Positions 1 through 64,000 of a DNA stretch of 64,000 nucleotides are shown here, piece after piece. The notes below the pieces were generated by a model that was not told the DNA's origin, searched no databases, and worked only from the letters and a program-made list of their open reading frames with translations. Location of the stretch: positions 1,391-65,390 of the forward strand of contig JAYFNY010000052.1 in NCBI GenBank assembly GCA_034933205.1. The letters are read 5' to 3'. The stretch comes from Eubacteriales bacterium. Lineage in GTDB: Bacteria > Bacillota > Clostridia > Christensenellales > CAG-138. The position numbers and the translations under genes are program-made. Each line of letters starts with the position of its first letter. Positions within the stretch are counted from its first letter, which is position 1.

Positions 1-1303
1 CCAGAATTGCCTGCGCCTGCCGTTCGGAGAGGCCGAAACGGTCGATTAATTTCTGTTTGGCTTCGTTGGGACTTGCGCTCTTTTTGATCAAATCGACAAT
101 CTCGTCGATATTATCCAGCGCAATGATCAATCCTTCCAGAATATGGAGCCGTTCCTTGGCGCGGTTGAGATCGTAGGTCGTCCTGCGGGTCACGACCGAC
201 TTCTGATGCTCCAGATAGTAATAAAGCACGTCGCGCAACGGAAGGATTTTCGGCTCGCCATCCACCAGCATGAGCATAATTACGCCGAAGGTAGCTTGCA
301 GATCCGTATGCTTATAAAGCTGATTCAGTATGACGCTTCCGTTGACGTCCTTCTTGAGTTCAATGACGATACGCATACCGGTGCGATCGGTTTCGTCGCG
401 AAGGTCGCTGATCCCTTCCACGCGCTTTTCGTGGACGAGTTCGGCGATTCGCTCCACAAGTCTTGCCTTGTTCACCTGATACGGAATCTCGGTAATGATG
501 ATGCGGCTCTTCCCTGCGCCGTACGCTTCGATCTCCGCCCTGGCTCGCACGATAAGGCGGCCTCTTCCGGTGCGGTATGCGCTCGCAATGCCGCTTAGCC
601 CCATGATAATGCCGCCCGTGGGGAAGTCCGGACCCGGCAGGTACTGCATCAGCCCGTCGCTGTCGATCTCGGGATCGTCGATCAACGCGCAGAGCGCGTC
701 GATTGTTTCGCCTAGATTATGCGGAGGGATGTTCGTCGCCATACCGACGGCAATACCATTGGAGCCGTTGACAAGGATATTGGGAAAACGGCTCGGCAGC
801 ACGGTAGGCTGCATGAGCGTTTCATCGAAATTCGGCATGAAATCGACGGTATCCTTCTCGATATCCGCCATCATTTCACTCGCCATCTTGGAAAGACGCG
901 CTTCGGTATAACGCATAGCCGCCGCGCTGTCGCCATCCACGCTTCCGAAATTGCCATGGCCTTCCACCAGCATGTAGCGCGTGGAAAAATCCTGCGCAAG
1001 ACGCACCATTGCGTCGTAGACCGAAGAATCACCGTGCGGATGGTATTTTCCGAGGCAATCGCCTACGATTCGGGCGCTCTTACGGAACGGCTTGTCCGGC
1101 TGCAACCCCAACTCGTCCATCGAGTAGAGAATACGCCGGTGAACCGGTTTTAAACCGTCCCTGACATCCGGCAGCGCGCGGTTGATAATAACCGCCATGG
1201 CATACGAAATGAAGCTTTTCTTCATCTCGCTTTCCAGTCGGATGGGTACGATGCGATTTGTCGTTTGTGTTGGCTGAACCGTTGTTGTGTCTTTTTCTTC
1301 CAT
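1..1303 (-). CDS. gyrA: DNA gyrase subunit A, N-terminal ~434 codons (3' end runs off the left window edge)
   Basis: Absent from the ORF track because it is open at the window edge. My minus-strand translation from the ATG at 1303 gives [10 protein letters not shown]...[30 protein letters not shown]...[23 protein letters not shown]...[21 protein letters not shown], which includes the catalytic-Tyr region. It lies 30 nt downstream of gyrB. Confidence 0.95.
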
Positions 1304-1333
1304 ACTCTTACTCTCTATTCCTCTAGGCTGCTC

Positions 1334-3331
<1,998 letters not shown>

Positions 3332-3336
3332 TTATT

Positions 3337-3642
3337 TTACGATTCCTGCTCCGCCTCGGAAATCGTGAGCACCGCAACCTCGTTTAAATACTCTCGCCCG
3401 ATTTCGCTTTTCCAGCGTTTCTCCAGGGTGCTCGTGGCGATGTGTGACGCAACCACTTTTTCCCTGCCTCTTTCACGGATCACCACATAGGATTTTGCTT
3501 TTCCCACGCACGGAGTCAACCGACGCTCTCGGCGCGCACGCTCCAGAAATTCCCTGGTCGACGGCGTCATACCGCTGTCGTTTAATACAAACAATATCTT
3601 GTCCAGCGGAATACTGACGTCCGCTCCAATATGCAGCAACAT
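3337..3642 (-). CDS. remB: DUF370/RemB-like small protein (the conserved gene between recF and gyrB)
   Basis: Start trimmed to the internal Met (MLLHIGADVSIPLDKILFVLN...), 14 nt after the recF stop. Its position and its resemblance to Bacillus YaaB/RemB support the call. The longer 135-aa ORF would overlap recF. Confidence 0.7.
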   Translation of the reverse strand: MLLHIGADVSIPLDKILFVLNDSGMTPSTREFLERARRERRLTPCVGKAKSYVVIRERGREKVVASHIATSTLEKRWKSEIGREYLNEVAVLTISEAEQES

Positions 3643-3656
3643 TTCCGATGCCCCTT

Positions 3657-4754
3657 CTAAACCTCGATCACGTGGCGGTCCGCCACCTGGTAGACCTGCA
3701 TCTGTTCTACGCCGGCCGCCGCTACCTCTTCCAGATGGGTACAAGTCAAAAACGTCTGGCAGTCCTGTGCGGCAATCAGCAGCATCCGCTGGCGGTTTCG
3801 GTCCAGCTCGGAAAAAACATCATCCAGCAGCAGTACCGGCGCATCGCCTTTCTCCGAACGGAGGATTTCAAGCTGCGCCAGTTTGAGACTTAATACGGTC
3901 GTTCGCTGCTGCCCCTGGGATCCGTAAACGCGGACGTCCGTGCGATTGATGGAAAGCCTCACATCGTCCCGGTGCGGGCCAACCGAGGTGCTCCCGCGAA
4001 ACACATCCCTTTCCGCGCTGTCCGCCAGAGCAAGACGCAGCGTCTTGACCAGATCGCCCGAGGATTCCGGCTCCACATCCGGTTCATACGAAACGGTAAG
4101 CTCCTCCGCCCCGTCGGACAGGGTATCGTGCTGTTCTGCGGCGATCATTCCCAACCGCTCCACAAGTTCTGCGCGCGCCAGAATGATCGAAGCGCCGAGA
4201 ACCGAAAGCTGCTCGTCCCAGCAGGCAAGCGTATCGTAATCCAGCCCGTCGGGATCCTTGAGCAACGCGTTACGCTGTTTCAGCGCATTGTTATACTGCT
4301 GCAGCGTATAGTAATAACTCGGGCGCAATTGGGAAATCGCCATATCGAGAAACCGCCGCCGCTCGCCAGGGCCATCCTTGACGAGGGAAAGATCCTCCGG
4401 AGCGAACATCACAACGTTCAGGCAGCCAAGCAACTCCCCGGAACGCGACAGCGCCGTACCGTCGATAGAGAATTTTTTTCGCTCACCGGAAAACAGTTTG
4501 CACTCGATCCTGCGAGGACCGCCGCGCGTATCCACATCCACTGCGACGCTTGCAAACGCCTCTTTGGAACGCACCATTTCGCCGTCCCGCACCGTGCGGT
4601 GACTGCGCCCCAGAGAACATAAAAAGAGCGCTTCCAGCACGTTCGTCTTGCCCGCGGCGTTTTCTCCCGTCAGTACGCAAAGACCCGCGTCCGGGCGGAG
4701 GGAAAGCGATGGATAATTTCTAAAATTGACGAGCCGAAGGCTGGTTACGCGCAT
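3657..4754 (-). CDS. recF: DNA replication/repair protein RecF
   Basis: 365 aa. N-terminus MRVTSLRLVNFRNY, Walker A GENAAGKTNVLEA, Walker B-like LLLDDVFSELD. Confidence 0.95.
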   Translation of the reverse strand: MRVTSLRLVNFRNYPSLSLRPDAGLCVLTGENAAGKTNVLEALFLCSLGRSHRTVRDGEMVRSKEAFASVAVDVDTRGGPRRIECKLFSGERKKFSIDGTALSRSGELLGCLNVVMFAPEDLSLVKDGPGERRRFLDMAISQLRPSYYYTLQQYNNALKQRNALLKDPDGLDYDTLACWDEQLSVLGASIILARAELVERLGMIAAEQHDTLSDGAEELTVSYEPDVEPESSGDLVKTLRLALADSAERDVFRGSTSVGPHRDDVRLSINRTDVRVYGSQGQQRTTVLSLKLAQLEILRSEKGDAPVLLLDDVFSELDRNRQRMLLIAAQDCQTFLTCTHLEEVAAAGVEQMQVYQVADRHVIEV

Positions 4755-4943
4755 GCGTTCGCTACTCTGTCTTCCCTGTTATTTTGTATAGTATACCATA
4801 AGAATACGTTTCTGTATATATATTATAGAAAAGAAGTGGTACTATCCGCTTATTCTATTGAGATTTTACTCAGTTTTCAAGCACGTTCGCCTGCTTTCGG
4901 CATGTGTCTGCCAGTTCGCGGAAAAATAGTCCCTCCCCATACG

Positions 4944-4975
4944 AAAACCGGACGCAAATTCAAATCTGCGTCCGG
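4944..4975 (-). terminator. Rho-independent terminator after the DUF4956 gene
   Basis: 9-bp stem ccggacgca / tgcgtccgg (4948-4956 and 4967-4975). On the minus strand it is followed by TTTT. Confidence 0.7.
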
Positions 4976-5098
4976 TAAACAAGCACTCTATTTCATTGAT
5001 TTTCTGTCAAACCGCACACGGGCAAACGCGAAGAAAAGCCGCTTTTTCAAGCACCGTCGCTTTGTCAATGGGCTGGCGGAACGGGCTTCGATACTTCC

Positions 5099-5791
5099 TT
5101 ACGAAAGCAGATCGCCCTGATGCGCCACCAAAGTCGCGTCAAATACGCCCGGCACCCGCAGGAACTTATCCACGAAGTCCGTATCGCTTTCGCGTATACG
5201 AATCTCAATGGTCAGCTCGATCCCGTCGTGCTGGACGGTCTTGCTCTTGATGTGCGCTTTGGGCAGCTGACGAATCAGGCCTTTGATCTGCTGGCTTGCG
5301 CGGTCGTCAAAATGCAGGATCAGCAGATAGGGCATAGAACTGTTCCCTTTTGCCGAGGTGATGATGACCATGATCACGCCGATGACCAGCGCACCGATCA
5401 ATCCGACGTCCACAAACCCCGCGCCGAGAGCCAGACCTTCGCCCACCGCCCAGAACATGTAAACCGTATCGATGGGGTCCTTGATCGCGGTGCGGAAACG
5501 CACGATGGACAGCGCGCCGACCATGCCGAGCGACAGCGTAAGGTTGGAACTGATCAGCATGATCACCAGCGCGGAAACCATGGTCAGCAGGATCAGGCTC
5601 AGGTTGAACGAGCGCGAGTAAACGACGCCGGCAAACGTCTTCTTATAGATAAAATAAAGAAAACCGCCGATCGCCAGGGCAATGACCAGCGTCAGGATCA
5701 CCTGAAGCGGGTTGAGCGTGCTGGAAAACAGCTCCTTGATGTTGAACGCGGTCGCGAGTGGATCGGATGCCGCGCGCAGAGTGGTATTCAT
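5099..5791 (-). CDS. DUF4956-like polytopic membrane protein
   Basis: Start moved to MNTTL, which is preceded by AAGGAGG plus 6 nt. Several hydrophobic helices and an SIVRFRTAIKDP motif typical of DUF4956. Last gene of the CotH-VTC cluster. Confidence 0.75.
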   Translation of the reverse strand: MNTTLRAASDPLATAFNIKELFSSTLNPLQVILTLVIALAIGGFLYFIYKKTFAGVVYSRSFNLSLILLTMVSALVIMLISSNLTLSLGMVGALSIVRFRTAIKDPIDTVYMFWAVGEGLALGAGFVDVGLIGALVIGVIMVIITSAKGNSSMPYLLILHFDDRASQQIKGLIRQLPKAHIKSKTVQHDGIELTIEIRIRESDTDFVDKFLRVPGVFDATLVAHQGDLLS

Positions 5792-5871
5792 TTGTTGCCT
5801 CCTTACCATCATCCTGATAGCAAACTGATAACGCGCCCAGCGCGAAGAAATCCAATTATCCCAATCCGGGT

Positions 5872-6585
5872 CTAAAACTCATACTGCCGGCAAAACACAT
5901 ATTTACTTGCGGCGGTACGCTCGGAAGCGCCCAGCGTCAGCAGTTCCTGCACGTACAGAGGCAAGCTCTCGTTGAACTTCACTTCCAGAACCATGCAGTT
6001 GCGCAAATCCCACACAGGGTAGGTTACCACGTTGGGATTGAACAGATCGACGCAACGCATTGCGGTGCGGATATCCTTGTCAAACGTAATGCGAACATCC
6101 TCGGCCGGAAATACATACGGTTCACGCATATAGTCCACCAGTACTTTCGGCTGCAGATGGTTGGAGAGGAAAATACCGTAAAACTGCATGGCGAACGGGC
6201 TTTCGTTCGTTCGAAGGCACGAATACCTTCCCCGTATAATCTGCTCGCACTCTTCGCGGCTGATGGACACGCTGTCCTTCTTGATGAACTGTCCTTCCTT
6301 ATGCTTGCGCTCCAGCTTAATCGCACTGTCCGAGTAATTATAGATACGAATCCGGAACTTGTCCCGCGAGCCAATGCCGCTCGATTTTTCCCACAGTGCC
6401 GAATCAAACGGATCGTCAAAATACAAGCTGCGAATAAAGTATTCCCCACCGTTGATTGAGGCATGATAGTCCTGCTTCAGGCATGCCTTCATTCGGGTGG
6501 CGAGCAGCCGGTGCTCTCCCTCGGAGATGATGTATTTCAGTTCGTGCCGGTATTGCTTGCCGGCAAGCTCTCGATTATTCGCCAT
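5872..6585 (-). CDS. VTC-domain (triphosphate-tunnel, polyphosphate-polymerase-like) protein
   Basis: 237 aa. It begins ...YRHELKYIIS (the ExK tunnel motif), followed by IRSLYFDD and KFRIRIYN, a beta-rich CYTH/VTC-like pattern. The start overlaps the upstream CotH stop by 11 nt. Confidence 0.75.
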   Translation of the reverse strand: MANNRELAGKQYRHELKYIISEGEHRLLATRMKACLKQDYHASINGGEYFIRSLYFDDPFDSALWEKSSGIGSRDKFRIRIYNYSDSAIKLERKHKEGQFIKKDSVSISREECEQIIRGRYSCLRTNESPFAMQFYGIFLSNHLQPKVLVDYMREPYVFPAEDVRITFDKDIRTAMRCVDLFNPNVVTYPVWDLRNCMVLEVKFNESLPLYVQELLTLGASERTAASKYVFCRQYEF

Positions 6586-9500
6586 TTGCCGCCGTATCTT
6601 CCAGTGTTGTTACGCGACCGAAGAGGTTTACCATCTCTGAATCACTGAGGCTGAAGTAGTTCTGGACGTACTTCAACGCGTATTCCTGATAGTGATTCGC
6701 ATAGTCGCGAATGTTATCACAGTGCTGCTGCCAGGATTTATAATTAATATTGTCCCAAAGATCGACGTCGTACTTCATCTCGTCGGCGATATTGCCCTGC
6801 AGGCGATCCACCATAGCGTTGATCTTCTCCGGCGTATAGACTTCGTTGAGCATAATCGCCACTTTTTCGAGGAACATCTGCCGGAACGAAGAGTTGGCTA
6901 GCAACGCACGAATCAGCACCGTCGAGGTGGCTTTGCTGGAGCCGTGTCCTTCGGGATTAAAGTAACGCGAGAAAAAGTCCCTTCGATACCCGCTGGTGTA
7001 CGCATCGCTATTATCGTCGTTGCGGTTCATTGCCCAGCAGAAATCATAGAGTATCCAGCGCCACTTATTGTCCTTTTCCGGACTGCGCCAGTATTTCACG
7101 TTACCGGAGTCCGTATTCCCAATAATGATCTCCGCCGCAACATAGGTTGCGTAATTCTCCGTGTCCATGAGCGAATTGATATGCTCATAGTTCGACGGAT
7201 CGCTCAGATCGTGGCTGCCGGCCCACTCCACCATATCGGTATAGTCCTGCCAGCCGTTGCCCGCTAGAACGCAAAACTGATTTCCGTTGCCATAGAGCAG
7301 GTCAACCGAATCGGGATTGCTCAGGTGGAACCGTTCCGCGACGAAATCCTCCGTAATCCGTTCCATAAAGTCATATACGCCCCAGTATTGCCCGTTGATG
7401 AGTACGACGACCTGTTTATGCGCCTGTACCACCACCGCGCGATCCTCCGGAAGGCCGTTATCCCCTTCTTCAAAGAGCGTGGTCACCAGATTGTCGCGAA
7501 TCCGGCTGTAGGTTGCGTCCTGTGCGCTTGCGCGGAGAATCAGCGATTTGTAGCTCTGGATCGTCCGGTTTTCAAAGAACGGATAGTTGAACATCGAATC
7601 GCCGTAAGCGCCGCGCGCGATAAGCGCGAGACCTTTCTGCTCGTTGTTGCGCGAGAACTGGCCCTGGATCTGAACGATTCCATCTCCGCTGAATACGGAA
7701 ACGCCGCTCGCGTCGATATAATCAAAGTGCACATCCCGTTCCCATTCGCGCCCAAGCGGATCGGGATGGGATTTCGGCTGCGCGTTGAAGTTGGCAAGGT
7801 TCCAGTTCGGATCCTGCATACCGTTGGCAATGCGGGTATCGGTCGGCTGCTGGCCGGAGACTTCCGCAAAATCATTTCCGACAACATAGATGCCGGTCGC
7901 GGAATCCCACAAGTTTGCCGGGTCGGTAACAATGCTGACCACCGGCAACGAGTAGCGGTGGCTTAGCACCGTACTCTCGCCCGTATAGACCACATAGGTC
8001 TGGCTGGCGACGTCGCTGCCCATATAGCCGCTCTTAAACGCACGCACACGCAGAGGCGTGGTCTTCGAGATCGTAATCTGACCGTTATAACGCGCAGAAC
8101 TCTCGGTCGGCACCGTTCCATCCGTCGTATAAGTCGCGGTGCAGCCCTCCGGTACCTCAACGGTAACCTGCTGAGCGCTGTCGAACGTTCCGCCGGAGGT
8201 TACGATCTTTGGCTTGTCCGCGTATCCGGCGAACCCGGAACCGTTAACAGCGTTCGGCGTCGGCGTTTCATAAAAGAGAAGGCTCGTATCCGTTCTGCCA
8301 TAGCTTATGTCCGCATGGCCTTTTGGCACCTGCAGTTTATCCAGAATCGTTCCGTCCGGAGAAAAGAGAAACACCACGCCTCCGGCGGAGGAAATCCCGA
8401 AATTCGTTTCTAGATTATTTTTTTTTTGCGCGTCGGATACATTCTTGCCCGACGCGAGAACCGTTAAATATTCGCCCGCATCCAGCGTGATATCGGGAAA
8501 GACCCATTTGGCGGGATTTTTCGCGTTGTTACTCAGTGCATACCCCGAAAGCGAGATCGGCGAACCCGTCCGATTATGGATTTCAATCCAGTCGTAATAT
8601 CCCCCGTCCGGCTGTTTCAGATAGGATACGTTTGCGTTAAGCACCTCGGAGATGACAACGTCGCCCGTACCGTAAGCCAAGGTCTTCAGAAAGGACTGCA
8701 ATCCTGCGTTATTATTCGTATACCCGGGCGTTGGCTGGGAGCAAACCGTCCATTCGCCCGTGCCATCCGGATTGCGCGCCATGCTGATATCCGTTTGCGC
8801 GCGAGTATAGTCGTATTCATCCAATATGCGTCCCGCGGGCGTAGAGAAAACAACGCTTTCCTGATAAGCTGCAAGACCAAATGGCGCCTCGATCTTATCC
8901 GATCCTTCCGGCGTCTCTCCCCCGGTACAGTAAATCAGAAGCACACCGTTGGCGGGAATACTCGTTCCCTGCGGCAGCGTATACTTGAGCGGCTGCGTTG
9001 CGGAGTCCGAAATTCCGTACCCGCTCAGATCCACGTCCGATCCGGTCGTGTTATAAAGCTCGATCCAGTCGCAATACGCGCCGTCCGGCCCGATCAGGGT
9101 GGAAGCGTTGCTCGCCATAAATTCATTGAGGTATACGCCGATCGATTCGTCTGCAGAAGCGGAAAGCGTTGCAAGATACTGCGCCGCACCGTCGTCCGTA
9201 TTGGGATATCCGGGGCTCGGCAGCATCTCCTTCCAGGTGGAGTCGTCGTCTGCGCTGCGCCCGAGCGAATACCCGCTCGTGACCGGTTTCAGCGAGATGC
9301 TGTCCACCACCTTTCCGGACACCGTAGAGAGAATCACCTCGTCCGAAGCGGAAAGTTTAAAAGGCGTATGCATTTTGCCGCGGGTCGTATCCCCGCTGCA
9401 GAACACAACAAGATACCCGTGCGGTTCCATAACCGATCCTTCGGGAAACGTCCACTTTGCGGCGGAAATCAGCTTGTCCGTCAGTCCGTAGCCGGAAATA

Positions 9501-9742
9501 TCGAGCGATGTGTCCGTATTGTTATAAATCTCCACCCAATCCGGAAAATCGCCCGTTTCGTCGGGAACCGAGCCTTTGTTGCTCGTCATCACTTCGTTGA
9601 TCTCAACCTGCGCAACTTCGTCCCCGGACGAACCCGATCCGCCGTTTTTCAGATAAAGAATGAGTGCGACCGCGCATACGGCAAGCAGGACCACGATCAG
9701 TAGTCTTCGCGCTGCGGCTGCTCTCCTTCTTCGATTTGCCAT
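6575..9742 (-). CDS. Membrane-anchored, extracytoplasmic CotH-family kinase-like protein with three lamin-tail (LTD) repeats and a chitobiase/hexosaminidase C-terminal-like module
   Basis: 1055 aa. N-terminal signal anchor RRRRAAAARRLLIVVLLAVCAVALILYL. Three LTD-like repeats: VEINEVM...DWVEIYNNT...ISGYGLTDK, VYLNEFM...DWIELYNTT...LSGYGISDS and VVISEVL...DWIEIHNRT...LSGYALSNN. The C-terminal half is CotH-like (LILRASAQD..., INGQYWGVYDFMERI). Confidence 0.8.
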   Translation of the reverse strand: MANRRRRAAAARRLLIVVLLAVCAVALILYLKNGGSGSSGDEVAQVEINEVMTSNKGSVPDETGDFPDWVEIYNNTDTSLDISGYGLTDKLISAAKWTFPEGSVMEPHGYLVVFCSGDTTRGKMHTPFKLSASDEVILSTVSGKVVDSISLKPVTSGYSLGRSADDDSTWKEMLPSPGYPNTDDGAAQYLATLSASADESIGVYLNEFMASNASTLIGPDGAYCDWIELYNTTGSDVDLSGYGISDSATQPLKYTLPQGTSIPANGVLLIYCTGGETPEGSDKIEAPFGLAAYQESVVFSTPAGRILDEYDYTRAQTDISMARNPDGTGEWTVCSQPTPGYTNNNAGLQSFLKTLAYGTGDVVISEVLNANVSYLKQPDGGYYDWIEIHNRTGSPISLSGYALSNNAKNPAKWVFPDITLDAGEYLTVLASGKNVSDAQKKNNLETNFGISSAGGVVFLFSPDGTILDKLQVPKGHADISYGRTDTSLLFYETPTPNAVNGSGFAGYADKPKIVTSGGTFDSAQQVTVEVPEGCTATYTTDGTVPTESSARYNGQITISKTTPLRVRAFKSGYMGSDVASQTYVVYTGESTVLSHRYSLPVVSIVTDPANLWDSATGIYVVGNDFAEVSGQQPTDTRIANGMQDPNWNLANFNAQPKSHPDPLGREWERDVHFDYIDASGVSVFSGDGIVQIQGQFSRNNEQKGLALIARGAYGDSMFNYPFFENRTIQSYKSLILRASAQDATYSRIRDNLVTTLFEEGDNGLPEDRAVVVQAHKQVVVLINGQYWGVYDFMERITEDFVAERFHLSNPDSVDLLYGNGNQFCVLAGNGWQDYTDMVEWAGSHDLSDPSNYEHINSLMDTENYATYVAAEIIIGNTDSGNVKYWRSPEKDNKWRWILYDFCWAMNRNDDNSDAYTSGYRRDFFSRYFNPEGHGSSKATSTVLIRALLANSSFRQMFLEKVAIMLNEVYTPEKINAMVDRLQGNIADEMKYDVDLWDNINYKSWQQHCDNIRDYANHYQEYALKYVQNYFSLSDSEMVNLFGRVTTLEDTAANGE

Positions 9743-9793
9743 GAACAGAATACTCCTTTCGCGAAGATGCGGCTGCGCATTTTCGCAACGTCC

Positions 9794-9822
9794 AGTTTAC
9801 CATACGGCTAGGCCCATGCCAA
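9794..9822 (-). promoter_or_regulatory. Putative SigA-type promoter of the CotH-VTC-DUF4956 cluster
   Basis: The minus strand reads TTGGCA-N17-TAAACT with a TGn extended -10. It lies about 50 nt upstream of the CotH start. Confidence 0.45.
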
Positions 9823-9942
9823 TGATACCCCGATATTATTCACAAAATGTCCGAAATAAAACCTTAATCGTACCGCAGGCTCTTTTCCGTATATACAGCG
9901 CCATTCGTTCCGGATACATTCTCGCATTTCCACGCACGATTT

Positions 9943-10395
9943 CTACAGAACGCCCAGCAAAATAACCGCGACAAACACCGCGACAAACAGGAAAACCCCG
10001 CCGAGAATCATAAAAAACCGTGTAAAACCGAGCATCTGACGCGCATCCTCTTCAATATAAACGCGGCCGATGTTCTGCGGATCATAATACACGCCGACGC
10101 TTTGGCCAACGAGCAAATGGGCTGCACCGGAATAACTGGAAACATATTGCATCGGTTTCCCGTCGATCTGGAAACTGAAAACCGCACGCAGCGCGTTGGA
10201 ACCAAATTGGCTTTGCAGCGCGCTTACCGTACCTTCGGCATATGCGGTGCAGAGACTGCGCTTCCGGTTTTGCGCCATCGACACGCCCAGTCCGACAGCG
10301 AGGAAAATAATGCCAAGCAAACCGAACGTACCGGAAAAGATCGCAGTAAATAATTGCGCGAAGCTAATGCTTGTCATTGGAATAATCGCCTGCAT
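9943..10395 (-). CDS. DUF3592-like small membrane protein
   Basis: Start trimmed to MQAIIPMTSISF. Two terminal TM helices flank a beta-rich core (VSALQSQFGSNALRAVFSFQIDGKPMQYVSSYS). It overlaps the rarA 3' end by about 32 nt. Confidence 0.6.
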   Translation of the reverse strand: MQAIIPMTSISFAQLFTAIFSGTFGLLGIIFLAVGLGVSMAQNRKRSLCTAYAEGTVSALQSQFGSNALRAVFSFQIDGKPMQYVSSYSGAAHLLVGQSVGVYYDPQNIGRVYIEEDARQMLGFTRFFMILGGVFLFVAVFVAVILLGVL

Positions 10396-11761
10396 GGTTC
10401 TTCCCCTCTCTGCTACCAGTTTCATCGTTCTCGGTTTTTTCCGAAGATACGCCGTTCCTGAGCTTCTCGCGCCGCTCGTGGTTCTCCCGGATCTTGGCCT
10501 CCTGCCCCTGGTCGGACGGGTGATAATAACGTTTGCCGCGAATCGACAGCGGCATATACTCCTGCCTGACCCAGTGGCCGGGAAAATCATGAGGATACAG
10601 ATACCCTTTTCCGTGCCCTAGTTTTGACGCGCCGGAATAGGAGGTGTCCCGAAGATAAACCGGTACGGGTTCGTCAAAACTTGTTTCCGCATCCGCGGAA
10701 GCCTCGCCGAGCGCAACGACCACGCTGTTGGACTTGGGTGATTCGCAGAGAAAAAGGATCGCCTGCGTCAGGGACAGCCGCGCTTCCGGAAGGCCGATCA
10801 GCTCCAGCGCCTGCGCTGCGGCGACGGCCTGAACCATCGCCTGCGGATTCGCCAGCCCGATATCTTCGCTCGCATGCGCGATGAGCCGGCGCGCAATGAT
10901 GCGCGGATCCACGCCCGCATAAAGAAGCCGCGTAAACCAGGCGAGCGCCGCGTCCGAATCTCCCCCGCGCAGGCTCTTGCAAAAGGCGGAAAGCATGTCG
11001 TAAAAAAGCTGTTCGTCACATTTTACCACCTTTTTCTGGCTGGACTCCGCAGCGATTTCCTTCGTAATATGAATTTCTCCCGTATCGCCCGCCGGAGTGG
11101 TCAAAACCGCAAGCTCCAGCGCGTTCAGCGCGTTTCGGCAGTCCCCGTTTGCAATCGCGGAAAACGTATGCAGCGCCTCGTCGTCCAGACGCACGTTCCG
11201 ATTGCCAAAGCCGCGTTCCCCGTCCCGGAGGGCATGCAGAATCGCTTCCTCCACATCCTCACTGGACAGTGGGTAAAACTGGAACACCCGGCAGCGCGAA
11301 ACGATGGCGCTCGTCATCGAAATCATCGGATTCTCTGTCGTGGATCCGATGAAACGAATGGTCCCCTTCTCGAGCGCAGGCAACAAAGAATCGCTCTGCG
11401 TTTTACTCCAGCGATGGCATTCGTCGAGCAGCAGGTAGGTCGGCTGACGATAGAGTTTGAGCCTCTGCTGCGCTTCTTCAACGATTGCGCGCAGCTCCTT
11501 GACCCCGGCCGTAACGGCGTTGAGTTTTACAAAGGCGCCTCCCGTTGCGTTCGCAACGATCGCGGCGAGCGTCGTTTTCCCCGTCCCGGGTGGACCAAAG
11601 AAAATGGAAGACTGCAGCCGGTCGGTCAAGATGGCCCGCCGAAGCAGCTTCCCTTCGCCAACAATATGTTTCTGGCCGATGAATTCGTCCAGCGTGCGCG
11701 GCCGCATGCGATCCGCAAGCGGGGCATTTTCTTCTATGTTATTTGAGAATAAATCTTCCAT
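10364..11761 (-). CDS. rarA: Replication-associated recombination protein A (MgsA/RarA AAA+ ATPase)
   Basis: Walker A GPPGTGKTTLA, Walker B LLLDECHRW, MgsA C-terminal helix DPRIIARRLIAHASEDIGLANP. Start set at MEDLFSN. Confidence 0.9.
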   Translation of the reverse strand: MEDLFSNNIEENAPLADRMRPRTLDEFIGQKHIVGEGKLLRRAILTDRLQSSIFFGPPGTGKTTLAAIVANATGGAFVKLNAVTAGVKELRAIVEEAQQRLKLYRQPTYLLLDECHRWSKTQSDSLLPALEKGTIRFIGSTTENPMISMTSAIVSRCRVFQFYPLSSEDVEEAILHALRDGERGFGNRNVRLDDEALHTFSAIANGDCRNALNALELAVLTTPAGDTGEIHITKEIAAESSQKKVVKCDEQLFYDMLSAFCKSLRGGDSDAALAWFTRLLYAGVDPRIIARRLIAHASEDIGLANPQAMVQAVAAAQALELIGLPEARLSLTQAILFLCESPKSNSVVVALGEASADAETSFDEPVPVYLRDTSYSGASKLGHGKGYLYPHDFPGHWVRQEYMPLSIRGKRYYHPSDQGQEAKIRENHERREKLRNGVSSEKTENDETGSREGKNHAGDYSNDKH

Positions 11762-11833
11762 TTTTCTTATGTGCATCCGTTGCTGCAAAAGTCGTAATTC
11801 CGTGTCTGGCGCAGGCAGGATGTCCCGCGCTTC

Positions 11834-12913
11834 CTACTCCGCCGGCAATTCCCGTATGGCCAGAATATCGCTGCTGGGACGGCCGTCTTTATACGGGGTA
11901 TTGATCGGCCCGCTCCGGGAAAGCAGAATGCTGGAGCGTCCGCCATCCAGATTGTACGCGCTGACAAACCCGAGCTCTTCGCAAAGCTGGGAAAGCTGCG
12001 CCATAGTAAGCCCTTTGGAAACCTTCGTACGCCCGTCCACCGTTAAAAAGGCATAATGGCCCGGCGCGTAATATCCGAGTACGGACCGTGGGTTGGATGG
12101 CAGCAGGGAGCTGTGAAATTCCGTTTTCGCGTGGCTTTCCTCATCCAGCAGCGACGGACCAAATACCCACGTTTGATAAACGCTCATCCCTGCCAGCATC
12201 TCTTTCGTCAGCACCCGGTATTCATAAATCCGCAGTTCTCCATTTGTCAGCAATACGGCGATATCCCAGTTTCGCGTAATATTTGCGGCATAGGTTACCC
12301 CGTTTCGAATCACCGGACCATATACATGCAGCGAATAAAAATCACCGTTCATGGCAATGATGCCGTCGTTAACCGAGTCGAACATGTCCTGTACCGTAGC
12401 CGTCGATCCTCGAAACTCACCCTGACTGAACGCCGTCACGAAGCAGGAAATGTCCTGTATGTAAATATCCGCAATCGAATAATCGCTGTTCTCCCAGTCT
12501 CCGGACGAAATCGAAACGGAAACATCCTGACTCCGATAATTACCTTTCTGGTCGCTGACAATTCCGGCGTAGCAAAACCGGTCAAACGACTCTTCGTCGC
12601 AAAGTCCGCTGGAAACCCTTTCCCGAAACTTAACCGGATCCGGGATTCCGCCCGCCGCATACAACAGCATCGCACGCGCATCGTTCTGGTCGATCTGCCC
12701 ATTTCCGGTGAAATCGCAATCCGGATTGGAAAACTCGGTGTATTTTCCGGTCGAGCAGCCACGAAGCAAAACCGCCGCGTCGGACGCGCTGAGCGCTCCA
12801 TCCCCGTTTAAATCGCAGAGCGGGCTTTCCTGAGCCGCCACGGCTGGAGCAGCAGCGGAAAGCAGGCAAAGGAACGCAAAAATTGTGAAAAACACCGCAA
12901 CTCTCTTTTTCAT
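11834..12913 (-). CDS. Secreted phosphodiester glycosidase (NAGPA/DUF2233) family protein with N-terminal dockerin-like repeats
   Basis: Signal peptide MKKRVAVFFTIFAFLCLLSAAAPAVAA. Dockerin-like segments DLNGDGALSASDAAVLL and DFTGNGQIDQNDARAMLL. C-terminal NLDGGRSS motif. Confidence 0.7.
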   Translation of the reverse strand: MKKRVAVFFTIFAFLCLLSAAAPAVAAQESPLCDLNGDGALSASDAAVLLRGCSTGKYTEFSNPDCDFTGNGQIDQNDARAMLLYAAGGIPDPVKFRERVSSGLCDEESFDRFCYAGIVSDQKGNYRSQDVSVSISSGDWENSDYSIADIYIQDISCFVTAFSQGEFRGSTATVQDMFDSVNDGIIAMNGDFYSLHVYGPVIRNGVTYAANITRNWDIAVLLTNGELRIYEYRVLTKEMLAGMSVYQTWVFGPSLLDEESHAKTEFHSSLLPSNPRSVLGYYAPGHYAFLTVDGRTKVSKGLTMAQLSQLCEELGFVSAYNLDGGRSSILLSRSGPINTPYKDGRPSSDILAIRELPAE

Positions 12914-12934
12914 ATGCGTTCTACCGTCACTGCG

Positions 12935-14026
12935 TTACGACGTTCCGCTCTTGTTCTCGGCAGGTTCGCACAGATATACGATATCGCTGATCGTGCGCCC
13001 TCCGTCCGGATTCGTATTCAGTATCTTCGCCTGCGTCGCCAGAACGGACGAGTTTCCGCCGGAAAGCGAATACGCCTGCCGGCACCCCAGCATGTTCATG
13101 AGCTCCGCCAGCTGCTTCAACGTCGCCCCATTGGATACAGGATTCTGACTGCCGTCTACAACAACGAAGCAGTAATGTCCCGGTTCATAGTAACCAATGG
13201 CGGTCCTTGCGCTGTGGGAAGCAATCAGACGCTCGCCGCTGAAGCTGGAAAGCGGCTCGCCGTCGTCGCTCAGCAACCGGGGTCCGCCCGCCCACGTCTG
13301 ATATATATCGCTTTGTTCGAGCGTCTCGACGGATACGGTTCCCGCCGCGAAAGTCTTCAGTTCTCCGTTTCGATACAATACGCAAAGATCCATGCCGCGA
13401 TCCATCGTATCCCGGTACCATACGCCGTTTCGTACCATCGGGCCAAGTTTCTGGCTGGAATACCCGTCCCCGTTTACAGCAAGAATCGCACTGTTCGAAA
13501 TCGCGATTTGCTGCGTATAATCCTTCTCGCCCAGGTACTCTCCGCCAGAAAAAGCAGTGCGGAAACAGTCGATATGCTGCACATAGATATCCGCAAAGTA
13601 ATAAACATAACCTTCGCGCGTGTCGCTCTGTACGCGGACACTCACATCGCGGCTGACATACCCGTCGTTACGAAGCAGCGTTCCCCGATACGAAAACTGG
13701 TCCATATGCGCTTCGCCCAGCAAACTGTCCGGCGTTAGGATCGACAGCTGGGAAAACGCGTCGATCCTTCCCGTGGCACAAAGCAGAATCGCAACCGCAT
13801 CCGGCGAACTGACCTCCATATTCCCTGTTGCGTCCGCAATTGCGCTTGCCGTCGCATCAAGAGTTACATATCCGCCCGTCGCCCGCAATACGCGCGCCGC
13901 ATCCGCCGCCGCAATCGCACCGTCCCCGTCCAGATCGCCCGTGCTGCGCGCCTCTGCGCCGGCAATGTGAAACGTCATTGCCATCAATGCGCAAAAAAGG
14001 AGGATCAACTGGGTTTTTCGTCTCAT
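12935..14026 (-). CDS. Secreted phosphodiester glycosidase family protein, paralog of 11834..12913
   Basis: Start trimmed to MRRKTQLILLFCALMA (signal peptide). DLDGDGAIAAADAARVL dockerin-like segment. Collinear with the neighbour: FADIYVQHIDCFRTAFSGGEY versus IADIYIQDISCFVTAFSQGEF, and SLSGGNSS versus NLDGGRSS. Confidence 0.7.
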   Translation of the reverse strand: MRRKTQLILLFCALMAMTFHIAGAEARSTGDLDGDGAIAAADAARVLRATGGYVTLDATASAIADATGNMEVSSPDAVAILLCATGRIDAFSQLSILTPDSLLGEAHMDQFSYRGTLLRNDGYVSRDVSVRVQSDTREGYVYYFADIYVQHIDCFRTAFSGGEYLGEKDYTQQIAISNSAILAVNGDGYSSQKLGPMVRNGVWYRDTMDRGMDLCVLYRNGELKTFAAGTVSVETLEQSDIYQTWAGGPRLLSDDGEPLSSFSGERLIASHSARTAIGYYEPGHYCFVVVDGSQNPVSNGATLKQLAELMNMLGCRQAYSLSGGNSSVLATQAKILNTNPDGGRTISDIVYLCEPAENKSGTS

Positions 14027-14272
14027 CGGCGCTTCTATCCTTTCGGGCAAACGGATCGGCCAGGCTTTTTCGCCCGGATCAGCAGCGTTCCTCCCTGCTT
14101 CCCCATACGGGAAAGCGAAGGCAACACTGTTATTCATCATAACACGTTTCAAAAGAATGTGGTAGAATGTTCCTGCGGAGCGGTTTTCCCAAGGCCCCGT
14201 CCGGTTCCCGGACGGCCGGCGACGCTTCGCGACCAACTATTTTCTTGTAACGACCTGAAAGGATGATTCCGT

Positions 14273-15436
14273 ATGAAGATCGGGCAGTTCAGCGACTCCT
14301 TCCTGCCGGTCGTGGACGGCGTGGGCAGAGTCGTGTATCAATACGCGGCAGCGCTGACACGACGGGGAGAGGAATGCTATGTGATCGCCCCAATGGCGGA
14401 CACGGGATACCGCGGAGGATACCCCTTTGAACTTGTAGACTTTATCAGCATGGAATTACCGCGCCAGCGCCAGTACAGCACGGGAATTCCTTCCCTCGAT
14501 ACGCACTACGACGCGCGTATGCGCAATATCCAGCTGGATATTATCCACGCCCATTCGCCTTTCATTGCGGGACTGGAAGCCCAGCGGCTTGCCCGCCGGC
14601 GGGGAATTCCCATCATCGGTATGTTCCATTCGCGCTACTACGATGACTTTTATCAGCTGACCCGCGCAGAAATGCTTGCAAACCTCGCCGTCGCCACCAT
14701 CGTGAATTTCTATCAGCGCTGCGACGAAGTATGGACCGTAAGTCAAAGTTCCGCCGAAACTCTTCGCGATTACGGCTATATCGGAGATATCATCGTAATG
14801 CCAAACGGTACGCCGGACGCGGAGCCCGACGCCGCGCACGCTGCGTTGGCAAAAGCGCATTATCAGCTTCCCGATACGCCGATTTTATTCTATTGCGGGC
14901 AAATGAACTGGAAGAAAAATATTCTGCGCGTTCTCGAAAGTTGCGCCTGCTATCAAAAGGGCGGCAAGCCCTTTACTTTGGTCCTCGCCGGGCAGGGACC
15001 GGACGCAAAGGCGATCCGCAGCAAGGTTGACGAACTCGGATTAAGCAAATGCACCGTTTTTACCGGACACGTAACGGATGAAACCCTGCTCTATGGACTC
15101 TATGAAACGGCGGACCTTTTTGTGTTCCCCTCTCTTTACGATACCTCGGGCATGGTTGTACGTGAAGCGGCCGCAATGGCGACACCGAGCGTCGTCGTTC
15201 GCGGTTGCGCAACCGCCGAACCGATCATAGACCGCGAAAACGGTTTTCTCTGCGAAGATACGACCGAAAGCCTGTGCAAAATCATCGATATGGCGCTTTC
15301 CGACCGGGAAATGACAAAACGCATCGGCCAAGCCGCTCGGCGGACAATATATCTCTCCTGGGACGATATCGCGGCAAGCACGATAGCACGTTACGAAGCA
15401 CTGATCGAGCACTATAAAAGCACGGCCCGCGTCTAG
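14273..15436 (+). CDS. Glycosyltransferase family 4 (GT-B, retaining)
   Basis: 387 aa. N-terminus MKIGQFSDSFLPVVDGVGRVV and the C-terminal GT4 signature FVFPSLYDTSGMVVREAAAMATPSVV. Confidence 0.85.
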   Translation: MKIGQFSDSFLPVVDGVGRVVYQYAAALTRRGEECYVIAPMADTGYRGGYPFELVDFISMELPRQRQYSTGIPSLDTHYDARMRNIQLDIIHAHSPFIAGLEAQRLARRRGIPIIGMFHSRYYDDFYQLTRAEMLANLAVATIVNFYQRCDEVWTVSQSSAETLRDYGYIGDIIVMPNGTPDAEPDAAHAALAKAHYQLPDTPILFYCGQMNWKKNILRVLESCACYQKGGKPFTLVLAGQGPDAKAIRSKVDELGLSKCTVFTGHVTDETLLYGLYETADLFVFPSLYDTSGMVVREAAAMATPSVVVRGCATAEPIIDRENGFLCEDTTESLCKIIDMALSDREMTKRIGQAARRTIYLSWDDIAASTIARYEALIEHYKSTARV

Positions 15437-15454
15437 CGATTCAATAGAACATGA

Positions 15455-15485
15455 GAGCCGCTTCGGCGTCATCCCGGAGCGGCTC
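15455..15485. terminator. Hairpin between the convergent GT4 and Smr genes
   Basis: gagccgct (15455-15462) pairs with agcggctc (15478-15485). T-rich after the stem on the plus strand. Confidence 0.4.
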
Positions 15486-15492
15486 TTATTCT

Positions 15493-15750
15493 TTACCATT
15501 CTCGCAAAATTAAATCCGTCACGCTTTCGGAAACGGCTTTTGCGGAAAGGACCTGCGGATGGGAGGCATACTCGCGCCAGACCAGATCGCGCAGCGCCGT
15601 GCCGCTATGGCATCCGTGAATAATACGGATCCGATAGACGCCTTTGCTGCGCCGTAACGCGGCATCCAGCGCGATGCGTGCCTGAAATTGGTTTTTACCA
15701 TGCAGGTCAAGCGTTATTTGGGTTTCACGATCCAACGAGACCGTTCTCAT
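15493..15750 (-). CDS. Smr-domain protein
   Basis: 85 aa with the LDLHG motif and the IIHGCHSG motif of small MutS-related domains. Confidence 0.7.
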   Translation of the reverse strand: MRTVSLDRETQITLDLHGKNQFQARIALDAALRRSKGVYRIRIIHGCHSGTALRDLVWREYASHPQVLSAKAVSESVTDLILREW

Positions 15751-15756
15751 GTTTCC

Positions 15757-17055
15757 TTACGCCTTCTCCAAATAGGTGTCCGCCCAGGAAAAATTCTTCC
15801 ATTCTCCGCCATGCAGGCGATGCAGTTCCTCCGTGGCAAGCAGCCATTTGGCAACACACTCCGTTTCCGGAAAAAACTCATAAAACTCCCCCTCAAAGAA
15901 GGTATAAATACGCGAAACGTCCGTACACATTCCGTACGTAGGCAAGAGTCCCGGCTCGATATGGAACGTAAAAGGTTCGCCGTTTCTTGTTCCGGCATAG
16001 GTTAACCCGCTGTGATCCAGCCGGATTTCCCCCTCGCCAACGACGAGACTCGTCGCAAGATTTTTCAGTGTTTCAAATTTCGGCAGCATGCCGAGACGTA
16101 CCCGTTCGGTCAGGAAAAACGTACGGTCCAAAATCTCGTGGTACACGTGCCTTCGCTCTTCGTCGAACCACTTCTTCGGCGTTTCCGGCAAAACACAGGT
16201 TTCATCCAGCGGCGCAAAGCTATAATCCGGATTGACCCGCGCACCATTGCCGCAATGCGAACAGGCAATCCGGTCTTCGGCGCTTTGCATCGTGAATTCT
16301 TTGCCGCAGCGGGGACACCGGTAAAGAAGCGTATGCAGCTGGTGGGCAATCCTGCCCCGCCCGTCGTAAGAAACCTTCGCCTGCCGGTTCCATTCATAAT
16401 CGTCATTCTGAATCGCGCAGTCAAGCGCGAGTTGTATCTCTTCCGCGCTCATGCCGGAAAGTTCCTCAGGCGAAAAGAGCTTGTCGATCACAACGTGAAC
16501 CTCCCCCGGCCGCTCGTCGAGGCAATATTTCGTACTCGTTAAATATCCGCCGGAGATCCTGGAAACATAGACCGGAACGCCGAAATGCTTCAGCAATTTT
16601 CCGCTGCCAATGGCGCACGGCTGATTGCCGCCGCCAATGGAACTCATGCCTTCCGGAAACAGGATTACTCTGCCGCCGGAGCGCAGTACACGGGCAATCT
16701 CCTTGATTGTGTAGATATCGGGCGTAAAGTTTTTCTTCGGAATGATCTGCAGAAGCCGGAAAATGAACGCAAGATGCGACCGGAAAAACTCGTTGTAACC
16801 GGCAACGAAGTTCAGCGTTTCCGGCAATAGGACCACGCCGGTATAGATATAGTCCAAGCGGGACGCATGGTTGCTTACGATGATATACGGACCTTTGCAG
16901 TCCCGCGGGTCGTCTTTGATCTCGGCATGCACGCCAAGCTTTCGAAAGTATAGCATCCGCCATAAATATCCAAGCGCGCAGTAGACCAGCTTCGGCGGCT
17001 GTTTGATTCTTCTTGCGTGGAGTTTTTGCGCCAGCGATTTCTTCTGTTTTGTCAT
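15757..17055 (-). CDS. PlsC-family lysophospholipid acyltransferase with an extra C-terminal zinc-ribbon-containing domain
   Basis: HX4D motif SNHASRLDY and FPEGMSS motif in the N-terminal half. CPRCG...CSHCG zinc ribbon in the C-terminal half. Confidence 0.75.
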   Translation of the reverse strand: MTKQKKSLAQKLHARRIKQPPKLVYCALGYLWRMLYFRKLGVHAEIKDDPRDCKGPYIIVSNHASRLDYIYTGVVLLPETLNFVAGYNEFFRSHLAFIFRLLQIIPKKNFTPDIYTIKEIARVLRSGGRVILFPEGMSSIGGGNQPCAIGSGKLLKHFGVPVYVSRISGGYLTSTKYCLDERPGEVHVVIDKLFSPEELSGMSAEEIQLALDCAIQNDDYEWNRQAKVSYDGRGRIAHQLHTLLYRCPRCGKEFTMQSAEDRIACSHCGNGARVNPDYSFAPLDETCVLPETPKKWFDEERRHVYHEILDRTFFLTERVRLGMLPKFETLKNLATSLVVGEGEIRLDHSGLTYAGTRNGEPFTFHIEPGLLPTYGMCTDVSRIYTFFEGEFYEFFPETECVAKWLLATEELHRLHGGEWKNFSWADTYLEKA

Positions 17056-17253
17056 GGCACCGTTTCCCCCTGATCCGTCAAATTACTGTAAAGTATTCTA
17101 GCAAGCATGCTGCGTCCCGACAACCCGGCGCAAGGTATAATTTCGGCGGAGCGCCGTTACGCCCCGCCGTTTTCCATCCAAATCAAAGATTTTGCGCCTA
17201 ATGGCGCGTACCGGTTCGTCCTGGTATTTCGCGTACCGACCGCACCGGCTTAT

Positions 17254-17901
17254 TCAGCCGGAGATTCGCTCCAGGCTCTTGTCGTCGCCCAGAAGATAGA
17301 TCGAGTCGTTCTTCAGAAACGGGTCGCTCGGGTCAATGTTCACCGAAACGTGACCCTCGCGCCGAATCGCAATGACCGATACGCCGTAACGATTGCGCAC
17401 GTCGATCTGCGCGAGCGAGCGTCCGACCCAATCGCGGGGGATTTCAACCTCGTTGATGCTGTATTCCTCCGAGAGGTCCAGCGAGTCCAGAACGCCCTCG
17501 GCCACCAGTGAACGCGCCAATCGGATGCCTCCGTCGTGTTCCGGCTGAACAACGCGGTCCGCGCCGGTTTTAATCAGCAGCTTCTGGTGCAGATCGTCCT
17601 GTGCCTTGGCGACGATTTTTTTCGCGCCCATCTCGCGGCAAAGCACCGTCGCAAGGACCGACGCGCGAATATCGTCCCCGATGCAGATCACAACGCAATC
17701 AAAATTGCGGATGCCCAGCTGCGCGACCGCGCGTTCATCCGTCGTATCCGCCTGCACCGCATGCATGACGCTTTCCTTAATTGCGCTGACGCGATCCGCA
17801 CGCTTATCAACAGCAAGCACTTCGTGACCCAACATCGTAAGCATACGCGCGGTGCTCTGTCCGAAGCGACCCAAACCGATGATGAGAAAACTCTTATTCA
17901 T
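17254..17901 (-). CDS. trkA: Trk/Ktr potassium uptake system, NAD-binding RCK subunit
   Basis: 215 aa. Rossmann motif IIGLGRFGQSTA and a C-terminal RCK_C-like domain. Adjacent to trkH. Confidence 0.88.
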   Translation of the reverse strand: MNKSFLIIGLGRFGQSTARMLTMLGHEVLAVDKRADRVSAIKESVMHAVQADTTDERAVAQLGIRNFDCVVICIGDDIRASVLATVLCREMGAKKIVAKAQDDLHQKLLIKTGADRVVQPEHDGGIRLARSLVAEGVLDSLDLSEEYSINEVEIPRDWVGRSLAQIDVRNRYGVSVIAIRREGHVSVNIDPSDPFLKNDSIYLLGDDKSLERISG

Positions 17902-17974
17902 GATACCCTCTCCTTTAAATCCTGTCCCCGAGCCAATCGAACCCGGTCCATCCAGGTGCGCTCATTGCAACGCC

Positions 17975-19330
17975 TTAACCGATCAGAACATCTTCCTGCG
18001 GATAGTGCAGCACCGTTTCCTTCGTCGTTCCTTCAATCAGCGACACCGTCACGGTTAATAATCCAACACGTCCGGCATACATCAGCAGAATTAGAATTAC
18101 GCGGGTTACGTTGGAAGTCGCCGCTGTGACGCCGGTTGAAACGCCAACCGTACAGAACGCGCTGGTCGATTCATAAAGCTGGTTCAGCAGGCCAAAACTC
18201 CCCGCGGGCATATCCTGCTCCGAAAAGGAAAGCATCATCGCCATTGCAAAGAGGAACAGGCCTCCCAGCAACGTAATGGTCAGCGCGCGGCGAACCTGCT
18301 CGAGCGGAATCGTACGGCCGAAAATCACCGTGTCGAATTGTCCGCGAATATAGGCGCGCGCCGCCAGTAGCAATGTAAACACGGTCGTGATCTTCAGACC
18401 GCCGGCCGTGCCCGCGGGGCCGCCGCCCACAAGCATGAGGAGAATGCCGACTCCTTTGCTCGCATCGTGCAGCGAAAGCTGGTCGATCGTGTTAAATCCC
18501 GCCGTACGAAGCGTAACCGACTGAAACAAGGCGTTCATGATCTTGTAACCGAGCGGCATCGTTCCAATCGTCTTTGGGTTATCGTACTCGATCCAGAGAA
18601 AACTCAGCATGCCAAGCAGAATCAAAGCGACGGTTCCCGTTAGAACAAGTTTGCTGTGCAGACGCAATCGATTGAAATGATGCGTGTGCCGCATGTTGAT
18701 GATCACACTAAACCCCAGTCCGCCCGCTACAATCAGAAACATCAGCACGAACATGACGTAGGGATCCCTGCTGTATTCCGTAAATGACCGGTATCCGCCA
18801 ATCAGATCGAACCCCGCGTTACAGAACGCGGAAATGCTGTGGAAGATCGAAAACCAAACACCCTTCAGCAATCCGTATTGAGGAATGAAGCGGAACGAAA
18901 GCATCACCGCTCCAAACAGCTCCATCGTACCAGTCACAAGCAAGGCACCGCGCGCTAGGCGAACGACCCCCTGCAGGCAGTTTTCTCCAAGATTCTCAGC
19001 CATGCTCATCCGGTCATGAAGCGAAATCTTGCGTCCGGTCAGCGAAAACAGAATCATTGCCATTGTCATTATTCCTAAACCGCCCAACTGAATGAGCAGC
19101 AGGATCACGATCTGACCAAACAGCGAAAAATAGGTCCCCGTATCCACGACGACAAGTCCGGTCACGCACGAAGCGCTCGTAGCCGTGAACAACGCGTTGA
19201 TAAACGGAAGAGACGCGCCGTCCCTGCTCGCAATCGGCAGCATGAGAAGCAACGCGCCCGTTAGAATGATCAATACAAACCCCAGCGGCAATACGCTGAT
19301 CGGTTTGATACCCTGATGCGCCTTACGCAT
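17975..19330 (-). CDS. trkH: TrkH/KtrB-family potassium transporter membrane subunit
   Basis: 451 aa, polytopic. Repeated selectivity-filter-like segments: TATSASCVTGL, AFCNAGFDL, LRTAGFNT, AFCTVGVSTG. Confidence 0.88.
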   Translation of the reverse strand: MRKAHQGIKPISVLPLGFVLIILTGALLLMLPIASRDGASLPFINALFTATSASCVTGLVVVDTGTYFSLFGQIVILLLIQLGGLGIMTMAMILFSLTGRKISLHDRMSMAENLGENCLQGVVRLARGALLVTGTMELFGAVMLSFRFIPQYGLLKGVWFSIFHSISAFCNAGFDLIGGYRSFTEYSRDPYVMFVLMFLIVAGGLGFSVIINMRHTHHFNRLRLHSKLVLTGTVALILLGMLSFLWIEYDNPKTIGTMPLGYKIMNALFQSVTLRTAGFNTIDQLSLHDASKGVGILLMLVGGGPAGTAGGLKITTVFTLLLAARAYIRGQFDTVIFGRTIPLEQVRRALTITLLGGLFLFAMAMMLSFSEQDMPAGSFGLLNQLYESTSAFCTVGVSTGVTAATSNVTRVILILLMYAGRVGLLTVTVSLIEGTTKETVLHYPQEDVLIG

Positions 19331-19446
19331 AAGCTTGGATCTTACCCCTCCCGCGCGAACTTCTCGCGCAAGCCCAGAAAATTACTATCCGTTCCCCTTC
19401 CCTTTGGAAACACGGTATGCCGGAACCACATTTGCGAATCAAATGC

Positions 19447-20874
19447 CTATAGTATAGCGGATTCGTCTCCGTTTTGCAAAAGGATCTCTTCGCGGTCCTC
19501 GTTTACCATAGGCTGCGTAATCGGCTTAACCCAGCGCATGGATCGAAAATGCGGGATCGTGATAATCAGCTTTGAAACATCGTCCACCGCAAGCATGATG
19601 ATATAGGTAGCGATAAACGAAAGCTTCAGAACAAGACCCGCTATTACGACAGCCGGCAATATGAACGCATATTGGGAAACGACATCGGTAATCAGACCGA
19701 ACCGCGTATCCCCGCCGGCCCGGAAAATTCCGACCACCTCAACATACGGAATATAGCGAACGCACGCGTCGATAGCAAAGATCAGCAGAAGCGTTCTCGC
19801 GGTCTGCGACGCCGTATCCGATAAATCGAACAGCCCGATGAGCGGATAGCGAAGCGCCACAATGAGCAGACCCGTCACCACCCCGAGCAGGGGCGTAAAC
19901 GCAAGAAACCTCCTCGCATAATCCTTACCCTGCTCCAGATCGCCCGCTCCGATGGATTTTCCCACAAGGATATTGCAGGCGTTGCAGATACCAACGAAGA
20001 ATACGAACACCAGTCCCTCGATCGTACGCTCAACGGTCAGCGCGGCGTAGTTGTCCGTTCCCATCCGACCGAGAACCATATTGATCGCAACGACGGACAA
20101 ACTCCAGAAAAACTCATTGAGCAGCACCGAAAGCGCCCGCCCCCAGAACTCTTTGAAAAAGCCCCGGATCGCAAAAATCTTCTTTAGTGGCGCAATCAGG
20201 ATGTTACGCTTGACGGCCGAAATCACAAACATAAGAACGGGATTCGCCAGCGAGGAAATCGCCGTTGCCAGCCCGGCTCCGGCAACGCCCATCGCCGGCA
20301 AACCGAACACGCCGAAGATGAACGCATAGTTGAGCACGGCGTTCAGCGCCGCGGAAAACCCGCTCGTCCACATGGGGATCTTTACCTGCTCGGTGCAGCG
20401 AAGCAGGGTGGAAAACGCAAGGTTCACCGTCAGGGAAACGTAGGAGATACAGGCATATTGTAGGTAGCGCACGCCTTCGGCAATCAGCGCCGGATCCTCC
20501 GTAAACAGTTTCATGACAAACTCGGGGAAGCAGGCAACACAAACCGTAAACAGCAGCCCCGTCGGCACCAGAAACAAAAGCATCATGCCGTATGTTTTCA
20601 GAATGCCATCCCGGTTGTTCGCGCCGTGATACTGCGCAATGAATACCGCCGCGCCGGAAGACATACCAAACGCAAGCAGTTCCACAAGGAACGAAGCCCA
20701 CCCGGCAAGGCCGACTGCGGCAATGGAAACATCGCCCAGCCGCCCAACCATGAGCGTATCGACCAGGCGGAAAGACGTCATCAATAGATTCTGGAGCGCA
20801 ATCGGCACCGCAAGCGGAAGTACCGCCGTCCAGAACGTGCGGTCAAACAGATGTGCCAGTTGTTTTTTCAGCAT
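19447..20874 (-). CDS. MATE-family efflux transporter
   Basis: 475 aa with 12 predicted TM helices and a typical MATE N-terminus (AVLPLAVPIALQNLLMTSFRLVDTLMVGRLG). Confidence 0.85.
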   Translation of the reverse strand: MLKKQLAHLFDRTFWTAVLPLAVPIALQNLLMTSFRLVDTLMVGRLGDVSIAAVGLAGWASFLVELLAFGMSSGAAVFIAQYHGANNRDGILKTYGMMLLFLVPTGLLFTVCVACFPEFVMKLFTEDPALIAEGVRYLQYACISYVSLTVNLAFSTLLRCTEQVKIPMWTSGFSAALNAVLNYAFIFGVFGLPAMGVAGAGLATAISSLANPVLMFVISAVKRNILIAPLKKIFAIRGFFKEFWGRALSVLLNEFFWSLSVVAINMVLGRMGTDNYAALTVERTIEGLVFVFFVGICNACNILVGKSIGAGDLEQGKDYARRFLAFTPLLGVVTGLLIVALRYPLIGLFDLSDTASQTARTLLLIFAIDACVRYIPYVEVVGIFRAGGDTRFGLITDVVSQYAFILPAVVIAGLVLKLSFIATYIIMLAVDDVSKLIITIPHFRSMRWVKPITQPMVNEDREEILLQNGDESAIL

Positions 20875-20980
20875 GACGCTTCCCTCCTTTCAAAAAACTG
20901 CCCGCCGGACGAATCCGCGGGCATAATCGCAGGCAATCGTAATGCAGTTTGTATAGTATAGCAGGATCCTGCAAGGAAAA

Positions 20981-22600
20981 TCAAGCAACGCGTTCGCCGG
21001 TGCCCATTTCCGCGTCACCGGCGGTTCCGGCGCTTTTTTCCCGCCGCCGCACCGGCCAAATATGAAGCAAGCCATATGCCGCGACGGGCGCGAACAGCGG
21101 CAGATAACTCAGCGCGTAACGGGACTGCGCTTCAAAAATCAGGTGATACAGAATCCCGCCAAGAACCATAAGCGGCAAAATAAGCTTCGCCTCCGAACGC
21201 CGCCGCAACAGCAGAAGAACGCCTGACAAAAATCCACCGTAAAGAAGGATCAATTCAAAGCGCATATAGACGCTCAGATTCCCGGCAAACGACGTACCCA
21301 GCAGGTACTCTGCCAGCGCATTCTTCGCGCGGGGCATGTCCTGCATTCCTCCGTTCACCGACCAGACCGACTGAAACGTCGGTTCCAGCCACTGGGTTGC
21401 AAATTTCTCGCGATACCAGGCAAACCCTTCACCCGGGTTCGACGCAAAATACGCAAGCTTTTCGCGAATCACCGTTTCGCTGTATGCGGCAACCGCCTCC
21501 ATATCCTCACCGCAGGTTTTCGTGACGTCTTCGACGAACGCGTTGCAATACCAGCCTTTCGTATTATCCGTTTGTTCCATCGACATCGCAATCCAGCTCG
21601 TCATCGGGTATCCTTCGCCAAATGTTGCGCCGGTTTCGGATTCATAGTACCTCTGTGCGAACTGCGGACCGGGTAACGCGAGCGCAACAATGCAGACGAC
21701 GGCCGCAAGCGAGCGCCAGGACGACCTTTTCAGCGCATCCAGCAGAAGCGCAATCCCCGCTGCGATTACGGCAATCCACGCGTTGGGCTTAAGTAATACG
21801 GCGATTGCGAAAAACAGTGCGGCGGGAATCAGTTTACCCCACTTTCTTTTTATTAGATACTCGCATGTGAAATATATCCCCCACACGCAAGCAAAAAGCG
21901 ATGGAATTAAGCTGTAGGCGGCCGCGCAGTACAGAACGGGCGGAACGCAGGCAAAAAGCAGCGCGGTAGAAAGAAGCACCACACGCTCGTCCTCAAACAG
22001 CATACGAGCCAGACGAATCAACCCATCGTATGTCAAAACGAGGAGCAATACGCTCGCGCCCCGCAATGCGCCCAGGAAATGCGCGCTGCCTACGATCGCG
22101 AAAATGGCGTCCAGATATGCAAAGAAACCAAACTGGAACGGGTAACTGACAAAATAGTAGCGATAGGGATTGGCCGGGTCGGTAAAGCTCACGCTTTCCG
22201 GCGCGCCAAGACGCAGGAACTTCAGCGCGTCATACACCATACCCGCATCATGCGTCGGTTCCGCACGAAGCGAAAATACCCAGGCAAAACCAAAGAGCGC
22301 GACGAAGGTCAGCATTGCTCCGCCAAAGATCCGGTTGGCCCGGCGCGTAACCTTGCCATATCCCAGCAGGCGTACCAGCAGAAACAGCCCGGCAAACGCG
22401 GCCAGCGAAACAAGCCCGTTGACGGACAGCAGATCGACCCGCAGCGTACCAAAGTACTGTTCGGGCCGGATTCGCGCCGTATAAAACAGGCTCACAAGAA
22501 AAAGCAGCAGCGCCAGAAGCGCGGCAACCGCCATCGCCAGCAGCGAAAGGAAATCGGCCGCGCGCACATTCCGAGGGCTTGGTTCTTTTCGATCCTTCAT
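20981..22600 (-). CDS. GT-C-fold-like (ArnT/PMT-like) polytopic membrane protein, paralog 1 of 3
   Basis: 539 aa. It shares blocks with the two upstream ORFs (GEGYPMTSWIAMSM; KLILPLMVLGGILYHLIFEAQSRYALSYLPLF). Acidic loop THDAG after an early TM helix. The start overlaps the upstream stop as ATGA and is preceded by GGAGGAAG. Confidence 0.6.
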   Translation of the reverse strand: MKDRKEPSPRNVRAADFLSLLAMAVAALLALLLFLVSLFYTARIRPEQYFGTLRVDLLSVNGLVSLAAFAGLFLLVRLLGYGKVTRRANRIFGGAMLTFVALFGFAWVFSLRAEPTHDAGMVYDALKFLRLGAPESVSFTDPANPYRYYFVSYPFQFGFFAYLDAIFAIVGSAHFLGALRGASVLLLVLTYDGLIRLARMLFEDERVVLLSTALLFACVPPVLYCAAAYSLIPSLFACVWGIYFTCEYLIKRKWGKLIPAALFFAIAVLLKPNAWIAVIAAGIALLLDALKRSSWRSLAAVVCIVALALPGPQFAQRYYESETGATFGEGYPMTSWIAMSMEQTDNTKGWYCNAFVEDVTKTCGEDMEAVAAYSETVIREKLAYFASNPGEGFAWYREKFATQWLEPTFQSVWSVNGGMQDMPRAKNALAEYLLGTSFAGNLSVYMRFELILLYGGFLSGVLLLLRRRSEAKLILPLMVLGGILYHLIFEAQSRYALSYLPLFAPVAAYGLLHIWPVRRREKSAGTAGDAEMGTGERVA

Positions 22601-24204
22601 TCTGCTTCCTCCGACGGTTTCTTCGCCACCAACCCGTGTGTCTTAGGAATCCGGCGGCCGAGCGATACAATACCGGATGCCGCAAGCGGCAGCAACAGCG
22701 GCAGGTATTCCAGCACGTATTGTGATTTGCTTTCAATGATCAGGTGAAACAGAATTCCGCCGAGCACGATCAGCGGCAAAATCAGCCGCTCTTCGCCACG
22801 CCGCTTCATAAGGAAAATGGCGGAGATGGCGAAACCTGCGTAAACGCTGAGCAATACCGTTTTCATTGCGAATCGAAACACGTTGTCGAATGGGTTTGTA
22901 TAAACAAACTTTGCCAGCGCCTCCGGTTCCGCATAGGCCGGTGCACCCTTCGTAATCCAGATGCAGGTGAAGGTCGGCTCCAGCCACATGGAAGTCAGTT
23001 TTTCGAAATAGTACTCGCCCGCAAGCGTGGGATTCGCGGCGAATTCATCCAGCTTTATCCGAATGTCCGCCGCGGAACGTTCGGAAACGGCAGTCATATC
23101 TTCCCCGCAGGCGCCGCGAACCTGATCCTGGTACCACTGCACGTGCCAGCCCGCGGCTTTCGGACCATCCTGCAAACACATGGCGATCCAAAATGTTTTT
23201 GGGTACCCCTGTCCGAAGGACGTGTCCGCCGCAGACTCATATGCCTTCTGTACGATCTTCGTCCATGGTGCGGCTGCTGCCAAAAGCGCCAGAAAAATGA
23301 AGAGCGGTACGAGACGTTTGCGCGAAAGCGCACGCAGCAGCAGCGCAACACCAATTGCGAGCGCAACGATCCAGCTCGTCGTACGGACCGTTATCGCTGC
23401 CGCCAGCAGCGCCGCCGCCGGAAGCATGAACCGCTTCTTCTCCGTTTGCAAATAACAAACGGTAAAAAACACCGCCCAGACGCTGAAAGCGAACGATGGA
23501 ATCAACCCGTAAATAAACGTCGTATCCAACACCGGCTGAACGCAAAGGCAAAGAAGGACAATGGTTAAAAACGTAACCTGTTCATCCTGAAACAACCGCT
23601 CCGTCATGAGAACCAGGCCGATATAGGAAGCGATTAAGAGCGCTACGTTGGCCAGCCGCAGCATTCCAAGGGATCCGGTCGCGCCAAAGAGCGCAACGAA
23701 CGCCTGTAAATACGCCATAATACCAAACTGGTATGGACTGCGAATAAAATAATAACGGTCGAACTCGCCCGCCGTCTGCAAGGTGGAAAAGTCCCCGTGC
23801 AGCACCTTTTCCGCAATCTGGATCATGATGTCTCCGTCCGATTCCGCATGCGCGTTGACGGACATCACCCAAAGCGCGCCGAAGACGCCAAGCAGCGTGA
23901 ACGCGATCGTCGCAAACCGGCGGTTGAAGCGCTTCGTCACGCGGACGTGGCCAAGCAGCACAAGCAGCGCCACCCCCGCCGCAAGCAGCAGCAGGCTCAG
24001 CCAGACCTTTTCGCGAATCAGGGAAACATACAATTCGGTGTATGCCTCGTCGCCGATCTTTGCCGAAACGAACAGGCTCGATACCGAAAGCGCAAGAGCC
24101 GCAAGCAACACGCAAAACAGCGCAAGCGTCTCCAGTACGCGCGCAAAATGCGCCGTTCTCGAAAACGCGAGATCCGTTCCCCGGAGATCGTCTTTCCTCC
24201 TCAT
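22597..24204 (-). CDS. GT-C-fold-like polytopic membrane protein, paralog 2 of 3
   Basis: Start chosen at MRRKDDLRG so that its ATG overlaps the paralog-3 stop (ATGA). Shared blocks GQGYPKTFWIAMCL and RLILPLIVLGGILFHLIIESKSQYVLEYLPLL. Acidic loop ESDGD. Confidence 0.6.
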   Translation of the reverse strand: MRRKDDLRGTDLAFSRTAHFARVLETLALFCVLLAALALSVSSLFVSAKIGDEAYTELYVSLIREKVWLSLLLLAAGVALLVLLGHVRVTKRFNRRFATIAFTLLGVFGALWVMSVNAHAESDGDIMIQIAEKVLHGDFSTLQTAGEFDRYYFIRSPYQFGIMAYLQAFVALFGATGSLGMLRLANVALLIASYIGLVLMTERLFQDEQVTFLTIVLLCLCVQPVLDTTFIYGLIPSFAFSVWAVFFTVCYLQTEKKRFMLPAAALLAAAITVRTTSWIVALAIGVALLLRALSRKRLVPLFIFLALLAAAAPWTKIVQKAYESAADTSFGQGYPKTFWIAMCLQDGPKAAGWHVQWYQDQVRGACGEDMTAVSERSAADIRIKLDEFAANPTLAGEYYFEKLTSMWLEPTFTCIWITKGAPAYAEPEALAKFVYTNPFDNVFRFAMKTVLLSVYAGFAISAIFLMKRRGEERLILPLIVLGGILFHLIIESKSQYVLEYLPLLLPLAASGIVSLGRRIPKTHGLVAKKPSEEAE

Positions 24205-25808
24205 GCATTTCCTCGCTTTCCGTCCGTATCGTCTTTTACAAACCACGGGCGCGTATTGACCCCAAAGTCAAGAATACCGTACGCCGCGTACGGCAGAAAA
24301 AGCGGCAGATAGCTGAGCGCATATTTCGCGTTCGCTTCAAATAGAAGATGGAAGAGAATTCCTCCAACGATCATCACCGGCAAAATCGCCTGTTCCACGC
24401 TGCGTTTGCGAAGCAGAATGAAGAGAGAAAGCAAAAAACCGGCATATACGATCTGGAGCATATAGTTGAATCCCGTTTCCAGCGCTATGCCCGGCCATCG
24501 GCCGTCGTACAGACTGACCGCAAGCTTCGGCCGCTCCCCGTAGCTTTTGCATACGACGCTGGTCCAGATGCTTTCCATCGTCGGCTCGTTCCATTGCGAT
24601 GCGAATTTTTCCTGATAGAATGCGTACATGCCCTCCGGATCGTCCGCAAACCCGGCAAGGCTCGCCTGGATATCCTCGCGATTTCGTTCCTTGATCGCGT
24701 CAAGATCGGTTCCGTAGGTATGGTACATCTCCTTGGAGTACTCGTTGTACCAGCCGGCCGCCATCCAGCTTTCGCGCATTCCCATGGCCATCCAGCTCGA
24801 CATGGGGTACCCCTTGCCAAAGGACACGCCGATGCGATCCTCATATGCCGCCTGCGCGATCTTCGGTAGCGGATAGCACAGGGCAAGCAGCAGGATTGCC
24901 GCAACAGCCGGTTTCAAGCCGCGCGTTTTCAGCGCGTGGAGCAAAAGCGCGATGGAAACGGCGGCCGCGCCGATCCATGCATTGGGCTTCATATAGACTG
25001 CAACCGCGCAGAACAGAGCGGCTGGAATCAGATTGAGCAACCGATCCGTCTGCAAAAACCGTACGGCAAAATATACGCCCCAAAGCGTAAGCGCCAGCGC
25101 AGGTATCAGGCCATAGATCCAGGTGCAGGCCAGCACCGGCTGAATACAGACGCAAAGCAGAAGAAGCGTAAGGAACGTAATCCGATTATCGCGGAAAAGA
25201 CGTTGCGTAGTCATGAGCAGCGCGGCATAGCCGGACACCAGCATCAGCACATTGAGCACAGGTGCAAGGATCAGCGTTCCCTGCTCTCCGACCGCGCGAA
25301 CAAGCAATTCCAGATAACTTAAGAAACCGATCTGAAACGGAAAACGAACAAAATAGAAATACTCATAACCCGTCGTGTCCTGCAGCGCGGAAAAATCTCC
25401 TTTTACAAGATGAACGGCGCTCGAGAAAAGCACGTCCTGATCGGAGATGGGGATCGCCTTCATCATAAGGGACCAGGCGATGCCAATCAGCGCAAGCGCC
25501 GTCAGGCAAACCACCGCCGCGCCGCGGACGAACCAATCCGGCAGTTTGGTAACCCGAAGGACGCGAAACAGCGCCACCGCCACCGCGAGCACCGCCAGAT
25601 TGAGCAGGATAGAGTCCGGCTTCGCAAGGATATGCTGCGCTTCATAAGCCGCAGGATCGATATAATTCGTTGTGGTCAGGCTTGTATAAACCAGTGCAAG
25701 CGCGCAAATCAGCGCCGCCGCCAGCGCCAGAATTTCCAAAACTCCCGCGACGCGGGGCATCCCGCTCTCCGGTTTGTTCTTTCGCCACAGCGGCTTCTGT
25801 TGTTCCAT
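24201..25808 (-). CDS. GT-C-fold-like polytopic membrane protein, paralog 3 of 3 (first in the operon)
   Basis: Start chosen at MEQQKPLWRK, preceded by GGAGG plus 7 nt. Shared blocks GKGYPMSSWMAMGM and AILPVMIVGGILFHLLFEANAKYALSYLPLF. Acidic loop ISDQD. Confidence 0.6.
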   Translation of the reverse strand: MEQQKPLWRKNKPESGMPRVAGVLEILALAAALICALALVYTSLTTTNYIDPAAYEAQHILAKPDSILLNLAVLAVAVALFRVLRVTKLPDWFVRGAAVVCLTALALIGIAWSLMMKAIPISDQDVLFSSAVHLVKGDFSALQDTTGYEYFYFVRFPFQIGFLSYLELLVRAVGEQGTLILAPVLNVLMLVSGYAALLMTTQRLFRDNRITFLTLLLLCVCIQPVLACTWIYGLIPALALTLWGVYFAVRFLQTDRLLNLIPAALFCAVAVYMKPNAWIGAAAVSIALLLHALKTRGLKPAVAAILLLALCYPLPKIAQAAYEDRIGVSFGKGYPMSSWMAMGMRESWMAAGWYNEYSKEMYHTYGTDLDAIKERNREDIQASLAGFADDPEGMYAFYQEKFASQWNEPTMESIWTSVVCKSYGERPKLAVSLYDGRWPGIALETGFNYMLQIVYAGFLLSLFILLRKRSVEQAILPVMIVGGILFHLLFEANAKYALSYLPLFLPYAAYGILDFGVNTRPWFVKDDTDGKRGNA

Positions 25809-25841
25809 TCGGTAACCTCCGGTTGATTTCCCATCGCTTAA

Positions 25842-25953
25842 CATTCGACGATATCGTTCGATTCGGCTTGAATCTTGTGCGTTTCGGTTCGGAACATCAT
25901 TCGACGATATCGTTCGATTCCGCTTGAATCTTGTGCGTTTCGGTTCGAAACAT
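25842..25953 (-). repeat. Tandem direct duplication, 2 x 56 bp, 54/56 identical
   Basis: Copy 1 (25842-25897) is cattcgacgatatcgttcgattcggcttgaatcttgtgcgtttcggttcggaacat. Copy 2 (25898-25953) is identical except g>c at 25921 and g>a at 25948. Each copy contains the 10-bp palindrome ACGATATCGT (25848-25857 and 25904-25913). Confidence 0.95.
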
Positions 25954-25957
25954 AAAA

Positions 25958-25986
25958 AGTATAACGCTTCGTCCGCAGCGGTTCAA
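25958..25986 (-). promoter_or_regulatory. Near-consensus SigA-type promoter directly upstream of the 56-bp repeats
   Basis: The minus strand reads TTGAAC (25986-25981), N17, TATACT (25963-25958). The first repeat-encoded ATG begins 5 nt after the -10 element. Confidence 0.6.
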
Positions 25987-25995
25987 TCCGGCTCT

Positions 25996-27000
25996 TCAGC
26001 GGGTTCCCCCACGCGCGGTCTTCGCCGTGCCAACCCCTGCAAGAGCGCAGAGCGACAGCGCGTGCATCCATACATCCGGCGTATGGAGAAACGGTAAAAA
26101 ACGGATCATCATTCCGCCTGCAACGGAGAAAAGCACCGGAACCGCCGCGTCTTCCCGGTGAAAGAAGAACCGAACGGAGAGCAGCAGCAGCCCAAGATCC
26201 AGCGTACGCAGCAAATGCAACTCCAGGATTTGCGCATATTCCGGGACCGAACCGGCGCTTTGCTGATAAAACAATGCAGGCAGGGGGAGCAAACGATTCA
26301 CGGTGAACCAGGATACCAGCGGCAATACGGCCGACAGCACCGTGGCCAGGATCCAGTTGTTCCGCTGCTTTTTCGGCGCAAAGAAAATCGTTCCAATTCC
26401 CGCACCCGCGCCAACGAACGCCGCATACGGCCCCGTGACGCCGCCAAGCAGGAACCCAAGCGCCGCAAAATAGAGATAGGAGGAGGATTTTCGCCGCACG
26501 GCGAGTACCGACAGAAATATACCCGACAGCAGGGACGCACGCGTCCATTCGGTCATGAAGTCCGTTCCTTTGCCTGCCAGTATCGGTAAACAGGCAACGG
26601 CAAGCAACGCGGCAAGAAGGGTTCCGTCCGGTTTACTGTCCAGTTCACGCGCAATGCAAAGCGCAATCGCCGCGGATACGGCAAGGCAAACGGACCGCTC
26701 GATTTTGACCGTGCCGACAGGCAAAGCAAATTGGGCGTACAGAAAATAACCGGCGGACACAAGGACGATACTGGCAATCGAGATCCAACCCGGCAGCCGG
26801 ATCACACAAAGCAACCGCAATGCAAACAGCGCGCAGAACGCGAGGATCAGTTCCTCGACAAATCGTCCCCAGCGAAACGGATCGATCGTAATCGTGCCGG
26901 AAACGAACCATACGGCAAGAAGAATGCCAACGACGCCCGCTGCAAAAGAGCCGGTCGCGCCGTACGCAGCCGTACGTTTCACTTTTCGTCTAGTTGCCAA
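25996..27000 (-). CDS. Polytopic integral membrane protein of unknown function
   Basis: 334 aa with about 9-10 hydrophobic helices. TTG start preceded by AGAGAGG. Lies between rsmG and the GT-C-like triplet. I recognised no family motif. Confidence 0.55.
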   Translation of the reverse strand: MATRRKVKRTAAYGATGSFAAGVVGILLAVWFVSGTITIDPFRWGRFVEELILAFCALFALRLLCVIRLPGWISIASIVLVSAGYFLYAQFALPVGTVKIERSVCLAVSAAIALCIARELDSKPDGTLLAALLAVACLPILAGKGTDFMTEWTRASLLSGIFLSVLAVRRKSSSYLYFAALGFLLGGVTGPYAAFVGAGAGIGTIFFAPKKQRNNWILATVLSAVLPLVSWFTVNRLLPLPALFYQQSAGSVPEYAQILELHLLRTLDLGLLLLSVRFFFHREDAAVPVLFSVAGGMMIRFLPFLHTPDVWMHALSLCALAGVGTAKTARGGTR

Positions 27001-27041
27001 ACCGCGCCTCTCTTTCGATGTTTCATTCTTGTGATTGCCCG

Positions 27042-27722
27042 CTACAAGGGTTTCTTGGACGGCGTACCCGCTTTTCGGGGATACGTTTTCGGCGTAGGAG
27101 CGGCCTTTTTCATCAGGATCAATTCCCGTGCGCCGTAATCCGAAACGACAGGTATCCGCTCTGCCGACGCATGCAGCAGATGCAGCGCGTTCCGGCTGGA
27201 TTCGATTTCCTCCTTCGCATCCGCCTTATACGCAATACTGCATCCGCCAACCTTTACCAGCGGAAGCGTCAATTCCGCAAGCACCGGAAGCGAAGATACC
27301 GCGCGGCTCAGCGCCACGTCGAATTTTTCACGGTAACGCGGATCCTGCCCAGCATCCTCGGCGCGATCATGCACGCATTCGGCTTTCAAACCAAGCTCCG
27401 ACAGAACCGCTTCCAGAAACGTAAGCCGTTTTTGCAGGCTGTCCATCAGCGTAAGCTTTAAATCGGGACGAATAATGAGGAGCGGCAGCCCGGGAAAGCC
27501 CGCGCCGGTGCCAACGTCCACCACCTTCGCACCCTGCGGCAGGTAAGGCGCGGCGGCAAGCGAGTCAATAAAATGTTTTTTCGCCACATCCTCCGGTTCG
27601 ATAATCGCCGTGAGATTCACACGCTCATTCCAGCTTACAAGCATACGAAAATACTCTTCAAATTGATCCAGCTGCGCCTGCGTCAGTTCCGGCCGCTGCG
27701 AAGCTAAAATCTCCTTTATCAT
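27042..27722 (-). CDS. rsmG: 16S rRNA (guanine527-N7)-methyltransferase RsmG (GidB)
   Basis: 226 aa. SAM motif VVDVGTGAGFPGLPL. 4-nt overlap with the upstream mnmG. Confidence 0.92.
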   Translation of the reverse strand: MIKEILASQRPELTQAQLDQFEEYFRMLVSWNERVNLTAIIEPEDVAKKHFIDSLAAAPYLPQGAKVVDVGTGAGFPGLPLLIIRPDLKLTLMDSLQKRLTFLEAVLSELGLKAECVHDRAEDAGQDPRYREKFDVALSRAVSSLPVLAELTLPLVKVGGCSIAYKADAKEEIESSRNALHLLHASAERIPVVSDYGARELILMKKAAPTPKTYPRKAGTPSKKPL

Positions 27723-29623
27723 GCGTCCTCCCCCGGTTTTCGCTCACCCGTAGCCTGAAATCCCCGCTTGACATAGATCAACAGCACGTTCACATCCGCC
27801 GGAGTAACGCCGGAGATCCGTCCGGCCATCCCGATGTTCAACGGTTTTTGTTTGTTCAGCTTCTGCCTTGCTTCGAGACGCAAGCCTTCCAGCGTCAGAT
27901 AATCCACATCTTGCGGAAGCGGAGTATCCTCCAGCGCCCGGCTTCTTTTGACCTGTTCCTGCTGTTTTTGAATATATCCGTCGTAGCGCGCAAGCGTTTC
28001 CACGCGCTCCTCGGTCTCCCAGTCCAGCGGCTCAAGGGAGTTAAAAATAGAAAGCAGGTCGGTATAGCGGATATTTGCCCGCTTGAGCAAATCGAACCGT
28101 TTTATGCCGCCGGCCGGTATGCTTTCGCCTTTTTCGGTCAGCAAGCCGGACAGAGCCTCGCTCGGCGGGGCGATAACGTCCAGCGATGCAAGCGCCTTTT
28201 GGATGCGCTGCTGCTTTCGCATCAGCCGCTCATAGCGTTCGCCGGAAATCAGTCCTGTGCGCAGCGCTTTTTCGGTCAGCCGCTCGTCCGCATTGTCCTG
28301 CCGCAGCAGCAGACGGTACTCACAGCGGGAAGTCATCATTCGATAGGGCTCCGGCGTACCCTTCACGGAAAGGTCGTCCACCAGTACGCCAAGGTACGCC
28401 TCGTCGCGCCCCAGAACAAACGGCTCTTCATTCCGGCAGTAGAGCGCCGCGTTGATGCCCGCCAGCAGGCCCTGGGCGGCCGCTTCCTCGTAACCGCTCG
28501 TCCCGTTGACCTGCCCGGCGAGATAAAGGCCGGGGATGTTCCGTATTCCAAGCGTCCGTTCCAGCGCGGTGGGATCGATACAATCGTACTCGATCGCATA
28601 TCCAAGCCGCATCACCTCGCAGCGATGCAACCCGGGCATCGTGCGCAGCATCGCAACCTGCACGTCCCCCGGCAGACTCGTGCTCATACCCTGCACGTAC
28701 ATCTCATGCGTCGACAATCCTTCCGGTTCGATAAAGATCTGATGCCGCGCTTTATCCGCAAAACGAACCAGTTTGTCCTCAATGCTGGGGCAGTAGCGCG
28801 TTCCCGTCGCATGAATTTTTCCGCTGTACATCGCGGAACGGTGAAGGTTCTCCAGAATAATGCGATGCGTTTCGTCATTCGTATAGGTCAGGTAACAAGG
28901 CGTCTGCTCCCGCTCGAGGTGTCCGTTCAGAAACGAAAACGCAGGGATCGGTACGTCGCCGTCCTGTCGCTCCATCTCATCGAAATCCAGGGAGAGTCCA
29001 TTGACGCGCGCAGGTGTCCCCGTTTTGAACCGCTGGAGTGGAACGCCAAGCTCGGACAACGCATCGGAGAGCGTTTCGGAGCGCAGCAATCCGGCGGGGC
29101 CGCTGTTGCGGCACAGTTCGCCGATCAGGATCCGGCTCTTCATATATACACCCGCGCAGACAACCGCCGCACGGCAGGCGTAACGGAACCCTTCCGCCGT
29201 CTCCACGCCGCTAATGCGACCATTTTGGGTCAAAAAGCGACTCGCCTCACCCTGCGATACGGTTATGTTGTTCTGTTCCTCCAAAGCACGTTTGACACGT
29301 TCGTGATAGCGCCGTTTATCCATCTGCGCGCGGAGAGAATGCACAGCGGGTCCCTTTCCGGTGTTGAGCATGCGCATCTGAATCAGCGTATCATCCGCGG
29401 CCAGCCCCATTTCACCGCCAAGCGCGTCAATCTCCCGTACAAGATGCCCCTTTCCGGTGCCTCCAATTGCTGGATTGCAGGGCATAAGCCCCACCGAATC
29501 CAAGTTTAACGTTAAAAGTAATGTCTTTTGCCCCATTCTCGCGCTGGCAAGTGCGGCTTCCACCCCGGCGTGCCCCGCGCCAATAACGACAATATCGTAT
29601 TTCTGTTCGCTTTTTTGATCCAT
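27719..29623 (-). CDS. mnmG: tRNA uridine 5-carboxymethylaminomethyl modification enzyme MnmG (GidA)
   Basis: Start trimmed to MDQKSEQKYDIVVIGAGHAGVEAA (FAD motif). Also GQVNGTSGYEEAAAQGLLAGINA. Confidence 0.95.
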   Translation of the reverse strand: MDQKSEQKYDIVVIGAGHAGVEAALASARMGQKTLLLTLNLDSVGLMPCNPAIGGTGKGHLVREIDALGGEMGLAADDTLIQMRMLNTGKGPAVHSLRAQMDKRRYHERVKRALEEQNNITVSQGEASRFLTQNGRISGVETAEGFRYACRAAVVCAGVYMKSRILIGELCRNSGPAGLLRSETLSDALSELGVPLQRFKTGTPARVNGLSLDFDEMERQDGDVPIPAFSFLNGHLEREQTPCYLTYTNDETHRIILENLHRSAMYSGKIHATGTRYCPSIEDKLVRFADKARHQIFIEPEGLSTHEMYVQGMSTSLPGDVQVAMLRTMPGLHRCEVMRLGYAIEYDCIDPTALERTLGIRNIPGLYLAGQVNGTSGYEEAAAQGLLAGINAALYCRNEEPFVLGRDEAYLGVLVDDLSVKGTPEPYRMMTSRCEYRLLLRQDNADERLTEKALRTGLISGERYERLMRKQQRIQKALASLDVIAPPSEALSGLLTEKGESIPAGGIKRFDLLKRANIRYTDLLSIFNSLEPLDWETEERVETLARYDGYIQKQQEQVKRSRALEDTPLPQDVDYLTLEGLRLEARQKLNKQKPLNIGMAGRISGVTPADVNVLLIYVKRGFQATGERKPGEDA

Positions 29624-29784
29624 TCGATCCTTGCTGGTCCTATCCGTGCCGCGACCGCGGTTTTTCCCGGTGCGAATTACACACGCGCATTTTATCACAC
29701 ACACTCGTTGCCCGCAACGCGCCGTCTTGTGTTATACTGGTAAAAATGAAATGAACACCGCTTCACCAAGGGGGACACATATCC

Positions 29785-30762
29785 ATGAGCCGCATGCGGT
29801 TACTCAACGAAAGCAACGGATCCACATTCGAAGGTTTTTGTATCGTCAAAAGCGCGATCGTAAAAACCAATATCAAAGGTACGGAATATCTCGACCTTAT
29901 CTTAGCGGATTGCGAAGGCGAATGCGCCGGTAAGCTCTGGGACTATAACAAGGAATTGCACGGAACGTTTGAAGCGAACGACGTGGTCAAGGTTCGCGGT
30001 TCCGTCAATATCTGGAAAGACACCGAACAGCTCAAAATCGATAAGATCCGCCGCGTAACCCCGGAGGATGCAGTCGATATGGCAAAGCTTTTGCCCTGCT
30101 CGCCCTTCGATCCCGAATGGCTCTATGAGGAATTGTTTTCGCTCGCCGAAAACTTTCAGGACGACGATTTACGGCGGCTCGTCCAGTACCTGCTGCGGGA
30201 AAACAAGGAGAAGTTGCTGTTCTTCCCCGCGGCGGTCAAACTGCATCACGCTACGCGCGGAGGATTGCTGCACCATACCTGGACGCTGACAAAGCTCGCA
30301 AAGTCCGTAATCGAGATCTATCCGGCTTTGGACGGCGATTTGATCTATACCGGAGCGATTCTGCACGACATCGGAAAGCTCAAGGAACTCGATACGGGCG
30401 AGCTGGGCATTGCCAACGGATATACCGCGCGCGGCATGCTGGTCGGGCACATCTCCATCGGCATCGCGGATGTATCGAACGCCTGCGAAATGCTTGGCGT
30501 TCCGGAGGAAACCGCAATGCTGGTCGAACATATGCTGCTTGCCCATCACGGACAGGCGGAATTCGGGAGCCCGAAACCCCCTATGTTTGCCGAAGCGGAG
30601 GTCCTCGCCGAACTCGACCTTCTGGACAGCAAAATGTACGAGATGTTCGACGCGCTTTCCGGCGTATCCGTCGGCGCGTTTTCCGAACGCCAGTGGGCGC
30701 TGGACAATCGCCAGCTCTATTGCCACGGACACGGACACCTGAAAAAAAGCGAGAGTAAATAA
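29785..30762 (+). CDS. yhaM: 3'-5' exoribonuclease YhaM-like (OB fold plus HD domain)
   Basis: 325 aa. N-terminal OB-like region (FCIVKSAIVKTNIKGTEYLDLILAD) and HD-domain motifs ILHDIGK and LLAHHG. Confidence 0.8.
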   Translation: MSRMRLLNESNGSTFEGFCIVKSAIVKTNIKGTEYLDLILADCEGECAGKLWDYNKELHGTFEANDVVKVRGSVNIWKDTEQLKIDKIRRVTPEDAVDMAKLLPCSPFDPEWLYEELFSLAENFQDDDLRRLVQYLLRENKEKLLFFPAAVKLHHATRGGLLHHTWTLTKLAKSVIEIYPALDGDLIYTGAILHDIGKLKELDTGELGIANGYTARGMLVGHISIGIADVSNACEMLGVPEETAMLVEHMLLAHHGQAEFGSPKPPMFAEAEVLAELDLLDSKMYEMFDALSGVSVGAFSERQWALDNRQLYCHGHGHLKKSESK

Positions 30763-30782
30763 TTACGAGTTTCGGAAGAACG

Positions 30783-30823
30783 CAATCGGCCCGGCGAATC
30801 CCGCCGGGCCGATTGTTGTTGTG
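30783..30823. terminator. Strong hairpin between convergent genes (yhaM and the antiporter)
   Basis: 14-bp perfect stem caatcggcccggcg / cgccgggccgattg with a 5-nt loop, followed by a T-rich tract on the plus strand. Confidence 0.75.
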
Positions 30824-30828
30824 TACGT

Positions 30829-32034
30829 TTATTGCGCCGCCGTAGGCTGCGCGGGCTTTTGTTTCTTTTCCACTTCGATTTCTCCCGCTTTTATCAGGGA
30901 GAACTTGGTAACCACCGGCCCGATCAGTTCGTAGATCAGCGTAGCGCAGAGAATGACTGCCTGGATGGAAGCGCCGTACTCCGGAAGCTCTTTTACCACA
31001 AGCTGAGCAATACCTATGGCTACACCCGCCTGCGGAATCAGCGAGAATCCAAGATACTTTCGTATCTTATGCGAGGTCTTGGAGATCGTACAGCCGATAA
31101 ACGCGCCAAAGTATTTTCCAAGAACGCGTGTCAAAATATACACCACGCCGATTAAACCGAGGGACGGCAGCATGGCAACATTCAGATCCGCGCCGGAAAT
31201 CACAAAGAAAAGCATAAACAGCGGCGGCGTCCACGAATCCGCCTGTTCCAGCGTTTGAATCGCATCCTCCCGCAGGTTCACATAGGTAGCCCCAATCGCC
31301 ATGCAAAGCAGCAGATGCGAAAGATTAAACTTCTGTGCAATCGCTACTCCAAGCATGACCGCGGCAATGCTGATGCAAAGACGATTCGCCTTGCTGTGGA
31401 AAAAGCGGTTCGAAATCGCCACAAGGGTCCCGATGACTGCGCCGACTGCAAGCGAAAGAATGATCTCCAAAAGCGGATCCACGATCGTATTCATCACGCT
31501 GAACGCATCGCCGTTTTGAATCATTTTTGCTACGGAAACCGAAAGCGCATACGCCATCAGACCAACCGCGTCATCCATTGCGACGACGGGCAGAAGCGTA
31601 CTGGTCAGCTCACCCTTGGCATGGTACTGGCGAACCACAAGCAGCGTAGCCGCCGGAGCGGTTGCGGCGGCAATTGCGCCGAGGCAAAGCGCCATCGGGA
31701 CCGGGAAACCCAGCAAGCTGACGACAACGTCCACCAGAATTACCGCGCCAAGCGCTTCGCACGCGGTGATCACCAGAATTTTCCCGCCTATCGCCTTTAT
31801 ATGCGCGAGTTTGAATTCGCTGCCAATCGAAAACGCGATAAAGCCGAGAGCGGCTACCGTAATGATATCAAGCGCACTTAGTGCTTCCGGCGTAATGAAT
31901 CGAAAGCAATACGGACCAATTAGCAAACCGGCAATCAGATAACCCGTTACGTTGGGAAGCTGCACAAGTTTGACGACGCGGGTCAGCAGCAGACCCGCAA
32001 TCATAGCAATTGCGATATAGAATAATTCAGACAT
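30829..32034 (-). CDS. Cation:proton antiporter (CPA family, Na+/H+ exchanger fold)
   Basis: 401 aa, polytopic. N-terminus LTRVVKLVQLPNVTGYLIAGLLIGPY is typical of Kef/NapA-type exchangers. Confidence 0.85.
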   Translation of the reverse strand: MSELFYIAIAMIAGLLLTRVVKLVQLPNVTGYLIAGLLIGPYCFRFITPEALSALDIITVAALGFIAFSIGSEFKLAHIKAIGGKILVITACEALGAVILVDVVVSLLGFPVPMALCLGAIAAATAPAATLLVVRQYHAKGELTSTLLPVVAMDDAVGLMAYALSVSVAKMIQNGDAFSVMNTIVDPLLEIILSLAVGAVIGTLVAISNRFFHSKANRLCISIAAVMLGVAIAQKFNLSHLLLCMAIGATYVNLREDAIQTLEQADSWTPPLFMLFFVISGADLNVAMLPSLGLIGVVYILTRVLGKYFGAFIGCTISKTSHKIRKYLGFSLIPQAGVAIGIAQLVVKELPEYGASIQAVILCATLIYELIGPVVTKFSLIKAGEIEVEKKQKPAQPTAAQ

Positions 32035-32381
32035 TATTTATGCGAAACTCCTTCCCAATTCATTACCGGTAACGTAAACAGGATTCCGGTATTGGGGCTT
32101 TTGAGATCGCCCGCAACGCTATGTACGATTTCTTTTACGGCGGCAACGTCCTCGTCCTTGAGAACGATCATAATCATCTTATTGGTCTGCCGGCAGGGGT
32201 TAATAAACTGACGCAGCGATCCGAAGATCGGAGGCGCATCGTCGCTGTTGCATTCGCTCAGCGTTGTGAGCATCCCCTGGCAGTCCACTACCGTTCCGCC
32301 ATGGAACCCAGCTTCCATCAATTTGCTAAAGATCGGCGTCACGCTTTCTTCATGACTGGTAATATGAACGAATAACTGCAT
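32034..32381 (-). CDS. PII-like small signal-transduction protein, co-transcribed with the antiporter
   Basis: Start trimmed to MQLFVHITSHEE, preceded by AGGGAGA. The 115-aa protein has a beta-alpha-beta pattern, a long T-loop-like segment, and a second beta-alpha-beta (KMIMIVLKDEDVAAVKEIVH). Its stop shares 1 nt with the antiporter start. Confidence 0.5.
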   Translation of the reverse strand: MQLFVHITSHEESVTPIFSKLMEAGFHGGTVVDCQGMLTTLSECNSDDAPPIFGSLRQFINPCRQTNKMIMIVLKDEDVAAVKEIVHSVAGDLKSPNTGILFTLPVMNWEGVSHK

Positions 32382-32697
32382 ATACCCATCTCCCTTTCCA
32401 TTAGGCCCCATTGTCATACGGCAGAATTTCGTCTGCAATCCACGCGGGGACTACTCCGCAGTTCATAAACGAACATATGAAAATTACGCCCCTTCAGCGG
32501 ATTTGTCAAGTTTTACCGCCGAATTCCGCTTGATTTTTTCGGCTTGACGCATAGGTTTTGCGTTTTAAAAGCAAAACATGTGAAAGCGTCGCCTGCGCTT
32601 TCCAATCGTCCGCCGAAATGATCCGCATAGAAAAACGCCCCGTCGCAACCGCAGCGGAACGCTAACTGTGTTCATATTTTTCGCTGGCCTGTCTTCG

Positions 32698-33882
32698 TTA
32701 CGCCGCCTTCTGGGTAAGTTCGAACTGTGTTTTCTGATTGCAAACAACAATGGACGCATACAACGCGGCAAGGCAAACCAATAAATAGAACGGTAAAAAG
32801 GAAAACCCAAAGCGCTGCCCCGCCCAACCGACCAACGGCGGCATCAAGGTGCTGCCCACGTAAGCCGCGGCCATCTGCAGCCCGATCACCGCCTGGGAAT
32901 ACACCGCGCCAAAACGACGCGGAGTGATGTGGATCAAATTCGGAAACACCGGAGCGCACCCGACGCCAAAGAGCATCAGTCCCGCCAGCAGCATCCCATC
33001 CGGCAAAGGAAAGGCCAGGATGAGCGCGCCAAGCGCGGCAAGTACGATCCCCGCGTTGATCAGTATCTTCTCCCGCACTTTCACGGCAAGAAGACCGGAA
33101 ACCAGCCGCCCGCCCATGATACCGAAGAAGAACATGGAGCCCCAGCTGGCGGCGGCGCTTGGCTCCACGCCGCGCACATGCACAAAGTAGGTTGCCGCCC
33201 ATAACCCGACCGTCGTTTCGGCAGCGCAGTAAAAAAAGAACGAGAGAACCGCAAACATTACGCCGCGCCTTCGAATCGCCGTTCGATTGTCGATCTGCAT
33301 CGCCTGCTGTGTCGTATCCTGCAAAGCAGCGTGGGGAACTTTCTTCCAAATCGGCAAGGTAACCAGAAGGAAGGCCGCCAGCGAAAACTGAATCAGCGAT
33401 ACGGTGTGATACCCTCCGCGCCAATTTCCTCCCTGGCGCAGAAAATAAGCCATGATCAGCGGGCTGATTGTGGCTCCTACGCCCCAGAAGCAATGCAAAA
33501 AGCTCATGTGGCTCGCTTTATAATGCAAAGCAACGTAATTATTCAGCGAAGCGTCTATTGCTCCGGCGCCAAGTCCGAGCGGGATTGCCAGAAGCAGCAG
33601 AAACATAAAGTTACTGCTGTACGAAATCCCAAAAAGCGCGCTTGCCGTCAGCAGGACGCTCACCGCCGTAACCGTCCCCGTACCAAAGCGCCTTACGACA
33701 CGCACGGTCATCAGACTCGAAACCACAGTCCCCGCCGTAATAAACACGGAGACCAGCCCCGCGTAGGAAACAGGCGCTCCCAATTCGGCGTAAGCAACCG
33801 GCCAGGCTGCGCCCAGAAGGGAATCCGGAAGGCCCAGACTGATGAAAGCAAGATAGATTACAATCAATAAAAAAGTAGCCAT
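32698..33882 (-). CDS. MFS transporter
   Basis: 394 aa with 12 TM helices and an MFS-like loop motif (RVVRRFGTG). Divergent from a TetR-family gene. Confidence 0.85.
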   Translation of the reverse strand: MATFLLIVIYLAFISLGLPDSLLGAAWPVAYAELGAPVSYAGLVSVFITAGTVVSSLMTVRVVRRFGTGTVTAVSVLLTASALFGISYSSNFMFLLLLAIPLGLGAGAIDASLNNYVALHYKASHMSFLHCFWGVGATISPLIMAYFLRQGGNWRGGYHTVSLIQFSLAAFLLVTLPIWKKVPHAALQDTTQQAMQIDNRTAIRRRGVMFAVLSFFFYCAAETTVGLWAATYFVHVRGVEPSAAASWGSMFFFGIMGGRLVSGLLAVKVREKILINAGIVLAALGALILAFPLPDGMLLAGLMLFGVGCAPVFPNLIHITPRRFGAVYSQAVIGLQMAAAYVGSTLMPPLVGWAGQRFGFSFLPFYLLVCLAALYASIVVCNQKTQFELTQKAA

Positions 33883-34060
33883 GCGCGTATTGTATCGGTT
33901 TTTTTTGTACTTGAAAAGGTATGTATCCCTCGGTTGGCAAGATTCTGCTGAAACTCGGCGGTTTTGTGATATGACCTTCGTCCTAGCGATCCTGTCCTAC
34001 CGTTCCTTTTCCGAAGGCTCCGGCACTTCCTTTTTCTTCTTTCGATATTTCCACATATTA

Positions 34061-34113
34061 AACGATCAATCGTTCGTTTATCTATTGATTCTTCTATCAT
34101 TTGCTCGTATAAT
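34061..34113 (+). promoter_or_regulatory. Putative TetR-gene promoter with an adjacent inverted repeat (candidate operator)
   Basis: TTGATT (34085-34090), N17, TATAAT (34108-34113). Inverted repeat AACGAT-ca-ATCGTT at 34061-34074. Confidence 0.55.
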
Positions 34114-34174
34114 AAATCGAACTGTTCCGTGATACGCGCACGATACAGGAATCACCGGAAAGGACATCCGCTTT

Positions 34175-34866
34175 ATGGAAAACAAACCGGCTGAAAAAGC
34201 CAAAAACGCCGCCGCGGGCTTGCGACCGCTCAATCGATCCTGGACGCCGCCGCCGGGCTCTTTGCCCGCCGCGGTTACGAGGGCGTTTCGGTTCGGGAAA
34301 TCGCGCAGAAGGCCGGCATCAAGGAAAGCTCCATCTACAACCACTTTCACAGCAAATCGGAAATACTGGAAACGCTTTACGATGATTTTATCCGTCTTGT
34401 GCCGCAGACCCGCCCTTCGGAGGAAGAACTCGACCGTATGCTGCTCCTCATGGAGCCCGAGGAGATCTTGAAAGCCATTCTCTTTCACATTGGGAAAAGT
34501 GTAAGCGGAACGCTCTCCAACACCGCCATGATCATCAATCTTGAAAAATTCAAGAGTACCCGCGCGGCGGATATGTACGTCCGCTATGTCGTTTCGGAAC
34601 CTTCGGAGTACTATGAGCGTCTGATCCGGAAAATGATCGACCGAAACATGATTCGGCAGGTGGACGCGCGCCTGGTCGCAGAGCAATATAACTACGTTTC
34701 CATCGCGCTCACCAAAGAATACATCATGGCGCAATATGGTCTGGCCGATACGCATGCCGTCGTCGCCTATATGATCCGCACGCTCCGTTTTTTCTGCGAC
34801 GTGCTCCGGCAGGGCTTGCCGGTACGATATGAGGAATCTTCCCGTGAAACGAAAACACCCGGTTAA
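34175..34866 (+). pseudogene. TetR/AcrR-family transcriptional regulator interrupted by an apparent 1-nt deletion (frame shift of -1) in an A5 run
   Basis: The ATG at 34175 gives MENKPAEK. The HTH continues in the -1 frame from about 34195 (KSQKRRRGLATAQSILDAAAGLFARRGYEGVSVREIAQKAGIKESSIYNHF), which is the frame of the tracked ORF 34399..34866. That frame is closed by TGA at 34192-34194 and has no start codon before the HTH. The A5 run is at 34194-34198. Confidence 0.7.
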
Positions 34867-35362
34867 GACTCTTTCGGAACGTTACCCACCATCCGCCCCC
34901 TGCCAATGCGACATCTGCCGAGGATACTGCCAGCGCCCCGGCTGGTGGACCGTTGAAGAGGCAAGGCGTGCGATGGCCGCCGGATATGCGTCTCGCATGA
35001 TGCTGGAACTCTCTCCCGACCATACCTTCGGCGTATTGTCCCCGGCGTTTCGCGGCTGCGAGCAGTCCGTTGCACTGCAGGCATTTTCGAGGAATGGCTG
35101 TACCTTTCTGCGAATGGGTCTTTGCATGCTGCACGGATCCGAGTTGGAACCGCTGGAATGCCGTTTCTGTCATCATCTGCGGCAGGGGCAAGGGCAAAAA
35201 TGTCATTCCGACCTGGAGAAGGACTGGCGCACACCGGCAGGGCAAGCCCTCGTGAAGGAATGGCTGCGGCGTATATACGCGCAAAAAACCGACCTTCCCT
35301 CCATAGCATCTCTTTCCGGAGCCGAGAGCGGTCCCTTTTCCTCCGGGACTCTTCAGTCGTAG
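34829..35362 (+). CDS. Cysteine-rich hypothetical protein
   Basis: 177-aa ORF. An alternative GTG start at 34844 is preceded by GAGGAA plus 7 nt. Cys clusters CQCDICRGYC and CRFCHH. It overlaps the TetR 3' end. I recognised no family. Confidence 0.45.
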   Translation: MRNLPVKRKHPVKTLSERYPPSAPCQCDICRGYCQRPGWWTVEEARRAMAAGYASRMMLELSPDHTFGVLSPAFRGCEQSVALQAFSRNGCTFLRMGLCMLHGSELEPLECRFCHHLRQGQGQKCHSDLEKDWRTPAGQALVKEWLRRIYAQKTDLPSIASLSGAESGPFSSGTLQS

Positions 35363-35435
35363 CGTCCGTGTTCGTTCACAGAAATGTTTCCTCATCCGCA
35401 TGGCGCCCGGTTTCTTTACGCGTTATACTCATTTT

Positions 35436-36233
35436 ATGCAAAAAACAACCGCTCCCTCCGGCAACCCCGCTACGCGCGGGCAAAAGATCGCGGCCGCCGC
35501 ATCCATCGCGGTATTTTTAATCGTGCTTGCGTTACTTACCATTTTTGTTGGCGTTCCGCTCGTGAAAACGCTCGGCGACCCCGCAACGTTTCGCACGTGG
35601 GTTGACGCGCGCGGATTCTGGGGACGCGTGCTGTTCGTCGGCGTGATCATGCTGCAGGTCATCATTGCGTTTATTCCAGCCGAACCGCTGGAGATCGCAG
35701 CCGGATATGCGTTCGGAGCGGTATGGGGAACGCTCTTTGTCTGGATCGGTCTCGTGCTTGGAAGCACGGTCGTGTTTCTTTTTGTCAGAAAAATCGGAGT
35801 CAAAGCGGTCGAAGTATTCTTCCCTCGTGAAAAAATCGATTCCTTCAAATATCTTAAGAACGAAAAAGCACTCAATGCAACCGCATTCTTTCTTTTTCTG
35901 ATACCCGGCACACCAAAGGATTTGCTGACCTATCTTGCCGGACTGACCAAGATCCGGCTCCTTCCCTGGATCCTTTTAACAAGCGTCGCGCGGATCCCTT
36001 CCATTGTAACCTCCACGATTAGCGGCAATGCCCTTGGGCTCGAAAAGTACGGCCTTGCCATCCTTGTTTTTGCCGCCACCGCTCTGGTCTCCGGCGCGGG
36101 GATGTTACTTTACGCCCGCGCGCAGAAGAAACGTTCCTTCCGCGAAGCGGCAAAAGCGCTCTCGGAGCAACCTCTGGAGGAACGCCCAATCGAAACCGCG
36201 GAGAACACCGTTTCCCCCTCCGAACGGAACTGA
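35436..36233 (+). CDS. TVP38/TMEM64 (DedA-related) family membrane protein
   Basis: Start trimmed to MQKTT. Motifs IPAEPLEIAAGYAFG and LIPGTPKDLLTYLAGLT are typical of the family. Confidence 0.8.
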   Translation: MQKTTAPSGNPATRGQKIAAAASIAVFLIVLALLTIFVGVPLVKTLGDPATFRTWVDARGFWGRVLFVGVIMLQVIIAFIPAEPLEIAAGYAFGAVWGTLFVWIGLVLGSTVVFLFVRKIGVKAVEVFFPREKIDSFKYLKNEKALNATAFFLFLIPGTPKDLLTYLAGLTKIRLLPWILLTSVARIPSIVTSTISGNALGLEKYGLAILVFAATALVSGAGMLLYARAQKKRSFREAAKALSEQPLEERPIETAENTVSPSERN

Positions 36234-36504
36234 TCGGCGACAAACGTTCCTTCGCTGCTTTTCCCCCTTTCTCCTTTCCACATAGGCCATTGAACAAGTG
36301 AATTCGAAAAAGTGCAACCGTATTACTTCTTCTATTCCTTTTCGTTACGTTCCCTTCGTCTTTTTGCAGAACATTCGCTTGATCCGCGCAACCTGTTCTG
36401 CAGTGATTTTTCCGTATCGATGCACAATCGCCGCACAAACGAATTCTTTGCAAAACGCATTCGGTGAATAGTTATTCTAGTGCGTTTTTTGTATATTCAC
36501 CAAT

Positions 36505-36577
36505 CTATCCACACCATCCACATACTTATCCACCATGCGACCTTCGGATTCTGCTTGCTTTTTCAAAGTTGTCCACA
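36505..36577 (+). promoter_or_regulatory. DnaA-box cluster 1 (four co-oriented boxes)
   Basis: CTATCCACA (36505-36513), CCATCCACA (36514-36522), TTATCCACC (36526-36534) and TTGTCCACA (36569-36577), compared with the consensus TTATCCACA. They lie in a 631-bp lower-GC gap between convergent genes. Confidence 0.7.
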
Positions 36578-36790
36578 CTCTGCACGCTGAATACCCAGAC
36601 CTGACGGTGGAAAACTACGCATCGGTTACGCAATATGTTTCCTTTGGTATGCAAAAATGTCAAAACTGTGAAATTGCGTTTTTTGCAGGCCACTGTAGCA
36701 AAACAATCTTTTCATCGCGACCTTTTTCAAAGATGATCCCAATTTCAACCGAATTTTCCTTTCCTTTCCTGCAATCCTTTAAGGGATAGA

Positions 36791-36818
36791 AAACGGCGCC
36801 CTGCAATGGACGCCGTTT
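36791..36818 (-). terminator. Rho-independent terminator of tsaD
   Basis: Stem aaacggcg / cgccgttt. On the minus strand it is followed by TTTTCT. Confidence 0.6.
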
Positions 36819-36864
36819 CTCGTACCCGGTCTTTATGGCAAAAGGATCGATCCAATCGAACCCC

Positions 36865-37947
36865 TTATGCTTCGTTTTCAATGGAAAGATACGGCACGGC
36901 GTTGAGCGAAAGCGAGTCGGGCCGCCCGCACATCAGCTTGCCATACGCCGCGCTGCCAACCATAGCGGCATTATCCGTACAATACGCAAAATCCGGGCAG
37001 TAAAACGAAATGCCGGCTTGCCGGGCTCTCGTCTGTAAAGCGGTGCGCAAGGCTTTGTTTGCGGAAACCCCGCCCGCAAGCGCAAGCTTTTTCGACGCGT
37101 CTCCCTTTTGAAGCAATGCAGCGCGAATCGATTTCTCCGTCAGGATATCGACCACCGTTTTTTGAAAGGAAGCCGCAAGGTCTGCTTTTTCTATCGTTTC
37201 CCCCGCTTGTGCGGCGTTGTGCAGGCGGTTAACCACGGCGGTCTTGATTCCGGAAAAGCTGAAATCGAACCCTTCCCCCTCGTTGAACGCAGAGTGAAAG
37301 CGGTATTTTTCCGGATTTCCGGCAAGCGCAAGCTTCTCCAGATTCGGGCCGCCCGGATAAGACAACCCGAGCACGCGCGCCACCTTATCGAACGCTTCGC
37401 CAGCCGCATCGTCCCGTGTGTGTCCGACCAGACGATACCGGTCGTAGCCTTCCACAACGATAATATGGCTGTGTCCGCCGGACGCAACAAGGCAGGTAAA
37501 CGGCGGCTCCAGGTTGGGGTCACTCAGGTAATTCGCCGCAATATGCGAAGCGATATGGTTTACGCCGAGAAACGGAAGTCCCGAAGCATAGGCAAGTCCC
37601 TTCGCATAGCTCAGCCCAACCAGCAGAGCACCGACAAGTCCCGGCCCGTACGTAACCGCAACCGCGTCCAATTCGCCGATGGACAATCCCGCCTGCAGAA
37701 GCGCGGCGGAAACGACGGAACCGATCTTCTGCACATGACTGCGTGAAGCGATCTCCGGCACTACGCCGCCGTATGGCGTATGCAACGGGATCTGGGTATA
37801 AACAGAATTGGAAAGCACGCGCCGGCCGTTTTCCACTACAGCGGCGGCGGTTTCGTCGCAGGAGGTTTCGATTGCCAGAACTCGCGCCTGCTTGCTTTCC
37901 CGGATCCGGTCGAACCGAAGCTGCGCGAGCCGCTCATACTCAGTCAT
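36865..37947 (-). CDS. tsaD: tRNA N6-adenosine threonylcarbamoyltransferase TsaD (Gcp/Kae1)
   Basis: Start trimmed to MTEYERLAQL...VLAIETSCDETAAAV. Also GPGLVGALLVG and NHIASH. The 90-codon Arg-rich N-terminal extension of the tracked ORF overlaps the upstream gene and is rejected. Confidence 0.92.
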   Translation of the reverse strand: MTEYERLAQLRFDRIRESKQARVLAIETSCDETAAAVVENGRRVLSNSVYTQIPLHTPYGGVVPEIASRSHVQKIGSVVSAALLQAGLSIGELDAVAVTYGPGLVGALLVGLSYAKGLAYASGLPFLGVNHIASHIAANYLSDPNLEPPFTCLVASGGHSHIIVVEGYDRYRLVGHTRDDAAGEAFDKVARVLGLSYPGGPNLEKLALAGNPEKYRFHSAFNEGEGFDFSFSGIKTAVVNRLHNAAQAGETIEKADLAASFQKTVVDILTEKSIRAALLQKGDASKKLALAGGVSANKALRTALQTRARQAGISFYCPDFAYCTDNAAMVGSAAYGKLMCGRPDSLSLNAVPYLSIENEA

Positions 37948-39103
37948 CAAAAAACCCCGTATCGTCGTCAATATTGCTCTTTTTCTTTTTTCCCCTGGCC
38001 GCGCCGGACGAAGCCGACTTTCCGGCGCGTTCCTCGCGCGGCACATCCTCCCGGCGTGACGCCGGGGTTCGCTGCGGAACCGGTTCCTGTTCCGCTTCCT
38101 GCTGCGCAGCCAGTTTCGCTTGCTTTCTCTCGGCGCGCTTCGCTTCGCGAGCATCCTGTATCGCCGCCTCTTCGTCCACGCGCTTTGCTTCCCGCTTTTC
38201 CTCCTGTTTTCGCTCACGTTCAGCCTCGCGCTGCTCCGCTTCCGCCTGCGCGACCTTTTTCATCTTAATGGCGGTAACCTGCGCGCGCTTCTGCGCAAGA
38301 CGCTTTTCTTTCTCGGCCGCCGCTTTTGCATCCGCACGCGCTTTTTTCCGCAGCGCGACCGCATCGTCGTGCGCTTTTTGCCTTGCAAGCGCAATCGCGC
38401 GGCGGCGCTTGTGCCCCGCCGAAGTCAGAATCAACGCAAAAATGCTGATTACAATTAGAACCAGGACCACTGCGCCGGCATAGAGCGCCACCCTTGCGAT
38501 GATATCCGCGAAGATATCCTCCGGAAGCATATTGATCATGCGGCTTTGCGTTCCGTCAAAGAGCCAAAGGTCGTTCCAAAATAGCGCCTCGTGGAAAAAC
38601 GTCCAGAAATTTGAAAAATCCAGCGACGCCCAAGTCCCCAAAAATCCCGAAATCAGAAGCATCACGAACGCGCCGGAAAGGTATCCCTGGGCAAGATACT
38701 GAGGCGCCATACGAAAATGGACGACAGCCGCAAAAAGGTAAAGAATCAGCATGACCAGAACGCCGATATCACGGTAACTTGCGATGGTCATATAGATTTG
38801 TCGCACGTCGACCATGTGCTCCGCTTCCTGCGGATAGTCGAACATCTGAACCTTCTCGTTATTGACCGTGACCTCAACGTTGATATCGTCCGCGTCGCCT
38901 TCCATATAATCCACGAGACGGGTCATTGCAAGCACCAGGTCGGAGTTGCTGATCCCCATCTTCTGGCTGATGGCCAATTCGGTAAACTCGTTGGTGATAA
39001 ACGTTTCGTCGTTGATTACGAGGCCGATGGATGTAAACACCAGGACCAAGATCAGAATAATCGTGGCGATGGCCGCCATACCAACGGAGATGAATTTTCG
39101 CAT
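37940..39103 (-). CDS. TIGR01906/DUF1461-like integral membrane protein with a long Lys/Ala/Glu-rich C-terminal tail
   Basis: 387 aa. N-terminal TM helix, an extracellular domain, three more TM helices (FWTFFHEALFWNDLWLF motif), then about 150 aa of charged low-complexity sequence (AEKEKRLAQKRAQ...EAERERKQEEKREAKR). 8-nt overlap with tsaD. Confidence 0.7.
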   Translation of the reverse strand: MRKFISVGMAAIATIILILVLVFTSIGLVINDETFITNEFTELAISQKMGISNSDLVLAMTRLVDYMEGDADDINVEVTVNNEKVQMFDYPQEAEHMVDVRQIYMTIASYRDIGVLVMLILYLFAAVVHFRMAPQYLAQGYLSGAFVMLLISGFLGTWASLDFSNFWTFFHEALFWNDLWLFDGTQSRMINMLPEDIFADIIARVALYAGAVVLVLIVISIFALILTSAGHKRRRAIALARQKAHDDAVALRKKARADAKAAAEKEKRLAQKRAQVTAIKMKKVAQAEAEQREAERERKQEEKREAKRVDEEAAIQDAREAKRAERKQAKLAAQQEAEQEPVPQRTPASRREDVPREERAGKSASSGAARGKKKKSNIDDDTGFFDD

Positions 39104-39492
39104 ACCGCTGTCTCTCCTTTAAGTAATCTACCGTACGATGCCGATAGCCCGTTTCCGTCTCCGGAAAAGCGGACGGTTCTTTTTTCGCAGCGTTATTATA
39201 ACATAATCCATATACAAGCGAAATTTTTTGCCAAAGAATCGCTGTTTTCCAGCAGCCGCCAGACGAAAACGTACCCTGCCGCATCCGAAAAGCGCGCAGC
39301 GAACCGCACTTGCAGCACAGGCGCTTCCGCACGCCGGCTGCGGCTGTTCCTTCAAAACGGCGCGTCCCATCGCGAAATGCTTGCCAGAGAATCCTCCACA
39401 CGTTACAATCATTCTATCGGTTATCGCTTTTACGCGTTCCATCCCGAACCAAATCCGCGCGCCAGACCGGTCGCGCAGAAACGAGGCTGAGT

Positions 39493-40359
39493 ATGAGTTA
39501 TCGTATTTTTACCGACGCAACCAGCGACATTCCCGTGCAATTCGCCGAACAGTTCAACGTCACCGTACTACCTATGGCGTTTTCCATGGAGGATAAGGAG
39601 TACTACTATATCCCCGGTAAATCCCAGATGCCCATCGAGACGTTCTTTGCCAATATGCGCGCCGGCGCATTGGTCACCACCGTCCAAATCAACACGTACG
39701 CGTTTATCGAGGCGTTCGAACCCGTGCTGAAATCGGGCGTTGATATCCTGTATATCGGGTTCTCCACAAAACTTTCCGGCACGGTACAATCCGCCCACAG
39801 CGCCGCCGAGGAATTGAGCGGCAAGTATCCGCAGCGGAAGATCATCGTTGTCGATTCCGCCTCCGCATCGCTTGGGGAAGGGTTGCTCGTCTATTACGCC
39901 GCGCGCAGGCAAGCGGAAATGAACGTCGAGGAACTCGCCACGTGGGTGGAGGAAAACAAGCTGAAATTTGCCCATTGGTTCACGGTGGACGATCTCGTTT
40001 ACCTCAAGCGCGGCGGACGCATCAGCGGCGCAACGGCTGCAATCGCCACGATTCTGAACATCAAACCGGTCATGCACGTCGACAACGAAGGATATCTTGT
40101 TGCCGTGGAAAAGGTGCAGGGCCGGAAAAAATCGCTGCGTGCACTGTTCGACCATATGCAGAAAACCATAGACCAGCAGGCGACGGATACCATATTTATC
40201 GGTCATTGCGACGCGCGTGAGGACGCGGAGTTCGTCGCCTCGCTCGTTCGCGACTCTTATCCAAGCCTGAAGATCCATATCGATCATATCGGCACGAGTA
40301 TTGGCGCACATTCCGGCCCCGGCACCATTGCGCTTTTCTTTGTCGCAACCGAGCGCTGA
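39493..40359 (+). CDS. DegV-family fatty-acid-binding protein
   Basis: Start trimmed to MSYRIFTDATSDIP, preceded by GAGG. The layout is typical of DegV. Confidence 0.88.
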   Translation: MSYRIFTDATSDIPVQFAEQFNVTVLPMAFSMEDKEYYYIPGKSQMPIETFFANMRAGALVTTVQINTYAFIEAFEPVLKSGVDILYIGFSTKLSGTVQSAHSAAEELSGKYPQRKIIVVDSASASLGEGLLVYYAARRQAEMNVEELATWVEENKLKFAHWFTVDDLVYLKRGGRISGATAAIATILNIKPVMHVDNEGYLVAVEKVQGRKKSLRALFDHMQKTIDQQATDTIFIGHCDAREDAEFVASLVRDSYPSLKIHIDHIGTSIGAHSGPGTIALFFVATER

Positions 40360-40375
40360 TTCAGAATAGCTGCCT

Positions 40376-40408
40376 GCGGGCGGAACAGGATTCCGTCCGC
40401 TTTTTTCT
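40376..40408 (+). terminator. Rho-independent terminator of the degV-like gene
   Basis: Stem gcgggcggaa / ttccgtccgc, followed by TTTTTT. Confidence 0.75.
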
Positions 40409-40541
40409 ATTTCGGAAACCAGGCGGAGCAAACCGGAAAGAATTGGAATTTTGTTCCCGCATGCGTCGCTTGTAAACCCCGATCGAAAAAGCTAAAATGA
40501 AAGGAACGAATCCGCACACGTCGCGGTTAATCGGAGGACAG

Positions 40542-42155
40542 ATGGAACCCATTTATATTACGGGACACCGAAATCCGGATACGGACTCCATTGTCTCGGC
40601 AATTTCCTATGCGATGCTGAAAAATGCATTGGGCGAGCGGGCTTATGTCCCCGCCCGCATCGGCGAATTGAGCGACCAAACGGAAATGCTTCTGAAAAAG
40701 TTCGCCTTTCATCCACCCAGCCTGTTGCGCACGGTGCGCACACAGGTTTCGGATCTCGATTACGATACCCCGCCCATCCTTTCCGCCGCGGTCAGCGTAT
40801 ATCACGCCTGGCAGACGATTGTCAGCGAAAGCACCGTAATTCCCGCGCTGCCGGTCACGGACGAGGAAGGTCATCTCTACGGCATGCTTACGCCGGAAGA
40901 AATCGCTACATACGACATGCGTTTTCTGAAAAGCAGCCGGCTGGAAGGAATTCCGCTGTTTAACCTTCTGGCCTGTCTCGACGGGCGGCTTATGAATCCC
41001 GAGGCGGAGCAAACCATTCTAAACGGCTCGCTCGTGCTTGCTTTGCCCACGCATTCCGGAACCCCGGAAATCGGTGTGGACAGCATCGTCCTTTGCGGAA
41101 ACCAGCCGGAGGTGATTCAAACCGCCATTTCCCAGCACGCCGCCGCGCTGATTGTCTGCGAAAGCGAGATCGATCCTGCGTTCGTTGCCGGCTGTACTTC
41201 AACCGTCGTGATTTCAACCCCTTACGACGCGTTTACCGCTTCCCGATTCGTATTTCTCGCCATTCCCGTTTCCCGTATCTGCCGACGGGATAACCTCGTT
41301 TCGTTTCATTTATCCGACTATCTGGATGACGTTCGGGAAGCAACGCTCAAATCGCGTTACCGCAGTTATCCCATTCTCGACGAAGAAGAGCGCGTCGTCG
41401 GCACGCTCTCCCGCTTCCATTTGCTGCGGCCGAAGCGCAAACGCGTCGTGTTGGTGGACCACAACGAACTGCACCAGTCGGTACCCGGGCTGGAGCAGGC
41501 GGAAATTCTTGAGATTATCGACCACCACCGCCTTGCAGAAGTGGAAACGAACGCCCCCGTCTACGTCCGCAACGAGCCGGTGGGAAGCACCTGCACCATT
41601 ATTACCGGCATGTTCTTCGAACGCGGCGTGATGCCTAGTAAAAAACTCGCCGGTCTGCTCGCTGCAGCCATCGTTTCGGACACCATCGTATTCAAATCGC
41701 CAACGAGCACTCCCGTCGACCGTTCCATGGCCGAGCGTATGGCAAAGATCGCAGGTCTTTCGCTGGATGAGCTCGGACGTGAAATCTTCTCCGTCTCCGC
41801 CATGGAAAACCATAATCTGGAAGAACTGTATTTTTCCGACTTCAAACAGTTCCAGATCGCGGGGCATTCTCTGGGCATTTCGCAGATCACCTCGTTGGAT
41901 ACCGAGTCCCTCAGCGAGCGAAAGCCGGAGTTTCTTTCCCTTATGGAGCGGGAGGTCAGTCAACATGGTTACGACATGATGCTTCTGATGCTGACCGACG
42001 TATTGAAGGAGGGAACGCTGCTGATTGCCGTTGGCGATTTAAACACCGTAGAACATGCGTTTAACGTTACCCTCAAGCAAAACGCCGCTTTTCTCCCCGG
42101 GGTCATCTCCCGGAAAAAACAGGTCGTTCCGGCGCTCTCGTTCCTCTGGGGTTAA
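40542..42155 (+). CDS. CBS-domain-containing family II (DHH/DHHA2) inorganic pyrophosphatase-like protein
   Basis: Start at MEPIYITGHRNPDTDSIVSA (DHH motif I), preceded by GGAGG. CBS-like inserts, VDHNE and IIDHHRL motifs, and a DHHA2 C-terminus. Confidence 0.8.
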   Translation: MEPIYITGHRNPDTDSIVSAISYAMLKNALGERAYVPARIGELSDQTEMLLKKFAFHPPSLLRTVRTQVSDLDYDTPPILSAAVSVYHAWQTIVSESTVIPALPVTDEEGHLYGMLTPEEIATYDMRFLKSSRLEGIPLFNLLACLDGRLMNPEAEQTILNGSLVLALPTHSGTPEIGVDSIVLCGNQPEVIQTAISQHAAALIVCESEIDPAFVAGCTSTVVISTPYDAFTASRFVFLAIPVSRICRRDNLVSFHLSDYLDDVREATLKSRYRSYPILDEEERVVGTLSRFHLLRPKRKRVVLVDHNELHQSVPGLEQAEILEIIDHHRLAEVETNAPVYVRNEPVGSTCTIITGMFFERGVMPSKKLAGLLAAAIVSDTIVFKSPTSTPVDRSMAERMAKIAGLSLDELGREIFSVSAMENHNLEELYFSDFKQFQIAGHSLGISQITSLDTESLSERKPEFLSLMEREVSQHGYDMMLLMLTDVLKEGTLLIAVGDLNTVEHAFNVTLKQNAAFLPGVISRKKQVVPALSFLWG

Positions 42156-42228
42156 TCCGGCGGAAACGATCGGAACCGGAATCGTACGCCGCCGCTTTTT
42201 CTAGCGGCGGGTGAGGAGGTTCACTAGA

Positions 42229-43941
42229 ATGCAGCTTACCATAGACGGCATTCGCACCGACGTTCAGTGCAACGAAAGCCTTCTGGACATCGTCCGAAGG
42301 CTCGGACTGGACAGTCCGGATCTGCGCAAGCGTCCCCTTGCCGCGAATATTGCCGGAGAAACCTTTACGTTGAACTACATCCCGCTGCGGGAAGAAAACA
42401 TAAAGTCGATCCCGCGGGTCACGCTTCGCCGCGCCATGCGCGCCGCAAACGGCGTCGTCACGCTTTTACGTTACGACAGCGCACGCGGAAACCGCGTTTA
42501 CGAGCGAACCATGCTGTTTGTGTTTCTGCTTGCGATGCGTAAACTCTATCCCGGCATCCGTGTTCGCATCAATTATGCCGTTGGCGCAGGGCTATTCGCT
42601 ACGGTAGGGGACGGACTTCGTCTTTCGCAGCAGGATATCGACCGGATCCGGCAAACCATGCGCGAAATCGTGGACGCCGACCTGACGCTGGAGCGCAAAC
42701 GAGTTGAAATTGACGATGCGATCGACTTCTTTTCGGCCGACGGGCAGGAGGATAAGGTCCGGCTGCTGAATTATCGCCAGTTCTCCTACTTCGACGTATA
42801 CCGTCAGGAAGATTATGTCGACTATTTTTACGGCGAAATGGCGCCTTCCACCGGTTATGCGAGCGTATTCGACCTGCAGGCGCAAAAGGGCGGCCTGCTT
42901 CTGCTGCGCCCTTCCGCCAGTGACCCCAACAAACCGGCAAAGCACGTTTCCCTTCCCCGGCTTGCAAACATCTTTGCCGAAAGCGAAGAATGGGGACGCC
43001 TCATGCACTGCGCGGCGGTCGCCGACCTGAACGATATGGTCCTCAACGGGGAAGTCCGTACGTTAATCCGCGTGAATGAGGCGCTCCACGAAAAGCGGTT
43101 TGCGCAGCTTGCCGATGAAATCATCGAACGCGGCGCGCGGGCGATCCTGATCGCGGGACCTTCCAGCAGCGGTAAAACCACGAGCGCAAACCGTCTCTGC
43201 ACGCAACTGCGCGTGCATGGCAAAACGCCGGTTCTTGTTTCTCTGGACGATTATTATCTGGACCGCGAAAAGCTGAAACCGGGTCCCGACGGCAAGATCG
43301 ATCTGGAAGATATCGCCACGTTGGATATTCCGCAGTTTCAGAGCGATCTGAGCCGGCTGCTGCGCGGCGAGAAAGTGGAGCTTCCTTGTTTCGACTTTAT
43401 CCGTCAATGCCGCAAAACACAGGGCCGAACGCTCCATCTGGACGAAAGCACGCCGCTGGTCATCGAAGGCCTTCATGGGCTCAACCCCATGCTTCTGTCC
43501 GACTCGGTGGAGAAAAAGCTGATTTTCCGCCTTTATGTTTCCGCGCTGACCACACTCAACCTCGACGACCATAACCGCGTGCCAACCACTTATCTTCGGC
43601 TTCTTCGCCGCATGGTGCGGGATTACGAAACACGCGGCGCTTCCATTGAACGCACGCTTTCCATGTGGGACAGCGTACGCGCAGGAGAGGAGAAGTGGAT
43701 CTTCCCCTTCCAGGAGGATGCGGACGCTATTTTCAATACGACGCTGATCTACGAACCGGCAGTTTTGAAAAAGCATATATTCCCTTTGCTCAGCGCGGTA
43801 CAGCCGGAAAGCCCTTACTACGACGAAGCGCACTCCATCGTGAAATTTCTGAACTATTTCATCGAAGCCAATGTCGAGGATGAAATCCCGCCGACGTCGA
43901 TCCTGCGGGAATTTATCGGAGGAAATACGTTTTACCGTTGA
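42229..43941 (+). CDS. Uridine-kinase/PRK-family nucleoside kinase with an N-terminal ThrRS/TGS-like extension
   Basis: Start at MQLTIDG, preceded by GAGGAGG. Walker A GPSSSGKTT followed by SLDDYY and VIEGLHGLNP. Confidence 0.75.
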   Translation: MQLTIDGIRTDVQCNESLLDIVRRLGLDSPDLRKRPLAANIAGETFTLNYIPLREENIKSIPRVTLRRAMRAANGVVTLLRYDSARGNRVYERTMLFVFLLAMRKLYPGIRVRINYAVGAGLFATVGDGLRLSQQDIDRIRQTMREIVDADLTLERKRVEIDDAIDFFSADGQEDKVRLLNYRQFSYFDVYRQEDYVDYFYGEMAPSTGYASVFDLQAQKGGLLLLRPSASDPNKPAKHVSLPRLANIFAESEEWGRLMHCAAVADLNDMVLNGEVRTLIRVNEALHEKRFAQLADEIIERGARAILIAGPSSSGKTTSANRLCTQLRVHGKTPVLVSLDDYYLDREKLKPGPDGKIDLEDIATLDIPQFQSDLSRLLRGEKVELPCFDFIRQCRKTQGRTLHLDESTPLVIEGLHGLNPMLLSDSVEKKLIFRLYVSALTTLNLDDHNRVPTTYLRLLRRMVRDYETRGASIERTLSMWDSVRAGEEKWIFPFQEDADAIFNTTLIYEPAVLKKHIFPLLSAVQPESPYYDEAHSIVKFLNYFIEANVEDEIPPTSILREFIGGNTFYR

Positions 43942-43981
43942 GTGCGGTTGTAATTTCCGCTGTTCACATCCAATTCAGCTT

Positions 43982-44012
43982 GCCTCCGAAGTGCGTATTC
44001 GGAGGCTTTTCC
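43982..44012 (+). terminator. Rho-independent terminator
   Basis: Stem gcctccgaa / ttcggaggc with a 7-nt loop, followed by TTTT. Confidence 0.75.
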
Positions 44013-44217
44013 ATTCTCTCCGGCTTTTCCTTATGTATACAACTGCAGCCGGATTTTATGCCCGAAATCAACGGATTCGTTACGAATGCGTAACAAAACG
44101 GAAAACGATTCTGTCGATTTGTTGACTTTGCTTCCGCGTGTCCGTATGATGATATCAGTCCATGAAACTCCCGTACTCTCCGAAACATGCGCTCCGTACT
44201 AAAGGAGGAATTTTATT

Positions 44218-45561
44218 ATGAACCGCACCAAATGGATCCGGGCGTTCGCCGTGTTCTTTTCACTTGCGTTCGCCCTTATAATGCTTGGCATACCGAATAT
44301 TGCGTTGGCAACTGTTGACACTGTTGCGATTATCGCATCCGGTTCCACGACGATTCTCGTTGGAGATCAGCTTACGCTAAGCGCATCGGTTAACGCGTCC
44401 TCGGGCAGTGCTCTGAACAATCCCGTATATTCATGGACGCCAACTGCGGCAGGCATTCTTACCATGACTCCGACAAACTCTACTCCTACTACCGTTACTG
44501 GCCGCACTGCCGGCAAACAGACCGTTACGCTCGCCGTCCATGATGACAACACGACAACCGACGTTACGGGCACGATCGAAATCACCGTCAACCCGATGAC
44601 GGTTGCACCGACCAGTGCGACGCTTGCAATCGGGGGCACGACCACAATAGTACCGGATCATTACACCGGCACCGTCGTATTCGGCAGCAGCAATACTTCC
44701 GTAGCGACGGTTGACCCCACTTCCGGCGTGGTCACCGCCGTTGCCAGCGGAACCGCAACCATTACCGCAACAAATACGCCCGCCAACAGCATGCCTACAC
44801 AGACCGCAACTTCGTCCATCACGGTCGTTGCGCCAACCGTTACGCTCAACCCGCCGAGCCAAACGCTCACCAATGGCAGCGCAACAACAACGCTTACGCT
44901 CTCCGTCACAAACGGAGGCACTGTGATTCCCAACGGAGCTACCGTTAACTGGGGCAACTCCGATCTCGGAATCGGTGCGCTTTCCTCCACAACATCGAGC
45001 GTTTCTTCCGGTGTTGCCACGATCAATTTCACCTCCAGTTTAGCCGCAACAAACGGCACGGCCACCATTACGGCAACCGTCGGGGGTATTTCCAGAACGG
45101 CAACGATAACGGTCTCCACGGTCAAGCATCTTGATATCGTCGGTCCGAGCGACCTGAACAAAACCACGCGCACCGGCACGTATACCGTTTACCTGAAGAA
45201 CCCGGACGGCACGGTTTATGACGACGATACCAGCACCGTCCACTGGAGCTGGAGCAGCAGCTACCTAAGTCTTACCAGCGACAGCATCAACGATCATCGC
45301 GCGGATATGCACAACGGCGAAGCGCATATCCAACTCTACGCTAAATACAATACCCCTTCCGCCGGCACACGCCTTTATGCCTGGATCAACAGCGATACCG
45401 GCAACAAGGAATATCATACAATCAATATATCCGGCCTGAGCAGTTTACCGCAAACCGGCCAGGATATGACGCTTGTATACGTGTTCGGTGGACTGAGTGC
45501 GGCGCTCCTCGCCGCCGCCGGGGTTTGGTATGGCATCCGTAAAAAGAACACCGCAGCATAA
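44218..45561 (+). CDS. LPXTG-anchored cell-surface protein with Ig-like (Big_2-type) repeats
   Basis: Signal peptide, Thr/Val-rich repeated modules (VATVDPTSGVVTAVASGTATITAT), and a C-terminal LPQTG, hydrophobic helix and RKKN sorting signal. Confidence 0.85.
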   Translation: MNRTKWIRAFAVFFSLAFALIMLGIPNIALATVDTVAIIASGSTTILVGDQLTLSASVNASSGSALNNPVYSWTPTAAGILTMTPTNSTPTTVTGRTAGKQTVTLAVHDDNTTTDVTGTIEITVNPMTVAPTSATLAIGGTTTIVPDHYTGTVVFGSSNTSVATVDPTSGVVTAVASGTATITATNTPANSMPTQTATSSITVVAPTVTLNPPSQTLTNGSATTTLTLSVTNGGTVIPNGATVNWGNSDLGIGALSSTTSSVSSGVATINFTSSLAATNGTATITATVGGISRTATITVSTVKHLDIVGPSDLNKTTRTGTYTVYLKNPDGTVYDDDTSTVHWSWSSSYLSLTSDSINDHRADMHNGEAHIQLYAKYNTPSAGTRLYAWINSDTGNKEYHTINISGLSSLPQTGQDMTLVYVFGGLSAALLAAAGVWYGIRKKNTAA

Positions 45562-46432
45562 GCGCACGGAGCCGAACGGGCTACCTGCCGCAAGAACCGA
45601 CCATTCTCCTTCAAGAAAGAGTCATCGGGAACTTCGCTCCATCCGTCTTCTTGGATTAACCGCCATTCTGCTTGGCGTTGTAGCGCTGATTTTACTTGGC
45701 GTGAAATACATGGAAGGCGAAGAAGCGGGAAACAACGCCGCAGTATTGCTGGATGCTTACAAGGCAAAAGCGACAGTTAGCCCATCCGCTTCGAGCTCAC
45801 CGGATGCGACAGGCAGCGCGGATCCAACGGACACACCCGAACCGACCGACAGCTCGTTTGAGCAAACCAACGCAAATGCGGACGCTACCGCCGCGACAAG
45901 CGCGAACGAGCATCTCGAAAACGACGGCTCCGTAAGCGCCGAATCCGAAAGCGGCGAATATGTCCGCCCGGATGCACCGGAAGCCGTTTCGGACCTGGAT
46001 GTCACAATACAGAAAATCATCGACGCAGCGGGTCAGGACGGCGTAATCGGTATTCTGGAAATCCCGGAGTTGAATGAAGAGCTTCCCATCATCGGAAAGT
46101 GGTCGTACAAACTCCTCAAAATTTCTGTTTGCCGTTATAAAGGACCGGCGCCAAACGAGAACGGCAATCTCGTGATCATTGGGCACAACTACAAGAATGG
46201 TTCCCACTTTGGGCGTCTCAGCAAACTCACCGTCGGAAGCGAAGTCTTCCTGACGAACGCTTCCACCGGAGAACGGTTGCGATATGTCGTCTATCAGATT
46301 AAGAGCATTGCACCGGATGCGTTCAGTGCACTTAACACGTACCAGGGCGACGCGGGATTGACTCTGATGACCTGCAAGGATAATGGAACCAACCGTCTTC
46401 TCGTACGATGCGAGCAAAAGGATGCCGCATAA
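45533..46432 (+). CDS. Sortase-family transpeptidase
   Basis: N-terminal TM anchor (LLGLTAILLGVVALILLGV), a low-complexity linker, then a catalytic domain with IIGHN, TLMTC and NRLLVRC. The start is uncertain; the ATG at 45533 overlaps the upstream gene. Confidence 0.8.
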   Translation, partial: ASVKRTPQHKRTEPNGLPAARTDHSPSRKSHRELRSIRLLGLTAILLGVVALILLGVKYMEGEEAGNNAAVLLDAYKAKATVSPSASSSPDATGSADPTDTPEPTDSSFEQTNANADATAATSANEHLENDGSVSAESESGEYVRPDAPEAVSDLDVTIQKIIDAAGQDGVIGILEIPELNEELPIIGKWSYKLLKISVCRYKGPAPNENGNLVIIGHNYKNGSHFGRLSKLTVGSEVFLTNASTGERLRYVVYQIKSIAPDAFSALNTYQGDAGLTLMTCKDNGTNRLLVRCEQKDAA

Positions 46433-46449
46433 CCTCCAAATATGCACGC

Positions 46450-46486
46450 AGCGCCCGTTCCCAATTGGGAACGGGCGCTTTTTGTT
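46450..46486 (+). terminator. Rho-independent terminator of the surface-protein/sortase pair
   Basis: 13-bp perfect stem agcgcccgttccc / gggaacgggcgct, loop aatt, followed by TTTTTGTT. Confidence 0.85.
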
Positions 46487-46579
46487 GCCGACTTTTGTTT
46501 GCCTCAACCGCAAATCGAAAGGGCCAAGACCACGCGTATTACGGACAGCCCGAACTTGTCTCGTTTTTTTATCCTTGGT

Positions 46580-47266
46580 TCAGCCGCTGATCCGTTTGGG
46601 TGTAAACCCAATTTTATCCGCTGCAACGCAGTGGTACGTCACGCCGTTTCGCTCCCCCTCGAACGCATACCGGTTCGCCTCCCCGTGTAAATGACCATAG
46701 ACGACGATCTGCACGCCGGCCTCTTCCAATCGCTCGGTGAACCCGCTCGCACGATCCTTATCGGAAAAAGGAGGGAAATGCATCATGGCAATTTTGCGAT
46801 CCATGACAGGCAGAGACCGCAACGAAAGGGAAAGACGGTCGAGTTCACGTAAATATATCTTTTCATCGTCCTGAGAAAAGTTCGAACTACCCGGGCAAAG
46901 CCACCCTCTGCTGCCGCAGATGCCAACGTCATTTTCCACGAAAGAATCGTTTTGCAGCGCATGCATCCCCTCCGGTAATGCGGCGCGCACCCGGCCGATG
47001 GCGCTCCACCAATAATCGTGATTCCCTTTTAAAAGGATCTTTTTCCCTGGCAGTTTCCCGATAAACGAAAGATCGGGCAATGCGGCGGTAAGCTGCATTG
47101 CCCAACTAATATCGCCGGGAATCAGCACAAGATCATCTTGCGATACGACCTCACACCAGTTCTTCTCGATTTTGTCCATATGCCCGCGCCAGGTTTCGCC
47201 AAATACATCCATCGGCTTATCGGAGGCCAGCGAAAGATGCAAGTCCGCTATGGCGTATATGGGCAT
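46580..47266 (-). CDS. Metallophosphoesterase (calcineurin-like)
   Basis: 228 aa. Motifs AIADLHLS, GDISW, GNHDYW and GHLH. Confidence 0.85.
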   Translation of the reverse strand: MPIYAIADLHLSLASDKPMDVFGETWRGHMDKIEKNWCEVVSQDDLVLIPGDISWAMQLTAALPDLSFIGKLPGKKILLKGNHDYWWSAIGRVRAALPEGMHALQNDSFVENDVGICGSRGWLCPGSSNFSQDDEKIYLRELDRLSLSLRSLPVMDRKIAMMHFPPFSDKDRASGFTERLEEAGVQIVVYGHLHGEANRYAFEGERNGVTYHCVAADKIGFTPKRISG

Positions 47267-47305
47267 CCGTTCGCTCCTCTCTGTCTATGCGGGCATCGCC
47301 CGGGA

Positions 47306-47632
47306 TTATTCTTCCTCCGGTTCGATCTCCTCGTCCCCAATTTCCTCGTCGTTCGGAGAAAACTCCTCGTCCCGGTTGCTCACCTCGGTAGCATTCTCCA
47401 ACTCGACCTGCCGCTTCTGCTCGCGCAGGCACGCTGCGCAAAGATCGCTGCCGCGCACCGCGGGCGCCTCGCCGCATTCGGAACACATAACGACTTCATC
47501 GTCGTCTCCCTCTTCGTCGGGATGCTTGCCCCGCGCCTGAGCACGCTTCATTTCCCGCCTGCATACCTCGCAGTATTCTTCGCCTTCGCGGATATAATTC
47601 AATTCGCATTTTGGGCACTTATGCAATGCCAT
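47306..47632 (-). CDS. Small double zinc-ribbon protein with an acidic tail, function unknown
   Basis: Start trimmed to MALHKCPKCELNY. Two CxxC...CxxC units (CPKC..CEVC and CSEC..CAAC), then a Glu/Asp-rich C-terminus. Confidence 0.5.
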   Translation of the reverse strand: MALHKCPKCELNYIREGEEYCEVCRREMKRAQARGKHPDEEGDDDEVVMCSECGEAPAVRGSDLCAACLREQKRQVELENATEVSNRDEEFSPNDEEIGDEEIEPEEE

Positions 47633-47779
47633 AGGTCTTCGCCCTGCCTTCAATTCCAAACATTACGTTTCGTATTATGCTAAAGAATAGGATGTGTGTC
47701 AAGAAAAATATCATTTTCTCCGGGAATGGACGTTCCTGACGTTGATATACCGCTTAAAACAGTGAGATACGCTCGTGTT

Positions 47780-48421
47780 TCATACCGGCTCGCACTCGTC
47801 CTGCGCCTGTTCCACACGCACCGAAATCCGCTTCGCATCTTCATAAATCTGTCCGATTCGCTGAAGCAACTCCTCTTTCCCAATCGATTCCTCCGAAGAA
47901 AACGGTACGGCGTACGGTGGTGCGCCCAGCAACTTTGCCGCCCGGTTCGCCGCGGCGGAACGCTGCGAGCGGTTCCGCTGATCGGCTTTGGTTGCCACTA
48001 CCGTGTAGGGAATGCCGGAGTAGAGCGTCCAGGCAAACATCTGTCGATCTTCCGCGGAAGGTTCATGCCGGATATCGATTAGCAAAAACAGATGCTTCGG
48101 CCTTCCGCTGCTAAGGTAGTCCTCCATCAGTTCCCCCCAGCCGCGCTGCTCCGCTTTGCTGGTCTTTGCAAAACCATAACCGGGCAGATCGACGAAATAG
48201 AATTCCTTGTTGAGAAGAAAATAGTTGATCAACCGCGTTTTCCCCGGCGTTTGCGAGGTCTTCGCCAGTTTTCGGTTCCCACAAAGCGTATTGATCAGAC
48301 TGCTTTTTCCTACGTTGCTTCTGCCGACGATCGCAATTTCGCATGGAAGCGGGGCAGGGTATTCCTGGCCCTGCCCCACGCTTGTAAGAAACTCCGCCTG
48401 CTTAATGACGAACTGCTTCAT
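47780..48421 (-). CDS. engB: Ribosome-biogenesis GTPase EngB/YsxC
   Basis: G1 GRSNVGKSSLIN, G3 DLPGYG, G4 TKAD. Immediately downstream of lon, as in Bacillus lonA-ysxC. Confidence 0.92.
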   Translation of the reverse strand: MKQFVIKQAEFLTSVGQGQEYPAPLPCEIAIVGRSNVGKSSLINTLCGNRKLAKTSQTPGKTRLINYFLLNKEFYFVDLPGYGFAKTSKAEQRGWGELMEDYLSSGRPKHLFLLIDIRHEPSAEDRQMFAWTLYSGIPYTVVATKADQRNRSQRSAAANRAAKLLGAPPYAVPFSSEESIGKEELLQRIGQIYEDAKRISVRVEQAQDECEPV

Positions 48422-50777
48422 GCGTCATATCCAATCCGGGCAGACTCAGCCTCGGTTCATTTGTATGCGGGTGCATGGTGAGGGCTACGTTCAATACGTC
48501 GTCCACTGTTTCCGCATAATCGATCTTTAGCGCACCCTTGATATCCGCCGGCACATCGTAAAGATCCTCGCGATTCGCTTTCGGAACCACCACGCGATCC
48601 ACTCCTGCGCGCACGGCGGCCAGCAGTTTTTCCCGCAGCCCGCCAATCGGCAGAACGCGGCCGCGAAGCGTCACTTCACCCGTCATGGCAACCGAGCTTT
48701 TCACCGGGATTCCCGTCAGAGCGGAAACCAGCGCCGTGGCCATTGCAACCCCAGCGGACGGGCCGTCCTTCGGGACGGCGCCCTCGGGCACGTGAATATG
48801 TACGTCCAGTGTTTCAAGGAAGCTTGGATCAATACCAAATCGCGTCGTATTGGCGCGCACATACGTCATCGCCGCCTTTGCGGACTCCTGCATGACGTCG
48901 CCGAGCTGGCCGGTGAGTTGAAGCACGCCTTTTCCGGGCACCGCTGCAGATTCCACCTCCAGCGTCTCGCCGCCAACGCTTGTCCAGGCCAGCCCCGTCA
49001 CCACGCCGACAGTATCCGGACGGAGCGGTTCGGTCTTTTTAAATTTCTGCGGCCCAAGCCACTCGGTAATCCGCGCATCGGTCAGCGTAATGCGCGTCTT
49101 CCCTTCGGCTAATTCGCAGGCCGCCTTCCGGCATACGCTTGCGAGAACCCGTTCGAGTTCACGGACGCCGGCTTCGCGGGTGTAACCGCCAATCAACGTA
49201 CCAATCGCCGCATCCGAAACGCGCAGATTGCTCTTTTTCAACCCGTGCTTCTCCAATTGCTTCGGTAAAAGATGGCACCGCGCGATTTCGACCTTTTCAT
49301 CAAAAAGATAACTTGGAACTTCGATCAGCTCCATCCGGTCGAGTAGCGGACGGGGGATCGACCCCGCATCGTTTGCCGTCGTAATCATCATCGCATGCGA
49401 AAGATCGTACGGCAGTTCGAGAAAATGGTCGACGAACGCAAAATTCTGCGCTCCGTCCAATACCTCGAGCATCGCGCTGGAGGGATCTCCGCGCATGTCG
49501 TTTCCGAGTTTGTCGATTTCGTCAAACAGCAGAACAGGGTTGATCGATCCCGCTTTGCGCATCGCTTCGACGACACGGCCCGGCTGCGCGCCAATGTAGG
49601 TGCGCCGGTGCCCGCGAACCTCCGCTTCGTCGTGAACGCCGCCGAGGCTCATCCTTACAAAGTTGCGTCCCATCGCTTCTGCAATACCGCGAACGATCGA
49701 TGTTTTCCCAACGCCCGGAGGGCCGACAAGGCAGAGAATCTGCCCCTGCGGGTTATTGGTCAGGCGCTGTACGGCCAGCGTTTCAATGATACGTGTCTTA
49801 ACCTTATCCATGCCGGAATGGTCGCGATCCAGCACCTGCCGTGCATGAACGAGGTCGAGATTATCCACCGTTTCCTCGGTCCAGGGTAAATCGAGGATCA
49901 GCTCGATATATGCCTGTGCCATAGGCGCTTCGTGGGAACCGTTCGGTAACCCTGCGAAACGATCAAGCTGCTTATTGAGCGCTTTTCGAACCTCCGGCGG
50001 AAGCGCTTTCTTTTCTGCCCGCGCACGATATTCCTCCAGAATATCGTCCTCGCCTTCGCCAAGCTCTTCCTGAACGGCTTTGAGCTGCTCGCGCAGAACA
50101 AATTCCTTCTGATTGCGCTCGACGGCGGCTTTGATCTTGCCGGCGATCCTGCGATCCACCTGCATGACCATCAGTTCGTTTTCGATGACCCCCAGCAAAC
50201 TTGACGCGCGGGCAACCAAATCCGCTTCTTCAATAAGCTTCTGCTTATCCTCGAGTTTACTGACCACATGCTGCGCAACCGCGTCCGTCAATTCCGATAG
50301 CGTTCCCTGAGCCAGCACCACGTCCTTCTGATCCTGCGTCAAGCGGTCCCGCTGATTGGCATGCTCGGTAAACCCTTCGCTTAGCCGACGGCGCAACGCT
50401 TCAACCGTATATTCGTCCGGCTCAACGTCTTCAATCACTTCCAACTGAGCGGTATAGTGCGGATTCTCCGATATCATGCCGATAATCCGGGCCCGGACGG
50501 CACCGGTCACCAGAAGATGTACCGTATCGTTTTGAATACGAAACACCTGCCGGATTCGGCAGATCGTACCGACCGTATATAAATCTTCCGGGGATACATC
50601 CACGATCTTGGCGTTTTTTTGCGCAACAAACAGAGCATAGCCTTCCTCCGAAAGCGCCTGTTCCATTGCGGAAAGCGTCTTTTTCCGCCCAATATCGCAA
50701 TGCATTACCTCGCCTGGCAAAACCGCGATTCCGCGCAGCGGAATTACAGGCAATGTGACGATTCCATGCAGATCCAT
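48402..50777 (-). CDS. lon: ATP-dependent Lon protease
   Basis: Start at MDLHGIVTLPVIPLRG, preceded by GGAGGTG plus 6 nt. Walker A GPPGVGKTS and catalytic-Ser motif PKDGPSAG. Confidence 0.95.
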   Translation of the reverse strand: MDLHGIVTLPVIPLRGIAVLPGEVMHCDIGRKKTLSAMEQALSEEGYALFVAQKNAKIVDVSPEDLYTVGTICRIRQVFRIQNDTVHLLVTGAVRARIIGMISENPHYTAQLEVIEDVEPDEYTVEALRRRLSEGFTEHANQRDRLTQDQKDVVLAQGTLSELTDAVAQHVVSKLEDKQKLIEEADLVARASSLLGVIENELMVMQVDRRIAGKIKAAVERNQKEFVLREQLKAVQEELGEGEDDILEEYRARAEKKALPPEVRKALNKQLDRFAGLPNGSHEAPMAQAYIELILDLPWTEETVDNLDLVHARQVLDRDHSGMDKVKTRIIETLAVQRLTNNPQGQILCLVGPPGVGKTSIVRGIAEAMGRNFVRMSLGGVHDEAEVRGHRRTYIGAQPGRVVEAMRKAGSINPVLLFDEIDKLGNDMRGDPSSAMLEVLDGAQNFAFVDHFLELPYDLSHAMMITTANDAGSIPRPLLDRMELIEVPSYLFDEKVEIARCHLLPKQLEKHGLKKSNLRVSDAAIGTLIGGYTREAGVRELERVLASVCRKAACELAEGKTRITLTDARITEWLGPQKFKKTEPLRPDTVGVVTGLAWTSVGGETLEVESAAVPGKGVLQLTGQLGDVMQESAKAAMTYVRANTTRFGIDPSFLETLDVHIHVPEGAVPKDGPSAGVAMATALVSALTGIPVKSSVAMTGEVTLRGRVLPIGGLREKLLAAVRAGVDRVVVPKANREDLYDVPADIKGALKIDYAETVDDVLNVALTMHPHTNEPRLSLPGLDMTHEAVRH

Positions 50778-50912
50778 TGTTTTCACCTCCATCAGGGATG
50801 TAAAACTTGACAAGCACCCCATGATTGTAGATTCAGTATAGCGGCTATCTATGGCCAATGCAAACACGCTTTACCGCATAATGTAACATCACGACTACGA
50901 GACTGTGAACTT

Positions 50913-50939
50913 TTAGCATCAATCCCCATAGAGTGCTAA
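50913..50939. promoter_or_regulatory. CIRCE-like inverted repeat (candidate HrcA operator) upstream of lon
   Basis: TTAGCATCA-N9-GAGTGCTAA versus the consensus TTAGCACTC-N9-GAGTGCTAA (15/18; the right arm is perfect). On the minus strand a TAAAAT -10-like hexamer lies 8 nt upstream. A second promoter-like TTGCAT-N17-TATACT is at 50863-50835. Confidence 0.5.
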
Positions 50940-50999
50940 CAACGAATATTTTACGTTGTTTTTCCCGGTCTTGCCACCCCCAAACGAGCGATTTTCGTG

Positions 51000-51031
51000 A
51001 AAAAATCAGCGACCTGTAAAAAGCAGGCCGC
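51000..51031 (-). terminator. Rho-independent terminator of the rubrerythrin gene
   Basis: Stem gcggcctg / caggtcgc (one mismatch). On the minus strand it is followed by TGATTTTTT. Confidence 0.6.
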
Positions 51032-51067
51032 CGATATAAGTTCTCGCAGAATCGTATGGATTAACGA

Positions 51068-51607
51068 TTAATAATTAGCCTTCCGCACTTCAAAGAACGC
51101 CTTAGGGTGTGCGCAGACTGGGCAGATTTCCGGCGCCTTGGTGCCTTCATAGAGATAACCGCAATTGCGGCACTGCCAAACGACCTTTCCATCCTTTGCA
51201 AAGACAAGCGCATCCTTAATATTCTTTGCAAGCGTGTTGTAGCGCTCTTCGTGGGTCTTTTCAATTGCGGCAACCGCTGCAAACTGATAGGAGAGTTTAT
51301 CAAAACCTTCGGCTTTCGCTTCTTCCGACATGCGCTTGTACATATCGGTCCACTCGTAATGCTCGCCTTCGGCAGCCATTTTCAGCGCTTCCTCTAAACT
51401 CGGCATTTCCCCGCCATGCAACGCTTTAAACCAAAGCTTTGCATGCTCTTTCTCATTCTCAGCGGTTTCCAGAAAAATCTCGGAAATTTGCTCATACCCC
51501 GCTTTTTTTGCTACCGACGCAAAATACGTGTACTTGTTACGCGCCTGCGATTCGCCGGCAAATGCATCCTGTAAATTCTTTTCCGTTTTACTGCCTTTGA
51601 GTTCCAT
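51068..51607 (-). CDS. rbr: Rubrerythrin
   Basis: Start at MELKGSKTEKNL, preceded by AGGAGG plus 9 nt. Ferritin-like di-iron motifs (GESQARNKY, ENEKEHA) and a C-terminal rubredoxin CRNCG...CPVC. Confidence 0.93.
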   Translation of the reverse strand: MELKGSKTEKNLQDAFAGESQARNKYTYFASVAKKAGYEQISEIFLETAENEKEHAKLWFKALHGGEMPSLEEALKMAAEGEHYEWTDMYKRMSEEAKAEGFDKLSYQFAAVAAIEKTHEERYNTLAKNIKDALVFAKDGKVVWQCRNCGYLYEGTKAPEICPVCAHPKAFFEVRKANY

Positions 51608-51685
51608 AAAAATCATCCTCCTGTTCTGATATCGGTGTTATTACAACGAGAAGTTTCGGCTCACCAGGACCGATCTCATGAAAAC

Positions 51686-52081
51686 TTATCCAATGCTCTC
51701 TTTGGCATCCTGCCGGCAATGTTTGCATACGCCGCGCAAAACCACGTCATAAGAGCGCAATACAAAATCTGTTTCTTCCGCAATCGCCTGTTCGAGCGCC
51801 TGAAACGAAGGCAAGTGCACGTCGGCAACGCTTCCGCAGACCTCGCAGACGATGTGCGAATGCGACTCCTTCGTTTTATCAAACCGACAGCTGCCATCCG
51901 CGAGCGGGATCTTTTTCAGACGACCCGCATCCGCAAGCTGATTTAGATTGCGATAAACCGTCCCAAGGCTGAGCCTTGGCATATCCGCTTTAAGCTGCTC
52001 ATAGACCATATTCGCGGTGGGATGCTCGCTGCTTTCCACGACCGTTCGGAAGATACGCTCCCGTTGATGCGAATACCGCAT
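51686..52081 (-). CDS. perR: Fur-family peroxide-responsive repressor (PerR-like)
   Basis: 131 aa. Winged helix (LSLGTVYRNLNQL), HSHIVCEVCG and CKHC metal sites. Directly upstream of rubrerythrin. Confidence 0.85.
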   Translation of the reverse strand: MRYSHQRERIFRTVVESSEHPTANMVYEQLKADMPRLSLGTVYRNLNQLADAGRLKKIPLADGSCRFDKTKESHSHIVCEVCGSVADVHLPSFQALEQAIAEETDFVLRSYDVVLRGVCKHCRQDAKESIG

Positions 52082-52142
52082 GTGCTTTTTGCACCTCTCT
52101 TTTCATAAGATCGGGCGACGGGCGGCATGGATACTGCTTGCT

Positions 52143-52161
52143 AGTAACAATTACTGTTACT
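52143..52161. promoter_or_regulatory. Perfect 7-5-7 inverted repeat, candidate Fur/PerR-type operator overlapping the perR promoter
   Basis: AGTAACA-attac-TGTTACT. On the minus strand TTGACG-N17-TAGTAT lies immediately upstream, so the repeat covers the predicted transcription start. Confidence 0.5.
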
Positions 52162-52299
52162 ATACTATTCCGTCCGACGCTTTTCGTCAAGTAGGATCGA
52201 TGAATTTTATGCGATTATTTTACCACGTCATGCGCGCCTGCGCACCGTAAACTGAAGGAATTCCTTACTATTTCACAATATACCGGAAAAGAAGATCTC

Positions 52300-52884
52300 T
52301 TAATGCTCGATTGTAAGGTCGTTCCTGTCCTTTTGAATGAAACTTCGCTCAAACAACTTGGAAATGCGTTTATACAAAAGAAACGTAATGAGCGAATTTC
52401 CCACAGTTTTGATGGCGTTGAACGGAATAATCGCCGTTGGAAGCAGCGTTAACACCGTTTCCTTGGGAACGCCAAAAAAGTGCACCGTAAATATCAGGTT
52501 CATGGGAACCATCATCAGCGTCTGAAGGACACAGCCGACCGCCATCCCGATCAGTGCGCCGACGCGTGTTCTTCTGCTGCGATAGATCAGCCCGGCAGCA
52601 ATCACATAGGAGCCGGTCGCGCAGAAATGCATCACCGCTCCAACCCAAAGGCTCTGCGGGGAAACCAGCAGCCATTGCAGCACGCTGACCGTAGCGGTTA
52701 ACGCCAGCCCCCACCATGGCCCATAGAGGAAGGTGCCAATCAGAATCGGCACATCCGCCATATCGTATTCCAGAAAACTCGCAGCGGGAAAAATCGGGAA
52801 ATGAATCGCATATACCAGAATGATGGAAAGCGCGGTCAGCATGCCGAGTTTAACAAGACGGTCCACATTGGTTCTGAATTTCAT
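52300..52884 (-). CDS. ribU: ECF-transporter S component, riboflavin-type (RibU-like)
   Basis: Start at MKFRTNVDRLVKLGMLTALSIILV. 194 aa with 5-6 TM helices. Preceded by an FMN riboswitch. Confidence 0.8.
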   Translation of the reverse strand: MKFRTNVDRLVKLGMLTALSIILVYAIHFPIFPAASFLEYDMADVPILIGTFLYGPWWGLALTATVSVLQWLLVSPQSLWVGAVMHFCATGSYVIAAGLIYRSRRTRVGALIGMAVGCVLQTLMMVPMNLIFTVHFFGVPKETVLTLLPTAIIPFNAIKTVGNSLITFLLYKRISKLFERSFIQKDRNDLTIEH

Positions 52885-52905
52885 AACAGGTTCTCCTTCC
52901 ATCTG

Positions 52906-52934
52906 AAAAACCCCGCGAATTTACATTCACGGGG
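52906..52934 (-). terminator. Expression-platform terminator of the FMN riboswitch
   Basis: Minus-strand RNA CCCCGUGAAU-guaa-AUUCGCGGGG followed by UUUUU, about 20 nt before the ribU RBS. Confidence 0.75.
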
Positions 52935-52965
52935 CGCTTGCCATGTCGTTTATCAAAATGGCATA

Positions 52966-53125
52966 TCGCTTCTTCCATCCGGACTTCCTGCGAACGACCG
53001 GTTCGCAGCTTACCGTCGGCAACGGATTCTTACCGTTTCGACCGCCAATGCGGCTCGCGGGCTTATCGGCATGTCTGCCGCATCACCGCCGGTGGGGAAT
53101 TGCACCCCGCCCCGAAGCTGATTCT
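52966..53125 (-). promoter_or_regulatory. FMN riboswitch (RFN element) aptamer
   Basis: The minus strand reads CTTCGGGGCGGGGTGCAATTCCCCACCGGCGGT...AGCCCGCGAGCC...GGTCGAAACGG...GCCGACGGTAAGC...AGTCCGGATGGAAGAAG. This matches the conserved RFN core I recall from the B. subtilis ribD leader (CTTCGGGGCAGGGTGAAATTCCCGACCGGCGGT...AGCCCG...GCCGACAGT..AGTCTGGATGGGAGAAG). Confidence 0.85.
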
Positions 53126-53192
53126 TTTCTCATAGCGTTTTATCACTATGCGCGGCTATCGTAACACTCCGGCAGGATTCCTGCAAGCGTTT

Positions 53193-56100
53193 TTACGAAA
53201 TTTCCGGGACTTTTCCGGGCGAAACCGCCACAACCGAACGATAGCTGAACAATACGACAAGCCTCTTTTCAACTTTTACGCCGGTAATTGCTTCCAGCGC
53301 CAGCGCATAAAGATCCAATTGCACGGCGTGCCGGTCCGCCACCGCCTGGGCAGATTCCCCGGGTCGAATCCGATCCGTTTTATAATCCACAATCGTCCAC
53401 GCGCCGTTTTCAAGGAAGCACACGTCGATAACCCCCTGGAGCAAAACCGTTTCATCCGCAGGAATCTGGTAGAGCGCCTGCGCGCTGATCGGGTAGGAGA
53501 ACGGCAATTCGCGTTCAAGTCGCGCGGCAGACGACATCCGCCGGTAAAGATCTCCGTTTGTAAACCATGCGACGGCATCCCGGTCGACGGCGCGCTCCTG
53601 CTCCAGCGAAATACACCCGTTTTCCCGAAGATCGGATAAATAGGCATCGACGGCACCCCCCTCCATCGCGTGCCCCAGCGGCAGATACTGCATCGCAGCG
53701 TGCGTAGCCGTTCCGGTAAAAACAGCGCTCGTTTCCTCGCCGAGAAACGCCGGAACACGGAATTCCGGCGGCGCGTCTTCCGGTTTTCCAATTCTGCTTA
53801 CGGCGTCCTTTGCACGCAGCATCGCCGCCTGCACGTGAGCATACGTCCAGCTCAGTCTTTCATCAATCGCCGCCAGCACCACCGGGTCAAACGGCGGAAG
53901 ACGTTCTGGAATTTCCGGCTGCGATCCCGCAAGGAACGCCTCGCGTTCATGGATTTGCGTCTCCAGCGCCTTATGCGTACCCATAATCAGCCATTGAGCG
54001 GGACAGGAACTGCGCAACACCTGCCATACGAAAGGTTTCCGCGGTGCGAGCGCGTATTTTTCCCCGGGAGCATTCAGGCAGGCCGTTAGAATCAGTTTCC
54101 GTTTTGCACGCGTCATCGCGACATACAGAATTCGCATCTCCTCCGCCAGCTGCTCGCGACGGACTCTCTGCGAAAGAACAACGCGCGCAAGGGTATCCCG
54201 TTTCACCCGGTAATTCCCCTCATTGTCAATCACGCGAAGGGCGATTCCGAATCGGGCATGCAATTGGAGGCTGCTGTTGACGTCCGTCTGGTTGAACCTC
54301 TTTCCTAGCCCCGCAACAAATACGACGGGAAACTCCAGCCCCTTTGATTTATGAATCGTTAAAATGCGCACCACGTCTGCGGTCACGGTCTGTGCCGCAC
54401 CCACAGACGCGCTGTTTCTCGCCAGCTCGATATAACGAAGAAAATTCCACACGCCTCGTCTTCCGGACGACTCGTACGCATGCGCCTTTTCAAGCAAGGC
54501 GTTTAAATTCGCCTGTCGCTGTGCGCCGCCATAACCGGCACCCATTTCCTCATAAAATCCCGTCTCGTCCAGCAGTTTGCCTAAAAGCGCTTCCACAGTG
54601 TGAATCCAGCTTTCCGCGCGGTAACGATCCAGTTTCAGTAAAAAGCGATTTGCCCGCGATCCCAACGCATCGATTTTCGCTTCTGCACAAGCGGCGAACG
54701 CTTCAAAGAAAGAACCTTCCGGATGCAGCGCGCGGATATTTGCCAATTCTTCATAGGTAAACCCGCCGATGGACGAGCAGAGCACCGAAAGCAGCGCAAC
54801 ATCCTGCCTTCGATTGTCGATTATAGAAAGCAGATTCTTAAAGATCTGAACTTCGATCGCGTCAAAGTAACCGCCGCTGGACTGCGCATAGCAGGGAATC
54901 CCCTGTTGAGACAGCGTTTGCGATACGACTTGCGCATCCGTACCGGCACGCAGCAGCACTGCAAAATCCGCATATCGGTACGCGCGCGCTCCACCCGCAG
55001 ACGAATCAAAGCAGGTTTCGCCCTGCATTATTTCATGAATCCGATGGGCGATCAGCCGCGCCTCCACTTCAAGATCTGCCGCGTCTTCCAGTGGATCCTC
55101 CTCGGCATCACCCGCGTTTTCCTCTCGGTTACGACAGATCAGATGCAACTCTGCCGTTCCCTCCGGCTGATCGACGCCAGGCAATAGGCGTGCGCGTGCG
55201 TCATAGTCGATCCCGCCGGAAGCTTCGTTCAGAATCGCCTCAAACACTTCGTTGACCGCCGCCAGTACCTCTTTGGAGCTGCGAAAATTACTGGAAAGAT
55301 CGACGCGCGAACCCAGTTCGCCGGAAAAGGCGGAAAGCTTTTCCAGAAAAAGCCCCGGTTCCGCCTGCCGAAACCGGTAGATGGACTGTTTAACATCGCC
55401 CACAAAAAACAGATTGTCCCCGCGGCAGATTTGACCAAGAATCGCCTCCTGCACACGGTTGCTGTCCTGATATTCGTCCACGGCGATCCAGCGAAACTTT
55501 TCGCGATACTCCTTCGCGATCTCTTCCTGCCGCAGAGCCTCCAGCGTCAGATGCTCCAAATCGTCGTAATCCATAATATTGGACACGCGTTTCGCGTCGC
55601 GATAGGTCTGCTCGAACCGGCAAACGATCCTGGTCAGCGCACTGACTGCTTCGCCGGAACGGCGAAGCACATTCAGCGTTTCCTGCTTTTCACGGGCAAA
55701 TCGTTTCAACTGCTCTTTGACCAGGTCTTTTCCCGCCTGCCGAACGGCCTGCACCGGCTTTTTTTCCTCGTCCGCCGTTCCACGCGGAAACCGCATCACC
55801 GTGTATTCAATTCCCCTGAGTGCAGAACGATAAGAGTCGTAGTTCTTATGCAGCAGCAACGCCCGGTACCGCGAAAGATCGTCGTCCAACGCCGGAATGA
55901 CCGTCGCCCATTCAGGGGACAGCGAATCGCGCGCCGCAGTCAGCGGCTCCATCATGAGCGCGACCTCCTCCTGCGAAAAGGCCACTGCATCGTTTAAAAT
56001 TGCTTCGAGTGCAGCATCGTCCTCATACCGCCTCGCCGCAAGCGTCAGCCACCTTTCCGGGTCCGGCTCCGCGCGGGTATAACGGTAAGCCGCCATTACC

Positions 56101-56603
56101 GCATCCCAGACCGGTTGCTCTCCTCCGAACACGGAAAGCAAAACGCGGTAATCCGCATTTTCTTCGGTGGCAAGCATCGTTAAAAGCTCGTCCCGCACGG
56201 TCTCCATCAGAGCGGCGCTCTCCATTTCATCCGCCGTACGCGCGCGCGCCGGCAGGCCGACCGCGTGGTAATGCCGCCTGAGCACACGCGCGCAGAACGC
56301 GTGAATTGTGGAGATATAAGCGCCGTCGGCATTGCGCGCCTGCCTGCGTAAAAAACGAATCTGCGCCGGATTTTCCGCCTCCTCCGCAAGAACATTGAGC
56401 CGATTCGCTATCCGGCTTTTCATCTCCGCCGCGGCGGCACGCGTAAACGTCAGCACCAGCATTTCATCCATCGGCACGCCGCCCGCCACACGGGAAACAA
56501 TCCGCTCGGTTAAAACGGCGGTTTTACCGGCGCCTGCCGCGGCGGAAACGATTAAATTTCCTTCGGACGTGATCGCCGAAAGCTGTTCATCTGTCCAGCG
56601 CAT
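53193..56603 (-). CDS. addA: ATP-dependent helicase/nuclease AddA
   Basis: Start at MRWTDEQLSAI. UvrD-type Walker A AAAGAGKTAVL. C-terminal RecB-type nuclease motif (VIDVCF...IVDYKTD). Overlaps the addB 3' end by 17 nt. Confidence 0.93.
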   Translation of the reverse strand: MRWTDEQLSAITSEGNLIVSAAAGAGKTAVLTERIVSRVAGGVPMDEMLVLTFTRAAAAEMKSRIANRLNVLAEEAENPAQIRFLRRQARNADGAYISTIHAFCARVLRRHYHAVGLPARARTADEMESAALMETVRDELLTMLATEENADYRVLLSVFGGEQPVWDAVMAAYRYTRAEPDPERWLTLAARRYEDDAALEAILNDAVAFSQEEVALMMEPLTAARDSLSPEWATVIPALDDDLSRYRALLLHKNYDSYRSALRGIEYTVMRFPRGTADEEKKPVQAVRQAGKDLVKEQLKRFAREKQETLNVLRRSGEAVSALTRIVCRFEQTYRDAKRVSNIMDYDDLEHLTLEALRQEEIAKEYREKFRWIAVDEYQDSNRVQEAILGQICRGDNLFFVGDVKQSIYRFRQAEPGLFLEKLSAFSGELGSRVDLSSNFRSSKEVLAAVNEVFEAILNEASGGIDYDARARLLPGVDQPEGTAELHLICRNREENAGDAEEDPLEDAADLEVEARLIAHRIHEIMQGETCFDSSAGGARAYRYADFAVLLRAGTDAQVVSQTLSQQGIPCYAQSSGGYFDAIEVQIFKNLLSIIDNRRQDVALLSVLCSSIGGFTYEELANIRALHPEGSFFEAFAACAEAKIDALGSRANRFLLKLDRYRAESWIHTVEALLGKLLDETGFYEEMGAGYGGAQRQANLNALLEKAHAYESSGRRGVWNFLRYIELARNSASVGAAQTVTADVVRILTIHKSKGLEFPVVFVAGLGKRFNQTDVNSSLQLHARFGIALRVIDNEGNYRVKRDTLARVVLSQRVRREQLAEEMRILYVAMTRAKRKLILTACLNAPGEKYALAPRKPFVWQVLRSSCPAQWLIMGTHKALETQIHEREAFLAGSQPEIPERLPPFDPVVLAAIDERLSWTYAHVQAAMLRAKDAVSRIGKPEDAPPEFRVPAFLGEETSAVFTGTATHAAMQYLPLGHAMEGGAVDAYLSDLRENGCISLEQERAVDRDAVAWFTNGDLYRRMSSAARLERELPFSYPISAQALYQIPADETVLLQGVIDVCFLENGAWTIVDYKTDRIRPGESAQAVADRHAVQLDLYALALEAITGVKVEKRLVVLFSYRSVVAVSPGKVPEIS

Positions 56604-59600
56604 CGTGCTCTCCTTCGTTGAGCAAATCAAAAAACGCATCCTGTTTGACGGATTTCAGCAACCTTACCCGCGCGCCGGGTACCCGCGCGTCAAACCGGCA
56701 GATGCTGTTGTAATCGCAATAAACGCAGGCCTGTTTCCGCTTTTGACGCGCGGCGGGGGAAGCGGTCATCTCGCCTTCCAGCATACAAAAAAGCGTCTCC
56801 TCCGATTTCTTTTTTGCCGCTTCAATCAGCAGATCCATCTCCCTTTGCGTACAAACACTGCCGGAATACGTCTCTTCGCCAACCTTCCGAACGCCGCCCA
56901 GAATACCGGATATTCCACTGATCGCAAAATCGCTGGCCGAAATCACGTCCGGGTCGGAAAGCGTCAGGCCCTTAAGACGAAACGCATCCATTGCAGCCGA
57001 CTCGACATCCTCTTCCGTATCCGAAACAACCGGCTGAAGAATCGGCATGTAATAGAATCCTGCGCGCGTCTCGCTGCACTCCGCAGCCGCCAGAAGATAG
57101 AGCGGAAGCTGCAGCGTAAGGCCATTTAAAACCCCGGAGAAATCAAACTCTTTACCGCCTGTTTTGTAGTCGATAATCCGCGTCATTTCACGCCCGTTCA
57201 CAGCCGCGCGATCGATGCGGTCGATCACACCGCCAAGCAACGCTTCTTTGCCATCGGATAAAGCCAATCGGATCGGAGGAAACGGCGCTCCCTGTCCAAA
57301 CCGGACTTCCGTCAGCACCGGCGCAAACCTTCCGGAGCGCGCCTGATTCAAAATGGCCAGCGCGCTTTGATGTACGACCTCGATCAGGAGGAACACCGTA
57401 GCCCGCATTCGCTCGTTTTCAACAAGAATCCCATAATTATGATTTGCGAGCACGCCGGGCAGCAACTCGTTTAGCAGCGCGATTGCGTTTTCGTCCGTCA
57501 ATTGCCGCCAGTCCAGTCCACGCTCGTTTACCGTGCGAACAAACGCCTCCAGGGCCGCATGATAGAACGCCCCGAGATCCGCCGCTCGCTCGGTATATTC
57601 CTTTGTTTCCTCCGCGTGCAGACCGTAACGGACAAAATGCTGAAACGGGCAGCTGTTAAAGCTCTCCAGACGGCTGGCACTCATGGTAACCCGAGTCCCG
57701 TAGAGCTTCTTCGCCGCTTCACGCCCGATCGTCAACTGCTTGAACCTTGCCGTACTCTCCGCCAGCATGCGCCGCGTCAGCTCGCGCGTATCGTCCCGGC
57801 TTAGCAACCATTCCACCAGTGCGGGCAACCGCTCAGGACATACCTTCTCATCGCGAAACCGTCTCAGATCGCCGGCAACCAGCGTCAGCGCTTCCGCGAT
57901 ACAATCTGGTAGCGCATCCGTCGATTCGATATCCGTCTTCACGAGGCAAGTCGGGCAAATCTTGCGGAGCCGCTCCACAAGCGGAGAGGGCGAAAGTTCG
58001 CCGCTGCCATCCCCGTATGCATAACTGACATACAGATACTCGTCCGTTTTCGAAAAAGCCGTATACAGATCCAGACGATCGGAAGCTGTCATTTCGTCGG
58101 ACGTTCTGCGCAGATCCGCACCAAAAGAGCGCAAGCTCTGAATCTCCGCATCGTCGATTAGTCCATCGTTTTGCTGCGGACGGGGAAGAACCCCTTCGTT
58201 TGCACCGATCACAAACAGCGCGCGCACACGACGGCTGCGGGTCCGAACCGCATCTCCCACGAGCCCCTGATCCGCCGTGCCCGGCACAACGCCGACACTG
58301 CAACCGCTTAGTCCCTCTTCCAGCAACCCGACAAAGCCCTTTTTCCCCACATTGAGGGACCCTAAGATTTCATCCAGCTGATCCAGCAACTCTACCAGAT
58401 AGTTCCAGACCTGCGCGTGTTCCTGCGCTTCCGGCAGGCGCCCCTCCCGCGTCAGACGCTCCGCTTTTTCCTCCAGTAGACGCTGAAGATCAATCTCCTT
58501 CAGAAACAAATAGAGTACACGAACCTGCTCGGAGACCGTTGCGCGCGCAAGCCCTTTTGACAGCGTCTCCAGAGCGGGAACGATTGCGCCTCGCGCCCGT
58601 TCCGCCCCCTCCTCCGACTCCGCACGAGTCAGAGGTTTGAGCAATGCGCTCCCGCGTAACCCGGTGCGGCGCAGATATAAATCAAGCGACTCCGCATCCG
58701 AATCCTCGCAGGGTGCAAAGCCGCATTTAAAGTACGTTTGAAAATCGGCCGTTCCATAGCCGAGCGCGGCAAAACGTACCGCCCCCAGAACCCCGTCCAC
58801 CGCGGCATGTCCCGTTAGCGGGCGTTTCTGATCCAGAAACACAGGAATTCCACGCCGCGCGCACGCACGCTGAATCAAGTTGGAATAGGCTTCCAGATCC
58901 GAAACAATCACCGCCATGTCGCGATAACGAACGCCGCCTCGCGCCAGTTCCAGGATTGCCTCCGCAAGGGACTCCGCTTCCGCACGGCGGTCACTCGCGC
59001 CAAAAATCGTCAGTTTTGATGCGTCGCTGCGGTATTCCTCCGCAGGATATGCAAAGAGGTTCCGCTCGATATGCCGCATCAGCGGCTCGCCCGCGCTCGA
59101 TTGCTCGCAAAGCCGGACTTCCTGTACGGCAGCGCCCGCGCGCTCGGCAACCGTGTTCAGCAAAGCGAGCACCTCCCGCTCCGGCTCGAACAAGTCGTCA
59201 TCCGCACGCCGCACACAATCCACGCGCAGAGAAATCGTTACTTCCGGGCAGCAGAGCAGCATCTGTTCCACCATACCGAGCACTTGCCGGTTCGGGTAAT
59301 CCAGCCCGTCGATATAAACCGGCAATCCAGCGACAAACGAAGCCGGCAGCAAGCGGGACGCCTCGTTCACCGCATCGTCCAGACTGATATACCGCTGTTC
59401 CAGATAGGCTTCCGTCTCCCGATAAAGTACGGCTAAGTCCGAAAGCTTGTCCGTGATCGGCGCGTCGGCCGGCAGGCGGATAATCAGCCCATCCAGTGCA
59501 TCCGGCGTTAACCCGGCATGCTTGAAGTCATGAAAAAAGGTCTCCGCCTCCTCAACAAACCCGGGCTGGCCGGCGGCAAGTGAAAAGACCTTGAGCGCAT

Positions 59601-59901
59601 CCTTCTTTCGATCGATCGCGCGGCGAATGACCATTCGATATCCCTGCTCCGAGAGAAACGGACGCGTTTGCCCTCCAAAGGACAGCAAGCGCTGCGCCAA
59701 ACGATCAAAACTGAACACCTGAACGCCGATCAGCCCGCCCAGCGCTTCCGCTAAGAGGCGCTCCGCCTCATAGGTGTATTGCTCCGGCACGATCAAAACC
59801 GCGCGCTCGCCAGATCGCTGCTTGTTTCGCAGTTCCTCGACAATCCGCGGTGTTTTCCCCGTTCCGGCGCGGCCGAGCAGAAGGGTGAGCAACGCGCTCA
59901 T
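56587..59901 (-). CDS. addB: ATP-dependent helicase/deoxyribonuclease AddB
   Basis: 1104 aa. N-terminal GRAGTGKT, C-terminal nuclease IIDYKTG, and a Cys cluster CVYCDYNSIC (Fe-S staple). Confidence 0.92.
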   Translation of the reverse strand: MSALLTLLLGRAGTGKTPRIVEELRNKQRSGERAVLIVPEQYTYEAERLLAEALGGLIGVQVFSFDRLAQRLLSFGGQTRPFLSEQGYRMVIRRAIDRKKDALKVFSLAAGQPGFVEEAETFFHDFKHAGLTPDALDGLIIRLPADAPITDKLSDLAVLYRETEAYLEQRYISLDDAVNEASRLLPASFVAGLPVYIDGLDYPNRQVLGMVEQMLLCCPEVTISLRVDCVRRADDDLFEPEREVLALLNTVAERAGAAVQEVRLCEQSSAGEPLMRHIERNLFAYPAEEYRSDASKLTIFGASDRRAEAESLAEAILELARGGVRYRDMAVIVSDLEAYSNLIQRACARRGIPVFLDQKRPLTGHAAVDGVLGAVRFAALGYGTADFQTYFKCGFAPCEDSDAESLDLYLRRTGLRGSALLKPLTRAESEEGAERARGAIVPALETLSKGLARATVSEQVRVLYLFLKEIDLQRLLEEKAERLTREGRLPEAQEHAQVWNYLVELLDQLDEILGSLNVGKKGFVGLLEEGLSGCSVGVVPGTADQGLVGDAVRTRSRRVRALFVIGANEGVLPRPQQNDGLIDDAEIQSLRSFGADLRRTSDEMTASDRLDLYTAFSKTDEYLYVSYAYGDGSGELSPSPLVERLRKICPTCLVKTDIESTDALPDCIAEALTLVAGDLRRFRDEKVCPERLPALVEWLLSRDDTRELTRRMLAESTARFKQLTIGREAAKKLYGTRVTMSASRLESFNSCPFQHFVRYGLHAEETKEYTERAADLGAFYHAALEAFVRTVNERGLDWRQLTDENAIALLNELLPGVLANHNYGILVENERMRATVFLLIEVVHQSALAILNQARSGRFAPVLTEVRFGQGAPFPPIRLALSDGKEALLGGVIDRIDRAAVNGREMTRIIDYKTGGKEFDFSGVLNGLTLQLPLYLLAAAECSETRAGFYYMPILQPVVSDTEEDVESAAMDAFRLKGLTLSDPDVISASDFAISGISGILGGVRKVGEETYSGSVCTQREMDLLIEAAKKKSEETLFCMLEGEMTASPAARQKRKQACVYCDYNSICRFDARVPGARVRLLKSVKQDAFFDLLNEGEHDALDR

Positions 59902-60422
59902 TTTAAAATCTCCCGGTGCAATTGCGTATATTTCATTTGTCCGTTCTCGCTGCGGCTTTCGTAAAGCACGATCGCGTTTGCCATAAACGCAGCTTTCTGC
60001 GGCGGCAATTCAAATTCTTCGTCGCCCTCTATCTTTCTGCCGAGTGTGATATGCGGCGAAAGTTTCCCTCGGTTTTTGGAAAAGCCTCGCTCCCATAGCG
60101 CGGACTCCAACGTTTCGTAAAGCCGGTCGAGCTCCCCGCCTTCGCAGGAAACGGAGACAAATCCGGTATGCGAACCGTCCGTCTTAAACGAACCGTATCC
60201 TCCCAGCCGCAGTACGAAAGGCCGAATATCCCGGATCGCTTCGCGCAGTGCATCCACGGCGTCCGCCAGTTCGTTTGTTTCGCCCAGAAAATGGAGCGTG
60301 ATATGGTAGTTTTCCCGCGGGACAAAGCGCCCGTTCGCGCCGGATTCCTCAAGCGCAACACGGGCGGACGATACCACGCGAAGAATATCCGGCGGCAACG
60401 GGATTCCAATAAATAAACGCAT
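59898..60422 (-). CDS. thpR: RNA 2',3'-cyclic phosphodiesterase (2H family, ThpR/LigT)
   Basis: 174 aa with two HxT motifs (HITLHFLG and HITLGR). Its stop overlaps the addB start as ATGA. Confidence 0.85.
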   Translation of the reverse strand: MRLFIGIPLPPDILRVVSSARVALEESGANGRFVPRENYHITLHFLGETNELADAVDALREAIRDIRPFVLRLGGYGSFKTDGSHTGFVSVSCEGGELDRLYETLESALWERGFSKNRGKLSPHITLGRKIEGDEEFELPPQKAAFMANAIVLYESRSENGQMKYTQLHREILK

Positions 60423-60709
60423 CTGCGCCTCCTAAGTAAAACGCACGTCAGGCGTTTTTCTTACCTACAGTATAGCGGGATCTCCACTTTTTCGCCAGAG
60501 CACGTATGGATCAATAGCAGAAACACGCCGATATCGTATCCCACGTTCTTGTCAATTCCATTCCGGATTTCCCTCAAATCAGCCATGCTTATGTTTCGAT
60601 CCCATCCATCGATACGGCAGGAAATCCTGCAAAACAAGCCGTTTCAATATCGTTTTACCATGTGTGAAAGATACTGCTTCCGAGTCGTTATTCAGAAATC
60701 CTGTATGAG

Positions 60710-60787
60710 TTATCCACAGTCCCTTATCCACATTGTCCACCATGTTATCCACATATCGTGGTTTTTTGAGTTTTTGGATGTGTATAA
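60710..60787 (+). promoter_or_regulatory. DnaA-box cluster 2 (three perfect and two near-consensus boxes) with an adjacent T-rich tract
   Basis: Perfect TTATCCACA at 60710-60718, 60724-60732 and 60745-60753. TTGTCCACC at 60733-60741. Inverted TTATACACA at 60779-60787. The tract 60761-60800 is 72% A+T and contains no C. Confidence 0.8.
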
Positions 60788-61040
60788 GTTTTGTTTTTGG
60801 GCTTCCGACTGTGAATATGCCCTCGAATCATACGTTCTGTAAAAAATATTCTGCAGATTCGAAATACCACACAGGGTGACACAATCCTTTTTTTCTCCTG
60901 CAATCCAGTTTTTTGAAAGATGCATCGAGCAATTCCAACGAAGCGGAGCGCGAGCAGAGATCGATCTAAATATAGAAATTTGGCAGCAATACAAAACCAT
61001 AGAATCATTCAAGTTCCAGAACCGGAGCAAATAGAGGTCG

Positions 61041-61078
61041 GCCTCAAAACAAAAAAAGTTTTGCAGTCGTGCAAAACT
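61041..61078 (-). terminator. Rho-independent terminator of murA
   Basis: 9-bp perfect stem agttttgca / tgcaaaact with loop gtcg. On the minus strand it is followed by TTTTTTTGTTTTG. Confidence 0.85.
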
Positions 61079-61132
61079 ATCGGGCCGTTCATTTCCTAAA
61101 ACTAAAACTAATCGCGCGTCGCGGTTTTTCGG

Positions 61133-62416
61133 CTACTTTTCGCGCCGTACGATCTCCGCGCCAAGGCCGGATAATTTACTCTCCAAATACTCATACCCGC
61201 GATCGATATACTGGATGTTGTGCACGTTCGTCGTTCCGCCGGCCGCAAGCCCCGCAACGATAAGCGACGCGCCCGCGCGCAAGTCGGACGCATAAATATC
61301 CGCGCCATGAAGCGCGTTGATGCCCTTCAGCTTTGCGGTATTATTATCCTTCATGCTGATGGAGGCGCCCATGCGGCGCAGCTCGCGAACATGGTTGAAA
61401 CGGTTCTCAAAGATCGTTTCGTTAATCGTCGATATCCCGTTCGCCGCACAGAGATACGCCATGATCGGCTGTTGCAGGTCGGTAGGAAATCCCGGATACG
61501 GCAGGGTTTTCACATTGATCGCGCGGGGACGTTCGTTCATTACGACGCGCAGATAAAAGTCCCGCCCGTCGTCGCCCTCGATCACGCGAGCACCGCTTTC
61601 CATCAGTTTGGCGGAGATGGCTTCCATATGTGTCGGAATCACGTTCTTAATCACAACGTCGCCCATCGTTGCTGCGGCGGCAATCATAAACGTTCCTGTT
61701 TCGATCTGATCCGGAATGATGGCATATCCACAGCCGTGCAGTTTGGGTTTTCCCGTTACGCGAATCACGTCCGTACCGGCTCCCTTGACCGTTGCACCCA
61801 TCATATTCAGAAAATTCGCAACGTCGACCACATGCGGTTCCTTCGCGACGTTGCTCATCACCGTAACGCCTTCGGCCATGCTTGCTGCAAGCATCACGTT
61901 GATGGTTGCCCCTACGCTGACTACGTCGAAATAAACTTCTGCCCCAACCAGCTTTTTTGCACGCGCACGGACGATATTCTTATCGCAATCCAGTTCGACT
62001 TCCGCGCCAAGCGCCCGCATGCCCTTGATATGCTGATCAATGGGACGCGCACCGATGACGCAGCCGCCCGGTAAAGCAAGCTCCACTTCGCCGAAGCGGG
62101 CAAGCAGAGAACCCAGCAAATAATAGGAGGCACGCATGCTGCAAACCGCCTCGCTCAGCGCCTTGGTCGTCTTGAGCGTACGCGAATCGATTCGCATGCA
62201 ATCGCCGTCCGTATAATCAACGCTAACGCCCAGCTCCTCTAAAATCTCTTTGAGGCACTGGACGTCCTGAATATGCGGCAAATTCTCAAGCACGCACGTT
62301 TCGCCTGCCAGAACCGCCGCAGGTATGATGGCGACCGCAGCGTTTTTTGCACCGCTGATGGTAACGGTTCCTTCGAGCCGCTTTCCGCCTTTGATTTCGT
62401 ACCATTCTTTCTGCAT
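61133..62416 (-). CDS. murA: UDP-N-acetylglucosamine 1-carboxyvinyltransferase
   Basis: 427 aa. N-terminus GGKRLEGTVTISGAKNAAVAIIPA and the catalytic-Cys loop LPGGCVIGARPIDQH. Confidence 0.95.
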   Translation of the reverse strand: MQKEWYEIKGGKRLEGTVTISGAKNAAVAIIPAAVLAGETCVLENLPHIQDVQCLKEILEELGVSVDYTDGDCMRIDSRTLKTTKALSEAVCSMRASYYLLGSLLARFGEVELALPGGCVIGARPIDQHIKGMRALGAEVELDCDKNIVRARAKKLVGAEVYFDVVSVGATINVMLAASMAEGVTVMSNVAKEPHVVDVANFLNMMGATVKGAGTDVIRVTGKPKLHGCGYAIIPDQIETGTFMIAAAATMGDVVIKNVIPTHMEAISAKLMESGARVIEGDDGRDFYLRVVMNERPRAINVKTLPYPGFPTDLQQPIMAYLCAANGISTINETIFENRFNHVRELRRMGASISMKDNNTAKLKGINALHGADIYASDLRAGASLIVAGLAAGGTTNVHNIQYIDRGYEYLESKLSGLGAEIVRREK

Positions 62417-62798
62417 ACCACTGCTAGTCTACCGAAATCATCCTCATAAGTCAAGCGCGACGGAAATCTGTACCCGTTTCGCTGCCGCCGCAGAGGACTC
62501 TTGTTTTTATTCGTCTGTACTCGTTTTATTCAGTTTTGTTCGCACGCTCTAAACGAAACGTCTTCCTACGCTCTTCTTCCTGCGTGCAGTGCATCGAGAT
62601 GAATCCTTCACAAATCTTCCTACTGACACGAATGTTCGAATTGTCGTTTTTATCGAATCGTTCTGAAAACCGGTGCAAATCCCGTAATTCGAAGCAAACG
62701 GTTGTTTTTCCCCCGATCCCATATTATGCAATACCATACTGCGAAGACTTCATTTCAAATATATTTTTTATTCTGCCGTAAATATGATTAGGAATGAA

Positions 62799-62827
62799 TT
62801 GACAAGCTGCGCACCGCATGCTAAAGT
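62799..62827 (+). promoter_or_regulatory. Putative promoter of the carbamate kinase gene
   Basis: TTGACA (62799-62804), N17, TAAAGT (62822-62827). Inverted repeat GCTAAA-gtaaa-TTTAGC overlaps the -10. Confidence 0.5.
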
Positions 62828-62870
62828 AAATTTAGCATTTCTCTATTTTTTTCAGAACTCGGAGGAATCC

Positions 62871-63812
62871 ATGGAAAAACTTGTTATCGCCCTTGGCGGC
62901 AACGCGCTGCAGGAGGGTAATGGCCCCGCAACTGCCGAAGCGCAGCTGGAGGTTGTTGAAAAAACGTCCGTATTCATTGCGGATATCATTGAAAAAGGTT
63001 ACCAGGTGATCCTTGCGCATGGCAACGGACCGCAGGTCGGTCGCATCGTTTTGCAGAACGAGCATTCCGTCAGCGTTACGCCCGCAATGCCGTTTGACGT
63101 CTGCGGCGCAATGAGCCAAGGCATGATCGGCTATCACATGCAGCAGGGCTTGACCAAAGCTTTGCGTGCTCGCGGCAATCACACCGGCGCAGCAACGGTC
63201 GTTACCCAGGTTGTCGTCGATCAGAACGACAAAGCGTTTCAGAACCCTTCCAAACCCATCGGTCCGTTTTACAGCGAAGAAGAAGCAAAGAAGCTGCAGC
63301 GTGAAAAGGGCTATGCCGTCAAGGAAGATGCCGGCCGCGGCTGGCGCCGCGTCGTCGCCTCGCCCATTCCCGTTGAAATCGTCGAACTTCCCGAGGTGAA
63401 GTGTCTGATTAACGGCGGTTTTGTCGTGATCACCGTTGGTGGCGGCGGCATCCCCGTTATCCGTGATGAAAAAGGAAATCTGGTCGGAACGGCCGCAGTC
63501 ATCGACAAGGATCTGGCGAGCGAACGACTTGCTGAGGATCTGGATGCCGATGCGCTCTTAATTCTCACTGCGGTTGAGCAGGTTTGCCTGAATTACGGAA
63601 AGCCGAACGAAAAGCGGCTTTCGACGATCTCCGTTGCCGAAGCGGAACAGTATATCAGTGAAGGCCACTTTGCTCCCGGTTCCATGCTTCCCAAGATTCA
63701 AGCCGCCGTCCGGTTCGCCAACAGCAAATCCGGGCGTCGCGCGATCATCACTTCCCTCGATAAAGCCGTTGATGCGCTCAACGGAAAAGCGGGGACCGTG
63801 ATCCAGAAGTAA
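62871..63812 (+). CDS. arcC: Carbamate kinase
   Basis: Start at MEKLVIALGGNAL, preceded by GGAGG plus 5 nt. HGNGPQVG motif. Confidence 0.9.
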   Translation: MEKLVIALGGNALQEGNGPATAEAQLEVVEKTSVFIADIIEKGYQVILAHGNGPQVGRIVLQNEHSVSVTPAMPFDVCGAMSQGMIGYHMQQGLTKALRARGNHTGAATVVTQVVVDQNDKAFQNPSKPIGPFYSEEEAKKLQREKGYAVKEDAGRGWRRVVASPIPVEIVELPEVKCLINGGFVVITVGGGGIPVIRDEKGNLVGTAAVIDKDLASERLAEDLDADALLILTAVEQVCLNYGKPNEKRLSTISVAEAEQYISEGHFAPGSMLPKIQAAVRFANSKSGRRAIITSLDKAVDALNGKAGTVIQK

Positions 63813-63877
63813 CGGATTCCAACCATTCAAGGCAGCGGTTCCTTTTGTTTGAAAGAATCACTTTCTTTTGTTCTATC

Positions 63878-63920
63878 GGCAGAGAGCTTACTCAATTAAG
63901 AGTAAGCTCTCTGCCTTTAT
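63878..63920 (+). terminator. Rho-independent terminator of arcC
   Basis: 15-bp perfect stem ggcagagagcttact / agtaagctctctgcc, followed by TTTAT. Confidence 0.75.
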
Positions 63921-64000
63921 CAACCGAATGCGAAAGCGTACTTCTGACGCATGATCACGGCGTTAACCGATTCGGCCCACGGAAGAGGAACATTGCTTCC

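Follow-up and report, generated by a model that had tools for sequence, protein, structure and literature searches.

How might a kinase-like domain predicted to lie outside the cytoplasmic membrane be energised, and why should its gene share one minus-strand unit with the genes of a VTC-domain protein and a DUF4956 membrane protein? The question arises from the 64-kb stretch of DNA of a gut-type Clostridia bacterium analysed here (the window), in which an earlier note had described such a unit and suggested a polyphosphate (polyP) export system feeding the kinase. The unit and its flanking signals comprise the following features.

6575..9742, minus strand, CotH gene: 1055 aa, with a predicted signal anchor, three LTD repeats, a CHB_HEX_C/Fn3_assoc module and a CotH kinase domain
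5872..6585, minus strand, VTC gene: 237 aa, soluble, Vtc4-like triphosphate tunnel; its 5' end and the 3' end of CotH share 11 nt
5792..5871, minus strand, spacer between VTC and DUF4956: 80 nt, containing the AAGGAGG ribosome-binding site of DUF4956
5099..5791, minus strand, DUF4956 gene: 230 aa, with 4-5 predicted TM helices and a putative cytoplasmic, ferredoxin/ACT-like C-terminal domain; distantly MgtC/YhiD-like
9794..9822, minus strand, candidate sigma-70-like promoter: TTGGCA-17 nt-TAAACT with a TG extension, 52 nt 5' of the CotH ATG
4947..4976, minus strand, intrinsic terminator: 13-bp stem, 4-nt loop, T-rich tail
9984..9965, second terminator-like site, 3' of the upstream gene

The three open reading frames were recovered where they had been described, and the hairpin downstream of DUF4956 is real (stem at 4976..4947, followed by the T-rich tail). 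Because the second terminator-like site follows the upstream gene, the unit is bounded at both ends. The overlap between the CotH stop and the VTC start was confirmed on the sequence and suggests translational coupling of the two genes in the window. Each of the three genes has a ribosome-binding site, that 5' of the CotH start reading AAAGGAG. The 80-nt gap proposed between VTC and DUF4956 holds if the latter starts at the ATG at 5791, but the first ATG of the reading frame, at 5812, would leave 59 nt. The start at 5791 is the likely one, because AAGGAGG stands 7 nt upstream of it and the resulting 230 aa equal the length of the homologues. As for the promoter, TTGGCA-17-TAAACT exists at 9822..9794, between the upstream terminator and the CotH start, but it matches only 9 of 12 positions, and sites of this kind number 7 in the region where 4.1 would be expected, a slight enrichment; it is a plausible candidate for the operon promoter.

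The association of the three families is not a peculiarity of this genome but recurs in many bacteria. In a survey of 90 loci, 87 of which allowed DUF4956 adjacency to be evaluated, DUF4956 was co-directional with VTC and no more than 400 nt away from it at every one of the 87 (87/90 overall), the contigs of the other three ending within 242 nt past VTC, and CotH was part of the cluster at 78. This tight linkage, which the earlier note had made a test of its proposal, holds through three arrangements of the genes and in at least four genomic contexts unrelated to each other; the nearest relatives belong to Christensenellaceae/Clostridia MAGs. At some loci (L032, L054 and L087) an LTD-only surface protein partners VTC-DUF4956, and at others (L043, L047, L059, L065, L053 and L076) the pair occurs without any CotH. 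Feeding a kinase therefore cannot be the entire function of the module, and we counted these loci against polyP export.

The triad itself is not new. It is in print, as cotH-PPP (polyP polymerase)-DUF4956-DUF4832, among the accessory genes at the pel loci of Gram-positive bacteria (Whitfield et al. 2020, bioRxiv 768473/PMC7112168) and, in Streptococcus intermedius, as SIR_1594/1593/1592 (mBio 2025, PMC12345266); the latter study places it in non-sporulating streptococci. The statement that no function had been demonstrated for the triad is essentially right, but overlooked its publication in 2020 and 2025 as Pel accessory genes. In S. intermedius, deletion of the VTC gene had no reported phenotype, deletion of DUF4956 raised Pel and deletion of CotH lowered it (PMC12345266); both the outcome of the VTC deletion and the opposite effects of the other two were counted against polyP export.

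The same publication restricts the arrangement to pel loci (PMC12345266). In our survey, the pel-linked form accounts for about 20 of the 90 loci, and 32 of the 46 well-flanked triads lie apart from pel genes. HMMs derived from loci of the pel-linked form detected no PelD, PelE, PelA_DA, PelG or DUF4832 in the 64-kb window, their lone match being a generic GT4 at 14267-15433 (E 4e-5). The window triad is a stand-alone variant without pel genes, and both it and the survey tally contradict the published restriction to pel loci. It shares with the Pel accessory cluster the same three adjacent, co-directional families: CotH as a secreted protein, VTC as a soluble one, and DUF4956 as a membrane protein with 4-5 predicted TM helices and a putative ACT-like tail. 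It differs in lacking pelD/E/A/F/G and DUF4832 throughout the 64 kb and in its CotH protein. This is about 1050 aa long and combines a signal anchor and three LTDs with CHB_HEX_C; the pel-linked CotH, a lipoprotein of 550-640 aa, has no LTD.

We propose, with reserve, that the operon may encode a three-part module spanning the cytoplasmic membrane, by which polyP or phosphoryl groups would be passed outward. Working at the inner membrane face, the VTC enzyme would make a phosphoanhydride polymer, polyP, from ATP; DUF4956 would be its membrane partner and move the product, or its phosphoryl groups, outward; and the CotH/LTD protein would use or bind the product and thereby modify a polymer outside the cell, which would be the Pel polysaccharide in pel-linked relatives and some wall glycan or protein in the window organism. 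The kinase domain, predicted to be anchored at the surface, sits on a stalk made up of the three LTD modules and the carbohydrate-binding-like Ig module. Synthesis and export of polyP by the triad is a plausible hypothesis to which we give rather less than an even chance; we counted in its favour the operon structure, the fold and residues of the VTC protein, the topology, the linkage at 90 loci, the invariant Asp residues of CotH and the invariant motif of DUF4956.

The membrane component is one source of difficulty for this proposal. The reading frame 5099-5812 matches Pfam DUF4956 above the cut-off (38.7 against 30.6 bits), in agreement with the original assignment. Hydropathy and a low-confidence structure model (pLDDT 53) place 4-5 helices between aa 28 and 150, and the C-terminal 75 aa weakly match NapD and ACT-type ferredoxin folds. 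The family carries the invariant motif G-MVGALSI-RFRT-K-D, and its invariant Arg/Arg/Lys are predicted to lie at the cytoplasmic face. They would parallel, by analogy only, the K and R rings at the cytoplasmic mouth of the VTC channel (bioRxiv 2023.01.27.525886). A channel of the three-helix Vtc1/Vtc4 type was considered for DUF4956 and rejected: PF02656 (DUF202, the Vtc1-type TM domain) was not among the families listed (25 of 49) for 36 DUF4956 members, and the matches obtained were MgtC-like instead. Weak PF02308 matches occurred in 29 of the 36 (best 3.7e-4), hhalign aligned DUF4956 with E. coli YhiD (64% probability, E 6.7e-5) collinearly over TM3-5 and the C-terminal domain, and the NCBIfam MgtC/SapB model gave E 0.009 and 15.7 bits (cut-off 214). 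All these matches are below thresholds, and by this measure DUF4956 is a distant relative of MgtC/YhiD, not a member of that family. It resembles MgtC/SapB/YhiD in its length (about 215-230 aa) and, by prediction, in a hydrophobic N-terminal half and a cytoplasmic ferredoxin/ACT-like C-terminal domain, and differs from them in its own invariant RFRT-K-D motif and its obligate VTC neighbour; we know of no MgtC paired with a TTM enzyme.

This MgtC-like character was counted against polyP export, and it lends substance to a different account, in which nothing crosses the membrane. The triad would then be a cytoplasmic module of phosphate/ATP homeostasis or regulation: DUF4956 would be an MgtC-like regulator with an ACT-like sensor, the VTC protein would make or consume polyP or ATP inside the cell, exopolymer output would be tuned accordingly, and CotH would be co-regulated but biochemically separate. 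The collinearity with YhiD and the weak resemblance of the C-terminal domain to NapD and ACT-type folds agree with this account, as do the VTC-DUF4956 pairs that lack CotH and the long, disordered, basic cytoplasmic N-terminal extensions of many VTC homologues. The rise in Pel upon DUF4956 deletion fits as well: the known role of MgtC is regulatory rather than that of a channel, and its repression of cellulose production in Salmonella parallels that rise. However, the account leaves unexplained the near-constant extracytoplasmic third partner (CotH and/or LTD) through three orders and many contexts, the coupling suggested by the CotH-VTC overlap and the ATP source of the surface kinase, and we regard it as unlikely while still giving it appreciable weight.

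The enzyme of the proposed membrane-spanning module was counted in its favour. HMM searches support the VTC assignment as they do that of CotH: the 237-aa protein matches Pfam VTC (PF09359) at 123.1 bits (cut-off 23; 1.8e-35) over 231 of 235 model positions. With its AF2 model (pLDDT 85.9) as query, the top 13 Foldseek matches were tunnel domains of Vtc4, Vtc2 or Vtc3, the best PDB entries being Vtc4 3g3r/3g3q (E 1.4e-12, TM 0.69) and other TTMs following at 1e-7 or weaker. A profile built from 85 diverse homologues matched Vtc4 at 7e-11, and YgiF, CyaB-like and ThTPase TTMs ranked far below Vtc4 in both fold and profile searches. The catalytic Lys, Arg and Glu of the tunnel, on whose presence the original proposal had staked itself, are there and essentially invariant. 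Vtc4 R196, K200, R264, R266, K281 and K294 correspond to R13, K17, R78, R80, K94 and K103 of the window protein, and Y359, R361, R373, E426 and K428 to Y152, R154, R165, E201 and K203. Each of these 11 residues is kept in 83-85 of the 85 homologues, and K17, R78, R80, K94, Y152, R154 and E201 in 84-85. The published triphosphate/Mn-binding list of Vtc4 (K200, R264, R266, K281, Y359, R361, E426, S457 and K458; bioRxiv 2023.01.27.525886) has equivalents throughout in the window protein, those of the last two being S227-K228 of an SKY motif, aligned only via a weak second HMM segment. K228 is invariant among the homologues, and in Vtc2 and Vtc3, which are inactive, I or L takes the place of K458 (bioRxiv 2023.01.27.525886).

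Most basic residues of the Vtc4 exit path are also kept; K300 is not conserved. Hydrophobic segments are absent from all 85 proteins, which are accordingly predicted to be cytoplasmic. The eukaryotic VTC complex (Vtc4/Vtc3 or Vtc2/Vtc1; PDB 3G3Q, 8I6V, 7YTJ), a coupled polyP polymerase-translocase, thus shares with the bacterial system the tunnel fold and profile, the triphosphate/Mn-binding residues and the obligatory pairing of a cytoplasmic enzyme with a membrane protein. It differs in that the bacterial tunnel domain is a protein on its own, free of any membrane domain, in that a Pfam search found no SPX domain in the window protein, and in the membrane partner, which is the MgtC-like DUF4956 rather than the 3-TM Vtc1-type subunit of a pentameric channel.

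A further difference from Vtc4 is the replacement of T198 by E15, which is invariant (85/85) and which we counted against polyP export. It creates an RxExK sequence, with half of the ExExK that forms metal site 2 in TTM hydrolases. Vtc4 lacks this acidic patch, which holds the second metal in TTM hydrolases and cyclases, and E15 restores part of it. The VTC-domain protein might accordingly belong to the TTM hydrolases or cyclases, as a triphosphatase, polyphosphatase or nucleotide cyclase, and act as a switch that signals across the membrane, via DUF4956, to the anchored CotH/LTD protein; an OmpR-type two-component system does adjoin some triads. AtTTM3 has the Vtc4 tunnel residues and yet is only a tripolyphosphatase (PMC4641920); tunnel residues by themselves are therefore no proof of polymerase activity, and the searched literature yielded no biochemical assay of any bacterial VTC-domain protein. 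However, R13 and K203, which occupy two of the three acidic-patch positions mapped, share the basic character of their Vtc4 counterparts, TTM hydrolases having Glu at the position of K203 (PMC4641920). The polymerase-specific Lys (K228) is invariant, and the other TTMs rank far behind Vtc4, so that we hold this reading to be improbable.

The third component, which the proposed module would place beyond the membrane, has the following parts.

9647..9706, minus strand, N-terminal signal anchor: aa 13-32, preceded by 6 Arg; the sole hydrophobic segment
9263..9613, minus strand, LTD repeat 1: aa 44-160; Pfam LTD
8783..9142, minus strand, LTD repeat 2: aa 201-320; 8e-24 against repeat 1
8309..8665, minus strand, LTD repeat 3: aa 360-478; 1e-15 against repeat 1
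7994..8197, minus strand, CHB_HEX_C_1/Fn3_assoc Ig-like module: aa 516-583; Pfam
6689..7675, minus strand, CotH kinase-like domain: aa 690-1018; catalytic-Asp equivalents D878 (GNTD) and D900 (YDF)

Pfam matches comprise LTD (3 stretches, 2e-49), CHB_HEX_C_1 (aa 516-579) and CotH (PF08757; aa 690-1018, 6e-43, 147.9 bits). The three lamin-tail-like repeats seen in the first reading are genuine, each with the motif DW[IV]E[IL][YH]N (at aa 68, 225 and 384). The outside location of the kinase-like domain is likewise supported: the single hydrophobic segment after six Arg predicts a type-II signal anchor, N-in/C-out, and an extracytoplasmic protein. An N-terminal hydrophobic anchor occurs in 59 of 65 complete CotH partners, and a lipobox in several of the remaining six. 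The homologous Bacillus CotH, a spore-coat Ser/Thr kinase (5JD9/5JDA), has no signal sequence, whereas the window protein is membrane-anchored with its domain outside and carries LTD and CHB_HEX_C modules in addition. The targets of Bacillus CotH, CotB and CotG, are met in the mother cell, with its supply of ATP; such a spore-coat setting was rejected for the window protein on account of its signal anchor.

The kinase domain appears catalytically intact by its residues. Its profile (A5) matches B. cereus CotH 5jd9 at E 6e-19, and D878 and D900 align with D224 and D247 of 5jd9, whose 23-residue spacing equals that of B. subtilis D228/D251. Both Asp are invariant in 24 of 24 diverse triad-linked CotH domains, and the B. 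subtilis mutants D228Q and D251A are inactive (PMC7821199). Within Clostridia, extracellular LTD-plus-CotH architecture is also known from the LTD-LTD-Fn3-CotH proteins of C. thermocellum (Cthe_0239; CseP, Cthe_0044), which differ in being dockerin-borne cellulosome components and for which PMC6083626 reports no VTC/DUF4956 linkage. That the window protein is, like CseP and the fungal CotH invasins, mainly a structural or adhesive surface protein, linked to VTC-DUF4956 by envelope co-regulation and not by a common reaction, would agree with the LTD-only partners, with its strongly acidic ectodomain (K+R 70, D+E 132) and with cellulosomal LTD-LTD-Fn3-CotH and CotH-dockerin proteins of no known kinase role (PMC6083626), but is very unlikely, given that the Asp pair and other active-site residues are invariant in domains sharing 19-59% identity, which argues for an enzyme under selection, and that adjacency is conserved far beyond the need of co-regulation alone.

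Taken together with its enzyme and its surface protein, the proposed membrane-spanning triad would be a functional analogue of the eukaryotic VTC synthase-translocase and not a homologue, because the membrane part belongs to a different protein family. In its fullest form, which we consider doubtful as a whole, the proposal would add a third bacterial polyP route to those of PPK1 and PPK2. A soluble Vtc4-like tunnel polymerase docked on an MgtC-like protein would extrude polyP or relay phosphoryl groups to the cell surface, where these would serve anchored CotH kinases and LTD modules, as a phosphoryl donor independent of ATP or as a ligand, in modifying Pel and other exopolymers. If true, this would amount to an independent prokaryotic invention of the coupled synthase-translocase principle and would answer how extracytoplasmic kinases get energised.

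The CotH, VTC and DUF4956 genes form an operon, and the earlier note's observation of three genes on the minus strand of the window is confirmed. The unit and its upstream boundary comprise the following features.

6575-9742, minus strand: CotH gene, an ORF with a 1055-aa product
5872-6585, minus strand: VTC gene, an ORF with a 237-aa product
5099-5812, minus strand: DUF4956 ORF, likely gene start at ATG 5791, product of 230 aa
9984..9965: terminator-like site that closes the gene upstream of the operon

The 11-nt overlap of the CotH stop with the VTC start, as described in that note, is present. Because AAGGAGG lies 7 nt 5' of ATG 5791 and the homologues are 230 aa long, DUF4956 most likely starts at ATG 5791 rather than at 5812, and with this start the previously noted gap of 80 nt between VTC and DUF4956 is reproduced. 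The terminator proposed 3' of the triad corresponds to a 13-bp stem at 4976..4947. The proposed promoter-like sequence, TTGGCA-17-TAAACT at 9822..9794, exists and has a TG extension, but it is a weak match to the consensus, and such sites are barely enriched in the region (7 found against 4.1 expected); its position makes it a plausible operon promoter. An Rfam scan of 4600-10700 revealed no riboswitch, leader or other element in or around the unit.

Directly 5' of the operon lies a gene for a small DUF3592 protein (9943-10590, minus strand), also adjacent to the triad in the syntenic locus L001; a terminator-like hairpin stands between it and the CotH gene, and it is probably unrelated to the triad. 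Directly downstream (1334-4754) are recF (3657-4754) and gyrB (1334-3271), and in relatives the triad is found on the other side of gyrB-gyrA. The cumulative GC skew falls steadily throughout the window, so that neither a replication origin nor a terminus switch falls within it. Antisense ORFs extend over the triad at 5120-5875 (plus strand, 251 aa) and 8576-9703 (plus strand, 375 aa), and at another triad locus, L069, such an ORF (7538-12640, minus strand) reaches up to 1700 aa; these ORFs cluster across 73 loci and presumably are shadow ORFs of conserved coding sequence.

The LTD, CotH, VTC and DUF4956 domains that had been assigned without database searches are all recovered by Pfam. The 237-aa product matches Pfam VTC with 123 bits against a cut-off of 23. 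Its AF2 model (pLDDT 85.9) is most similar to the catalytic tunnel of Vtc4, the yeast polyP polymerase subunit (3g3r/3g3q; E ~1e-12, TM 0.69), whereas YgiF, the CYTH cyclases and ThTPase match at 1e-7 or weaker. A profile of 85 diverse VTC homologues, 35-47% identical to the window protein, also matches Vtc4 in the PDB (7e-11); searches of the PDB with the single sequence or with a profile of close homologues gave no match, and only the diverse profile reached Vtc4. By hmmalign, 12 tunnel residues map from the window protein to Vtc4 (R13 to R196, K17 to K200, R78 to R264, R80 to R266, E92 to E279, K94 to K281, K103 to K294, Y152 to Y359, R154 to R361, R165 to R373, E201 to E426 and K203 to K428), each conserved in 83-85 of the 85 homologues; the catalytic Lys, Arg and Glu residues on which the proposal of a tunnel enzyme depended are therefore present. 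The mapped positions include most of the Vtc4 residues that bind triphosphate and Mn and are required for polyP synthesis in vivo (bioRxiv 2023.01.27.525886). S227-K228 align to Vtc4 S457-K458 solely via a weak second HMM segment; K228 is invariant, and Vtc2 and Vtc3, which are inactive, have I or L in place of K458 (bioRxiv 2023.01.27.525886). By these residues the tunnel is intact. Such residues permit a polymerase but prove none, because AtTTM3 has tunnel residues in common with Vtc4 yet is solely a tripolyphosphatase (PMC4641920).

The VTC enzyme is predicted to be cytoplasmic: neither the window protein nor any of the homologues (0/85) contains a hydrophobic segment, and the disordered, basic N-terminal tail of 130-400 aa found in many homologues lacks a signal sequence. 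Owing to this tail, many representatives (among them P0121, P0128, P0142 and P0131) reach 360-620 aa; it is rich in K/R/P/Q/E, contains neither a Pfam domain nor a signal peptide or TM segment, and could be a polyanion- or membrane-binding region. We rejected the interpretation of these long extensions as CotH fusions, given that they are disordered, basic and of low complexity, with no Pfam domain.

The third product scores 38.7 bits with Pfam DUF4956 (cut-off 30.6). The hydropathy profile and an AF2 model of low confidence (pLDDT 53) indicate 4-5 helices within aa 28-150 and a C-terminal tail of ~75 aa arranged as beta-alpha-beta-beta-alpha-beta. The family motif G-MVGALSI-RFRT-K-D...FW is invariant, and under the positive-inside rule its two Arg and the Lys would be on the cytoplasmic side. 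PF02656 (DUF202, Vtc1-type) is not one of the 25 families, out of 49, that were listed for 36 DUF4956 members, and the protein seems to be unrelated to the Vtc1-type channel. Weak matches to MgtC (PF02308) were found in 29 of the 36 members and NapD-like tail matches in 10; hhalign aligns it collinearly with E. coli YhiD across 137 columns (64% probability, E 6.7e-5), NCBIfam gives a weak MgtC/SapB match, and in the PDB the DUF4956 profile yielded only marginal NapD matches. Independently, the Streptococcus intermedius orthologue has been described as combining a TM domain of the MgtC type with an ACT domain (PMC12345266).

In the 1055-aa product, Pfam identifies LTD in three stretches (2e-49), CHB_HEX_C_1/Fn3_assoc at aa 516-583 and CotH at aa 690-1018 (6e-43); the three LTD repeats discerned earlier are located at aa 44-160, 201-320 and 360-478. 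The sole hydrophobic segment, aa 13-32, is preceded by 6 Arg and appears to be a type-II signal anchor, which would leave the other 1023 residues outside the cell and supports the extracytoplasmic placement proposed before. This ectodomain is strongly acidic (K+R 70, D+E 132). A phmmer search of the PDB with the whole protein gave nothing useful, and a diverse domain profile was required: a profile of 24 diverse triad-linked CotH domains matches B. cereus CotH 5jd9 (6e-19), with window D878 (GNTD) and D900 (YDF) aligned to chain residues D224 and D247. The spacing of the latter, 23 residues, is the same as that of B. subtilis D228 and D251, either of which, when mutated, abolishes kinase activity (PMC7821199). 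Across the 24 domains (19-59% identity), D878, D900 and N876 are invariant and N881 and K703 nearly so; the active site looks intact and the domain looks like a working enzyme.

For the linkage survey, a VTC alignment of 14 sequences drew the best 80 of at least 596 loci from contigs of one genome per GTDB species, 10 further loci were added by exact-protein look-ups, and all ORFs at the resulting 90 loci, including the window, were scored with HMMs built iteratively from the window proteins. These loci are the top matches of a single query (43-86% identity), come mostly from Bacillota and are not phylogenetically independent. In 87 of 90, DUF4956 is on the VTC strand and no more than 400 nt away from VTC; the remaining 3 contigs stop at most 242 nt past VTC, and the two genes are thus neighbours wherever this can be judged. 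The cluster includes a CotH domain at 78/90 loci, and the three families are therefore co-localised, as the earlier note's hypothesis required; chance co-location is ruled out. Three gene orders occur (CotH-VTC-DUF4956, CotH-DUF4956-VTC and VTC-DUF4956-CotH), and the flanks vary by lineage: recF/gyrB in the window and L001, in L002 and L003 gyrA/CCA-adding enzyme at one end with PNP/AsnA at the opposite end, and elsewhere ABC exporters, the pel operon or an OmpR-type two-component system (C. cellulovorans, Defluviitalea, L089).

An N-terminal hydrophobic segment is present in 59 of the 65 complete CotH partners, and several of the other 6 have a lipobox, e.g. LLSGC in Collinsella. Together with the adjacency of the genes, these segments point to a conserved design in which a tunnel enzyme sits in the cytoplasm, its neighbour in the membrane and a further enzyme outside, the places to which sequence assigns the products. 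The survey shows that VTC and DUF4956 form an obligate pair, often joined by CotH and/or LTD as an extracytoplasmic partner. At three loci the kinase is replaced by an anchored LTD-only protein (L032, L054, L087), and CotH is missing from L043, L047, L059, L065, L053 (Sulfurovum) and the pel-linked L076; these variants identify the pair as the core.

The LTD-only proteins, encoded in Clostridia 5' of VTC-DUF4956 (L087 7827-8903, L032 8365-9441, L054 2-1018), are membrane-anchored and consist of two LTD modules only, and the VTC protein at these loci has a long disordered N-terminal extension. Given also the extra LTD-only gene that follows the triad in L034, L042, L045 and L046, LTD behaves as a recurring fourth part of the cluster. 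Directly 5' of VTC-DUF4956-CotH in L085 (6842-8793), L086 (6928-8880) and L089 (6603-8730), a set comprising C. cellulovorans, Defluviitalea phaphyphila and a further MAG, stand a HisKA kinase and a response regulator of the OmpR family. These systems could not be assigned to PhoPR or another named system because every NCBIfam match fell below cut-off, PhoB/PhoR and PnpS being among the best, and such matches do not establish a link to phosphate sensing.

Elsewhere in the window, two paralogous secreted proteins (11834-12913 and 12935-14236, minus strand) combine a weak dockerin match with a domain of NAGPA, a phosphodiester glycosidase or 'uncovering enzyme'; next to them come genes for a divergent glycosyltransferase of the GT4 family (14273-15436) and for an acyltransferase (15757-17055). 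L001 keeps this arrangement, with a third NAGPA gene of 800 aa; we did not count these genes as part of the triad, as they are kept only in close relatives of the same synteny (L001) and are absent in L002 and L003. At 20981-26548 (minus strand), four consecutive ORFs begin with a PMT_2-like (GT39/ArnT-type) membrane glycosyltransferase (20981-22600), the next three (549, 547 and 236 aa) having no Pfam match at E 1e-4; they could be an uncharacterised envelope-glycosylation cluster.

The triad itself is not new, having been published. Whitfield et al. described cotH, a polyP polymerase gene, DUF4956 and DUF4832 as accessory genes that adjoin pelDEA(DA)FG in streptococci, clostridia and bifidobacteria (bioRxiv 768473 / PMC7112168), and C. 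perfringens NELoc-2 contains VTC plus a small membrane protein, twice, along with CotH (PMC2879425). We recovered the pel-linked form at ~20 loci, in the order PelD(epimerase)-PelE-PelA_DA/DUF2194-PelF/DUF3492-PelG, short lipoprotein CotH, VTC, DUF4956 and often DUF4832; L024, flagged in the HMM screen, was discarded, its neighbours being a generic GT4 and AsnA. Contrary to the statement of a 2025 study of S. intermedius, whose authors could find no such arrangement outside pel loci (mBio; PMC12345266), the triad is not restricted to them: pel genes are missing nearby from 32 of the 46 well-flanked triads, that of the window included, and the window has none in its entire 64 kb. The window triad is a distinct, LTD-rich, stand-alone variant, typical of Christensenellales-like Clostridia MAGs and common in such Clostridia of gut and rumen. 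Whereas the pel-linked CotH is a short lipoprotein, that of the window type is ~1000-1130 aa long and combines a signal anchor with LTD repeats and CHB_HEX_C; the C. thermocellum cellulosome likewise has LTD-plus-CotH proteins (PMC6083626).

Under the model that we tentatively rank first, as possible rather than probable, the VTC-DUF4956 pair would act at the inner face of the membrane, making polyP, and its product, or its energy, would reach the outside via DUF4956 and serve a surface CotH kinase otherwise short of ATP. This interpretation, proposed in the earlier note, passes all of that note's own sequence-level tests, and a literature search bears out its statement that no function has been demonstrated, no activity of any bacterial VTC-domain protein or of DUF4956 being reported in the papers covered. 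However, several observations oppose the central polyP claim. The membrane partner is MgtC-like, not channel-like, and a cytoplasmic homeostatic or regulatory module of the MgtC type, although rather unlikely, is the next candidate. Genetics in S. intermedius, where each triad gene was deleted, does not fit a simple chain from VTC through DUF4956 to CotH: loss of DUF4956 (SIR_1592) lowers aggregation and raises Pel, loss of CotH (SIR_1594) lowers both, and loss of the VTC gene (SIR_1593) has no reported effect (PMC12345266). E15, invariant in the VTC homologues, occupies the position of Vtc4 T198, giving the first strand the motif RxExK. This is half of the acidic patch ExExK, which builds the second metal site for catalysis in triphosphate tunnel metalloenzyme (TTM) hydrolases and cyclases and is missing from Vtc4 (Martinez et al., PMC4641920); a hydrolase or cyclase switch is nevertheless improbable, the closest structural match being Vtc4. 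The LTD-only and CotH-less loci also speak against the polyP model, and if anything is exported, LTD modules may bind the product rather than CotH consuming it. That CotH/LTD is mainly a structural surface protein is very doubtful, considering the conserved kinase residues.

Were the regulatory alternative true, the triad would govern exopolymer production in Gram-positives poor in c-di-GMP as a new controller of the MgtC type, a useful if less surprising outcome. In bacteria, PPK1 and PPK2 are the enzymes credited with polyP synthesis, and a working Vtc4-like bacterial polymerase would be a new enzyme class for this reaction; its export-coupled version would supply extracellular polyP. CotH kinases located outside the cytoplasm are widespread, with examples in Pel loci, cellulosomes and C. 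perfringens NELoc-2; their phosphoryl donor is a problem, since little ATP is available outside the cell. The triad is a concrete candidate answer to this problem.

Follow-up and report, generated by a model that had tools for sequence, protein, structure and literature searches.

A 56-bp minisatellite of variable copy number ahead of a GT-C-like operon in an uncultured Clostridia species

Introduction

Bacterial intergenic VNTR loci are of the kind used for MLVA typing, and they usually have no demonstrated function. The locus described here—a 56-bp repeat ahead of a three-gene GT-C-like operon, on a 64-kb stretch of DNA that we refer to throughout as the window—is an element of that kind, a bacterial intergenic VNTR or minisatellite, placed in this case in a 5' UTR. 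It has in common with other such loci a unit of tens of base pairs, a head-to-tail arrangement, an intergenic position, a copy number that varies among close strains, and units that diverge and re-homogenise. It differs in that the array has only one to about three copies and sits at the exact start of the 5' UTR, between a promoter and a Shine-Dalgarno (SD) sequence, and in that it is known from metagenome assemblies of an uncultured species only, unlike the typed VNTR loci. A sequence-only reading of the window had stated that no described element is like this one, which is an overstatement for what is a 5' UTR minisatellite.

Mycobacterial interspersed repetitive units (MIRUs) resemble the 56-mer in their similar unit size, their tandem and intergenic arrangement and the small ORF in each unit, and they are the nearest described element as regards the 4-nt overlap of stop and start (of the ATGA/TGATG type). 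However, MIRUs are dispersed at many loci and are apparently mobile, whereas the 56-mer is present at one locus in the sequence searched, and the last mini-ORF here ends 29 nt ahead of the GT-C start codon, with no -4 coupling to the gene; on these two grounds identity with MIRUs was rejected. The lineage moreover belongs to the Clostridia and not to the mycobacteria, and one common allele of the 56-mer has a broken ORF. No MIRU record or other related sequence came up in any of the searches.

A more distant comparison is with phase-variation systems. In the pil1 system of Streptococcus gallolyticus the repeats reportedly lie within a leader peptide, and both this system and those of Haemophilus influenzae are said to have units of 1-7 nt, many copies and high switching rates. 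One report describes an attenuation-like mechanism for pilus phase variation in S. gallolyticus (PMC3894217), and a second describes an intergenic repeat of H. influenzae that acts through a 5'-UTR RNA element and RNase III processing (PMC12721329). The likeness is one of position, the tandem repeats of those systems being placed after the promoter and ahead of the start codon of surface-structure genes, and of a copy number that varies within populations; unlike them, the array here has a 56-nt unit, no terminator and no predicted change in accessibility, and we regard both systems as functional analogies only.

Results and Discussion

The repeat array and its surroundings

All of the genes around the array—mnmG, rsmG, a gene for a 334-aa membrane protein, three paralogs and a MatE transporter gene—lie on the minus strand, and the intergenic gap from the stop of the 334-aa gene to the ATG of the first GT-C-like gene is 187 nt (Table 1). 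The three GT-C-like paralogs are 535-549 aa long and 38-40% identical in pairwise comparison. The Pfam PMT_2 threshold is passed by the third paralog only, matches to glycosyltransferases in NCBIfam are all sub-threshold, and no sequence relative was found in the PDB with the third paralog, the only one searched; the label GT-C-like seems reasonable on these weak profile matches. No transcription-factor gene adjoins the operon. A genome scan gave uncultured Eubacteriales, Christensenella and Oscillospiraceae MAGs as the nearest relatives.

Table 1. Features of the array and its surroundings in the window.
Feature	Position	Strand	Remarks
MatE transporter	19447-20874	minus	
First of three tandem multi-pass membrane paralogs (GT-C/PMT_2-like), 535 aa	24201..25808	minus	
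Unique 3' part of leader	25809..25841	minus	Conserved CCGGAGG Shine-Dalgarno 7 nt ahead of ATG; shared without change by every strain at 97% protein identity or above
Repeat unit 2	25842..25897	minus	Haplotype C6/C33; identical to the single unit of L014
Repeat unit 1	25898..25953	minus	Haplotype T6/G33; perfect hairpin GUUUCG-AAC-CGAAAC and palindrome ACGATATCGT
Likely transcription start	25951	minus	7th nt past the -10, the G of the first ATG; from the purine kept in 10 loci
Putative SigA/sigma-70-type promoter of the GT-C operon	25958..25986	minus	TTGAAC (-35), N17, TATACT (-10); pattern scan and conservation
334-aa membrane protein gene	25996..27000	minus	Stop codon 9 nt ahead of the -35; family unassigned
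rsmG	27042-27722	minus	
mnmG	27719-29704	minus	

The array consists of two 56-bp copies arranged head to tail on the minus strand at positions 25842-25953, with two mismatches between them. Tandem Repeats Finder reports a period of 56, 2.0 copies, 96% matches and 0 indels, and the array is the sole tandem repeat scoring 60 or more across the 64-kb window. A 53-nt core occurs twice in the window at up to three mismatches (0 expected from shuffles), and no further copies of the 56-mer were found in the window outside the array. The first base of the array is the fifth past the TATACT of the promoter-like site, with four T in between. The two units differ at position 6 (T/C) and position 33 (G/C); the differences are separated by 27 nt and therefore share their codon position whichever frame is read, and they are silent also in one reverse frame.

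Each unit opens a mini-ORF, the products being MFRTETHKIQAESNDIVE (18 aa) and MFRTETHKIQAESNDIVEC (19 aa), both followed by a stop. TGATG, a stop overlapping the next start, occurs at the unit junction only, and the last mini-ORF ends in a TAA at 25838-25840, 29 nt before the GT-C ATG (25808). These points had been read correctly from the letters, as had the position of the TAA at 25838, from which the distance to GGAGG is 17 nt and not 15 as then given. No SD sequence precedes either mini-ORF ATG. On the minus strand, the leader 3' of the units reads TTAAGCGATGGGAAATCAACC-GGAGG-TTACCGA-ATG, and no terminator or attenuator was found in the leader. A hairpin GUUUCG/CGAAAC, previously assigned to each copy, is perfect in copy 1 only, copy 2 (GUUCCG) having a C.A mismatch. 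A 236-aa ORF that runs through the repeat (25838-26548), and that shares sequence with the 334-aa gene but is in a different frame, was treated as spurious.

The promoter and the likely transcription start

TTGAAC-N17-TATACT has 9 of 12 consensus matches, and the one site compares with 0.3 expected. Comparison across orthologs supports the earlier reading of this site as a promoter: TTGnnn-N17-TATACT is kept in 10 of 10 orthologous loci, down to 66% protein identity, with diverged spacer sequences, and the seventh base past the -10 is a purine in all ten. We take the promoter to be supported because the -35, the 17-nt spacing, the TATACT and the downstream purine are retained while the spacer and the leader change. 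The ribosome-binding site CCGGAGG is also kept among the ten loci (as GCGGAGG in L022), 7-14 nt ahead of the ATG.

The conserved purine makes the G of the first ATG the likely start of transcription. If so, that ATG would be left off the mRNA and the GUUUCG...CGAAAC hairpin would be 5'-terminal; the first mini-ORF opens with an A only 5 nt past the -10.

Two other motif-based ideas were set aside. Direct repeats of TCGAAC at spacings of 31 and 25 nt, considered as response-regulator sites, are lost at both positions in L019 and L024. An origin-proximal parS, Noc or DnaA-box site, an idea prompted by the nearby mnmG-rsmG, was dismissed by eye on the grounds that GTTTCGAACCGAAAC differs from parS in its center and length; only its outer arms are common to what we take to be the parS consensus.

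Orthologous loci and copy number

Orthologous loci were ranked by the protein identity of the first GT-C gene to that of the window. The identities are: 100% (L005-L013, all Logan contigs), 99.4% (L014, L021 and L026), 99.1% (L019 and L020), 97.4% (L024, a different strain in an independent ENA assembly), about 94% (L022/L023), 87% (L015), 80% (L016/17), 79% (L018), 75% (L001) and 66% (L002). Gene order is kept across all of the loci collected, among which the 56-mer is confined to strains with 94% or higher identity in the GT-C protein, that is, to one species.

Two copy-number states can be read directly. One unit, with an intergenic region of 131-132 nt, is present in L014, L019 (together with five similar contigs) and L022/L023, and two units, with an intergenic region of 187 nt, are present in the window and in L024. 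Strains thus differ in copy number at a single locus while the unit boundaries stay the same, as in a minisatellite or VNTR, and the unit is within the 10-100 bp size range of such elements. The junction GAATG/ATGTT is the same in the window and L024; the two units of L024 differ from each other at 6 sites and those of the window at 2. The 2 x 56-bp tandem duplication that the sequence-only reading had described is thus borne out both by Tandem Repeats Finder and by an independent two-copy strain, and the variation in copy number that it proposed to look for in relatives is present, with one versus two copies read and at least three probable (see below). Taken together, these alleles indicate that the duplication is real, old and of single origin, because L024 is an independent assembly and has the same junction with diverged units; an assembly artefact was rejected on the same ground.

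No homologue of the 56-mer was found in the loci at 87% identity or less (L015, L016, L018, L001 and L002), where the leader from promoter to SD is 60-101 nt long and not alignable. Fourfold-degenerate divergence between the window and L015 is already 42%, and loss of leader alignability at this distance is what neutral evolution predicts.

Dispersal of the 56-mer

The fetched loci contain no 56-mer outside the array site, and searches of viral contigs and plasmids gave no match. JGI metagenomes gave one match (L025), which falls within a coding region of no relation to this locus, has flanks that do not match and contains no repeat; we estimate that about one such match would be expected by chance. 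A dispersed repeat or mobile element is ruled out within the window, the fetched loci, the JGI metagenomes, the viral contigs and the plasmids, in agreement with the earlier view that the element is locus-specific, the 56-mer being at one site within the sequence searched.

Rate of change and relationships among units

The single units of L014 and L019 differ at 9 of 56 positions, versus 0 of 81 in the flanking intergenic sequence, with 5.9% divergence at fourfold sites. Between the window and L022, 10 of the 56 unit positions differ and there is a 1-nt indel, with a fourfold divergence of 24.9%. By these comparisons the unit appears to evolve at or above the neutral rate, between a promoter and an SD sequence that are conserved on either side of it. 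The excess between L014 and L019, which is about three times the neutral expectation with zero change in the flanks, would be explained by paralogous sorting of old units or by diversifying selection.

The two window units show 6 and 7 differences from unit 1 of L024, and 9 and 9 from its unit 2; the single unit of L019 and unit 2 of L024 have two differing sites. These relationships fit repeated expansion and contraction with homogenisation, and the single-copy strains may be so different because they retain different paralogous units. The two-copy state is found in two lineages that are 8.9% apart at fourfold sites, so that the persistence of two copies could be tolerated or mildly favored and not purely neutral.

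A probable near-neutral minisatellite

We consider it probable that the array is a near-neutral 5'-UTR minisatellite (VNTR) within one uncultured Clostridia species (Christensenellales/Eubacteriales-like). On this explanation the first 56 nt of the poorly constrained, untranslated leader of the three-gene GT-C-like operon would have been duplicated once in the ancestry of the species, through a blunt junction (GAATG/ATGTT) without microhomology. Microhomology was considered and discarded: the ancestral unit has an ATGTT at either end, but the two are 53 nt apart and not 56. We infer that the array would then have gained and lost units, passing among 1, 2 and at least 3 copies through slippage or unequal homologous recombination, the same process at times homogenising the units, as in the window, and at times allowing them to diverge, as in L024. 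The unit itself would have no sequence-specific function, and each added unit would simply make the leader 56 nt longer. Duplicating a segment with ATG at both its ends would by itself produce the twin mini-ORFs, the overlapping TGATG and the pair of palindromes with their 56-bp spacing; these striking features, together with the synonymous-only differences between the window units, can thus stem from plain duplication, and the significance of the array beyond this locus is probably small.

Alternative readings of the unit

Three readings left side by side by the sequence-only reading—a constrained peptide, an operator pair and an RNA leader—each fail at least one test that had been named beforehand as decisive. 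The peptide reading supposes a leaderless start at the first AUG giving the 18-aa peptide, then re-initiation at UGAUG giving the 19-aa one, with an effect on the GT-C gene. The ATG is indeed kept in all alleles of the species, and the mini-ORF is open in five of the six full alleles, including that of the 94% strain (MFRTETQKNQAESNAVVKR, then a stop); the products of the unit alleles are MFRTETHKIQAESNDIVE(C), MFRAKTQKNQAESNDIVE, MFRAETQENQAESDDIVKC, MFRTETQKNQAESNAVVKR and, in L019, MFRAETQKN followed by a stop. This last allele has a premature TAA at codon 10 and is found on seven contigs (L019 and six more). That the two differences between the window units are synonymous had been rightly observed and offered as a weak sign of constraint on the peptide; taken alone it has a p of about 0.04 (for a synonymous fraction of 0.20), but the effect is lost in the larger sample. 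In the ATG frame, 8 of the 19 substitution events inferred among six unit alleles are synonymous, 10 are non-synonymous and 1 is nonsense, so that substitutions do not stay synonymous as the peptide reading anticipated. The 8 of 19 compare with an expectation of about 20% (binomial p from 0.02 to 0.18 according to the synonymous fraction assumed), but with all six frames counted the synonymous number is again 8 in frame +1 and is 9 in each of two reverse frames; no frame-specific excess of synonymous change, such as would mark a leader peptide or uORF, is found across the six. The variable sites fall 8/2/7 by codon position, both ATGs are without an SD sequence, the A of the first is the fifth nucleotide past the -10 while the conserved purine is the seventh, and the ORF, like the unit, is missing from orthologs at 87% identity or less. 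We therefore think translated leader peptides very unlikely, and neither mini-ORF should receive a gene annotation. A pair of operators would have a dimeric regulator bind ACGATATCGT as a roadblock or repressor, the duplication adding a second operator 56 bp off. The 10-bp palindrome, like the ATG, is invariant among alleles of the 97-100% strains, is intact in the partial allele of L026, and is enriched in the window, where four sites with at most one mismatch are present versus 0.35 expected, two of the four being inside the repeat. The sample of alleles is, however, small, and 10 invariant nt given 13 variable sites in 56 are not significant (about 0.08 per window, by our estimate). In L022/L023, at about 94% identity, the palindrome has become ATGCTGTCGT while the promoter and the operon are kept, and it is absent from L015, L016, L018, L001 and L002, all of which retain the promoter; this is not the distribution of an operator. 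Single-copy strains carry one palindrome, no transcription-factor gene lies beside the operon, and 56 bp correspond to 5.3 helical turns, which puts two such sites out of phase. An operator pair is accordingly a most improbable reading.

Tandem structured RNA elements in the leader, riboswitch-like or protein-binding, are to our minds exceedingly improbable. What speaks for them is that the hairpin GUUUC-N5-GAAAC, the only recurrent fold, would lie at the very 5' end and is part of the minimum-free-energy fold of four of the six alleles, and that orthologs in other species have, as judged by eye, some hairpin near the predicted 5' end. Its register, however, differs between species; the leader has no Rfam match at gathering score, and the only one at E<=10 (E = 3.7) is to a plant miRNA model, on the opposite strand, and is spurious; and the one-copy and two-copy leaders and the six unit alleles show no folding stability beyond that of shuffles (z from -0.24 to +0.97). 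No compensatory change was found in the hairpin stem, the changes at positions 6, 12 and 13 all being one-sided and disruptive. The main rival to a near-neutral minisatellite is instead a contingency or expression-tuning VNTR, in which the number of units would affect how stable the GT-C mRNA is or how well it is translated, for example through a repeated 5' hairpin or a longer leader, and would provide heritable but reversible variation in surface glycosylation, for instance against phage or host pressure. Strains with one or two copies are read directly and a third unit type is probable within samples, the array lies exactly between the conserved promoter and SD sequence of a putative surface-glycosylation operon, and two-copy alleles persist in two diverged lineages. 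In other bacteria, phase variation of surface structures is driven by repeats in leaders (PMC3894217, PMC12721329). Against this, partition functions predict no change in accessibility across 0-3 copies (SD 0.47-0.59, AUG 0.54-0.64), folding is not unusual, the leader is without a terminator or attenuator, the unit sequence drifts freely, congeners do without the unit, and copy numbers are low. Long repeat units also change far more slowly than simple-sequence repeats. With no positive support found for it, we judge tuning by copy number unlikely, and slightly more unlikely the specific form of a slow 'tuning-knob', in which unequal crossing-over within natural populations, between 1 and at least 3 copies, would alter GT-C mRNA stability or translation and diversify surface glycans, the faster-than-neutral change reflecting selection on the leader. 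An effect of copy number on expression, were there one, would make the array an unusual contingency locus with long units in a gut or anaerobe Clostridia lineage; nothing found points there.

Assembly break points and a third unit

Independent Logan contigs from at least eight runs end within the array, the copy-1 haplotype being joined to the upstream flank and the copy-2 haplotype to the downstream flank, which also speaks against an artefact of the window's own assembly. Such a break is present in every Logan contig that encodes proteins 100% identical to those of the window. The upstream contigs end in ...AAGCGGAA, six of them at ...TTCAAGCGGAA, and the downstream contigs (SRR27243484, SRR27243472 and, from an unrelated project, ERR14964770) begin at GTTCCGAACC. 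Simulated de Bruijn assembly at k=31 runs straight through a plain two-copy array, in which no 30-mer is repeated. Among the scenarios tried, only an array of three units with haplotypes T6G33, C6G33 and C6C33, in that order, reproduced both break points exactly; a mixture of this array and the two-copy allele would yield the same k-mer set. From these break points, and not from direct reading, we infer at least three units in the window's own population. Copy number is probably variable within samples, and the two copies of the window may be a collapsed array of three or more. The locus breaks short-k assemblies, and a count of two may understate arrays of at least three in the same samples. 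An unequal crossover of unit 2 with unit 1 would be expected to yield just such a chimeric unit as C6G33.

Copy number and divergence of the 56-bp repeat

The 56-bp array, a head-to-tail pair of units in the leader of the GT-C-like operon, interrupts short-k public assemblies from at least eight sequencing runs in two projects, all of which break inside it (Logan contigs L005–L013, whose first GT-C protein is identical to that of the window, and L021, where it is 99.4% identical). The units of the window are T6/G33 and C6/C33 at positions 6 and 33. The positions at which the Logan contigs break imply that there is also a third unit, the chimera C6/G33, which the window sequence lacks; the copy number in the window may therefore be a collapsed count.

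Two orthologous loci, L014 and L019 (first GT-C protein 99.4% and 99.1% identical to that of the window), were compared across the intergenic region corresponding to window 25809–25995. All 81 flanking nucleotides, on the promoter side and the Shine-Dalgarno side, are identical, whereas the 56-nt unit differs at nine positions, a divergence about three times that seen at fourfold sites in the neighbouring gene. This contrast probably arose because old, paralogous units were sorted differently into the two strains; diversifying selection could also have produced the unit divergence.

A 236-aa ORF running through both units shares sequence, in a different frame, with the upstream 334-aa membrane-protein gene, and is very likely spurious. 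The sole match to the unit core in JGI metagenomes (L025, 4660–4681, minus strand) lies inside an unrelated coding region with differing flanks and no repeat, and was taken as a chance match.

In the more distant orthologs L016 and L018 (80% and 79% identity) the Shine-Dalgarno sequence lies within ACCGGAGGCCGGU (about 1675–1690 and 2478–2492, respectively), which might fold into a 5-bp hairpin, placing AGG in the loop, and could so hide the ribosome-binding site; the window carries AACCGGAGGUU in its place.

The GT-C-like paralogs and other features

The three GT-C-like proteins share 38–40% pairwise identity, and only the last passes the Pfam PMT_2 threshold. Precomputed annotation gives a faint PF27792 match within the triplet, and an NCBIfam match to XrtG-associated glycosyltransferase is sub-threshold; a PDB search with the third paralog alone found no sequence relatives. 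In orthologous loci long enough to show the region, the triplet and its location after mnmG-rsmG-membrane protein are kept at 79–99% identity. Elsewhere in the window, an FMN riboswitch is matched over its full length.

Coordinates of features in the window
Feature	Position	Strand	Remarks
Assembly break points in array	25895–25918		L005–L013 and L021, Logan contigs
236-aa ORF	25838–26548	−	Spans both repeat units
Three tandem paralogous multi-pass membrane proteins	20981–25808	−	535–549 aa
FMN riboswitch (RF00050)	52963–53123	−	90.8 bits; gathering score 66.2

Follow-up and report, generated by a model that had tools for sequence, protein, structure and literature searches.

The window (the whole stretch of DNA that was analysed, 64,000 nucleotides) contains a gap of 710 bp (60423-61132) between murA and the genes thpR, addB and addA. 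Its GC content is 42.7%, compared with 54.5% for the window as a whole. An earlier note on this DNA had named the flanking genes as murA and thpR-addB-addA, and an NCBIfam search led to the same assignments. All four genes are carried by the minus strand, and the stop codon of thpR overlaps the start of addB.

61133-62416, minus strand: murA, UDP-N-acetylglucosamine 1-carboxyvinyltransferase (NCBIfam NF009470, 576 bits, above the curated cut-off)
59898-60422, minus strand: thpR, RNA 2',3'-cyclic phosphodiesterase (TIGR02258, 107.6 bits, above the curated cut-off)
56587-59901, minus strand: addB, helicase-nuclease (best match TIGR02773, 674 bits, below its cut-off of 903.7 bits)
53193-56639, minus strand: addA, helicase-nuclease (TIGR02785, 833 bits, above the cut-off)

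A motif scan of the window located a group of DnaA boxes inside this gap, 288-365 bp from the ATG of thpR, in line with the 290-365 bp estimated previously. The weak fifth box was recognised by combining the scan with an alignment of 16 genus-level sequences (alignment A1).

60710-60718, plus strand: perfect DnaA box TTATCCACA
60724-60732, plus strand: perfect DnaA box TTATCCACA
60733-60741, plus strand: DnaA box TTGTCCACC, which abuts the second perfect box
60745-60753, plus strand: perfect DnaA box TTATCCACA
60779-60787, minus strand: single inverted DnaA box TTATACACA, opposite in orientation to the array
60688-60696, plus strand: weak fifth box TTATTCAGA, with two mismatches

The four boxes between 60710 and 60753 form a head-to-tail array with start-to-start spacings of 14, 9 and 12 bp. 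A spacer of 25 bp, T-rich on the plus strand and A-rich on the minus strand, separates this array from the inverted box, and the tract 60761-60800 is devoid of C and contains 72.5% A+T. The site equivalent to the weak fifth box reads TTATTCACA, with a single mismatch, in several relatives. Three perfect boxes, one box with one mismatch and two boxes with two mismatches are thus found within 100 bp. The window contains only three copies of the perfect box, all of them in the cluster, while 0.29 are expected; none of 100 shuffled sequences reached three copies. Everything that the earlier note had read from the sequence (a dense cluster of consensus boxes that is not due to chance, the inverted box, the C-free tract, the lower GC content and the lack of a convincing open reading frame in the gap) held when the sequence was scanned again.

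Signals for transcription were predicted on the minus strand of the gap, the two promoters being candidates.

61057-61078, minus strand: predicted intrinsic terminator of murA, a 9-bp stem followed by TTTTTTTG
60814-60843, minus strand: putative promoter P1, TTTACA, 18 nt, CATATT (consensus scan and alignment A1)
60469-60498, minus strand: candidate promoter P2 of thpR-addBA, CTGGCG at 60493-60498 and TATACT at 60469-60474 (alignment A1)

An equivalent hairpin and T-run follow murA in the relatives aligned in A1. P1 would precede the inverted box by 27 bp and read through the boxes toward thpR; its -35 element is not kept in 4 of the 16 relatives. P2 has a spacer of 18 nt and lies about 45 nt before the ATG of thpR. 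Its CTGG and TATACT motifs, with 20 nt between them, are invariant in all 16 sequences, and the majority-base share over P2 is 0.74. P2 is likely to be the promoter of the thpR-addBA operon, judging from this alignment. It lies 236-318 bp from the boxes, across a non-conserved stretch, and the terminator prediction gave nothing between the boxes and thpR.

The gap does not appear to encode a product. Comparison of the window with 15 relatives revealed no open reading frame in the gap that is conserved in position or frame. A small open reading frame of 57 amino acids occurs in 8 relatives; in the window it is either missing or shifted in frame, and it lacks a ribosome-binding site, so that it was rejected as non-coding. 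Rfam searches at permissive E-values gave no match in the gap, and RNAalifold applied to both strands of the conserved block described below gave weak energies without covariation, on which ground a structured RNA was rejected. An integrated plasmid origin was also discarded, as the block gave no match in a plasmid database.

In order to place the cluster in its phylogenetic context, species-representative genomes were scanned with MurA, which yielded 80 loci from Christensenellales-like Clostridia. The cluster follows murA in 17 genus-level relatives, namely the 16 closest gap-bearing loci, whose MurA is 87-91% identical to that of the window, and the metagenome locus L087. In these genus-level loci it lies 210-350 bp after murA and 255-320 bp before thpR. 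The note had made a role for DnaA depend on whether the boxes are conserved in relatives, and this conservation is thus found. Alignment A1 delimits a conserved block around the boxes.

60617-60903, no strand assigned: conserved block of 286 bp holding the boxes
60896-60903 and 60625-60632, minus strand: TTGCAGGA motifs bounding the block

The majority-base share in A1 is 0.80 over the block, 0.93 over the box array and 1.00 over the inverted box, which is invariant in all 16 sequences. By comparison, it drops to 0.39 in the flank of the gap next to murA (61132-60904) and to 0.42 in the variable stretch next to thpR (60499-60616), both of which show many indels. Conservation also extends over about 100 bp on either side of the boxes and takes in both TTGCAGGA motifs as well as two TGGTA motifs. 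A simple DnaA sink does not explain these conserved flanks, which probably reflect the action of additional proteins or promoters. Readings of TTGCAGGA and CTGGCA as sigma-H or sigma-54 elements were rejected by eye, their downstream elements being a misfit.

The earlier note had stated that no dnaA gene is nearby. This is true inside the 64-kb window but does not hold beyond it. By searching for public contigs that encode the MurA protein of the window, we found contig L081, which is 100% identical to positions 55469-64000 of the window over 8,532 bp and runs 8,416 bp beyond its end. The gene order on L081 is dnaA, dnaN, parA, parB, aspS, arcC (carbamate kinase, on the opposite strand), murA, the gap, thpR and addB. 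Expressed in window-equivalent coordinates, dnaN occupies 67535-68638 and dnaA 69012-70322, 3.5-6.3 kb past the end of the window, and the identity of DnaA and DnaN was confirmed by NCBIfam in the relative L007. The cluster is therefore about 8 kb (7.9-9.5 kb) from dnaA-dnaN, with parA, parB, aspS, arcC and murA between them, and the apparent absence of dnaA is an artefact of the window edge. In the genus-level relatives the cluster is found 6-10 kb from the dnaA-dnaN spacer, even when the dnaA-dnaN-parAB block is inverted (L011 and L014).

The spacer between dnaA and dnaN (L081 3406-3778) contains 10 DnaA boxes with at most two mismatches and no perfect one; the cluster holds all the perfect boxes of the 72-kb composite of window and L081. 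The DnaA-trio is described as 3'-[G/A]A[T/A]-5' repeated more than three times beside a DnaA box, with an AT-rich unwinding element behind it, an arrangement reported for B. subtilis and for oriC2 of C. difficile (PMC7561715). The only trio-like run of at least five CTN repeats in the 72.4-kb composite, CTACTGCTGCTACTTCTG, is located in the dnaA-dnaN spacer (L081 3606-3623). It is directly followed by a 30-mer of 80% A+T, the richest in AT of the two spacers compared. Four relatives also carry such a run between dnaA and dnaN, and it is absent from the murA-thpR gap of the window and of these four relatives. DnaA-trio repeats beside the boxes of the gap and a cumulative GC-skew analysis were among the checks that the earlier note had proposed for an origin at this site. 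On the composite, the cumulative G-C curve reaches its lowest point at L081 position 3321, i.e. at the 3' end of dnaA and not in the gap. The two 1-kb segments upstream of dnaA give skew values of -0.13 and -0.11; the skew is about 0 across dnaA and between +0.05 and +0.18 from dnaN onward, across the murA-thpR gap; on either side of this gap it amounts to +0.09 to +0.13, with no change of sign. In L087, of which 10 kb on each side of dnaA were analysed, the minimum falls inside the dnaA-dnaN spacer. Read on its plus strand, the window itself has a negative skew throughout, as expected if it belongs to one replichore that extends leftward from an origin located to its right. The origin of replication, oriC, of this lineage is thus the dnaA-dnaN spacer just past the right end of the window. 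The region upstream of dnaA was also scanned: no box with at most one mismatch was found in the 460-500 bp upstream of dnaA in the strain of the window and in 6 of 7 relatives.

In distant relatives, the cluster is directly preceded by spo0A (Pfam Spo0A_C and receiver domain). DnaA boxes were found 170-490 bp past the stop codon of all ten spo0A genes in a first set, with a constant layout: one box on the spo0A strand and, 27-50 bp further, two to four on the opposite strand. A second set of seven spo0A loci, collected by protein search, showed the cluster in three loci and lacked it in four. This brings to 13 out of 17 the spo0A loci with a cluster of at least three boxes within 700 bp 3' of spo0A and the same orientation pattern. 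Only eight box clusters in the 2.38 Mb of fetched DNA were left unclassified, and two of these are the tsaD cluster described below. No single gene follows the cluster: thpR, a cyclase, a zinc-uptake operon, a glycoside hydrolase or others occupy this place, frequently in convergent orientation. In L018 and L023 the order is murA, spo0A, cluster, thpR, addB, and the genus of the window has the same order minus spo0A; in L094, L025 and L017 spo0A precedes the cluster, and thpR is found at another location or on the opposite side. An alignment of 16 deeply diverged sequences (A2) showed that the opposed box, the A-rich spacer and three tandem boxes are universally kept. The tandem-box core reads GTGGATAA, 4 nt, GTGGAnAA, 1 nt, GTGGAnAA, and the window carries the invariant positions at 60724-60753. 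The opposed box is TTATACACA, TTATCCACA or TTTTCCACA in the distant relatives. We had considered TGTGTATAAG, at the inverted box, as the -10 element of an antisense promoter; the site varies with the degeneracy of a DnaA box, which argues against this reading.

Comparison with L018 and L023 revealed no spo0A remnant in the gap of the window, and nucleotide similarity to these two loci is limited to the boxes and one TTGCAGGA motif. No complete chromosome of the window's genus was recognised among the 120 best Spo0A clusters, and there are hints that this genus lacks spo0A altogether. We take the cluster to be an old element that first stood on the 3' side of spo0A and that the lineage of the window, which has no spo0A here, has retained. 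Since the cluster is under selection at a locus without spo0A, its present role would be independent of spo0A in cis. Apart from L094, the spo0A-bearing relatives show no dnaA within the fetched flanks; in L023, L025, L067 and L069 at least one side is free of dnaA over more than 9-17 kb. The proximity of the cluster to oriC is therefore established for the genus of the window and for L094. Searches of the literature for DnaA boxes associated with spo0A or with Christensenellaceae returned nothing relevant. The DnaA-controlled checkpoint gene of B. subtilis, sda, is not known in this branch of Clostridia.

The window contains a second, weaker group of DnaA boxes.

36505-36577, plus strand: four near-consensus DnaA boxes CTATCCACA, CCATCCACA, TTATCCACC and TTGTCCACA

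This cluster, about 32 kb from oriC, is located between the 3' ends of tsaD/gcp (36865-38217, minus strand) and of a convergent open reading frame (35400-36233, plus strand). It is kept in the genus-level chromosomes L175 and L176 and not in the more distant L177. In the chromosome OY776633.1 the origin is at about 264.1 kb, the murA-thpR cluster at about 257.9 kb and the tsaD cluster at about 233.8 kb, a spacing close to that of the window. The tsaD cluster parallels the gcp-ydiF DnaA-box cluster (DBC) of B. subtilis, which also lies between the 3' end of tsaD/gcp and a convergent gene. By analogy, it supports the view that the lineage of the window possesses a DBC system similar to that of B. 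subtilis.

The earlier note had envisaged a dnaA-unlinked origin, an oriC-proximal DBC or a DnaA-controlled promoter of thpR-addB-addA. We consider it rather likely, by analogy with B. subtilis, that the murA-thpR cluster is an origin-proximal, high-affinity DnaA sink, i.e. a DBC that modulates initiation. Its position, the quality of its boxes and their strong conservation support this view: near-consensus boxes are clustered outside oriC, at about 8 kb from it in the window and 6-10 kb in the genus. B. subtilis has six DBCs outside oriC that stably bind DnaA and are mostly near oriC (PMC3245932; PMC4447404). Their neighbouring genes differ between Bacillus species, and deletion of all six leads to early initiation (PMC3245932). 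In the lineage of the window, the four head-to-tail boxes and the box that opposes them across a bendable A/T-rich spacer would be expected to assemble a cooperative DnaA oligomer. Such an oligomer would hold DnaA away from oriC and tune the timing of initiation, an action reported for the six B. subtilis DBCs and for E. coli datA, and could also affect transcription passing through the cluster toward thpR-addBA.

This last effect is the core of an alternative in which DnaA controls a thpR-addB-addA promoter with the cluster as its operator, and, bound to the boxes, blocks or modulates transcripts from P1 or acts remotely on P2. The boxes are upstream of thpR and in the path toward it in the genus of the window, L018 and L023, promoter-like P1 lies just upstream of them on the thpR strand, and no terminator is predicted before thpR. 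There is also a precedent, since some B. subtilis DBCs regulate their neighbours sda, ywlC, yydA and dnaA (PMC3245932). The association with thpR is not kept, however: the cluster follows spo0A in L094, L025 and L017, the next gene is convergent or unrelated at most spo0A loci, and the L024-L044 group has thpR-addB without a strong box cluster upstream. Moreover, the invariant P2 is remote from the boxes and the -35 element of P1 is variable. Control of thpR-addBA thus appears possible in this lineage but on the whole unlikely, and it would be secondary to the DnaA sink, with which it is compatible. If true, it would link replication stress to the repair of double-strand breaks. A more speculative proposal, in which we place little confidence, is that the cluster arose as a DnaA-sensing module on spo0A, coupling replication status to the sporulation regulator. 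The window lineage, which looks asporogenous, would have kept it without spo0A. There it would serve as the principal high-affinity DnaA site close to an origin that is devoid of boxes clustered upstream of dnaA, perhaps as a distant partner of this origin.

Such a partnership can also be considered for itself, the cluster being a displaced oriC1-like element that loops through DnaA to the unwinding region of the dnaA-dnaN spacer and replaces the box cluster found upstream of dnaA in other Firmicutes. The scarcity of boxes upstream of dnaA in the window's strain and most relatives speaks for it, as this region is the box-rich oriC1 in B. subtilis and C. difficile and melting in vitro required both oriC regions in C. 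difficile (PMC7561715). So do the confinement of the perfect boxes within 72 kb to the cluster and the distance of 6-10 kb from oriC, maintained despite local rearrangements. Yet 8 kb and five intervening genes are far beyond any described bipartite origin, the inversion of the dnaA block in L011 and L014 shows that the relative orientation is not kept, and distant relatives tie the cluster to spo0A, with no dnaA in the fetched flanks except in L094; we regard this reading as improbable. The linkage to spo0A could conversely mean that the cluster is the leftover of a DnaA input on spo0A, roleless since spo0A disappeared from this locus. This is very improbable: in 17 species-level genomes the boxes have changed little or not at all since spo0A was lost, whereas the neighbouring intergenic sequence has a majority share of about 40% and many indels. 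Boxes kept while their surroundings diverged point to continuing selection. As for a dnaA-unlinked origin, sole or second, the three perfect boxes beside the C-free A+T-rich tract and the lack of a perfect box in the dnaA-dnaN spacer of this strain are what recommends it. Against it, a complete origin-like anatomy is found at dnaA-dnaN 8 kb away, where both the skew minimum and the only trio-like run are located. In the gap the skew is unchanged, there is no trio-like run, and the genes on either side have the same direction. In addition, homologous clusters occur behind spo0A, several of them without dnaA in the fetched flanks. We give this reading practically no credence.

These data remove a false lead and place the origin of an uncultured lineage in its dnaA-dnaN spacer. 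They also indicate that DBCs, which have been studied almost only in B. subtilis, exist under selection in distant uncultured Clostridia, where one of them occupies a B. subtilis-like place behind tsaD/gcp. The tie with spo0A is an unexpected evolutionary association: the repeated placement of the cluster behind this gene suggests that the initiator of replication and the regulator of sporulation are connected, of which we found no description in the literature searched.

The cluster can be compared with several known systems. Like the bipartite oriC1/oriC2 origins of Firmicutes such as B. subtilis and C. difficile (PMC7561715), it has boxes beside an A+T-rich stretch. Unlike them, it has no DnaA-trio followed by an AT-rich element, no switch or minimum of skew and no adjoining dnaA or dnaN; the oriC2-type region lies 8 kb away. 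In its orientation pattern, one box facing tandem boxes, it resembles the core of E. coli DARS1 and DARS2, where three boxes stand at fixed close spacing with box I opposite boxes II and III. The opposed box here faces three to five boxes across an A-rich spacer, some 25-45 bp from the array, and the function of DARS, the release of ADP, is specific to the DnaA cycle of E. coli. E. coli datA, too, groups high-affinity boxes in the vicinity of the origin, and its binding of DnaA has been proposed to limit re-initiation. It has no sequence homology with our cluster; datA needs an IHF site and promotes the hydrolysis of ATP on DnaA. The closest parallel is with the DBCs of B. subtilis. Two differences are that the ancestral partner here, the 3' end of spo0A, is not among the B. 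subtilis DBC sites, and that the 5-6 boxes are fewer than in most B. subtilis DnaA-binding regions, which have 4-12 sites (Smith and Grossman 2015, PMC4447404). The organism differs as well, being an uncultured member of Christensenellales-like Clostridia and not a Bacillus. In both lineages several near-consensus boxes are grouped in an intergenic region outside but close to the origin, the neighbouring genes change from one lineage to another, and more than one cluster is found on the origin-proximal part of the chromosome.

A second cluster of DnaA boxes was found in the window, in the gap on which tsaD/gcp and another ORF converge with their 3' ends, and it is kept in two genus-level chromosomes (L175 and L176). 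The main cluster, in the murA-thpR gap, has the motif TTGCAGGA on either side. This motif occurs seven times in the window against 1.75 expected, always on the minus strand, and three of the seven copies are palindromic (GCAGGA, 0-2 nt, TCCTGC).

36505-36577, within the gap 36234-36864: second DnaA-box cluster, boxes CTATCCACA, CCATCCACA, TTATCCACC and TTGTCCACA
60896-60903, 60625-60632, 53179-53186, 36767-36774, 33317-33324, 23168-23175 and 20967-20974, all minus: copies of TTGCAGGA
52963-53123, minus: FMN riboswitch (RF00050, 90.8 bits)

TTGCAGGA was found again behind spo0A in relatives. A motif of roughly 45 nt, GAAGCCCCGTCTCCTTGCAGGAATGCCCCAACCTCATAATCCG, closely follows the 3' end of spo0A and is conserved among three loci that have diverged in other respects (L167 4793-4850; L168 about 4900-4960; L173 about 4820-4880); in L168 it is present and DnaA boxes are absent.

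The stop of thpR overlaps the start of addB (59898-59901), and this pair is retained in all relatives (L024-L044), including those where it is inverted and divergent from murA. Immediately after addA comes the FMN riboswitch, with the gene for an ECF-transporter S component (52300-52902) downstream of it.

On L081, the identical public contig that extends past the window end, parA-parB (5161-6809) lies directly downstream of dnaN. With respect to murA, three relatives (L011, L014 and L015) carry the entire dnaA-dnaN-parAB block in inverted orientation. No DnaA box with at most one mismatch was detected upstream of dnaA, either in L081 (1636-2094, window-equivalent about 70323-70781) or in the same region of L087, L002, L009, L010, L022 and L003. 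The origin of the window's genus looks monopartite, with the dnaA-dnaN spacer only, and in this it differs from the origins of B. subtilis and C. difficile, which are bipartite. In B. subtilis a high-affinity DnaA region follows downstream of gcp and ydiF, and the tsaD/gcp cluster parallels it.
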